From contig NW_027361709.1 of assembly GCF_039654945.1 (NCBI RefSeq), forward strand, positions 6,386,001-6,450,000: DNA of 64,000 nucleotides, in the 5' to 3' direction. The position numbers were made by a program, and so were the translations under genes. Positions 1 through 64,000 of this stretch are shown here, one piece after another; the stretch's first letter is position 1, and every line of letters begins with the position of its first letter. The notes beneath the pieces were generated by a model. That model was not told the DNA's origin. It saw only the letters and a list, made by a program, of their open reading frames with translations, and searched no databases. This DNA comes from Dendrobates tinctorius (lineage: Eukaryota).

Positions 1-3000
1 CTCCCTATGTACAAGAATATAACTACTATAATACTGCTCCTATGTACAAGAATATAACTGCTATAATACTGCCCCTATGTACAAGAATATAACTACTTTA
101 ATACTGCCCCTATGTACAAGAATATAACTACTATAATACTGCCCCTATATACAAGAATATATCTACTATAATACTGCTCCTATGTACAAGATGATAACTA
201 CTATAATACTGCTCCTATGTACAAGAGTATAACTACTATAATACTGCCCCTATATACAAGAATATAACTACTATAATACTGCCCCTATGTACAAGAATAT
301 AACTGCTATAATACTGCCCCTATGTACAAGAATATAACTACTTTAATACTGCACCTATGTACAAGAATATAACTACTATAATACTGCCCCTATGTACAAG
401 AATATAACTACTTTAATACTGAACCTATGTACAAGAATATAACTACTATAATACTGCCTATATATACAAGAATATATCTACTATAATACTGCTCCTATGT
501 ACAAGATGATAACTACTATAATACTGCTCCTATGTACAAGAGTATAACTACTATAATACTGCCCCCTATGTGCAAGAATATAACTACTATAATACTTCCC
601 CCTATGTACAAGAATATAACTACTATAATACTACCCCTATGTACAAGAATACAACTATTATAATACTGCCCCCTATGTACAAGAATATAACTACTATAAT
701 ACTGCTCCCTATGTACAAGAATATAACTACTATAATACTGCTCCCTATGTACAAGAATATAACTACTATAATACTGCTCCTATGTACAAGAATATAACTG
801 CTATAATACTGCCCCTATGTACAAGAATATAACTACTTTAATACTGCCCCTATGTACAAGAATATAACTACTATAATACTGCCCCTATATACAAGACTAT
901 ATCTACTATAATACTGCTCCTATGTACAAGATGATAACTACTATAATACTGCTCCTATGTACAAGAGTATAACTACTATAATACTGCCCCCTATATACAA
1001 GAATATAACTACTATAATACTGCCCCTATGTACAAGAATATAACTAATATAACTGCTATAATACTGCCCCTATGTACAAGAATATAACTACTTTAATACT
1101 GCACCTATGTACAAGAATATAACTACTATAATACTGCCCCTATATACAAGAATATATCTACTATAATACTGCTCCTATGTACAATAATATAACTGCTATA
1201 ATACTGCCCCTATGTACAAGAATATAACTACTATAATACTGCCCCTATATACAAGAATATATCTACTATAATACTGCTTCTATGTACAAGAATATAACTG
1301 CTATAATACTGCCCCTATGTACAAGAATATAACTACTATAATACTACCCCTATGTACAAGAATATAACTACTATAATACTACCCCTATGTACAAGAATAC
1401 AACTATTATAATACTGCCCCCTATGTACAAGAATATAACTACTATAATACTGCCCCTATGTGCAAGAATATAACTACTATAATACTTCCCCCTATGTACA
1501 AGAATATAACTACTATAATACTACCCCTATGTACAAGAATACAACTATTATAATACTGCCCCCTATGTACAAGAATATAACTACTATAATACTGCCCCTA
1601 TGTGCAAGAATATAACTACTATAATACTTCCCCCTATGTACAAGAATATAACTACTATAATACTACCCCTATGTACAAGAATACAACTATTATAATACTG
1701 CCCCCTATGTACAAGAATATAACTACTATAATACTGCTCCCTATGTACAAGAATATAACTACTATAATACTGCTCCTATGTACAAGAATATAACTGCTAT
1801 AATACTGCCCCTATGTACAAGAATATAACTACTTTAATACTGCCCCTATGTACAAGAATATAACTACTATAATACTGCCCCTATATACAAGAATATATCT
1901 ACTATAATACTGCTCCTATGTACAAGATGATAACTACTATAATACTGCTCCTATGTACAAGAGTATAACTACTATAATACTGCCCCCTATATACAAGAAT
2001 ATAACTACTATAATACTGCCCCTATGTACAAGAATATAACTGCTATAATACTGCCCCTATGTACAAGAATATAACTACTTTAATACTGCACCTATGTACA
2101 AGAATATAACTACTATAATACTGCCCCTATGTACAAGAATATAACTACTTTAATACTGAACCTATGTACAAGAATATAACTACTATAATACTGCCTCTAT
2201 ATACAAGAATATATCTACTATAATACTGCTCCTATGTACAAGATGATAACTACTATAATACTGCTCCTATGTACAAGAGTATAACTACTATAATACTGCC
2301 CCCTATGTGCAAGAATATAACTACTATAATACTTCCCCCTATGTACAAGAATATAACTACTATAATACTACCCCTATGTACAAGAATACAACTATTATAA
2401 TACTGCCCCCTATGTACAAGAATATAACTACTATAATACTGCTCCCTATGTACAAGAATATAACTACTATAATACTGCTCCCTATGTACAAGAATATAAC
2501 TACTATAATACTGCTCCTATGTACAAGAATATAACTGCTATAATACTGCCCCTATGTACAAGAATATAACTACTTTAATACTGCCCCTATGTACAAGAAT
2601 ATAACTACTATAATACTGCCCCTATATACAAGACTATATCTACTATAATACTGCTCCTATGTACAAGATGATAACTACTATAATACTGCTCCTATGTACA
2701 AGAGTATAACTACTATAATACTGCCCCCTATATACAAGAATATAACTACTATAATACTGCCCCTATGTACAAGAATATAACTAATATAACTGCTATAATA
2801 CTGCCCCTATGTACAAGAATATAACTACTTTAATACTGCACCTATGTACAAGAATATAACTACTATAATACTGCCCCTATATACAAGAATATATCTACTA
2901 TAATACTGCTCCTATGTACAATAATATAACTGCTATAATACTGCCCCTATGTACAAGAATATAACTACTATAATACTGCCCCTATATACAAGAATATATC

Positions 3001-4043
3001 TACTATAATACTGCTTCTATGTACAAGAATATAACTGCTATAATACTGCCCCTATGTACAAGAATATAACTACTTTAATACTGCACCTATGTACAAGAAT
3101 ATAACTACTATAATACTGCCCCTATATACAAGAATATATCTACTATAATACTGCTCCTATGTACAAGATGATAACTACTATAATACTGCTCCTATGTACA
3201 AGAGTATAACTACTATAATACTGCCCCCTATATACAAGAATATAACTACTATAATACTGCCCCTATGTACAAGAATATAACTGCTATAATACTGCCCCTA
3301 TGTACAAGAATATAACTACTTTAATACTGCACCTATGTACAAGAATATAACTACTATAATACTGCCCCTATGTACAAGAATATAACTACTTTAATACTGA
3401 ACCTATGTACAAGAATATAACTACTATAATACTGCCTCTATATACAAGAATATATCTACTATAATACTGCTCCTATGTACAAGATGATAACTACTATAAT
3501 ACTGCTCCTATGTACAAGAGTATAACTACTATAATACTGCCCCCTATGTGCAAGAATATAACTACTATAATACTTCCCCCTATGTACAAGAATATAACTA
3601 CTATAATACTACCCCTATGTACAAGAATACAACTATTATAATACTGCCCCCTATGTACAAGAATATAACTACTACAATACTGCTCCCTATGTACAAGAAT
3701 ATAACTACTATAATACTGCCCCCTATGTACAAGAATATAACTGCTATAATACTGCCCCTATGTACAAGAATATAACTACTTTAATACTGCACCTATGTAC
3801 AAGAATATAACTACTATAATACTGCCCCTATGTACAAGAATACAACTATTATAATACTGCCCCCTATGTACAGGAATATAACTACTATAATACTACCCCT
3901 ATGTACAAGAATACAACTATTATAATACTGCCCCCTATGTACAAGAATATAACTACTATAATACTACCCCTATGTACAAGAATACAACTATTATAATACT
4001 GCCCCTATATACAAGAATATATCTACTATAATACTGCTTCTAT
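1..4043. repeat. 35/36-bp AT-rich satellite (tatgtacaagaatataactactataatactgcccc[c]), left block
   Basis: Direct reading; >110 units; higher-order duplication of 1737 bp. Confidence 0.98.
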
Positions 4044-4352
4044 AATAATAATAATAATCTTTATTTATATAGCGCCAACATATTCCGCAGCGCTTTACAG
4101 TTTAACAGTTTCAAAACATAAGTCATAAGTAACAACGCTAACAATGCAATAATTAAAGCAAAATAAGACGAAATGAGACGACCCTGCTCGTGAGAGCGTA
4201 CAATCTACAATGAGGTGAGGGAGATACAGAGTACAGGTGTGTATTTACAATGGTGTATTTACAATGAAGGTCCAGCCATCTTGCGGGAGTGAAGGATGGA
4301 TGGAGATAGTGAATGGGCTACACACGCACACTTACACAGAGAATGACTTTGA

Positions 4353-7300
4353 TTAGGGAATGTGATAGGCCGCTCTGAACAGGTGTGTTTTGAGGGAGCG
4401 CCTAAAACTATGCAAATTGTGGATAGTCCTGATTTCTTGGGGTAGAGCATTCCAGAGGATAGGAGCAGCACGGGAGAAGTCTTGGAGTCGGGAGTGGGAG
4501 GTACGGATTAGTGCAGAGGTTAGTCGAAAGTCGTTTGCAGAGCGCAGCGATCGGCTAGGCCGATAGACAGAAATGAGAGAAGAGATGTAAGGGGGTGCCG
4601 CACTGTGGAGAGCTTTGTGGGTGAGAACAAGTACTTTGAATTGGATCCTATAATGAATGGGCAGCCAGTGTAAGGACTGGCGAAGAGCGGACGCGTCCGA
4701 GTACCGATTACCCAGATGGACGATCCTGGCTGCTGCATTGAGTATGGACTGGAGAGGGGATAGTCGAGTGACGGGGAGGCCAATTAATAGAGCGTTGCAG
4801 TAATCCAGGCGAGAGTGGATCAATGCAACAGTGAGGGTTTTTGTTGTTTCCATAGTGAGAAAAGGGCGGATTCTAGAGATGTTCTTTAGGTGTAAGCGGC
4901 AAGAGCGGGCAAGGGATTGTATATGGGATGTAAAGGAGAGATTGGTGTCAAACATAACACCCAGACAGCGCACCTGCTGCCGGGGTGTTATTGTGGTACC
5001 ACCCACGGAGAAGGAAATGTCAGATTTAGGGAGGTTAGTAGACGGCGGGAGCAGAAGAAGTTCAGTTTTGGAGAGGTTGAGTTTCAGATAGAGAGCGGAC
5101 ATGATATTGGAGACTGCGGACAGACAGTCACTGGCGTTCTGTAGTACAGCGGGGGTAAGGTCGGGGGAAGACGTGTATAGTTGTGTGTCATCAACATAAA
5201 TATGGTACTGAAAGCCAAATCTGCTGATGGTCTGTCCAATTGGGGCCGTGTAGAGAGAGAAAAGAAGGGGGCCAAGGACTGAGCCCTGAGGTACCCCGAC
5301 AGCAAGAGGAAGAGGAGATGACGTGGAGCCAGAGAACAAAACACTGAAGGAGCGGTCAGAGAGATAGGAAGAGAACCAGGAGGAGAGTGCACTGTGCTTA
5401 ATGCCTAGTGACTGGAGCCTAGAGAGTAGGAGATGGTGGTCAACAGTATCGAAAGCTGCAGATAGGTCAAGAAGAATGAGCAGAGAGTGGTCACCGTTTT
5501 GCTGTCAGAAGGTCATTGGTCACTTTGATGAGTGCAGTTTCAGTCGAATGTAGGGGGCGGAAGCCGGACTGTGAAGGGTCTAGAAGGGAGTGAATGGAGA
5601 GGTAACGGGTAAGGCGGGAGTAAACTAGGCGTTCCAAAAGTTTAGAGATGAAGGGGAGATTGGAGACTGGTCTGTAGTTGTTTGTGCAGGATGGGTCGAG
5701 AGCAGGTTTCTTTAGTAGTGGAGTAACGATGGCGTGTTTGAAGGAGGATGGGAAAATGCCCGAGGAGAGGGAGAGATTAAAGATTGTAGTTAGGTGGGTT
5801 GTGACGACTGGAGAGAGAGACTGGAGGAGATGTGAGGGAATGGGGTCGGTAGTGCATGTAGTCGGACGAGAAGAAGAGAGGAGTCTGGAGACTTCTTCTT
5901 CTGTTATGGGATCAAATGTGGAGAGTGAGCCAGGGGAGATGTAGGAAGGGATGGGAGTCACAGCACTTGGTGGTTGGGAGCAGATTTCTTGACCGATATT
6001 ATCTATTTTTTCTGTAAAGTGGGAGGCCAGGTCATCAGCACAAATGTCTGTGATAGGGGCTTGTGCTTTTGGCCTGAGGAGGGAGTGAAAAGTGTCAAAA
6101 AGTTTCTTGGGGTTGTTGGCTAGTGAGGAGATCAGGGTGGTGAAGTAGGTCTGTTTGGCAAGGTGAAGGGCAGCGTTATAGGTTCTTAACATAAATTTGA
6201 AGTGGATGAAGTCTTCTGGTGTGCGGGTTTTTCTCCATAGGCGTTCAGCACTCCTGGAGCATCGCTGGAGAAGTTGAGTTTGCGATGTGAGCCAGGGCTC
6301 TTTAACTCTGTGTTTGGAGGTTCTGAGGGTGAGGGGAGCTACTTGGTCAAGGGTGCTTCTAAGAGTGTCATTGTAGTGATGAACAGCCAGATTAGGACAG
6401 GAAAGAGAGGAGATTGGGGACAGAGATGAGTGTAGGGAATCTGAAAGTGTCTGAGGGTTAATAGCTTGTAGATTTCTGACTGTGTGGTAGGTAGGAATGA
6501 GCTGGGGTGGGCGAGGATTTGTGAGCGTGAAGGAGAGAATGTTGTGGTCAGAGAGTGGAAGCGGTGAGTTGTTTAGGTGGGAGATTGAACAGAGCCGGCA
6601 GAAGACCAGATCAAGGGTGTTACCGTCCTTATGTGTCTCAGAGGTTGAAAGCTGTGAGAGTCCTAGAGAGGTGGTTAGTGATAGAAGCTGGGATGCAGAT
6701 GTGGAATTAGGGCTGTTAATGGGGATGTTGAAGTCTCCCAGGATGAGGGTTGGTAGTTCTGAGGACATGAAGTGTGGCAGCCAGGCTGAAAAGTGGTCAA
6801 GGAAGAGGGTGGGTGAGCCTGGGGGCCGGTATATGACCGCTACCCTGAGGGAGAGGGGACGGAAGAGCCTGATGATGTGGACCTCAAAAGAAGGGAATAA
6901 GAGTGATGGGACTGGGGGGATGACCTGGAAAGGGCATTGTGGGGACAGGAGTATGCCAACTCCACCACCAGGTCTGTTTGTGGGTCTCGGGGAGTGAGAG
7001 AATTGTAAGCCACCGTAGGAAATGGCAGCAGGAGAGACAGTGTCAGAATCCTGAATCCAGGTTTCAGTGAGGGCCAACAGATTAAGAGAGTTGTTCAGAA
7101 AGTAGTTGTGTAGGAAAGGAAGCTTGTTACAAGCAGACCGTGGATTCCAGAGGGCACAATTAAAAGATTGAGATGAGGGAGTGCAAGTAATGTTAATCAG
7201 ATTATTGTGGTTTCGATATGAGGTAGGGTAGGGGTCGAGGTTGGGGGATGGTGGACCAGGGTTGGGGGAGATGTCCCCTGAAATCAGTAGGAGAAGGAAG

Positions 7301-7410
7301 ATAAAGAGCCAATAGTTGTTGGAATTGTAAGTAGTTTTTTTCTGCGATGTGTTTGGGCAAGATGGGCTGAGGTTTCTCAGGAAGGTGAGGAGTGTGTGGG
7401 AGCTGTACAT
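4353..7410 (-). pseudogene. L2 ORF2 (2A-like peptide-APE-RT) with a single frameshift near 5495
   Basis: ORFs 5491-7410 and 4353-5339 join into one polyprotein across one frameshift ([26 protein letters not shown]). Confidence 0.88.
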
Positions 7411-7938
7411 GGGAGAGGGAAGTATAGAGGGGCTGATGTGTATGAGTCGTGATGGAGGGGGGATAGGGTGATGAATGTGGATGGCAAGGGAACACAGGAT
7501 AAAAATAAAAGCACATGGTTAAAGGGGAAGGCAAGGTGTGCCATGTATAACTGCCGTTTTGCTGGATGCTTATCTTCTGTGATGCTTTGCTTATGGGATG
7601 CTTGCGTGCTGTACCCCACACTGCGTGCTTCCCCTTAGCAACTACTACATATATAGGCCACACTACAGGGTCAGGAGAGAGGGATTGTGGGAGATGGTTG
7701 GGTATAATTTGGCAGCTGGGGCCAGCACACCAGGGGATGGTTAGATGATCAAAGGCACTAGACCAAGATGTGGCAAAATGCTATAGCACCTTCCACCTGA
7801 TAAGATCTAGAAAGGCCCCAGTCACAGATCTAAAGCAGTAAGTATTACATACAGTGCAACAAATGAATTATACCAAAGCTTTAGCAAGCACATTTAAATA
7901 TGCAGCAAAATGGTCAAGCAGCAGAAGTATGGAGTTGT

Positions 7939-8289
7939 ACCATTTGGATATATTACAGCAGAGAAATAGAGGCAGCAGAGGTGGGAAGTTGTATCATTCA
8001 GGCTGCTTGCTGGCAGTGAATGGAGTAAATACATGCAGGGTGGCTCAGTTGATTACCATTTGGATATATTACAGCAGAGAAATAGAGGCAGCAGAGGTGG
8101 GAAGTTGTATCATTCAGGCTGCTTGCTGGCAGTGAATGGAGTAAATACATGCAGGGTGGCTCAGTTGATTACCATTTGGATATATTACAGCAGAGAAATA
8201 GAGGCAGCAGAGGTGGGAAGTTGTATCATTCAGGCTGCTTGCTGGCAGTGAATGGAGTAAATACATGCAGGGTGGCTCAGTTGATTACC
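7939..8289. repeat. 3 x 116-bp near-perfect tandem repeat in the L2 5' region
   Basis: Unit starts 'accatttggatatattac' at 7939, 8055 and 8171. Confidence 0.95.
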
Positions 8290-8402
8290 TGTGTGAAGAG
8301 AGAAGATGAATGTTAATTCCATGCCATGTATAACTGCCGTTTTGCTGGATGCTTATCTTCTGTGATGCTTTGCTTATGGGATGCTTGCGTGCTGTACCCC
8401 AC

Positions 8403-11400
8403 ACTGCTTCTATGTACAAGAATATAACTGCTATAATACTGCCCCTATGTACAAGAATATAACTACTTTAATACTGCACCTATGTACAAGAATATAACTA
8501 CTATAATACTGCCCCTATATACAAGAATATATCTACTATAATACTGCTCCAATGTACAAGATGATAACTACTATAATACTGCTCCTATGTACAAGAGTAT
8601 AACTACTATAATACTGCCCCCTATATACAAGAATATAACTACTATAATACTGCCCCCTATATACAAGAATATAACTACTATAATACTGCTCCTATGTACA
8701 AGAATATAACTGCTATAATACTGCTCCTATGTACAAGAATATAACTACTTTAATACTGTACCTATGTACAAGAATATAACTACTATAATACTGCCCCTAT
8801 ATACAAGAATATATCTACTATAATACTGCTCCTATGTACAATAATATAACTGCTATAATACTGCCCCTATGTACAAAAATATAACTACTTCAATACTGCA
8901 CCTATGTACAAGAATATAACTACTATAATACTGCCCCTATATACAAGAATATATCTACTATAATACTGCTCCTATGTACAAGATAACTACTATAATACTG
9001 CTCCTATGTACAAGAATACAACTATTATAATACTGCCCCCTATGTACAAGAATATAACTACTATAATACTGCTCCCTATGTACAAGAATATAACTACTAT
9101 AATACTGCCCCTATGTACAAGAATACAACTATTATAATACTGCCCCCTATGTACAAGAATATAACTACTATAATACTGCTCCCTATGTACAAGAATATAA
9201 CTACTATAATACTGCCCCTATGTACAAGAATATAACTACTATAATACTGCCCCTATGTACAAGAATACAACTATTATAATACTGCCCCCTATGTACAAGA
9301 ATATAACTACTATAATACTGCTCCCTATGTACAAGAATATAACTACTATAATACTGCTCCTATGTACAAGAATATAACTACTATAATACTGCCCCTATGT
9401 ACAGGAATATAACTACTATAATACTGCTCCCTATGTACAAGAATATAACTACTATAATACTGCCCCCTATGTACAAGAATATAACTACTATAATACTGCC
9501 CCCTATGTACAAGAATATAACTTCTATAATACTGCCCCCTATGTACAAGAATATAACTACTATAATACTGCCCCCTATGTACAAGAATATAACTACTATA
9601 ATACTGCCCCTATGTACAAGAATATAACTACTATAATACTGCCCCCTATGTACAAGAATATAACTACTATAATACTGCCCCTATATACAGGAATATAACT
9701 ACTATAATACTGCCCCCTATGTACAAGAATATAACTACTATAATACTGCCCCTATGCACAAGACTATAACTACTAAAAATACTGCTCCCTATGTACAAGA
9801 ATATAACTACTATAATACTGCCCCCTATGTACAAGAATATAACTACTATAATACTGCCCCCTATGTACAAGAATATAACTACTATAATACTGCCCCCTAT
9901 GTACAAGAATATAACTACTATAATACTGCCCCTATGTACAAGAATATAACTACTATAATACTGCCCCTATGTACAGGAATATAACTACTATAATACTGCT
10001 CCTTATGTACAAGAATATAACTACTATAATACTGCCCCCTATGTACAGGAATATAACTACTATAATACTGCCCCTATGTACAAGAATATAACTACTATAA
10101 TTACTGCCCCTATGTACAAGAATATAACTACTATAATACTGCCCCCTATGTACAAGAATATAACTACTATAATACTGCCCCCTATGTACAGGAATATAAC
10201 TACTATAATACTGCCCCCTATGTACAAGAATACAACTATTATAATACTGCCCCCTATGTACAAGAATATAACTACTATAATACTGCTCCCTATGTACAAG
10301 AATATAACTACTATAATACTGCCCCTATGTACAAGAATACAACTATTATAATACTGCCCCCTATGTACAAGAATATAACTACTATAATACTGCTCCCTAT
10401 GTACAAGAATATAACTACTATAATACTGCCCCTATGTACAAGAATATAACTACTATAATACTGCCCCTATGTACAAGAATACAACTATTATAATACTGCC
10501 CCCTATGTACAAGAATATAACTACTATAATACTGCTCCCTATGTACAAGAATATAACTACTATAATACTGCTCCTATGTACAAGAATATAACTACTATAA
10601 TACTGCCCCTATGTACAGGAATATAACTACTATAATACTGCTCCCTATGTACAAGAATATAACTACTATAATACTGCCCCCTATGTACAAGAATATAACT
10701 ACTATAATACTGCCCCCTATGTACAAGAATATAACTTCTATAATACTGCCCCCTATGTACAAGAATATAACTACTATAATACTGCCCCCTATGTACAAGA
10801 ATATAACTACTATAATACTGCCCCTATGTACAAGAATATAACTACTATAATACTGCCCCCTATGTACAAGAATATAACTACTATAATACTGCCCCTATAT
10901 ACAGGAATATAACTACTATAATACTGCCCCCTATGTACAAGAATATAACTACTATAATACTGCCCCTATGCACAAGACTATAACTACTAAAAATACTGCT
11001 CCCTATGTACAAGAATATATCTACTATAATACTGCCCCCTATGTACAAGAATATAACTACTATAATACTGCCCCCTATGTACAAGAATATAACTACTATA
11101 ATACTGCCCCCTATGTACAAGAATATAACTACTATAATACTGCCCCTATGTACAAGAATATAACTACTATAATACTGCCCCTATGTACAGGAATATAACT
11201 ACTATAATACTGCTCCTTATGTACAAGAATATAACTACTATAATACTGCCCCCTATGTACAGGAATATAACTACTATAATACTGCCCCTATGTACAAGAA
11301 TATAACTACTATAATTACTGCCCCTATGTACAAGAATATAACTACTATAATACTGCCCCCTATGTACAAGAATATAACTACTATAATACTGCCCCCTATG

Positions 11401-11860
11401 TACAGGAATATAACTACTATAATACTGCCCCCTATGTACAAGAATATAACTACTATAATACTGCCCCCTATGTACAGGAATATAACTACTATAATACTGC
11501 TCCCTATGTACAAGAATATAACTACTATAATACTGCTCCCTATGTACAAGAATATAACTACTATAATACTGCCCCTATGTACAAGAATATGACTACTATA
11601 ATACTGCCCCCTATGTACAAGAATATAACTACTATAATACTGCCCCCTATGTACAAGAATATAACTACTATAATACTGCTCCTATGTACAAGAATATAAC
11701 TACTATAATACTGCCCCCTATGTACAAGAATATAACTACTATAATACTGCTCCTATGTACAAGAATATAACTACTATAATACTGCCCCCTATATACAAGA
11801 ATATAACTACTATAATAGTGCTCCTATGTACAAGAATATAACTACTATAATACTGCCCTA
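8403..11860. repeat. Same 35/36-bp satellite, continuation after the L2 insertion
   Basis: Direct reading; contains a 1214-bp internal duplication. Confidence 0.98.
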
Positions 11861-12475
11861 TGTTGGCTGTGATGCGTAGTATACCGCTTAGCGCTGGATG
11901 ATTTGGGCCGGGTTTTTCTCTCGTGTGGTCTGGTCTGAATACAATAGGACGGACGTCGGACCCATAAAAAGTCTTCTCTTGCCATGTACATACAGACCAT
12001 ACACAATGGTCTCCGGGTGGCCGCTCTGCTGGGAATCCTGTGCTCTGCGCGGTTTATCGCTCGTCATTGTGTGCGCTGTTGCTGGTCAAACACTGAGCGG
12101 AGATGACTGTTGGCTTCCTCAGAGCTGTGCACACATTGGGGGTCTGTCGGGGCCACGGTGGGCGGCATAAATGTTGCGAGAAATGACCGGAATGTAGTCA
12201 CGTTGTCAGCTGGGAAAACATTTGGACAATGGGGGCAAAGATGGCGCCATAAGCCACAGCGCCCCGGCCAAACGCAAGCGGCAAAGTCCTCGGCTGCAGT
12301 ATGGACACACATACAGATAAGCGGATTGTGGGCGCATTGACCCCATATTATAGAACTGTTCTAAAGATCCCAAGTATTATCACAAGCTTTTTTTTTTTTT
12401 AAATATTTTTCTATAGAAAACCTTTGAAAAATAAATTCTAAAAAGCAGTTTACAATCTGGAGAGTGTGAATCCAT

Positions 12476-14507
12476 CCAACCACAGAGCTCCGAGCTGACG
12501 ATCTGGCCAATTACTTCAAAGAAAAAGTTGACCAGATCCGACAGGAAATTATCTCCCAATCCCCTCATACCATGCACTGTCCTCCCTCCCCCACTGCATC
12601 TAGCTCACTCTCTGATTTTGAACCAGTCACAGAAGAAGTAAGCAGGCTCCTTGCATCTTCTCGCCCAACCACTTGCACCAGTGACCCATTTCCGTCACAT
12701 CTCCTCCAACCCCTTTCCCCTGCTGTCACCCCTCACCTAACTAAAATATTTAACCTCTCTCTCTCTTCTGGTATCTTTCCCTCCTCATTTAAGCATGCCA
12801 TCATACATCCACTACTTAAAAAACCATCCCTCGACCAAAACTGTGCCGCTAACTATAGACCTGTCTCTAATCTTCCCTTCATCTCTAAACTCCTGGAACG
12901 TCTGGTCCACTCCCGTCTGATCCGCTATCGCTCTGATAACTCTCTTCTCGACCCTCTCCAATCCGGTTTCCGCTCCTTACACTCTACTGAAACTGCCCTC
13001 ACTAAAGTCTCTAATGATCTACTAACAGCTAAATCTAATGGTCATTACTCCATGCTAATTCTCTTGGATCTCTCTGCAGCATTCGACACTGGATCATCAG
13101 CTCCTCCTCACTATGCTCCGCTCCATCGGCATCAAGGACACCGCTCTCTCCTGGTTCTCCTCCTATCTCTCTGACCGCTCCTTTACTGTATCTTTTGCCG
13201 GTTCCTCCTCCTCTCATCTTCCCCTTAATGTTGGGGTTCCTCAAGGATCGGTTCTAGGCCCCCTCCTCTTCTCCTTGTACACTGCCCCTATTGGTCAAAC
13301 AATCAGTAGATTTGGTTTCCAGTACCATCTCTATGCTGATGACACCCAATTATACGCTTCTTCTCCTGACATCACGCCAGCCTTTCTAGAAAACACCGGC
13401 GATTGTCTAAACGCTGTGTCTAATATCATGTCCTCACTATATCTGAAACTGAACCTGTCAAAGACTGAACTCCTGGTGTTTCCTCCCTCTACTAATGTAC
13501 CTATACCCGACATTGCCATTTCTGTGTGTGGTTCCACTATTACTCCCCAGCAACATGCCCGCTGTCTTGGGGTCATACTTGACTCCGAGCTTTCCTTTGC
13601 CCCCCACATTCGATCACTGGCTCGCTCTTGTCATCTGCACCTCAAAAACATTTCTAGAATGCGACCTTTTCTTACTGTTTCTCTTATTCATTCTCGTCTC
13701 GACTATTGTAACTCTCTTCTAATCGGTCTCCCTCTTACCAAACTCTCCCCTCTCCAATCTGTCTTGAATGCTGCAGCCATGATCAATATTCCTCACCAAT
13801 CGTTACACAGATGCCTCTACCTTGTGCCAGTCATTACACTGGCTACCCATCCACTCCAGAATTCAGTATAAACTTATTACCCTCACCCACAAAGCCCTCC
13901 ATGGCTCAGCACCACCCTACATCTCCTCCCTTGTTTCAGTATACCACCCTACCCGCGCCCTCCGTTCTGCTGATGACCTGAGGTTAGTATCCTCAATAAT
14001 CAGAACCTCCCACTCCCGTCTCCAAGACTTTACACGTGCTGCACCAATTCTTTGGAATGCACTTCCCAGGTCAATACGATTAGTCCCCAATCCCCACAAT
14101 TTTAAGCGTGTCCTGAAAACGCATTTATTCAGACTGGCCTACCACCTCAGCACATTAACCTAATCTATCCCTGGGTGGCACAGCCAAAAGTTTTACCATA
14201 ACCAGGTTCCCAGCATCATGTTCCCACATGCTTTATGCATCCATTAGCCCTCTGTGTCTGTACTGTTACACACTTAACATTATGTCTGGTCCATACAATC
14301 AGGGCAACTGTTACCACCCACCTTTCGTGTCTCCCTCTTTCCTCATAGACTGTAAGCTTGTGAGCAGGGCCCTCATTCCTCTTGGTATCTGTTATGATCT
14401 ATGTGATTATTATTATGCTGTAATGTCTATCGTCTGTACAAATCCCCTCCGAAATGTAAAGTGCTGCGGAATATGTCAGCGCTATAGAAATAAAATTTAT
14501 TATTATA
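12476..14507 (+). mobile_element. 5'-truncated L2 LINE (RT region, degenerate)
   Basis: RT motifs [23 protein letters not shown] in several frameshifted ORFs; 3' UTR ends aataaaatttattattat. Confidence 0.92.
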
Positions 14508-15648
14508 GGACGGAGGTGACGGCGGCAGCACGCTGATGGCACCACCTGGTGGCAGCAGCCGTAATAACACCGCAGCTTCTGTTGGGAAACCGCTCGGCCT
14601 CATGTCCATGGACCATTGTATTCTTCTTTCTGCAAGTTGCAGTATCCTGTACGGTCAATCCTGATATAAAGCCGACATTGTCTCTTGCTGGCGGCTGTGT
14701 TCACTTTTAATATCAAGAATAAACCTGCAGCTCATGGCTCCTGCCAATAAAACGGGAGTGCAGCTGCACAGGACGATGTATTCGCCTGCACTATACGCAG
14801 CCAGGACATGGCACCGAGCCCCTTAATCAGTAGAGGTACAGGGGGGGGGGGGGGGGGGGATGACGGACTGCAGGAGAGAAGATGCAGTCCTGCAAACCTC
14901 CACTCATCACAGCCACCACTAGGGGGAGCTCAATGCATCCAGACTGCAAGAGGCTACAGGACCAGTAATACTTCTCTGCGAGCCCCTTCTTACATATTAG
15001 GGCCCACATGCAGGATTAGTGCAGGAAAAGGCAGACCGGGACATTACTTGGGGGTTCAGACTTTACTTACCATCTATTTCCAGTGGCGCTGCTCTGCAGC
15101 ACTGCTGATTTAATACTTCCCCCGCATGAACCCCCATTATATACTATAGAATTTCCTGTAACATAATGAGGGGAATATCCACCACCTCTATGGGGCTCAG
15201 GAGATACAACATGGCCTCAAGTTGGTTCCCTACAAGTTAAAATAGTGCGTTAATGCTGCGGCCACTAGGGGGAGCTCCCTACATCCAAGTAACACCAGCT
15301 CTGTAGATCTACGGGCAGGGAGCTCCCCCTAGTGGCGGATGGAGGGAAATATAATATACAGTAAATCTTTTGGTCCGGAGTTGAGGATCACAAGGACGTA
15401 TGTACACAGAAAATTTTAGGGAACACAGATCTTTGCCAAATTCCAGGAAATGCCAGTCTCCCAAAAAAAAAAAAGCATCAGCCGTACATAGAAGCGTATG
15501 CAGAGGGGGATGCAGCTGCAATCAATACATAATGGTAAATTGCCCTTGGTGCCTTCCTTTCTCACTTTCTGGAGAAGTTTCCAATAGCTGATGCTGGTAA
15601 AGATGGACACATGCAGAGATCGGAGGCTCGGGTATCCACAATCCCTTC

Positions 15649-15654
15649 TTTATT
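15649..15654 (-). terminator. rpn1: Candidate rpn1 polyadenylation signal AATAAA (alternative at 15973-15978)
   Basis: TTTATT on + strand ~730 nt past the stop codon, followed on the minus strand by GT-rich sequence. Confidence 0.5.
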
Positions 15655-16375
15655 ACCGTATTTTGGTCAAACAAGCAGAGAAAAAAAAAAAAATCTACAG
15701 GATTTTCCTGACAATCAATAAAGTGTAAAAACTTGGCAGAAACTTTGTACGAAAATGTGCAGCTCGCTGCTGGTGAAAAGACAGAGGCGATGGTTCGGCC
15801 GTGGAGGAGCCGACGCTTTGCTCCCTACACGGAGAAGATCGGGGGCGATTATGGAGAAGAAAATTATAATAAAATCAAAATGAGAGGGAGGAGGGGAATA
15901 AAAAAAAATAAAAATTTTTTTTAATTTTTGCTTCACCACATTCCCACTTATTCCACTTCCCAACCAAAGAATTTTATTCTAATCCCCCGGGTGAGTCACA
16001 AACTGCAGGAGAACAGAACATTACAGCGATTGTTCTCAGCCATCATTTTCTACAGAACTGGCCGATGCCCACTGAGCCGTTCAGCAGCTGACACAAGTGC
16101 TTGGTCGTAGCCCACACTGAGAGGGGGCTAGGCTGCAGTTTGGCAGTATATCAGACTCTCAGAGGACGTACGGATCATCTATACAAGTACTCAGGATAAG
16201 AGCATGGCGCTGGCTCGGTGGGCACGGGCACAGAGCTGTGCCTTAATCTCACAGGCTTAACAAGGGCAGGAGAGGACAAATAGTGCAGGAGTCAGTCCGA
16301 TAAGGTCGGCAGCGCATTTTGCTCTCAGGCACTGCTGCAATCTGGCTCCTCAGGTTTGTCCGGTCCTGAAGGGAG

Positions 16376-28056
<11,681 letters not shown>

Positions 28057-28437
28057 GGCCGGAGAGCGGAGGATGGAGGCGGATACAGGAGGAGGAGAGC
28101 CCGCAGCCACGGAGAGAGCGCGGCCTCTGCTGCTGACGGCTCATTCATCCGCGGGGACAAGATGGCCGCCCAGGACCCCGCTGCCGAGCGACGGGAGGGT
28201 GACCTGGACACTGCCTGACAGGACGGAGCGTGTCCGGAGGCCTCCTCTGCCCCTGTACAGACACTGTGTGAACTGCACCGTGCGTATGGAGACAGCACAC
28301 AAAGACGCATCATCCGTCACAGCTGGAGCGAGTGCTGTGTAATAACTACATTGATATAATACAGGCAAAAAACGGGACAGCTCAGACCACAGAGAGAAGG
28401 AGCGTCCATAGCGACAGAAAGGAGGAGGAGCCCGCGG
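28057..28437 (-). promoter_or_regulatory. rpn1: rpn1 5'UTR and CpG-island promoter with a YY1-like motif (CAAGATGGCCGCC, 28158-28170)
   Basis: CpG-rich, TATA-less sequence immediately upstream of the ATG; near-match to the YY1 consensus CAAGATGGCGGC. Confidence 0.55.
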
Positions 28438-31400
28438 ACACAGCGCCACCTACCGAGCGCACGGCGACACCTACCGTGTACACAGCGACACCTACCGTGT
28501 ACACAGCGACACCTACCGAGCAAACAGCGACACCTACCGAGCATACAGCGCCACCTACCGAGCAAACAGCGACACCTACCGAGCACACAGCGCCACCTAC
28601 CGAGCACACAGCGCCACCTACCGAGCACACAGCGCCACCTACCGAGCACACAGCGACACCTACTGTGTACACAGCGCCACCTACCGAGCAAACAGCGACA
28701 CCTACCGAGCACACAGCGCCACCTACCGAGCACACAGCGCCACCTACCGAGCACACAGCGCCACCTACCGAGCACACAGCGACACCTACCGAGCATACAG
28801 CGCCACCTACCGAGTAAAAAGCGCCACCTACCGAGCACACAGCGCCACCTACCGTGTACACAGCGCCACCTACCGAGCACACAGCGACACCTACCGAGCA
28901 CACAGCGACACCTACCGTGTACACAGCGACACCTACCGAGCAAACAGCGCCACCTACCGAGCACACAGCGACACCTACCGAGCATACAGCGACACCTACC
29001 GAGCACACAGCGCCACCTACCGAGCACACAGCGCCACCTACCGAGCACACAGCGCCACCTACCGAGCACACAGCGCCACCTACCGAGCATACAGCGCCAC
29101 CTACCGAGTAAAAAGCGCCACCTACCGAGCACACAGCGCCACCTACCGAGCACACAGCGACACCTACCGAGCACACAGCGACACCTACCGTGTACACAGC
29201 GCCACCTACCGAGCAAACAGCGCCACCTACCGAGCATACAGCGCCACCTACCGAGTAAAAAGCGCCACCTACCGTGTACACAGCGCCACCTACCGAGCAC
29301 ACAGCGCCACCTACCGAGCACACAGCGCCACCTACCGAGCATACAGCGCCACCTACCGAGTAAAAAGCGCCACCTACCGTGTACACAGCGCCACCTACCG
29401 AGCACACAGCGACACCTACCGAGCACACAGCGACACCTACCGTGTACACAGCGCCACCTACCGAGCAAACAGCGCCACCTACCGAGCACACAGCGACACC
29501 TACCGAGCACACAGCGACACCTACCGTGTACACAGCGCCACCTACCGAGCAAACAGCGCCACCTACCGAGCACACAGCGACACCTACCGAGCAAACAGCG
29601 ACACCTACCGAGCATACAGCGCCACCTACCGAGCAAACAGCAACACCTACCGAGCACACAGCGCCACCTACCGAGCACACAGCGCCACCTACCGAGCACA
29701 CAGCGACACCTACCGAGCACACAGCGACACCTACTGTGTACACAGCGCCACCTACCGAGCAAACAGCGACACCTACCGAGCACACAGCGCCACCTACCGA
29801 GCACACAGCGCCACCGACCGAGCACACAGCGACACCTACCGAGCACACAGCGACACCTACCGAGCACACAGCGACACCTACCGAGCATACAGCGCCACCT
29901 ACCGAGTAAAAAGCGCCACCTACCGAGCACACAGCGCCACCTACCGTGTACACAGCGCCACCTACCGAGCACACAGCGACACCTACCGTGTACACAGCGC
30001 CACCTACCGAGCAAACAGCGCCACCTACCGAGCACACAGCGCCACCTACCGAGCACACAGCGACACCTACCGAGCACACAGCGACACCTACCGTGTACAC
30101 AGCGCCACCTACCGAGTAAACAGCGACACCTACCGAGCACACAGCGCCACCTACCGAGTAAAAAGCGCCACCTACCGTGTACACAGCGCCACCTACCGAG
30201 CACACAGCGCCACCTACCGAGCACACAGCGCCACCTACCGAGTAAAAAGCGCCACCTACCGAGCAAACAGCGACACCTACCGAGCACACAGCGCCACCTA
30301 CCGAGCACACAGCGCCACCTACCGAGCACACAGCGCCACCTACCGAGCACACAGCGACACCTACCGAGCAAACAGCGACACCTACCGAGCACACAGCGCC
30401 ACCTACCGAGCACACAGCGCCACCTACCGAGCAAACAGCGACACCTACCGAGCACACAGCGCCACCTACCGAGCACACAGCGCCACCTACCGAGCACACA
30501 GCGCCACCTACCGAGCAAACAGCGACACCTACCGAGCACACAGCGACACCTACCGAGCACACAGCGCCACCTACCGAGCACACAGCGACACCTACCGAGC
30601 ACACAGCGCCACCTACCGAGCACACAGCGACACCTACCGAGCATACAGCGCCACCTACCGAGTAAAAAGCGCCACCTACCGAGCACACAGCGACACCTAC
30701 CGAGCACACAGCGACACCTACCGAGCACACAGCGACACCTACCGAGCACACAGCGACACCTACCGAGCACACAGCGACACCTACCGAGCACACAGCGACA
30801 CCTACCGAGCATACAGCGCCACCTACCGAGTAAAAAGCGCCACCTACCGAGCACACAGCGCCACCTACCGTGTACACAGCGCCACCTACCGAGCAAACAG
30901 CGCCACCTACCGAGCACACAGCGACACCTACCGTGTACACAGCGCCACCTACCGAGCAAACAGCGCCACCTACCGAGCACACAGCGACACCTACCGAGCA
31001 CACAGCGACACCTACCGTGTACACAGCGCCACCTACCGAGTAAACAGCGACACCTACCGAGCACACAGCGCCACCTACCGAGTAAAAAGCGCCACCTACC
31101 GTGTACACAGCGCCACCTACCTAGCACACAGCGCCACCTACCGAGCACACAGCGCCACCTACCGAGTAAAAAGCGCCACCTACCGTGTACACAGCGCCAC
31201 CTACCGAGCAAACAGCGACACCTACCGAGCAAACAGCGACACCTACCGAGCACACAGCGCCACCTACCGAGCACACAGCGCCACCTACTGTGTACACAGC
31301 GCCACCTACCGAGCACACAGCGCTACCTACCGAGCACACAGCGCCACCTACCGAGCACACAGCGACACCTACCGAGCACACAGCGACACCTACCGAGCAC

Positions 31401-32502
31401 ACAGCGCCACCTACCGAGCATACAGCGCCACCTACCGAGTAAAAAGCGCCACCTACCGAGCACACAGCGCCACCTACCGTGTACACAGCGCCACCTACCG
31501 AGCAAACAGCGCCACCTACCGAGCACACAGCGACACCTACCGTGTACACGGCGCCACCTACCGAGCACACGGCGACACCTACCGAGCAAACGGCGACACC
31601 TACCGAGCAAACGGCGACACCTACCGAGCACACGGCGACACCTACCGAGCAAACGGCGACACCTACCGAGCACACGGCGCCACCTACCGAGCACACGGCG
31701 CCACCTACCGAGCACACGGCGCCACCTACCGAGCACACGGCGCCACCTACCGAGCAAACGGCGACACCTACCGAGCACACGGCGACACCTACCGAGCACA
31801 CGGCGACACCTACCGAGCACACGGCGACACCTACCGAGCACACAGCGCCACCTACCGAGCAAACGGCGACACCTACCGAGCACACGGCGCCACCTACCGA
31901 GCAAACGGCGACACCTACCGAGCAAACGGCGACACCTACCGAGCACACAGCGACACCTACCGAGCACACGGCGCCACCTACCGAGCACACGGCGCCACCT
32001 ACCGAGCACACGGCGACACCTACCGAGCACACGGCGACACCTACCGAGCACACGGCGACACCTACCGAGCACACGGCGCCACCTACCGAGCACACGGCGA
32101 CACCTACCGAGCACACGGCGACACCTACCGAGCACACGGCGACACCTACCGAGCACACGGCGACACCTACCGAGCACACGGCGACACCTACCGAGCACAC
32201 AGCGCCACCTACCGAGCAAACGGCGACACCTACCGAGCACACGGCGCCACCTACCGAGCAAACGGCGACACCTACCGAGCAAACGGCGACACCTACCGAG
32301 CACACAGCGACACCTACCGAGCACACGGCGCCACCTACCGAGCACACGGCGCCACCTACCGAGCACACGGCGACACCTACCGAGCACACGGCGACACCTA
32401 CCGAGCACACGGCGACACCTACCGAGCACACAGCGCCACCTACCGAGCACACGGCGACACCTACCGAGCACACGGCGACACCTACCGAGCACACAGCGCC
32501 AC
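28438..32502. repeat. 21-bp minisatellite (acacagcgccacctaccgagc and variants), ~190 units, immediately upstream of rpn1
   Basis: Direct reading; variants gcc/gac, agca/tgta, caaa/taaaa; switch to cggcg after ~31550. Confidence 0.98.
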
Positions 32503-33438
32503 ACAGCCCTGCCCTCCACATACATTTGGCTAGGCTCACATTAGCACAGCGTATCGTCTGCATGCGCAAACGCATGTCAAAACGCATAGAAACACGTTTA
32601 CGCAGCGTTTTCTATCCGCATCAGCTTATGCATGACGGTAAAAAAACGCTGCGTTTGAGGTTTTTTTTACAGCGCATGCGTTTGGAGAATTTTCTTGACA
32701 CAAGCCACACCCAATGAGCGTGTCTCATTTCCCGGACATGATTATGTGAAAAACGCATGCGTGCCCATAGACAGTAATGCATTTTTTCTACGCACTCATC
32801 CGCATGCGCATATTTGACCGTTTTTTGCCGCAACAAAAAATGCAACATGTTGCGTTCGCTGAATCCCGCCGCACACCGCGAAACGACGCATGCGTACGTT
32901 TTCATGCCCCTGCAGACACCATGTTAAAGAAAGTAAAACACCAGATCCTAATGCTAATTAAAGCCAAGATCAGCCACAGAGCATTCAATGGTAAAATCAC
33001 TTTTATTAGTTCACATATAGAATGTAAAAAATACTTTTTTTGTCTGCAAAAAGGTACAAGAAAGAGAAGAACATAAGGCTCCCATTAATATGAAGATTGC
33101 TGCATGGCTCTGGACCATATGACTACAATTCATGAAAAATACCATCCAGGATAACAATAGTTAAACAGACCGCTATGTAATGGTGCACATAATGAATAAC
33201 TATGGCTACAACCGCCAAATAAGTTTACCAAGAGAAAGCACCAGACACTGCTGTGACTGTGAGGGCTGCGAGCACCCACTACACCCTAGCAGCGACCGCT
33301 AATTAGCCATAGTATACAGCAGAGAGCTCCGAGAGCTGCACATTTGTAAGGAATGCTGTCTCATCATGATTGGAGCCACAAGGGCCACTACCTGGATCCT
33401 AGCAGCGTTTAGTGTATATGCAGTGGGAGCCCGGTCCT

Positions 33439-33480
33439 ACAGCCCCGACGCGCACGTTTCGCCCTGCTTCCTCGGGGGGG
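33439..33480 (-). ncRNA. Hammerhead-ribozyme-like motif (Penelope-type, variant core CCGAGGA)
   Basis: Minus strand CCCC-CCGAGGA-AGC AGG GC-GAAA-C GTGCGC GTC-GGGG: core, short stem II, GAAA, GUC triplet, stem I CCCC/GGGG. Confidence 0.5.
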
Positions 33481-33733
33481 CGTGTCTAAGCGAAGGGTGT
33501 GTGAGGTTTAAATATGAGTCACAACCAATCAACCGGGTTTCTTGATTACTACAGTCTGGGATAGCTCCATGGCGCATGCGTCGACCGCCCGACGCTCATA
33601 GTTAACAGATATGAAGCCGCGGTCACGATGAGTCACTCGCCGCCCTCCACGCCCCATCACATGGTACAGAGCGAGTCAAGCCAGCGTATAATTTATATGT
33701 AGCAGTATCACCTATACATTGTATATGCATGTA

Positions 33734-33820
33734 TACCGTATTTTTCGGACCATAAGACGCACTTTTTTCCCCCAAAATTTTGGGGGAAGTGGGGGGGTGC
33801 GTCTTATGGTCACAGTATAC
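33734..33820 (+). mobile_element. Terminal fragment of a non-autonomous Tc1/mariner (Tc2/pogo-like) element
   Basis: TA|CCGTATTTTTCGGACCATAAGACGCAC with internal inverted gtgcgtcttatggtc; second terminus not identified. Confidence 0.45.
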
Positions 33821-34413
33821 TTCCTTGTGACCATGGCTGGTGCGGGTGCCGCGGGGCTCTGTGGTGCGGTGGTGGCAGCGGGCTGTGCTCCAGTGCAGGG
33901 GTAGCGGCTCTCTGTGCTCCGTGGGGGGTTCCGCCGGCATTTCCTCGAAGCCCGGAGGCCCCCGCACATCCGCTGCTGGCCGCCGCCATGTTGCTGTGGC
34001 CTCCGGGAACATGGACGCCGGGAAGATGGCCGCCGGTCCGGGGACGGCGCATGCTCAGGTTCAGATCTCGTTGCCGAGATTTGAATCTCATTAATTAATG
34101 AGCATTTGCACTTTTGTATTTTGTCTGGGGTTTTGGAACCTTAAATATTGAATTGTATGTGATTATGACCCAATTTTCTTTGTTCATTTTCTAATGTCTG
34201 CTTTTATACAGACTTTTTAAATTGTTTTTAACCCTGTGTTTGTATGTAGTGTTTGCTGAAATTAAATAAAATATATTTTTGTATTATAAATATTGGTGGT
34301 GATCCCTATAGTTGTTGCATATACTTTTTCTTGGTCTGTTTCTATATAGTCTTATATGCATTGGGAGATCCCACATATGGTATTATTTGAGATGGTGCCC
34401 GTTTACCCCATTG

Positions 34414-37400
34414 TGTTCCAGAATCATACATCCGTCACCATTCACACATAGCAGTATAGTCTATACTAGCGCATGGCAGAATGGCCATGCGCGCTTTTTA
34501 TAGCAGCCGGGACCTTCCGGAAGCTTCCAGATCTCCGAGATGGACCAATGAGATCTGGAGCAGGACCTGAGCACATGACTCCCAATCTCCAATGGGAAAC
34601 CATCTCATGAGCATGCCCAGTAGGAGGACAGAGGGACTTAGCCCCTGGAGAGATTAGCTGCAAGGCAATCTCCTCTGCGGTAGATAAAGAGCAAGAGACC
34701 GCAGAATGTGAGGGTCTGGATTCCTGCAGAGCAGATGCAGGAACCTGACTCCTAACATTACCCCCCCTCCTCTCTGAGCCTTCCAATCCACCACCCTGTG
34801 CCCATCAGAGGCATAGGCCTCAGACTCGTCCGAAGGCAAGTCTGATGTCCCGGTAGGTGACACGGAAAATCGGGACATGTGGAAGGTATCAGAGGCGGCA
34901 AGATCGCCAGGTTTAAGAAGGGACACGTGGGAGACAACGGGAGCGGCAAAACCGCCCGGAGCATAAGTTGAAGTGGGACGCCGAAGTGTGTCGGCCAACG
35001 TCTCCACTCTCTGTTTAAGGAAGCTTACCCGAGCACATGAGGCGCATGCCTGAATATATTTCTTAATGTCCCGAGCCCTGTGCGGCCACCAATACGACCC
35101 TGCCAGGAGTTTTGTGGTCTGCATGTAGCCACAGTGACCACCTGCCCTGGACACGTGTGCCCACGCGAGGACCTTCGGCCGAAGGCGACGGGGGGCAAAG
35201 GTCTTGCCCGGCGGCACAGAGTTTGGCCATTAAAAACACATGTGACATGCACAAGTGTGAACAAGTCGGTAAGACAACATTCACACCACCCACTGAGACA
35301 CAACAAGAAAACAGATCTGTTTTCTTGTTGTGTCTCAGTGGGTGGTGTGAACGTTGTCTTACCAACTTGTTCACACTTGTGCATGTCACATGTGTTTTTA
35401 ATCCGTTTTTTCCTTGCCTAGCATGGTTTGAGAGACCCCACCCCTCTCGTGTGGCATGCACAAAAGAGCTGTCTTGCACCACAAGCCCATACTAAGAAGC
35501 GCCTGTCCGAATCCTGTTCATTTTAGACACTGTTCAGATGTTCAGGTTTTAAATACATTAGATAGGGACTGCTTCAATACGGGTTACCTTGACGTGGTGA
35601 AGCAGCTTGATATACATTTTTTTGCAAAAAAACGTATCGACTAAATACCCTGTATTTGTTATCCAGCACTTGCTGATTACTGTCATGTATTTTACTGCAG
35701 AGTATTTTTGCAAATCTGTTTTCTTGTTGTGTCAGAGTTTGGCCAATGCAGGGCCCCGTTATCCTGGTGAACAGAGTGCTGACAGTGGCAGCCGCAATAA
35801 GAACTTAGTGTCGGACGCGCCTCGAGACTGGCGCGAGACACCTCCATGGGCTCTGGGAGTGAACACTCTGGCTCGGGTGATTCCAGAGGCTCAAAGAGGT
35901 TGGGAGCCGGAGTAACCTTCCGTCTGGATTGAGCACGCTCCAGCCCGCGCTCCGAAAAACAGAGATCAATACGGGTGGCAATGACAATCAGCTCCTCCAG
36001 ACTTGCAGGAACCTCTCTGGTAGAAAGAGCATCCTTAACATGCTCAGCTAAACCTCTCCAAAACACAGGGATGAGGGCTTTGTCAGAACACTCCAGCTCG
36101 GAAGCCAGTGTGTGAAGACGAACGGCATACTGACTAACCGAGAGGGATCCCTGAGTCAAAGCCAGTAGCAGTAGAGAGGTGTCGTGCGTGACCCGTGGTC
36201 CCAGGAAGACCTGCTTAATAGCTGTTAAAAACTGAGCAGTGGTCCGAACCTCTGGGTCACCACGCTGTCATAGTGGCGTAGCCCACTCCAACGCCTTGCG
36301 CCACAGAAGGGAAACAATACACCCCACCTTGGCCCGCTCCGTAGGGAATCGCGCAGCCAGTAACTCCAGCTGGATAGAGCACTGGCTGACGAAACCCCTA
36401 CAGGAGGCCATTGCCAGAAAATTTATCGAGCAACGGGAGGCAGGTAACTGTTGGCGCGTCGGAGGACGTGGACATATGAGAAACCGCCTCTGCGATCGCC
36501 TGTACAGCAGCCTCCGAAGACTTCACCTCTGCGATGACACTCTCAAGAGTAGCCAACCGGCCCTCTAGCTGGCGAATGCACTGAAGGAGTTGCTGCTGAT
36601 CTGCCATCACTAGCCAGACCCTGGTGCTAGTAAAATGTTCGGAACGGCGGAACGCACTAAATAAAAATAATAATAAAGTGCGTTCACCGCTCGGGGTCCA
36701 CCGTGCAGTAGGTGATATAACCGCTGCTGAGTAATGGCAGACGAGCATTATGGCGATATAATGCGCACGGGTTCAACTTCACCCGAAGTGCGCAGAGCGG
36801 GCTCTGTTCACACACAGAGGCGCCGCAACATAAACATACAAAAGGCTGAGCCTGTTAGAGTCACAGGCCTCAGGTAAATGCACACACGGTATAAGGTCAC
36901 AGGAGCAGGAACTAAGACAGAGGGGCTGCGTCCGTCTAGACCTACCGTGTGTGCGGCGTCGCTACTGCGAACGCCAAGAAGGGCTGCAACTGCAGCGCGG
37001 CGCAGGACACTGCCGCTGGACGACACAGCAACAAAGCAGCCGCTATGTCGGACGCTAGCGCAGAGGTGCGGTGTGCACAGTGGCCTAAGGCTTGCCACAG
37101 ACTGGCGCAGACTACTGAACTAATTCCCTAACCACATGCGTAATATCAGAGGGAAGGGGTTTCATAATAAGTCAGTCACCAGAATTATACATCCGTCACC
37201 ATTCACACATAGCAGTATAGTTTATACTAGCGCATGGCGGAACGGCCATGCGCGTTTTTTAAAGCAGCCGGGACCTTCCAGAAGCTTCCAGATCTCCAAG
37301 ATGGACCAATGAGATCTTGAGCAGGACCTGAGCACATGACTCCCGATCTCCAATGGGAAACCGTCTCATGAGCATGCTCAGTAGGAGGCCAGAGGGACTT

Positions 37401-37518
37401 AGCCCCTGGAGAGATTTGCTGCAAGGCAATCTCCTCTGCGGTAGATAAAGAGCAAGAGACCGCAGAATGTGAGGGTCTGGATTCCTGCAGAGCAGACGCA
37501 GGAACCTGACTCCTAACA
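34414..37518 (-). mobile_element. Internally deleted Ty3/gypsy (chromovirus-like) LTR retrotransposon
   Basis: 5' LTR 37518-36636 (TGTTAGGA...TCCGAACA); 3' LTR from 34757 preceded by PPT agagaggaggggggg and matching the 5' LTR over ~340 bp; gag remnant (MADQQQLL... / LTQGSLSVSQYAVRLHTLASELECSDKALIPVFWRGLAEHVKDAL); integrase Zn finger (WAH...GH...YWWP...CASCAR); no PR/RT/RH found. Confidence 0.88.
35229..35402. repeat. Spacerless 174-bp palindrome (87-bp arms, 2 mismatches)
   Basis: Centre acagA|Tctgt at 35315/35316; arms verified by reading. Confidence 0.95.
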
Positions 37519-37556
37519 TTGATGAAGAGACCTGAGTAGTCTCGAAAGCTTGCAAT
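37519..37556 (+). ncRNA. Truncated hammerhead-like motif (Penelope-type)
   Basis: tTGATGA-A-GAGAC ctgagta GTCTC-GAAA-GCTT; C3 and stem I are missing at the LTR junction. Confidence 0.45.
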
Positions 37557-37716
37557 TTGTTACCATCTTTTCAGTTAGCCATTAAAAGAAATCAACCACT
37601 GAGGACTCTCAATTCTGAATATTTGAATCCTTATGGATATAATCTTTTCTCAGACTTACTGTGCGCTGCTGAACACGTTCAATTAGTACAACACAGGAAG
37701 TTTTTAACCATTTAAT

Positions 37717-37760
37717 TTCCAACGCGTTTCGAAGTGCCAATCACTTCTTCCTCAGGGGAT
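37717..37760 (-). ncRNA. Hammerhead-ribozyme-like motif (Penelope-type)
   Basis: Minus strand CCC-CTGAGGA-A-GAAGTG attgg CACTTC-GAAA-CGCGTT-GG: intact CUGANGA core, 6-bp stem II, palindromic stem III. Confidence 0.6.
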
Positions 37761-38206
37761 GACATGAAGTGAACAGATACAGACATCTCCAGTTATATAC
37801 ATACATTATTTGAAATTTGGCGCCAAGAACACATGTGATAGAGGGACAAATGTCAAAGTTCACAGGTTAAAGAAGCGCATAGTATGTTATACATTGCAAT
37901 AAATTATAAAAGGTTTCTCTTTTTATTTGTATTGCAGACAAAAACTTTATATTAAAAAAGAAAAAAAGAAAAAAAAGGGGGGAAAGAAAAAATATATATA
38001 TGGAAAATGATTATACCGGGAGCAACGAACCCGTTACCAAAAGGGAAAGAGGCTCTAAATCAACAGTCAGACCCACTATACCGAAGAAGGACATGCCTGG
38101 GAGAGGAAGATTATTCCGATGTATATAAAATTGGATGATTCATTTGTTTATTGTTAAAAGAATTTTTAATAAAAAAGGAGCGGAAAAAAGATTATATGTA
38201 TTAAAA

Positions 38207-38247
<41 letters not shown>

Positions 38248-38539
38248 AAACTTTTTTTTAAAAATTACTAAATTATTACAACTCCGGGTGACTTTCTCAA
38301 GGGATTTCAAAAGGATCCATTGGTACTTCGTATAAAACTGGGACCTACACTAACATTGCTAATGAAAACATATGGGAGCAGGATCGCTACCATAAGGAGA
38401 AGAACAAGGAAATTACATCACATTATTTTTTATAGAAATATCGAATGAAAGATGTGAACATGATTAAGATAAAATATATAGATTATTATCTATTCTTTAG
38501 TCACGCTCTAGTGTAAAACGGGGGTATAAAATATAACAC

Positions 38540-38830
38540 TTTGTCAGGCAGGTTCTATTTAAGTGATTTCTTGATTGAGAACAGGTGTGGCAATAATCAA
38601 GCCTGGGTGTGGCTGGGGAGTGTGAACTCAGCTTCCCAAAGATGTGATAAAGCACAGTTAATTTGTGTTTTAAGGTGGGGGGGTAATCACTTTTTCACAC
38701 AGGGCCCTGTAGGTTTGGATTTTTTTCCCCTTAATAATAAAGTCCTTCATTTAAAATCTGCATTTTGTGGTTACTTGTATTATCTTTGTCTAATATTTAA
38801 ATTTGTTTGGTGTCTGAAAAATATTCAGAA
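38540..38830 (+). mobile_element. Internally deleted Tc1-like remnant
   Basis: Sequence resembles Tc1 5' leader (aacaggtgtggcaataatcaagcctggg) joined to post-ORF sequence (ggggggtaatcacttttcacacagggcc); recognised from memory only. Confidence 0.4.
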
Positions 38831-39139
38831 TTAATGTAAAGACGGGCTAAAGGAAAAAGAAAAGTAAATATGGTCTTATCCGGGTGGTGCTTCAAATGAT
38901 AATAAAAAATCCACTCACCTATTCCAGGACAGATAAAAGCTCATGAACCAACTGTCAGTCTGCTGCACGCCCGAAGGTCCGCTCCGTGACCGCCACTGTG
39001 AATCCTTATGGTCCTCAAAAGCTAGACATCATGCCACGATGCAAAGAAAATTCTAGAACAAGTAAGATCTTAATTACTTTGTTTCTATTGGTCTGGAAAA
39101 GGTTATAAAGCCATTTATAAAGCTTCTCCTGACCTGTAT

Positions 39140-42100
39140 GTATAGATTGCAGAGTACCACTCCTCCCGTCCTATATATATACACTGCACAGTACTTCTCC
39201 TGTCTTGTGTATATATACACTGCAAAGTACCGCTCCTCCTGTCCTGTATATAAACACTGCACAGTACCACTCCTCCTGTCCTGTATATATACACTGCACA
39301 GTACTACTCCTCCTGTCCTGTATATACACTGTAAAGTACCACTCCTCCTGTCCTGTATATACACTGTAAAGTACCACTCCTCCTACACTGTATTTATACA
39401 CTGCACAGTACCACTCCTCCTTTCCTATATATACACTGCACAGTACCACTCCTCCTGTCCTGTATATACACTGCACAGTACCACTCCTCCTACACTGTAT
39501 TTATACACTGCACAGTACCACTCCTCCTACACTGTATTTATACACTGCACAGTACCACTCCTCCTTTCCTATATATACACTGCACAGTACCACTCCTCCT
39601 ACACTGTATTTATACACTGCACAGTACCACTCCTCCTACACTGTAGTTATACACTGCACAGTACCACTCCTCCTGTCCTGTATATAAACACTGCACAGTA
39701 CCACTCCTCCTGTCCTGTATATATACACTGCACAGTACCACTCCTCCTACACTGTATTTATACACTGCACAGTACCACTCCTCCTGTCCTGTATATAAAC
39801 ACTGCACAGTACTCCTCCTCCTGTCCTGTATATACACTGCACAGTACCACTCCTCCTACACTGTATTTATACACTGCACAGTACCACTCCTCCTGTCCTG
39901 TATATAAACACTGCACAGTACCACTCCTCCTGTCCTGTATATATACACTGCACAGTACCACTCCTCCTGTCCTGTATATAAACACTGCACAGTACCACTC
40001 CTCCTGTCCTGTATATATACACTGCACAGTACTCCTCCTCCTGTCCTGTATATACACTGCACAGTACCACTCCTCCTACACTGTATTTATACACTGCACA
40101 GTACCACTCCTCCTACACTGTATTTATACACTGCACAGTACCACTCCTCCTACACTGTATTTATACACTGCACAGTACCACTCCTCCTTTCCTATATATA
40201 CACTGCACAGTACCACTCCTCCTGTCCTGTATATACACTGCACAGTACCACTCCTCCTACACTGTATTTATACAATGCACAGTACCACTCCTCCTGTCCT
40301 GTATATACACTGCACAGTACCACTCCTCCTACACTGTATTTATACACTGCACAGTACCACTCCTCCTACACTGTAGTTATACACTGCACAGTACCACTCC
40401 TCCTGTCCTGTATATAAACACTGCACAGTACCACTCCTCCTGTCCTGTATATATACACTGCACAGTACTCCTCCTCCTGTCCTGTATATACACTGCACAG
40501 TACCACTCCTCCTACACTGTATTTATCCACTGCACAGTACCACTCCTCCTACACTGTATTTATACACTGCACAGTACCACTCCTCCTACACTGTATTTAT
40601 ACACTGCACAGTACCACTCCTCCTTTCCTATATATACACTGCACAGTACCACTCCTCCTGTCCTGTATATACACTGCACAGTACCACTCCTCCTACACTG
40701 TATTTATACACTGCACAGTACCACTCCTCCTACACTGTAGTTATACACTGCACAGTACCACTCCTCCTGTCCTGTATATAAACACTGCACAGTACCACTC
40801 CTCCTGTCCTGTATATATACACTGCACAGTACTACTACTCCTGTCCTGTATATATACACTGCACAGTACTACTCCTCCTGTCCTGTATATACACTGCACA
40901 GTACCACTCCTCCTACACTGTAGTTATACACTGCACAGTACCACTCCTCCTACACTGTATTTATACACTGCACAGTACCACTCCTCCTACACTGTATTTA
41001 TACACTGCACAGTACCACTCCTCCTGTCCTGTATATATACACTGCACAGTACCACTCCACCTGTCCTGTATATATACACTGCACAGTACCACTTCTCCTG
41101 TCCTGTATATATACACTGCACAGTACCACTCCTCCTGTCCTGTATATAAACACTGCACAGTACCACTCCTCCTGTCCTGTATATATACACTGCACAGTAC
41201 CACTCCTCCTGTCCTGTATATATACACTGCACAGTACTACTCCTCCTGTCCTGTATATACACTGCACAGTACCACTCCTCCTACACTGTAGTTATACACT
41301 GCACAGTACCACTCCTCCTACACTGTATTTATACACTGCACAGTACCACTCCTCCTACACTGTATTTATACACTGCACAGTACCACTCCTCCTTTCCTAT
41401 ATATACACTGCACAGTAGCAGTTCTCTCCTATATATACACTGCACAGTAGCAGTTCTTTACCGGATTATATACCGAATACACTGCACAGTAGCAGTTCTC
41501 TCCTGTATATATACACTGCACAGTACCACTCCTCCTGTATATATACACTGCACAGTACCACTCCTCCTGTATATATACACTGCACAGTACCGCTCCTCCT
41601 GTATATACACTGCACAGTACCACTCCTCCTGTATATATACACTGCACAGTACCACTCCTCCAGTATATATACACTGCACAGTACCACTCCTCCTGTATAT
41701 ATACACTGCACAGTACCACTCCTCCAGTATATATACACTGCACAGTACCACTCCTCCAGTATATATACTGCACAGTACCACTCCTCCAGTATATATACAC
41801 TGCACAGTACCACTCCTCCTGTATATATACCGCACAGTACCACTCCTCCTGTATATATACACTGCACAGTACCACTCCTCCAGTATATATACACTGCACA
41901 GTACCACTCCTCCAGTATATATACACTGCACAGTACCACTCCTCCAGTATATATACACTGCACAGTACCACTCCTCCAGTATATATACACTGCACAGTAC
42001 CACTCCTCCAGTATATATACACTGCACAGTACCACTCCTCCTGTATATATACACCGCACAGTACCACTCCTCCTGTATATATACACTGCACAGTACCACT

Positions 42101-42466
42101 CCTCCAGTATATATACACTGCACAGTACCACTCCTCCAGTATATATACACTGCACAGTACCACTCCTCCAGTATATATACACTGCACAGTACCACTCCTC
42201 CTGTATATATACACTGCACAGTACCACTCCTCCTGTATATATACACTGCACAGTACCGCTCCTCCTGTATATACACTGCACAGTACCACTCCTCCTGTAT
42301 ATATACACTGCACAGTACCACTCCTCCAGTATATATACACTGCACAGTACCACTCCTCCTGTATATATACACTGCACAGTACCACTCCTCCAGTATATAT
42401 ACACTGCACAGTACCACTCCTCCAGTATATATACACTGCACAGTACCACTCCTCCTGTCCTGTATA
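39140..42466. repeat. ~28-35-bp minisatellite (tatacactgcacagtaccactcctcc + tgtcctg/tacactg/tg/ag variants)
   Basis: Direct reading; patches of different variants. Confidence 0.97.
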
Positions 42467-43994
42467 CACTGTGTGCAGAATTATTAGGCAAATGAGTATT
42501 TTGATCACATCATCCTTTTTATACATGTTGTCCTACTCCAAGCTGTACAGGCTTGAAAGCCAACTGCCAATTATGTAAATCAAGTGATTTGCATCTCTGT
42601 AATGAGGAGGGGTGTGGTCTAATGACATCGACACCCTATATAAGGTGTGCTTAATTATTAGGCAACTTCCTTTCCTTTGGCAAAATGGGTCAGAAGAAAG
42701 ATTTGACGGACTCTGAAAAGTCAAAAATTGTGCGATGTCTTGCAGAGGGATGCAGCAGTCTTGAAATTGCCAAACTTTTGAAGCGTTTCATGGCAAAGAG
42801 CCAACAGGGTCGTAAGAAGCGTGTTGATAAAAAAAAGGCGCAAAATAACTGCCCATCAATTGAGGAAAATCAAGCGTCAAGTGGCCAAGATGCCATTTGC
42901 CACCAGTTTTGCCATATTTCAGAGCTGCAACGTTACTGGAGTATCAAAAAGCACAAGGTGTGCCATACTCAGGGACATGGGGAAGGTAAGGAAGGCTGGA
43001 AAACGACCACCTTTCAACAAGAAACATAAGAAAAAACATCAAGACTGGGCCAATAAATATTTTAAGACTGATTTTTGTAAGGTTTTATGGACTGATGAAA
43101 TGAGAGCGACTCTTGATGGGCCAGATGGATGGGCCCGAGGCTGGATCAGTAAAGGGCAGAGAGCTCCACTCCGACTCAGACACCAGCAAGGTGGAGGTGG
43201 GGTACTGGTATGGGCTGGTATCATCAAAGATGAACTTGTGGGACCTTTTCGGGTTGAGGATGGAGTGAAGCTCAACTCCCAGACCTACTGGCAGTTTCTG
43301 GAAGACTCCTTCTTCAAGCAGTGGTGCAGGAAGAAGTCGGTATCGCTCAAGAAAAATATGATTGTCATGCAGGACAATGCTCCCTCACATGCATCCAAAT
43401 ACTCCACAGCGTGGCTGCCAGTAAAGGTCTAAAAGAAGAAAAAATAATGACATGGCCCCCTTGTTCACCTGATCTGAACCCCATGGAGAACCTGTGGTCC
43501 CTCATAAAATGCGAGATCTACAGGGAGGGAAAACAGTACACCTCTCGGAACAGTGTCTGGGAGGCTGTGGTGGCTGCGGCACATTGCAATGTTGATCGTA
43601 AACAGATCAAGCAACTGACAGAATCTATGGGAGGAAGGCCAGTGTCATCGTCAAGAAAGGAGGCTATATTGGTCACAGATTTTTTTTTTTTTTTGTATGT
43701 CAGAAACGTTTATTTCTAAATTTTGTGTTGCTCTATTGGTTTACCTGGTGAAAATAAACAAGTGAGATGGGTGTATATTTGGTTTTTTATTAAGTTGCCT
43801 AATAATTATGCACAGTAATAGTTACCTGAAAAAACAGATAGGATAGCCAAATCTAAAAAAAAAACCCACTCCAACTTCCAAAAATATTAAGCTTTGATAT
43901 TTGAGTCTTTTGGGTGGATTGAGAACATAATTGTTGTTCAATAATAAAAAGAATCCTCTCAAATACAACTTGCCTAATAATTCTGCACGCAGTG
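42467..43994 (+). mobile_element. Tc1-family DNA transposon (IR/DR type), full length, transposase frameshifted
   Basis: TA target duplication (42465-6, 43995-6); TIRs CACTGTGTGCAGAATTATTAGGCAA / TTGCCTAATAATTCTGCACGCAGTG; inner DRs at ~42650 and ~43795; transposase MGQKKDL...VLWTDE...QDNAPSH...SPDLNPMENLW split over 3 ORFs (42685-43719). Confidence 0.95.
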
Positions 43995-44507
43995 TATATA
44001 CACTGCACAGTAGCAGTTCTCTCCTGTATATACACTGCACAGTAGCAGTTCTCTCCTGTATATACACTGCACAGTAGCAGTTCTCTCCTGTATATACACT
44101 GCACAGTAGCAGTTCTCTCCTATATATACACTGCACAGTAGCAGTTCTCTCCTGTATGAACACTGCACAGTAGCAGTTCTCTCCTGTATATACACTGCAC
44201 AGTAGCAGTTCTCTTCTGTATGTACACTGCACAGTAGTTCTCTCCTGTATGAACACTGCACAGTAGCAGTTCTCTCCTGTATATACACTGTACAGTAGCA
44301 GTTCTCTCCTGTATCTACACTGCACAGTAGCAGTTCTCTCCTGTATATACACTGCACAGTACCAGTTCTCTCCTGTATGTACACTGCACAGTAGCAGTTC
44401 TCTCCTGTATGAACACTGCACAGTAGCAGTTCTCTCCTGTATACACACTGCACAGTAGCAGTTCTCTCCTGTATCTACACTGCACAGTAGCAGTTCTCTC
44501 CTGTATA
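43995..44507. repeat. Continuation of the same minisatellite (tacactgcacagtagcagttctctcctgta variant)
   Basis: Direct reading. Confidence 0.95.
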
Positions 44508-45226
44508 CTGGGTGTAATTAGATCGCTATAAGGATGGGTTCACACGACAGTAAAAAAAAAAAACATGGTTCCGACTTTCATCATGGACAGTGGGATGATT
44601 TTCTTCCCATCACCCGTGTACGGTCAGTTTGTTTCTCGTCAGATATTAATCTTTCACAGTTCCGTTACAGGATTGTTATGTCTCCGTCAGTATTGGGCGC
44701 TGCACTGATAGATCTGATTTTTTTCTCGTGCCCATAGATTGAAATGGTCGAGTCTCATCCAATTACAAAGTCAGATTGTGGGTTTAATACGATTTGTTTT
44801 CTCACACGAATCAGTACGAGAAATAAAACGTTTCTCTGCGCGGCCTCTCTGTATGACATCGTCATTGCCCGCGTTCCTGATTGTCATTATTCGTTTCTAC
44901 ATTCCGATGAGCAAAAAAAAAATAAAATAAAATCTTGAAAAACCTCTTTAAGTGGGTGATCCCAAGTTTGGAAGTTGTCTCCATCTCCTGGATACAGGAT
45001 GACTTTTTCTGTAGATCCGACCGCTGGGAAACGTAGCTTTGTAGGGCGCCATCTAAATGGAGCTGTGGTCGATCGAACGCCCTGCGGCGCCATTGACATG
45101 TGGTTCTTCAAATAACTTCTTTAAGAGAATGGTGAGGGGCAGGGCGCGACCACGTAAAAGCAATATTCACTGATCGGGCTGATGGGTGTTATAGTATGTG
45201 GGATGGTGGGGTTTGGGTGGCAGGGG

Positions 45227-46026
45227 TCCCAGGTCTCATCTGACCACATGACCTTCTCCCATGTCTCCTCTGGATCATCCAGATGGTCATTGATGAACTT
45301 CAAACGGGCCTGGACATGTGCTGGCGTGAGCAGGAGGACCTTGTGTGCCCTGCAGGATTTTAAGCCATGACGGTGTAGTGTGTTACTAGTGGTAATGACT
45401 GAGACTGTGGTCCCAGCTCTCTTCAGGTCATTGACCAGGTCCTCCTGTGTAGTTCTGGGCTGATTCCTGACCTTTCTCAGAATCATCCTTACCCCACGTG
45501 GCAAGATCAAATGTGGAGCCCCAGACCGAGGAAGATTAACCGTCCTCTTGTGTTCCTTCCATTTTCTAATAATTGTGCCCATAGTTGTTGCCTTCTCACC
45601 AAGCTGCTTGCCTATTGTCCTGTAGCGCATCCCAGCCTTGTGTAGGTCTACAATTTTGTCCCTGGTGTCCTTAGACAGCTCTTTGGTCTTGGCCATGGTG
45701 GAGAGGATGGTGATTGATGAGTGTGTGGACATGTGTCTTTTATACACGTAAAGAGGTCAAACAGGTGCAACTAATACAGGTAATGAGTGCAGAGTAGGAG
45801 GCTTCTTACGGAAAAACTAACAGGTCTGTGAGAGCCAGAATTCTTGCTGGTTGGTCGGTGATCAAATACTTATTTCATGCAACAAAATGCAAATTAATTA
45901 TGTAAAAATCCTACAATGTGATTTTCTGGATTTTATTTTTAGATTCTGTCTCTCACAGGTGAAGTGTACCTACGGCAAAAATTACAGACCTCTCCATTCT
46001 TTGTAGGTGGGAAAACTTGCAAAATC
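45227..46026 (-). mobile_element. Truncated Tc1-family transposon (5' half)
   Basis: [22 protein letters not shown]...RSGAP...[10 protein letters not shown]: paired-like HTH plus the first catalytic D, then truncated. Confidence 0.88.
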
Positions 46027-46233
46027 ACCGTATATGGGGAAAAAAATATTTTTGCAGTTGCACTTCATCAAAAACAATGCGCGGCTTGGCTCATTTTTTT
46101 CTGCACATTCAACTTTGATGTGGTATGTGGTCACAGAACACCCGAGAGGAGCTCAGAAAAAGACAATGAAAAGAGTTCCATACTCCGGGAGCTCACTGCT
46201 GAAAACTCAGTTAACCCCTTCTGCGGCAAGCAA

Positions 46234-48716
46234 TAGACAATGCAAAGGCAGAGGCTATAGAAGACAATGCAAAGGCAGAGGCTATAGAAGACAATGCAAA
46301 GGCAGAGGCTATAGAAGACAATGCAAAGGTAGAGGCTATAGAAGACAATGCAAAGGTAGAGGCTATAGAAGACAATGCAAAGGCAGAGGCTATAGAAGAC
46401 AATGCAAAGGCAGAGGCTATAGAAGACAATGCAAAGGTAGAGGCTATAGAAGACAATGCAAAGGCAGAGGCTATAGAAGACAATGCAAAGGCAGAGGCTA
46501 TAGAAGACAATGCAAAGGCAGAGGCTATAGAAGACAATGCAAAGGTAGAGGCTATAGAAGACAATGCAAAGGCAGAGGCTATAGAAGACAATGCAAAGGT
46601 AGAGGCTATAGAAGACAATGCAAAGGTAGAGGCTATAGAAGACAATGCAAAGGCAGAGGCTATAGAAGACAATGCAAAGGCAGAGGCTATAGAAGACAAT
46701 GCAAAGGCAGAGGCTATAGAAGACAATGCAAAGGTAGAGGCTATAGAAGACAATGCAAAGGCAGAGGCTATAGAAGACAATGCAAAGGTAGAGGCTATAG
46801 AAGACAATGCAAAGGCAGAGGCTATAGAAGACAATGCAAAGGTAGAGGCTATAGAAGACAATGCAAAGGCAGAGGCTATAGAAGACAATGCAAAGGTAGA
46901 GGCTATAGAAGACAATGCAAAGGCAGAGGCTATAGAAGACAATGCAAAGGCAGAGGCTATAGAAGACAATGCAAAGGTAGAGGCTATAGAAGACAATGCA
47001 AAGGCAGAGGCTATAGAAGACAATGCAAAGGCAGAGGCTATAGAAGACAATGCAAAGGCAGAGGCTATAGAAGACAATGCAAAGGCAGAGGCTATAGAAG
47101 ACAATGCAAAGGCAGAGGCTATAGAAGACAATGCAAAGGCAGAGGCTATAGAAGACAATGCAAAGGCAGAGGCTATAGAAGACCATGCAAAGGCAGAGGC
47201 TATAGAAGACCATGCAAAGGCAGAGGCTATAGAAGACAATGCAAAGGCAGAGGCTATAGAAGACAATGCAAAGGTAGAGGCTATAGAAGACAATGCAAAG
47301 GCAGAGGCTATAGAAGACAATGCAAAGGCAGAGGCTATAGAAGACAATGCAAGGCAGAGGCTATAGAAGACAATGCAAAGACAGAGGCTATAGAAGACAA
47401 TGCAAAGGCAGAGGCTATAGAAGACAATGCAAAGGCAGAGGCTATAGAAGACAATGCAAAGGCAGAGGCTATAGAAGACAATGCAAGGCAGAGGCTATAG
47501 AAGACAATGCAAAGACAGAGGCTATAGAAGACAATGCAAGGCAGAGGCTATAGAAGACAATGCAAAGGCAGAGGCTATAGAAGACAATGCAAAGGCAGAG
47601 GCTATAGAAGACAATGCAAAGGCAGAGGCTATAGAAGACAATGCAAGGCAGAGGCTATAGAAGACAATGCAAAGACAGAGGCTATAGAAGACAATGCAAG
47701 GCAGAGGCTATAGAAGACAATGCAAAGGCAGAGGCTATAGAAGACAATGCAAAGGCAGAGGCTATAGAAGACAATGCAAAGGCAGAGGCTATAGAAGACA
47801 ATGCAAGGCAGAGGCTATAGAAGACAATGCAAAGGCAGAGGCTATAGAAGACAATGCAAAGGCAGAGGCTATAGAAGACAATGCAAAGGCAGAGGCTATA
47901 GAAGACAATGCAAAGGCAGAGGCTATAGAAGACAATGCAAAGGCAGAGGCTATAGAAGACAATGCAAAGGCAGAGGCTATAGAAGACAATGCAAAGGCAG
48001 AGGCTATAGAAGACAATGCAAAGGCAGAGGCTATAGAAGACAATGCAAGGCAGAGGCTATAGAAGACAATGCAAAGGCAGAGGCTATAGAAGACAATGCA
48101 AAGGCAGAGGCTATAGAAGACAATGCAAAGGCAGAGGCTATAGAAGACAATGCAAAGGCAGAGGCTATAGAAGACCATGCAAAGGCAGAGGCTATAGAAG
48201 ACCATGCAAAGGCAGAGGCTATAGAAGACAATGCAAAGGCAGAGGCTATAGAAGACAATGCAAAGGCAGAGGCTATAGAAGACAATGCAAAGGCAGAGGC
48301 TATAGAAGACCATGCAAAGGCAGAGGCTATAGAAGACAATGCAAGGCAGAGGCTATAGAAGACAATGCAAAGGCAGAGGCTATAGAAGACCATGCAAAGT
48401 CAGAGGCTATAGAAGACCATGCAAAGGCAGAGGCTATAGAAGACAATGCAAAGGCAGAGGCTATAGAAGACCATGCAAAGGCAGAGGCTATAGAAGACCA
48501 TGCAAAGGCAGAGGCTATAGAAGACCATGCAAAGGCAGAGGCTATAGAAGACAATGCAAAGGCAGAGGCTATAGAAGACAATGCAAAGGCAGAGGCTATA
48601 GAAGACCATGCAAAGGCAGAGGCTATAGAAGACAATGCAAAGGCAGAGGCTATAGAAGACAATGCAAAGGCAGAGGCTATAGAAGACAATGCAAAGGCAG
48701 AGGCTATAGAAGACAA
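46234..48716. repeat. 27-bp minisatellite (gcaaaggcagaggctatagaagacaat), ~92 units
   Basis: Direct reading; occasional 26-bp units. Confidence 0.98.
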
Positions 48717-51714
48717 GTGCAACAAAAAAAACAACAGTGCAGTGAGGACACTGCTCTATTGACAGAAAAATTAAAAAGATGCGGGTCTCGGAAAACGGCA
48801 TCACAAACTACATTTTTTTTTTTTTTTACCATGGCACCAAATTTTCACCGAGTGGTGTTCAGCGCAGAAGACTAGGGGTCACCGCCTACAAATCCATTTT
48901 TATTTTCTGCGGTTGTTTCCTTATTTTTTAGACTCCGTTTTACACAAAGTTCACCTCTAGGGGGAGCCCTAACCATATGGGACAAATGAAGGCGATGTGG
49001 AGGGAATATGTCCATTTCTTCCTATCAAGGGACCCATGTGTAGAGGATCCCTGCCAGTCAGCGACCGTCATCCTCCCAGTGTTAGGCCGGAGTCACAGTA
49101 GAGAGAAATACGGATGAGTGCTATGCGAGAAAAAAATCACATAGCACTCGGACCAAAGTTAATCTATGGGGCAGCTCCTATCATCCGTTTTTTTTCGCGC
49201 CCCTATTATACATGCGGGTGAAATCGCAGCATGCTGCACTGTATATCAGCCGAGATTCTCCAATGCAAGTCTATGGGTGCGAGAAAAAAGAGGATTACAC
49301 ACAGACCAGACATGTGACTTGCGAGAACCTGGTGTCTTTTAGAAAAGCCGGCAATTCAGTGTGCTATACTGTAAAATCACACTGACAGGTTAAAAATAGC
49401 ATAGAATACATGTATACACATAGTACAGTATAGGTATATATATGTCATTGACACACATATATATATTTATATTTTATAGAGATATAGATAGCAGAAAAGG
49501 TGAAAATTCCAATTGTCGGCATCTGTAAAATCATTACATAACCGGACAGGATATGAGACCTGGTTTACATATAGTAAACCATTGCATATCCGTTAGATTT
49601 ATATATGTCCCTCACTAATAATGTTAGTAGTGTGTGTGTGTGTGTGTGTGTGTGCAATTTTGGAGTTGTAGGTGTTAAATCAAAGGATTAATTTCTGGAA
49701 AAAACTGGCGTCGGCTCCCGCCCAATTTTCTCCGCCAGAGAGGGAAAGCCAGTGACTGAGGGCAGAAATTAATAGCCTAGAGTGGGACCATTGTTTTTTT
49801 GGGCCGCCCCTGGCTAAAAAAAAATCTGCCACCAGCCACCCCTAGAAGATGTGCCAATTCCGGCACTTACCCGCTCTCTTCCCATTGCCCTGTAGCGGGT
49901 GGCATATGGGGTAATAAGGGGTTAATGTCACATTGCTATTGGAAGGTGACATTAAGCCTGGTTAATAATGGAGAGGTGTCATTATGACACCTCTCCATTA
50001 TTAATCCACTAGTCAGAAAGGGTTAAAAAACACACACAGACATTAAGAAAAAAGACTTTTAATGAAATAAATAAACACACATTTTTTTTCCATCCTTATT
50101 TCACTCCTAATTCAATCGAAGCCATCGTTCTCTTGTAAAAAAATCCAAAATAAAAAAGCAACAATATCCCATAGCTGTCCGCCGTACAAATAAAAAAGCC
50201 AAGAAGCCAGCGCTGCCTATGGTCAGCACACAATGCATAAAGTGCACATATTAATTTCTAACTGTACTTAGTTAAAATGAGACATTTAGCAAACAGTTGA
50301 TCAATCATTTGAGCCGCCGCGCCAAGGCACTCTCATACGGGGCAGTCCTACTCTACGTTCTTTATATTCGCTGTGCCATTGCGGCCTCCTAAATGTATTA
50401 AAAGCAAGACTGTATAAAACGCAAACGTGCCCGAAGCATTTATGGACATCACATCATTTAAAACCTCGTTTTTTTTTTCTGCAAACTTTTATACCAAAAT
50501 ACACAATCACAATCTGCTTTGAATATTGCATTTTTGTTTTGTTTGTTTTTTTTTTTGCTGCATTTCTCCATTTTTTTTTTTTTTTAATGCGTTTTTGAAG
50601 CAAGCAAATTTTTTAGGACAAAAGGGGTGAGATTCTGCGCTGCCAAACAAAACTGCATTTCATTGCTGGTGATAGGAAATCCTATCATAAAACCGCGCAG
50701 AAAAAAAGCGCGACAAAGATGCAACATGTGCACTGGATCTTACTTGGGAAGAATATAGGGAATAAATGGACCAAAAATACGGCGTCCTCAAACAGCCATG
50801 AAATCACGTCCACTTTGCTTGCAGCAGATTTTTGGCACAAAAAAAAAAAACATAATGGGAAAAAAATGCAGATTTTATGCTACATGTGATCACGGCCTGA
50901 TGATGTATATTCCCAGGACGACTGAGAAACTTTTTAAAGTTTAATACAACTTTGTGGATTTTGGCGGTCCTGGCATTATGGGGGGTCCGATAAGTGCGAG
51001 TATGGGATCGATGTGGGCAGCGGGGCTCTCCTCGCCTCTCTAGCTGCGTCAATCCTATTGATCACCGGTTCACCCTATGATGACCCTATGATGACATCAG
51101 CGTCGCCATGGCAACCATTATGACATCATAATGAGGGGCGGGGCTTGATACACACACACACTTTTTCCCCATTATGTAGATAGGGGCAAAATTGTTTGGC
51201 GAATTGCAACGCGCAGGGTTAAAATTTCGCCTCACAACATAGCCTAGGACGCTCTCGGGGTCCAGACGTGTGACTGTGCCAAATTTTGGCACACACACAC
51301 ACACATACTTGAGCTTTATATAACAAATATACCGTATATGTAAAAATAATGAAAAATAAAAAATAGATAAAAATAATAAAATAAATTTAAAAATCTCATT
51401 TTTTGTCATCAACGCTTGCGGAACGGTCTGAATAAGAATATTTGGTGCCAGAGTCAAGGGTAAAACAAAAACTTGAAAAAGCAGTAAAAAAAAACAAAAA
51501 AAAACCACGCTGACAACTCGGTATTCGGGTTTTTCCCATTATTTCTGGAGCAGCCGAACAAATGGGCGAGGAGCTGTAACAATATGGACGGATCGTTTAT
51601 ACTCCATGCGCACGATCCAGAGAACGCACGGATCCACTGAACAACACGCACACAAAATTCACGGTTCAGTTTTGAGAACGATAAAAGAAAAATCCATTAT
51701 ATAAATCCTGCACC

Positions 51715-52155
51715 CCCACGGTCTAAGTGGACTGACCTTAGCTGTCATAGAACCCTATGGAAATGTAGGGTGGTCTCACATGCACAATGGGGGTGTTCAA
51801 GTTCTGAGCCCCCAAATAGAGAATCACCGCTATATAAGTGGGCTTAACTCAGATATCATGGAAGCTTATGGAGATCTAGGCTTATCTTTCTAGCACAAGG
51901 GGGCTGTCCAGAATCTGAGAACATAACAGAATCCCCCACGATTGAAGTGGACTGACCTTAGCTACCATATAACCCTATGGCAATCTAGGTTGTGCTCACT
52001 TGTACAATGGGGGTGTCCATGTTCTCAACCCCAATACAGAACCCCCATCATTCAAGTGGACTGTGCTTAGATACAGTAATAATCTATGGCAACCAAGGTT
52101 CATCCCACTTGCACAATGGGGGTGTCCAGGTGCTGCGCCCCAATACAGACTATTA
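51715..52155. repeat. Degenerate ~109-bp tandem repeat x4 just upstream of the rab7a promoter
   Basis: 'aagtgg' anchors at ~51726, 51836, 51945 and 52054 with shared downstream ...atgg...caatgggggtgt. Confidence 0.75.
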
Positions 52156-52294
52156 TCTCACACTGGCTACTCCCGACAGACCCCGACTCGTCACTCTACA
52201 TAATAGCAGACTCCAATCACAGCCGAGTATATCCATCCGCAGACACACACGACCACCCACCCTCTCCCCGATCTATAAAGCAGCACCTCGCCTC

Positions 52295-52430
52295 AGGTAA
52301 CATGGCGGAGTGAAAGTGACACAGCACGTCAGGTGACCAGCCGTGACCCCGCCTCCTTCTCCACATCTACCAATGGGCGTGAGGGAATAGCCTGTGACGT
52401 CAGCAGTCCCATGACTGGTTATCACTTCCG
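52295..52430 (+). promoter_or_regulatory. rab7a: rab7a promoter: YY1-like AACATGGCGG (52299), CLEAR-like GTCAGGTGAC (52328), GC box CCCCGCCT (52347), CCAAT (52370), CRE TGACGTCA (52395), ETS CACTTCCG (52423)
   Basis: Dense cluster of housekeeping motifs at the 5' edge of a CpG island, followed by a strong splice donor. Confidence 0.7.
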
Positions 52431-52547
52431 CTGGGAAGAGAAGGGCTGGCAGGGAGGAAGCTGAGAGAAGCAGCGGAGAGGGCCCGGCGGAGCACAGGAG
52501 CGGCCCGGCACACGAGCGCACACCCAGCAGCCACCTACTCACCGCGG
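52424..52547 (+). other. rab7a: rab7a non-coding exon 1 (TSS approximate)
   Basis: Begins near ACTTCCGCT (resembles the human RAB7A 5' end as recalled) and ends at donor CGG|GTAAGG (52548). Vertebrate RAB7A has an untranslated first exon and a long intron 1. Confidence 0.65.
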
Positions 52548-52869
52548 GTAAGGCGAGCGCCTCCTCCCGGGAGGGTGACACCGAGCACCGCGGCGGGAGG
52601 GGAGGCCGCATCCTGGTGGACGACCCCCGTGGAGGCCTGAGAGAGGAGCGGAGGCCCAGGGCGGGGAGACCCCACTACAGAGCCGCTCTCAGCCCCGTTA
52701 TCCCGGGACACTCCACGGAGATCCACGCCCGGCACCGAGAGTGTCCGGTATCCTGCCCCAACCGTGACCGCTGAGGAGCGGGGGAGGGGCCGACAACTGC
52801 TCAGCTGGACCGCAGGGAAGGGTGTCAGTGCGGCCACACAGCCAGCAACATGTGCGGTAACAACTGCGG

Positions 52870-55318
52870 TAATACTGCCCCTATACACAGGAATATACCT
52901 ACTATAATACTGCCCCTATACACAGGAATATACCTACTATAATACTGCCCCTATACACAGGAATATACCTACTATAATACTGCCCCTATACACAGGAATA
53001 TACCTACTATAATACTGCCCCTATACACAGGAATATACCTACTGTAATACTGCCCCTATACACAGGAATATACCTACTGTAATACTGCCCCTATACACAG
53101 GAATATACCTACTATAATACTGCCCCTATACACAGGAATATACCTACTGTAATACTGCCCCTATACACAGGAATATACCTACTATAATACTGCCCCTATA
53201 CACAGGAATATACCTACTATAATACTGCCCCTATACACAGGAATATACCTACTATAATACTGCCCCTATACACAGGAATATACCTACTGTAATACTGCCC
53301 CTATACACAGGAATATACCTACTATAATACTGCCCCTATACACAGGAATATACCTACTATAATACTGCCCCTATACACAGGAATATACCTACTATAATAC
53401 TGCCCCTATACACAGGAATATACCTACTATAATACTGCCCCTATACACAGGAATATACCTACTATAATACTGCCCCTATACACAGGAATATACCTACTAT
53501 AATACTGCCCCTATACACAGGAATATACCTACTATAATACTGCCCCTATACACAGGAATATACCTACTGTAATACTGCCCCTATACACAGGAATATACCT
53601 ACTATAATACTGCCCCTATACACAGGAATATACCTACTATAATACTGCCCCTATACACAGGAATATACCTACTATAATACTGCCCCTATACACAGGAATA
53701 TACCTACTATAATACTGCCCCTATACACAGGAATATACCTACTATAATACTGCCCCTATGCACAGGAATATACCTACTATAATACTGCCCCTATACACAG
53801 GAATATACCTACTATAATACTGCCCCTATACACAGGAATATACCTACTATAATACTGCCCCTATACACAGGAATATACCTACTATAATACTGCCCCCTAT
53901 ACACAGGAATATACCTACTATAATACTGCTCCTATGTACAAGAATATACCTACTATAATACTGCTCCTATACACAGGAATATACCTACTATAATACTGCC
54001 CCTATACACAGGAATATACCTACTATAATACTGCCCCTATACACAGGAATATACCTACTATAATACTGCCCCTATACACAGGAATATACCTACTATAATA
54101 CTGCCCCTATACACAGGAATATACCTACTATAATACTGCCCCTATACACAGGAATATACCTACTATAATACTGCCCCTATACACAGGAATACACCTACTA
54201 TAATACTGCCCCTATATACAGGCATATACCTACTATAATACTGCCCCTATACACAGGAATATACCTACTATAATACTGCCCCTATGTACAAGAATATAAC
54301 TACTATAATACTGCCCCTATGTACAAGAATATAACTACTATAATACTGCCCCTATGTACAAGAATATAACTACTATAATACTGCCTCCTATGTACAAGAA
54401 TATACCTACTATAATACTGCCCCTATACACAGGAATATACCTACTATAATACTGCCCCTATACACAGGAATATACCTACTATAATACTGCCCCCTATACA
54501 CAGGAATATACCTACTATAATACTGCCCCTATACACAGGAATATAACTACTATAATACTGCTCCTATATACAAGAATATAACTATTATAATACTGCTCCT
54601 ATGTACAAGAATATAACTACTATAATACTGCCCCCTATGTACAAGAATATAACTACTATAATACTGCCCCCTATGTACAAGAATATAACTACTATAATAC
54701 TGCCCCCTATGTATAAGAATATAACTACTATAATACAGCCCCTATGTACAAGAATATAACTACTATAATATTGCCCCCTATGTATAAGAATATAACTACT
54801 ATAATACAGCCCCTATGTACAAGAATATAACTACTATAATACAGCCCCTATGTACAAGAATATAACTGCTATAATACTGCCCCCTATGTACAAGAATATA
54901 ACTACTATAATACTGCCCCCTATGTACAAGAATATAACTACTATAATACTGCCCCCTATGTACAAGAATATAACTACTATAATACTGCCCCCTATGTACA
55001 AGAATATAACTGCTATATTACAGCCCCTATGTACAAGAATATAACTGCTATAATACTGCCCCCTATGTACAAGAATATAACTGCTATAATACTGCCCCCT
55101 ATGTACAGGAATATAACTGCTATAATACAGCCCCTATGTACAAGAACATAACTACTATAATACTGCCCCTATGTACAAGAACATAACTACTATAATACTG
55201 CCCCCTATGTACAAGAATATAACCACTATAATACTGCTCCTATGTACAAGAATATAACTACTATAATACTGCTCCTATGTACAAGAATATAACTACTATA
55301 ATACTGCCCCCTATATAC
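52870..55318. repeat. 35/36-bp satellite (same family as 1-11860) in rab7a intron 1
   Basis: Starts as variant tatacacaggaatatacctactataatactgcccc and converts to the canonical unit after ~54280. Confidence 0.98.
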
Positions 55319-56609
55319 TATACATTTGCTTTGTTCTCTTATACTGCTCTTTGTTGCACGGTTTCTTACTTTACCGTATAATAGCAGTTATATTTTCCCG
55401 TCGCTGTGATGGTGGGCGCTCTGCAGGCAGCGTTGCGTTGTGTGACGGCTCCTCGCTGAAGCACGCTGTGGGTGTTTTGCCCGCCCACTTTGTGGAGGCC
55501 GCATGTAACTTTTTATTGTTCAGTGGCAGAAACCCCTTTAACGCCGATGTCTTATTTTGGGGCTCATGTGAACCCTTATGTCGGAGTGGAGCCCCTCTAT
55601 TAACTGCAGCTTTTTGTTCTGAGGGTCTCGCTGGCCTTAGTTACATGGGGGCCCGGTTACCTGGACGGTCTCCCGTTGTTGGCCGCACTTTGTTGTTGCT
55701 CCTATTGTTTGGTCTTATTGTGCGGCATATGGCCCCCGTCGATTCCCATGTGCCGTCCGTCCTGTGAACCTGTAACTGCGGGGGGGGGGGGGGGTGTCTC
55801 CTATGTCCAACGTTTAATTCCTCTTTTCCTGTGATCCTATATTTCTCTTTCATATTTTAGCATATTTTATTTCTGCCCCTTTTTTTTTCCTTTTCCCCCT
55901 TTTCATTGCGGAAATATTTGGTTCTGCCACTGTTTGTTGTGTTTTGCAGGCGTCACTTGTTCTTGTCGGTGTTATTGACTAGAGTAGTAATTAAATCCAC
56001 ATTGGCGGCCGTGCTCCTCACCTCGTCCTTCCTCTTCCTTACTTCCCTTTTGTCATTGTTGCATGGAGGGGATCTCCGCTTTGGGCTGTCCTTGCTCATC
56101 ACACAGGAGCGATGCTGATCGATCAGTTGCGAAGAATCATCTGGCTGTAAGGGTTCAGTTTCCCTGCAGTGCCCCTGCAGGGGGAATGGAGCGTTACACT
56201 TTCATTGGTCGACCGGACGATCTATGCTGCTGTTTTGCTCCTATCCGTTTTTCGGCTCATTCTCTTGTTGTTGCCTTGTAGGGTCTGACATCATTATTAC
56301 GACCCCCTTGAGCCTCGGGGGGCTTTCTTTTTGGCTCGCAGTGACTGTAGTTCAGTATTCAGTTGGTGTAACGGGACCTGGGGAAATGTGACCCGGGCAC
56401 TTGGTACATGACACATCCAGGCGTTGTGCAATGCTGCGGAGCGTGCCTGCTGTTTATTGCTCGGTGATTGGCGGGTGCTGAGGATTTTCCTGATGACGGG
56501 CGCAGGTTTGCTTTTCTGTTCTCCTAAAAGTCACGAAGGACGGAGCTCATTGATTTATGGTGGAAACTGTCCGTTATATTCACAGCAAGGTTAGTGGTGA
56601 GTCCCTGGT

Positions 56610-57428
56610 GCTGGACTCGCTATTTATGGGGAGGGGGGGGACGTCTGAGGCTGGGCTCGCTATTTATGGGGAAGGTGGGGGGGACCCCCGAGGCTGGGCT
56701 CGCTATTTATGGGGAAGGTGGGGGGGACCCCCGAGGCTGGGCTCGCTGTTTATGGGGAAGGTGGGGGGGACCCCCGAGGCTGGGCTCGCTGTTTATGGGG
56801 AAGGTGGGGGGGACCCCCGAGGCTGGGCTCGCTGTTTATGGGGAAGGTGGGGGGGACCCCCGAGGCTGGGCTCGCTGTTTATGGGGAAGGTGGGGGGGAC
56901 CCCCGAGGCTGGGCTCGCTGTTTATGGGGAAGGTGGGGGGGACCCCCGAGGCTGGGCTCGCTGTTTATGGGGAAGGTGGGGGGGACCCCCGAGGCTGGGC
57001 TCGCTGTTTATGGGGAAGGTGGGGGGGACCCCCGAGGCTGGGCTCGCTGTTTATGGGGAAGGTGGGGGGGACCCCCGAGGCTGGGCTCGCTATTTATGGG
57101 GAAGGTGGGGGGGACCCCCGAGGCTGGGCTCGCTGTTTATGGGGAAGGTGGGGGGGACCCCCGAGGCTGGGCTCGCTGTTTATGGGGAAGGTGGGGGGGA
57201 CCCCCGAGGCTGGGCTCGCTGTTTATGGGGAAGGTGGGGGGGACCCCCGAGGCTGGGCTCGCTGTTTATGGGGAAGGTGGGGGGGACCCCCGAGGCTGGG
57301 CTCGCTGTTTATGGGGAAGGTGGGGGGGACCCCCGAGGCTGGGCTCGCTATTTATGGGGAAGGTGGGGGGGACCCCCGAGGCTGGGCTCGCTATTTATGG
57401 GGAAGGTTGGGGGGGGGGGGGGGGGACC
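56610..57428. repeat. 43-bp G-rich VNTR in rab7a intron 1 (gaggctgggctcgctgtttatggggaaggtgggggggaccccc), ~18 units
   Basis: Direct reading; 43-aa periodicity in the ORF track. Confidence 0.97.
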
Positions 57429-58451
57429 TTGACAGTCTAGCACCGCTACCGCATCGCCTCCTGTCTGCCCCCATAGATTGTCGCTGTCTGTAATAGGGCA
57501 GCCATGTTTCCTCCAGTATAAAGTTATAGCAATGTCTATCTTGAGACACCTCCTTTAAGATGAAGCTTTTAGGCGGGGATGTCTGTTTATCCTGGACCCC
57601 CAACTCCGGTCTGGCGTCTTTTGGGGGAGAGACCCAGCCCCCCTACTCCTGTATGTGACGCCGGCTTCTTTCTATGAGGCTGACCCATCGATGGCGAGCA
57701 AAAAAACCAATCCCACTCGGCGTTCCGGAATGGGGTGACAAATGTGAATAGCGCTGAATGGTTGCTATAGGTAACGACTCGTCGATGTTAACTATTCCTG
57801 ACTCATATTTGTTTCAGACAGATCTCATTTTGGATGTTTCCAGAATAAGACATCGGACGAGTGGTACATGAGCAACTTTATACAAACTTTGCATCTGAGT
57901 CACAAACTGATGGCTCCGATAAAGCCGTGATCAGGCCTGGATTGTTCATGCATCCATGTGACTCTCGCCTGAGACCGATCCTACACTGAGTCTCCCCCCA
58001 GTGACTGGTTAGCGCGGGGTTAATGCGTCTTCTTTTCGGTCTGTCTATTGTTTTGTGCTGTTTGCAATGAAATGTGATTTTTGTAATCTACTAGGAGTGA
58101 ATGCTGGGAGTTGTAGTCTCGCAGCATCTGGAGATCCTCCAATTACTTAGGCCAGTAGCTTTGCAGCAAGTCATAAATCGAGCAGCCGGCTGCAGCAGCG
58201 GAGAACCTGATGGTCGTCTCTTGCAGTCTGTGCTGCGGCTGGCGCTCTCGCCGTGGGTTCTCCTGCCCATGTGCTGCGGGTTTTCACGCCGGATCATTCG
58301 GCCTCTTTGTTCACACGTGCCGTCCCCTCCCTTGTGACTCAAGCAGCTGATGAACCACATGATCCTCCCTACAAGAATTAAGTCTGGGCAGCAGCGGTTA
58401 ACCCATCGAGAGCCAATACATGATCCATCCATTGCCATTCCTGTATGTATG

Positions 58452-58501
<50 letters not shown>

Positions 58502-58905
58502 GAGCCACTTCTCCAAAATTTCTGCACACGGCGCATAACGCTTGCTATTAGGACTAGGATTTTCCTAGTGAGCACAATCCTGCTGACAGGTTCCCTTTAA
58601 AGGGCCGCTCCGGGTTTGTCTGCCGTGATATCCAGCACAGGGGATGTCACTCCTTACACTGATGCATTGCTCGTGATGTGCGCTCTGTGTGGCTGAGCGT
58701 GCATGTGTGCAGTATTGAGAAATGGGGTAGCGGCCGCCCTCATTGCCTTAGACATGTGGCTTTATGCTGCATATGATGGGCTTTATTTCTCACGTGTGCC
58801 CTTGATCAGTGCTGGTTCTGCTGCTCCACTTCTGGGTTAGGGGGCTTCTACTCTTCACCCGTGACTAGTGCTGTGCGGAGGGGGCTGGCTGACTTCGTTG
58901 CCTAA

Positions 58906-59304
58906 GGCTACTTTCACACTAGCGTTTTTTTGCGCTGCGTGCACAGTCCAAACGCATACAAAAAACGCATCAAGCGTTTTGCATGCGTTTGCTTATTTTA
59001 TGCGCATGCATTTTAACCACTTTGTGGCCATATTGACTCTTAAAACACATGCAATTTTAAACATGCCCACGCCTGCGTTCCCGTAGACTGTAATGTTATT
59101 TTTTTGCGTGCATGCATTTTTTTGAGACAGGTCGGATGGACCAAAAATACAACGGGTTGTGTCTGGCGCGCCTGAGCGCACACTACAAAAAAACGCATGC
59201 AAACGCTAGACTATGCGCCCCCCCCCTGTTAAAGATAGGGGCTCAGGACGTATGCGCATGTCAGCGCACGATGCACTACGCTAAACGATAGTGTGAAACC
59301 AGCC
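58906..59304. mobile_element. PIF/Harbinger-type MITE
   Basis: TAA target duplication (58903-5, 59305-7); TIRs GGCTACTTTCACACTAGCGTTT / reverse complement GGCTGGTTTCACACTATCGTTT. Confidence 0.8.
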
Positions 59305-60087
59305 TAAGCCAGCCCCGTCTGCAATTATACTGTAACAAAGGGGGCTGGCTCGGCAATTGCAACCAGTAGTCAGCCCCCTCCGCACACGGCGTCAGTCACG
59401 GGCCTATAGAGGAAACCTTTCCTGTATTGAACCCAAACCCCCCAATTGGAGCTTTGGGCCACATCTGCAAAAAGGCTGCAGTCAGCAAGTGGCTAACTTT
59501 GATATTGCTCTGCTGCCCCCGCCCCTTTAAGCTTAATTGACACAAGTGGAAACCCCCTCTAACCCTTGCAGGGTTCTGCCGCAGCGCTGCCCATAGACAT
59601 AAATAGACCTCGGGGAGCTGCAATCCTGGAGGGAGACTGATGAGCAAGTGAATAATGGAGGAAGTGATTCTGGTGAAGCAGCGGCTCTGCGGAAGCGGCT
59701 CCGTCCTCCTAGTCGTGGGCCCTGACTGTATATAATGGCAGGGATGGGCCGGACCTTTCATCTATCAATCCGGAGTGCTACGCCCAGCACGTCGCCATCA
59801 CGGCAGCAGAATCTCACAGTACTGAAATACCGGACCAACCTCATGGTAAGAGGGATTCCTGCCCCTCTATATAGACTGAGCAGCTCCTCAGTGCTCCTTG
59901 TACTGTCGCCTGGGGCTTGTAGGAGGCCGCCTGACACCGGGCGCCCGCGATCTGTGGCCGATAAATCTGATATACTGTACAATGCAGGCAGCAATGGCGA
60001 TCCTGTCTGACCGCAGCGGGCGGCCACTGAGTATAACCAGATCTGTGCAACACTATAGAGTGATGGTCACTAATGAGGACATGGGGT

Positions 60088-60370
60088 CAGAATCGTGAGT
60101 GCAGCTCTAGAGTATAATACAAGATGTAACTCAGGATCAGTAATGTAATGTATGTACACAGTGACTGCACCAGCAGAATAGTGAGTGCAGCTCTGGAGTA
60201 TAATACAGGGTGTAACTCAGGATCAGTAATGTATGTACTCAGTGACTGCGCCAGCAGAATAGTGAGTGCAGCTCTGGGGTATAATACAGGATGTAACTCA
60301 GGATCAGTAATGTATGTACACAGTGACTGCACCAGCAGAATAGTGAGTGCAGCTCTGGAGTATAAGATCT
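60088..60370. repeat. ~81-86-bp tandem repeat x~3.3 (ggatcagtaatgtatgtacacagtgactgcaccagcagaatagtgagtgcagctctgg...)
   Basis: Direct reading. Confidence 0.9.
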
Positions 60371-60970
60371 GGTGTATATCCCTCTACATTTGGCTTCCTG
60401 CAATTGATGTTGACATTTCTGTTCCCTTTTCCCCGTATTTCTGGCTGTTTTCGGTGACTCAGCCGCACGTGTGGGTGACGCGGTTGGGCAGGACATGAGC
60501 CGGTTTCTCACATTCCAGTCACTACTTATTGTCAGGTGTCTGTTCGGCTCTGCTGCATCGTCCGGTCATATAACCTGCAGCTATTAATGTGACGTTCGGT
60601 CTCCTGGTATTTCTCCGGCTTTTTTCTCCATTACTCATGTAAATCTCTGTTTTGTGAGTGACGTTTCATGTTACTTGCACTCGTCCCCGGCCGTGTCCTC
60701 ACAACTGACGGCTCAGTGTCGAGATCTTCTTCTTCGCCCTCCTGGACCTGACGACTGAGGTTTGTTCTGCTGCTTTACTTGACGTGCAGGGGATTGCTAA
60801 ATCAAGGGGTCAGCGAGCTGTGAAACTACAACTCCCAGCATGCCCTGAGGCCTTAGTAGAAGCTTTCTTGAAACCTTTCCTGGCCTGACTTTTAGGAAGT
60901 GTAGAGCCTAAGAATGGGGCAGAGTGTGTGATTAGAAGGTTGCGTCTTATTTCTTATAGCGCCTCTGACG

Positions 60971-61093
60971 CTGCTGCAGATGGTCCCGTGGGTTGGGGGT
61001 CTCGGCCACTGACCCTGCTGCAGGTGGTCCCGTGGGTTGGGGGTCTCGGCCACTGACCCTGCTGCAGGTGGTCCCGTGGGTTGGGGGTCTCGG
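60971..61093. repeat. 44-bp tandem repeat x~2.8
   Basis: ctgctgcaggtggtcccgtgggttgggggtctcggccactgacc at 60971, 61015 and 61059. Confidence 0.9.
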
Positions 61094-62626
61094 TTCATCA
61101 TTGTTCGGTTGCCAGATTTCAGTACCTGTGGAACTCGCTTGGTGTCTTACACAGGCGTCACGTTACTCGTCATCGGACCCTTAGTCACAGTTCCTCGAGC
61201 GCTCGTATTATTGACCCCACATCATCTTATGTCCAGGAGGAGGATGGGGGTTGTTTACTTGGCCGGAGTCCTATTCCTCCTTCCGTGCTGACAAGGACAC
61301 AAACTCCGTTTACAAAACCTGCAGACGGTGCAGAATAATGGTGCAACCTTTCTCCTCTTGAATAGCTGCAATCCAGGATCCAGATAGCGGTCTGATGGGC
61401 GATCCCAGGCTCTGCCTCTGGACAGGAGAGGCGCTGTTGTGCACCGGTGTTGGCCTCTGTCGCAGGTGATCGGCTATTCCACACCTGGCTGCCCGTGGTC
61501 TGTAGAGCTCGCTGCCATTCCTCAGGTGTGACCGGTGACGGCTTTATGCTTTCATGCTCCTCTGCTTTTTTTTTTTTTTTTTTTTTTTTTTTTTGGCCTC
61601 CTCCCCTGAACAGAGGAGCCCGGTGTGTGTGCAGCCATAAATGTTCCCGAGAGAATTCTATAAGTTAATGGCTGATAACAGGGAACAACAGGTTGCATTT
61701 AACTAGACACAATTTTTGGAGACCTGAATGACTGCAAGAAAGGGGTCCATTCATTACACCCGTCCTCAGCGAAGGTATTAGAATAGGCCGATGGGATCTG
61801 GTCAATGGGCGTCTGACACCTGGCTCCACCGACGATCAGCCGAGCCTGCACCAGACGGATGTGAGGACAGTGCCACACACTCTGTAGTGACCGTACTCGG
61901 TACTGCAGCTCAGCTCCTATCGAAGTAAATATGATCCCAGCTGCAATACTTAGAACAGCCACTACATGGCGCTGTTCCCGATCTGGCGGCTGCCGACCTC
62001 CACGGTATATGATGCTGACAGCACAAATAAAGGGAAAGTCATCAGTGTCTTGGTTGTGGAACATCCCTTTAAGTTACTCGAGAGCAGGTTTTGTATACTT
62101 TGAGGTCGGGTGATTCCAGCGGTCACCGGAAGCGGTCAGGGTGGGATCAGCTGACAGAGGCAGCCGCAGACCTCTCCTCCCGGGCAGCGGAGGCACAGAC
62201 TGTATATACTGACAGCGCACATCAGAGTACACAGCACCCGCTGCCATTGTGTATGATTAATATCGGGGTGACGTCACCGGATGCCTCCTCCGTCCTTTCC
62301 TTATCTGCCCTCATCTCTGACAACAACTTGTTTTCGTTCCATTTATTCCCCCTGGTCTCATTAACATCACATGAATAGGTCCCTCTTAAAATCCTCTGCA
62401 CTGCTGTGGAATACACCCCTTGCTCTACATTCATCCATCCCACTTTTCCTCCGTTAATGCAAGAACAGACCAGTCACTGCATGGTTAATGCATTGCTTAA
62501 ATACTTTGTGCTGCGGTGACTCCTTGCATCATGACACCTACCGTGTCACACCATGAGTCAGGGTCGCGTTGCTCTTGGTAATCGCTCTTTTTTTCCCTTC
62601 TCTTCACAGATTATTTTCTTTGAAAG

Positions 62627-62679
62627 ATGACGTCCAGGAAGAAAGTGCTTCTGAAGGTCATCATCCTGGGAGACTCCGG
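62627..62679 (+). CDS. rab7a: Ras-related protein Rab-7a, first coding exon (exon 62610-62679; gene continues beyond the window)
   Basis: Polypyrimidine tract + ttcacag| then tttgaaagATG; encodes MTSRKKVLLKVIILGDSG (Rab7 N-terminus and start of the P-loop GDSGVGKT); donor GG|gtgagt at 62680; 53 coding nt. Confidence 0.95.
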
Positions 62680-62833
62680 GTGAGTGCGAGCCGCCTGTGA
62701 CCCTTGTCTGCACAAGATGGGAAAGCTGCGGATTTTACCTGCAGATAAAATCCACAGGCGAGAGGGTGGTTTTACGGATCACAGTGCTGTGGAAGGTTTC
62801 TACTTGGGATCATCCTGCTGTGCGGATGTCTAA

Positions 62834-63727
62834 ATCTGTACCTCAAAAACATTTCTAGAATTCGACCTTTTCTTACTTTTGACTCTGCAAAAACAATTAC
62901 TGTTTCTCTTATTCATTCTCGTCTCAACTATTGTAACTCTTCTAATCGGTCTCCCTCTTACCAAACTCTCCCCTCTCCAATCTGTCTTGTATGCTGCAGC
63001 CATGATCAATATTCCTCACCAATCGTTACACAGATGCCTCTACCTTGTGCCAGTCATTACACTGGCTACCCATCCACTCCAGAATCCAGTGCAAACTTAT
63101 TACCCTCACCCACAAAGCCCTCCATGGCTCAGCACCACCCTACATCTCCTCCCTTGTTTCAGTATACCACCCTACCCGCGCCCTCCGTTCTGCTGATGAC
63201 CTGAGGTTAGTATCCTCAATAATCAGAACCTCCCACTCCCGTCTCCAAGACTTTACACGTGCCTCGCCAATTCTTTGGAATGCACTTCCCAGGTCAATAC
63301 GATTAGTCCCCAATCCCCTCAATTTTAAGCGTGCCCTGAAAACGCATTTATTCAGACTGGCCTATCGCCTCAGCACATTAACCTAATCTATCCCTGTGTG
63401 GCACAGCCAAAAGTTTTACCATAACCAGGTTCCCCGCATCATTCTCCCACATGCTTTATGCATCCATTAGCCCTCTGTGTCTGTACTGTTACACACTTAA
63501 CATTATGGCTGGTCCATACAATCAGGGCAACTGTTACCACCCACCTTTCGTGTCTCCCTCTTTCCTCATAGACTGTAAGCTTGCGAGCAGGTCCCTCATT
63601 CCTCTCGGTATCTGTTATAATCTATGTGATTATTGTTATGCTGTAATGTCTATTGTCTGTACAAATCCCCTCTGAAATGTAAAGTGCTGCGGAATATGTC
63701 GGCGCTATAGAAATAAAATTTATTATT
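62834..63727 (+). mobile_element. 3' fragment of L2 LINE in rab7a intron 2 (same subfamily as 12476-14507)
   Basis: Near-identical to 13634-14507, including the 3' UTR and aataaaatttattatt tail. Confidence 0.93.
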
Positions 63728-64000
63728 AATCTACAACACATCAAAGATCCCCCTCACTGTATAGCACATTATTTGACATCTTGGAGATGTTGCACTTTTA
63801 TATTTTGTGGAATGTGCAACAAGTGAGAACTGAGATTGTTCCGATAACTTTTCTTCCCTACAAGGTTTACCTTATAGATTACATCTTTGGCAATTTGGTC
63901 CTAGATTTGGGGTTATGAAACTTGATAGACGTCTGCTGCCGCTCCGCTTTGTGAAATAGACTGGATGGGGTAAACCCCAACATATCAGAATTCCCCTCGA

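What the first reader, a model, noticed from the sequence alone, without database searches (positions are those of the whole stretch)
28438..32502. ~190-unit tandem array of co-oriented CTCF-like motifs abutting the rpn1 promoter: a possible satellite-built insulator or loop anchor
Seen: the common 'gcgccacc' unit reads T-CGGTAGGTGGCGCT-GTG on the minus strand. This matches the CTCF core consensus CCASYAGRKGGCRSY (allowing G at position 3) except at the first base. The other main variant ('gcgacacc' -> AGGTGTCGC) breaks the GGC core, so the array is a binary string of intact and broken sites, all in one orientation. It starts <400 bp from the rpn1 ATG. The most promoter-proximal unit is an intact variant with a slightly divergent flank, as if a single promoter CTCF site had been amplified. 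Each motif contains CpGs. Known: CTCF-bearing macrosatellites (DXZ4, FIRRE) anchor very long loops, CTCF binding is CpG-methylation sensitive, and the human RPN1/RAB7A interval borders the GATA2 regulatory domain. Inference: a copy-number- and methylation-tunable boundary between rpn1 (and the gata2 side) and rab7a.
Basis: partly seen in the sequence, partly recalled or inferred. Interest (0 to 1): 0.8.

Follow-up and report, generated by a model that had tools for sequence, protein, structure and literature searches.

The report
Promoter-side minisatellite with CTCF-like units
A frog has about 194 head-to-tail copies of a 21-base unit just upstream of the housekeeping gene rpn1, and each unit moderately resembles the docking site of the genome-folding protein CTCF. 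This genome is full of such repeats, a match this good is expected a few times by chance, and nobody has tested binding.

Summary
Window 28438-32502 is a 21-bp x 193.6-copy array with no indels. It starts 382 bp from the rpn1 ATG and about 277 bp upstream of the 5'-most RNA-supported base.

On the minus strand the main unit scores 12.7 bits (p=1.3e-5) against the CTCF matrix and the 'gac' variant 9.3 bits. All 188 hits lie on the minus strand. The two core CpGs fall exactly on CORE positions 2 and 12.

The match is only moderate. The ZF7 triplet reads TCG, not CCA, and no unit carries the consensus C at core position 1.

A random 21-mer unit reaches this score in 0.05-0.17% of trials. With 37% of this window in tandem arrays and 785 windows scanned, several such arrays are expected by chance. 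The scan has already noted about nine CTCF-like arrays elsewhere in this genome.

A relative's DNA contig carries the conserved flank followed by about three units. The units therefore predate that species split, and no single-copy founder was seen.

Most likely this is a GC-rich promoter-flanking minisatellite with an incidental or weak CTCF core. A methylation-gated, one-directional cohesin barrier facing rpn1 remains possible (about 0.3). Binding, methylation and insulation are untested.

The parts
28438..32502 (-). 21-bp minisatellite of 193.6 units. The CTCF-like core TCGGTAGGTGGCGCT reads on the minus strand in every unit.
   Evidence: TRF; in-register unit table; PWM scan with 188 minus-strand hits.
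28438..31545 (-). Promoter-proximal subdomain of 148 units, with ACAGCG-type spacers and interspersed gcc/gac/GTGT/GAGTAA variants.
   Evidence: Variant map and column counts.
31546..32502 (-). Distal subdomain of about 45.6 units. Most units are the ACGGCG type, which adds a third CpG per unit. It contains a 14-unit block duplicated at a lag of 17 units.
   Evidence: The same G-for-A change recurs in organism C contigs, at 28589 in 8 contigs and 28610 in 12.
28162..28437 (.). Unique 276-bp spacer between the rpn1 5' end and the array. It is conserved in relative B at about 91% identity.
   Evidence: X7 record 24 spans 28251-28497. It has no other copy in the window.
27835..28161 (-). rpn1 exon 1, with the ATG at 28056-28054 and a GTCAGT splice donor below 27835.
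   Evidence: Spliced RNA contigs X8 record 26 and X14 record 2; ORF translation [10 protein letters not shown]...[13 protein letters not shown]; donor checked.
25835..27355 (.). Second GC-rich (about 80% GC) minisatellite, with 29/44-bp units, in rpn1 intron 1. It brackets the promoter on the other side and has no CTCF-like match (best -1.6 bits).
   Evidence: TRF, composition, PWM.
14537..15338 (.). Cluster of strong canonical CTCF motifs just 3' of rpn1: 14537 minus strand 20.0 bits, 14913 plus 18.9, 15259 plus 21.1, 15320 minus 19.6. The plus-strand sites are convergent with the array.
   Evidence: PWM scan, sequence, rpn1 C-terminal exon at 16379-16600.
62627..62680 (+). First coding exon of rab7a (MTSRKKVLLKVIILGDSG). 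It marks the gene on the far side of the array.
   Evidence: Six-frame peptide search.

Best explanation
This is a lineage-restricted, GC- and CpG-rich minisatellite lying against the upstream edge of the rpn1 CpG-island promoter.

It grew by in-register replication slippage and unequal exchange. This is inferred from the absence of indels, the interspersed variant map and the duplicated multi-unit blocks. The genome makes such arrays in great numbers, and here they bracket CpG-island promoters. Amphibians appear to lack PRDM9, so recombination is expected to target promoter-like features; a link from that to array formation is inference.

The unit's G-rich strand carries a real but only moderate match to the CTCF core. 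This match is most likely incidental, and at most supports weak or conditional CTCF occupancy. On this reading the array has no dedicated boundary function.
For: Array anatomy: 193.6 units, 0 indels and 23 variants with no regular higher-order period. A 14-unit block is duplicated at lag 17.

Arrays are commonplace here. 37% of the window is tandem array. rpn1 is flanked on both sides (25835-27355 and 28438-32502), and the CpG island at 52151-52900 lies between arrays at 51725-52149 and 52870-55315.

Chance level: 0.05-0.17% per 21-mer unit. Over the thousands of arrays implied by 785 scanned windows, this predicts several hits of this quality. About nine CTCF-like arrays have been noted so far.

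Motif weakness: mismatches at matrix positions 3, 4 and 6 cost 2.2, 2.7 and 1.8 bits. None of 193 units has C at core position 1, although that would give 17.2 bits. 85 units also carry G-to-T at core position 11.

About half of the rare unit variants are CpG transitions, and the major ACGG-to-ACAG difference is also a CpG-to-CpA change. This hints at some germline methylation.

Motif-rich human alpha-satellite higher-order repeats gave no significant CTCF DiMeLo-seq signal (10.64898/2026.07.18.739380). PRDM9 was not found in the amphibians sampled (PMC5519329).
Against: - The match is far better than composition-matched shuffles.
- The near-invariant block of the unit (columns 6-18, apart from column 9) coincides with the informative core positions.
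- Both core CpGs fall exactly on CORE positions 2 and 12.
- CpG observed/expected in the array is 1.1-1.37, with no depletion, and the array is contiguous with the promoter island.
- Relative B keeps intact units at the same junction (13.0 bits).
- Strong convergent partner motifs lie just beyond the rpn1 3' end.
- About 100 moderate sites in 4 kb could give substantial collective occupancy.
Confidence: 0.55

Rival explanations
1. The array is a CTCF platform. When the TCGG CpG (CORE position 2) is unmethylated, CTCF occupies a subset of units, and steric exclusion is likely at 21-bp spacing. All molecules would point their N-termini toward rpn1 and stall cohesin arriving from the rpn1 side. 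Pairing with the convergent plus-strand sites at 14.9-15.3 kb would enclose rpn1 in a loop of about 13-17 kb. Unit number, gcc/gac composition and methylation would tune its strength.
For: - PWM 12.7 bits, p=1.3e-5, with 188 co-oriented hits.
- The score is reached by only 0.05% of shuffles.
- CpGs sit at CORE positions 2 and 12; methylation at 2-3 inhibits binding, while 12-13 is tolerated (PMC10484683).
- CTCF base-contacting residues are conserved across vertebrates (PMC10484683).
- Convergent CTCF motifs lie at Xenopus TAD borders (PMC8270788).
- CpGs are not depleted, and the array adjoins a CpG-island promoter.
- Units are kept in relatives B and C.
- Convergent motifs of 18.9 and 21.1 bits lie 3' of rpn1.
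- Precedents: DXPas34 (PMC3149622) and the SLC6A4 VNTRs (PMC2848977).
Against: No binding, methylation or contact data exist. The ZF7 triplet is degenerate (TCG for CCA). No unit has moved toward the consensus at core position 1. Neither the upstream motif nor the downstream GAG motif is present (sequence inspection against PMC10484683). Genome-scale chance expectation covers a hit of this strength. The CpG-transition signature among variants hints at methylation. Motif-bearing satellites can be unbound.
Confidence: 0.3
2. The array is bound by a different sequence-specific factor that reads the invariant GCG(C/A)CACCTACCG block. Candidates would be a lineage-specific zinc-finger protein, or a CACCT/AGGTG-reading factor such as the ZEB/SNAI or T-box classes. 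It would then act as a promoter-upstream regulatory or silencing VNTR.
For: A 13-bp near-invariant block sits within an otherwise variable unit. The 'gac' variant reads AGGTGTCG, which partly resembles a T-box half-site AGGTGTGA (from memory, not scanned against a motif library). Array-matching contigs appear at low depth in RNA-seq runs.
Against: No motif library was available, so nothing was tested. Invariance in a young homogenised array needs no selection. The ZEB/SNAI core CAGGTG is not present (the unit has TAGGTG).
Confidence: 0.08
3. The array is a coding or formerly coding repeat (a 7-residue TAPPTEH mucin-like repeat on the plus strand), or else an assembly artefact.
For: The 21-bp unit equals 7 codons. 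Two plus-strand frames are open along all 4065 nt, and two minus-strand frames carry only one stop each.
Against: The Pro/Thr-rich frame has 15 in-frame stops. Open frames are automatic for a unit that lacks stops in that frame. RNA depth on the array is 2-9, against 209 on rpn1 exon 1, and no spliced contig was seen. Against an artefact: array 31-mers occur in runs from 3 studies of organism A, and array-like contigs occur in relatives B and C.
Confidence: 0.03

Closest known systems
Mouse DXPas34 (minisatellite at the Tsix major promoter)
   Same: It is a CpG-rich minisatellite with a short monomer (30-34 bp) beside a promoter. Each monomer is reported to hold a CTCF site, and CpG and CTCF-site content vary between related species (PMC3149622).
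   Different: DXPas34 has a few dozen units and experimental CTCF binding (as cited in PMC3149622). This array has 194 units of 21 bp at a housekeeping gene in a frog, has no binding data, and its core matches less well.
Human SLC6A4 promoter VNTR (5-HTTLPR, 22-23 bp units) and Stin2
   Same: They are short-unit VNTRs, one lying 5' of a promoter, reported to be regulated by CTCF. Allele length and composition matter (PMC2848977).
   Different: Those VNTRs have about 9-16 copies. This array has about 194. No allelic or functional data exist for it.
DXZ4, FIRRE and ICCE macrosatellite superloop anchors
   Same: They are tandem, co-oriented CTCF motifs. The effects of Dxz4 on contacts depend on its orientation (PMC3491370, PMC6125249, 10.1101/165340).
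   Different: Their units are kilobases long, with one or a few CTCF sites each, so bound molecules are well spaced. Here sites recur every 21 bp, and neighbouring sites probably exclude each other. The defining kb-scale unit is not met.
GC-rich, strand-asymmetric hypervariable minisatellites (Jeffreys type)
   Same: Unit length is tens of bp. One strand is G-rich. Variants are interspersed and growth is in register. The unit's AGGTGG...GC flavour resembles the classical minisatellite core (from memory).
   Different: Copy-number polymorphism and meiotic instability were not testable here. The resemblance to the classical core is partial.
Other CTCF-like arrays noted in this same genome (TERF2, a protease intron, HGD intron 1, DARS2 intron 8, acadm upstream, CD19/RABEP2)
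   Same: They are co-oriented tandem arrays of CTCF-like units, tens to hundreds of copies long (earlier AI notes).
   Different: Three of those follow-ups report a single-copy founder site in other frogs. No founder was found here. Those notes are unchecked, and I did not re-test them.

Membership tests
CTCF binding site (core motif) | Match to the 15-19 bp core matrix at a conventional threshold (p<1e-4 or p<1e-5) | tested here: met
   The main unit scores 12.7 bits, p=1.3e-5. The gac unit scores 9.3 bits, p=6.6e-5. There are 188 hits at p<1e-4.
CTCF binding site (core motif) | Consensus CCA triplet read by ZF7 (core positions 1-3) | tested here: not met
   The units read TCG (170 units) or ACG (23). 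None has C at position 1, and only 3 have A at position 3. CG at positions 2-3 does occur in the bound H19 sequence (PMC10484683).
CTCF binding site (core motif) | Occupancy by CTCF in vitro or in vivo | not testable with these tools
   No ChIP, CUT&RUN, DiMeLo or EMSA data were available.
CTCF binding site (core motif) | Unmethylated cytosine at core position 2 | not testable with these tools
   A CpG is present at positions 2-3 in 190 of 193 units. Its methylation state is unknown.
CTCF loop anchor or insulator | Convergent partner motif and a contact or insulation signal | tested here: inconclusive
   Convergent plus-strand motifs of 18.9 and 21.1 bits lie at 14913 and 15259. No Hi-C data were available.
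Minisatellite / VNTR | Head-to-tail units of 10-100 bp with interspersed variants | tested here: met
   Period 21, 193.6 copies, 23 variants, no regular higher-order period.
Minisatellite / VNTR | Copy-number polymorphism between individuals | not testable with these tools
   Only short contigs were available. Array 31-mers occur in 3 studies of organism A, but allele lengths cannot be read from them.
DXPas34-type promoter minisatellite of CTCF sites | CpG-rich short monomers, each carrying a CTCF-type site, adjacent to a promoter | tested here: met
   There are 2.2 CpG per unit with observed/expected 1.1-1.37. Each unit has a core match. The array starts 277 bp from the RNA-supported 5' end. 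This is met at sequence level only.
Macrosatellite CTCF anchor (DXZ4 type) | Kilobase-scale monomer | tested here: not met
   The unit is 21 bp.
Dispersed satellite or TE-borne repeat | Further copies elsewhere | tested here: inconclusive
   The window holds no other copy of the unit or its flanks. Source-sample runs hold only 0.22-0.27 of the array words, against 0.55 for the flank, which argues against high genomic abundance. The whole genome was not searchable.

The most novel reading that the evidence does not exclude
In poison frogs, CTCF-type sites may be recurrently amplified into dense, co-oriented arrays. On this reading, the rpn1 array is a working example at a housekeeping promoter. 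It would be a methylation-gated, one-directional cohesin barrier whose 21-bp period equals the seven triplets covered by ZF1-ZF7, so that CTCF molecules could pack unit by unit on one face of the helix. Together with the convergent strong sites 3' of rpn1, it would wrap the gene in a private loop.
Probability: 0.12. Interest if true: 0.7.

Novelty: new member of a known kind. Interest (0 to 1): 0.35.

Why it matters
If CTCF does bind, the array would offer about 100 moderate, identically oriented, CpG-gated sites at 21-bp spacing next to a constitutive promoter. That would be a natural test of three questions:

- how site number, spacing and methylation set the strength of a cohesin barrier;
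- how densely CTCF can pack;
- together with the other arrays noted in this genome, whether CTCF sites are themselves prone to tandem amplification.

If CTCF does not bind, the array is a useful negative control. It shows that a significant PWM match inside a minisatellite is expected by chance in repeat-rich genomes and should not be read as an insulator.

Tried and rejected
- **Whole-array read laying.** I used the proximal junction with about 10 units instead. The distal junction and array length in relatives were therefore not examined.
- **Array 31-mers in relatives.** They were found only in organism A runs. At 80% likeness, however, relatives B and C do show tandem units, so 'species-specific array' was rejected.
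- **Rfam.** A scan of the whole window gave no family at gathering score, so the array is not a known RNA element.
- **Other copies.** BLAST of the unit and both flanks against the window found none. TE-borne origin is neither supported nor excluded.
- **Coding reading.** Rejected: 15 in-frame stops in the Pro/Thr frame.
- **Higher-order repeat.** Rejected: there is no lag with elevated unit identity apart from local block duplications.
- **gDNA carry-over as the source of array contigs in RNA-seq.** This looks unlikely. Depth is 4-9 on 31-mers present 18-38 times in the array. Strand and origin of this RNA remain unknown.
- **The D. tinctorius genome paper.** It does not mention tandem or satellite repeats.
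- **Orthologous site in Xenopus or other frog families.** No vertebrate genome collection was available.
- **Motif library scan for rival factors.** No library was available.
Full report
**1. The observation**

Tandem Repeats Finder reports an array at 28438-32502 with period 21, 193.6 copies, 91% matches and no indels. Cutting the stretch every 21 bases keeps perfect register for all 4065 bases. This gives 193 full units and a 12-nt stub, in 23 variants.

Only six of the 21 columns vary in more than three of the 193 units (columns 2, 4, 5, 9, 19 and 21). Columns 6-18 (GCG[C/A]CACCTACCG) are otherwise almost invariant. Column 9 splits the units into 108 'gcc' and 85 'gac', interspersed roughly at random (runs test z=-2.1).

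There is no regular higher-order period. Recurrent short variant strings and a 14-unit block duplicated at lag 17 show growth by multi-unit slippage or unequal exchange.

Two subdomains exist. The proximal 148 units carry ACAGCG. Most of the distal 45.6 units (31546-32502) carry ACGGCG, which adds a third CpG.

**2. The motif**

Its column sums of 908-913 and its consensus TGGCCACCAGGGGGCGCTA look right, but it should be re-checked against the database.

- The minus strand of the main unit, TGCTCGGTAGGTGGCGCTG, scores 12.7 bits (p=1.3e-5).
- The gac unit scores 9.3 bits (p=6.6e-5).
- The plus strand scores below zero.
- The array holds 188 hits at p<1e-4, all on the minus strand. The remaining 60 kb holds 20 hits, against about 12 expected.
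- None of the 11 other array consensus units tested in the window exceeds 3.2 bits.

The 3' two-thirds of the core (AGGTGGCGCT) is consensus-perfect. The losses are at matrix positions 3, 4 and 6 (-2.2, -2.7 and -1.8 bits). So the triplet read by ZF7 is TCG instead of CCA.

'Broken' is too strong for the gac variant, which loses 3.4 bits but still passes p<1e-4.

**3. Is it more than chance?**

For one 21-mer unit taken alone, yes. Composition shuffles reach 12.7 bits in 0.05% of trials. First-order Markov units reach it in 0.06-0.15%, and natural 21-mers of the window in 0.17%.

The relevant universe is much larger, though. 37% of this window is tandem array, in 12 listed arrays. The scan has read 785 windows of this genome. 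If other windows hold even half as many arrays, several arrays at this score are expected with no biology behind them.

The scan's own notes list about nine CTCF-like arrays so far. That count is of the same order as the chance expectation. Those notes are unchecked AI notes and I did not re-test them. They set a base rate and give no support.

**4. Context**

The ORF at 27781-28110 on the minus strand begins [10 protein letters not shown]... and continues [21 protein letters not shown]. By my knowledge of the protein this is ribophorin I. Further rpn1 exons run down to the C-terminal ...[10 protein letters not shown] at 16379-16600.

Laying contigs of four public runs on 27400-28640 showed spliced rpn1 mRNA contigs:

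- organism A: X8 record 26, depth 209;
- organism C: X14 record 2, depth 277.

Their 5' ends lie at 28161 and 28150. Contigs cannot prove a transcription start, but the array begins at least 277 bp upstream of the transcribed region and 382 bp from the ATG.

The first coding exon of rab7a (MTSRKKVLLKVIILGDSG) is at about 62627 on the plus strand.

CpG observed/expected is 0.8-1.1 over the promoter and intron-1 array, 1.1-1.37 over the 21-bp array, and 1.2-1.4 for another 500 bp beyond it. The array is thus part of a CpG-rich block of about 7 kb.

**5. Relatives**

Exact 31-mers of the array were found only in runs labelled organism A, from three studies. At 80% likeness the picture changes.

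- A 252-nt DNA contig of organism B (X7 record 24) aligns from the unique flank at 28251 across the junction to 28497, which covers the first 2.9 units or so, at 91.5% identity. Its second unit is an intact gcc unit (13.0 bits).
- Organism C has 51-80-nt contigs made of tandem units, mostly of the ACGGCG type.

Tandem units therefore already stood at this junction before organisms A and B diverged. No single-copy state was seen.

Testing it needs more distant frogs, which no tool here could supply.

**6. What speaks for a CTCF function**

- The mammalian CTCF motif is found in convergent orientation at TAD borders in Xenopus tropicalis (PMC8270788). The base-contacting residues of ZF4 and ZF7 are conserved across vertebrates (PMC10484683). 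The matrix therefore applies to frogs.
- The 15-bp core of the unit, TCGGTAGGTGGCGCT, has CpGs exactly at CORE positions 2-3 and 12-13. In the H19 sequence, full methylation at 2-3 inhibits CTCF binding, while methylation at 12-13 is tolerated or slightly favourable (PMC10484683). Methylation gating is thus plausible if binding occurs at all.
- ZF1 lies at the 3' end of the motif strand (PMC10484683). By established knowledge, the CTCF N-terminus is the side that stalls cohesin. The motif strand here is the minus strand, so the array would stop cohesin coming from the rpn1 side.
- Canonical plus-strand motifs of 18.9 and 21.1 bits lie at 14913 and 15259, about 1 kb beyond the end of the rpn1 coding sequence and convergent with the array. 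A private rpn1 loop of about 13-17 kb is therefore geometrically possible. This is inference.

**7. What speaks against**

- The ZF7 triplet is degenerate.
- None of 193 units has the consensus C at core position 1, although that single change would raise the score to 17.2 bits. Adding A at position 3 would raise it to 20.7 bits. Selection for strong binding would be expected to favour such variants.
- Neither the 3' GAG triplet for ZF1 nor an upstream motif is present (my inspection against PMC10484683).
- At 21-bp spacing, neighbouring sites probably exclude each other. ZF1-ZF7 alone cover seven triplets, which is exactly one unit, and ZF3-ZF11 were crystallised on 35 bp (PMC10484683).
- About half of the rare unit variants are CpG transitions. 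The main ACGG/ACAG difference is also a CpG-to-CpA change, with the CpG form predominant in organism C. These are small numbers, but they hint that the array has been methylated in the germline.
- Motif-rich human alpha-satellite higher-order repeats show no significant CTCF DiMeLo-seq signal (10.64898/2026.07.18.739380). Motifs in satellites are therefore not a proxy for binding.

**8. The rival mutational explanation**

Lying beside a promoter is not distinctive in this genome. rpn1 is bracketed by a second, unrelated array with 80% GC in intron 1 (25835-27355). The other large CpG island of the window (52151-52900) lies exactly between arrays at 51725-52149 and 52870-55315. An earlier first-reader note on another window says the same of three promoters; I confirmed the pattern only for this window.

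PRDM9 was not found in the amphibians sampled, and species without it direct recombination to promoter-like features (PMC5519329). Recombination-associated instability at CpG-island promoters is thus a plausible generator of GC-rich, strand-asymmetric minisatellites. This is inference and was not tested.

**9. Other readings**

- The plus-strand TAPPTEH frame has 15 in-frame stops, so a coding repeat is rejected. The frames that stay open do so simply because the unit lacks stops in them.
- Rfam finds nothing in the window.
- Array-matching contigs appear at depth 2-9 in RNA-seq runs of organisms A and C. This is too much for DNA carry-over, given a 31-mer multiplicity of 18-38. Per copy it is still only about 0.1% of rpn1 exon-1 depth. 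So there is low-level transcription of unknown strand and origin.

**10. Comparison with known systems**

The closest precedents are:

- mouse DXPas34, a CpG-rich 30-34-bp minisatellite at the Tsix promoter in which each monomer is reported to hold a CTCF site (PMC3149622);
- the human SLC6A4 VNTRs, reported to be regulated by CTCF (PMC2848977).

DXZ4-type macrosatellites share co-orientation but not the unit scale. The kind is therefore known. At sequence level this array would be a very large new member of that kind, with membership in the functional sense untested.

**11. Verdict**

| Reading | Probability |
|---|---|
| Promoter-flanking minisatellite with an incidental or weak CTCF-like core | 0.55 |
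| Methylation-gated, one-directional CTCF barrier | 0.30 |
| Platform for another DNA-binding factor | 0.08 |
| Coding repeat or assembly artefact | 0.03 |

Interest is 0.35.

Noticed in passing
window 14537-15338: Four strong canonical CTCF motifs (19-21 bits) lie within 800 bp, about 1 kb beyond the rpn1 stop codon. They include an inverted pair at 15259 (plus) and 15320 (minus), 42 bp apart, that share CCACTAGGGGGAGCTC. The first motif directly follows the 3' end of an L2-like element, which is repeated at 63623-63728.
   Followed up: partly
window 25835-27355: A minisatellite with 80% GC and 29/44-bp units (CCGTCCGCCACCAGCTCCCGCTGCCCCC) fills much of rpn1 intron 1, right after exon 1. It has no CTCF-like match.
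   Followed up: partly
window 51725-55315: The CpG island at 52151-52900, a possible rab7a promoter (not verified), lies exactly between a 109-bp x 3.9 repeat and a 35-bp x 69.5 array. This repeats the 'promoter bracketed by arrays' pattern seen at rpn1.
   Followed up: partly
window 32520-32900: The distal flank of the array has only 46% GC but CpG observed/expected of 1.2-1.4. It is studded with ACGCATGCG(T/C) palindromes that look NRF1-like (from memory). It has no other copy in the window. Relatives and small RNA-seq runs hold part of the words of 32503-35500.
   Followed up: partly
window 3-4037, 8403-11858, 52870-55315: Three arrays of 2.4-4 kb are built from related AT-rich 35/36-bp units (CTATGTACAAGAATATAACTACTATAATACTGCCCC and a variant). 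Together with the 37-, 32-, 27- and 43-bp arrays, 37% of the window is tandem repeat.
   Followed up: no
window 28440-28640: Short contigs that match the array, some exactly, occur at depth 2-9 in RNA-seq runs of organism A (X8, X6) and organism C (X14). The unique spacer 28198-28407 has no RNA depth. This suggests low-level array transcription of unknown strand and start.
   Followed up: partly
window 28086: The rpn1 5'UTR carries an AGG or AGGAGG insertion polymorphism in a GGA-rich stretch. It appears in RNA contigs of organism A and in the DNA contig of organism B.
   Followed up: no
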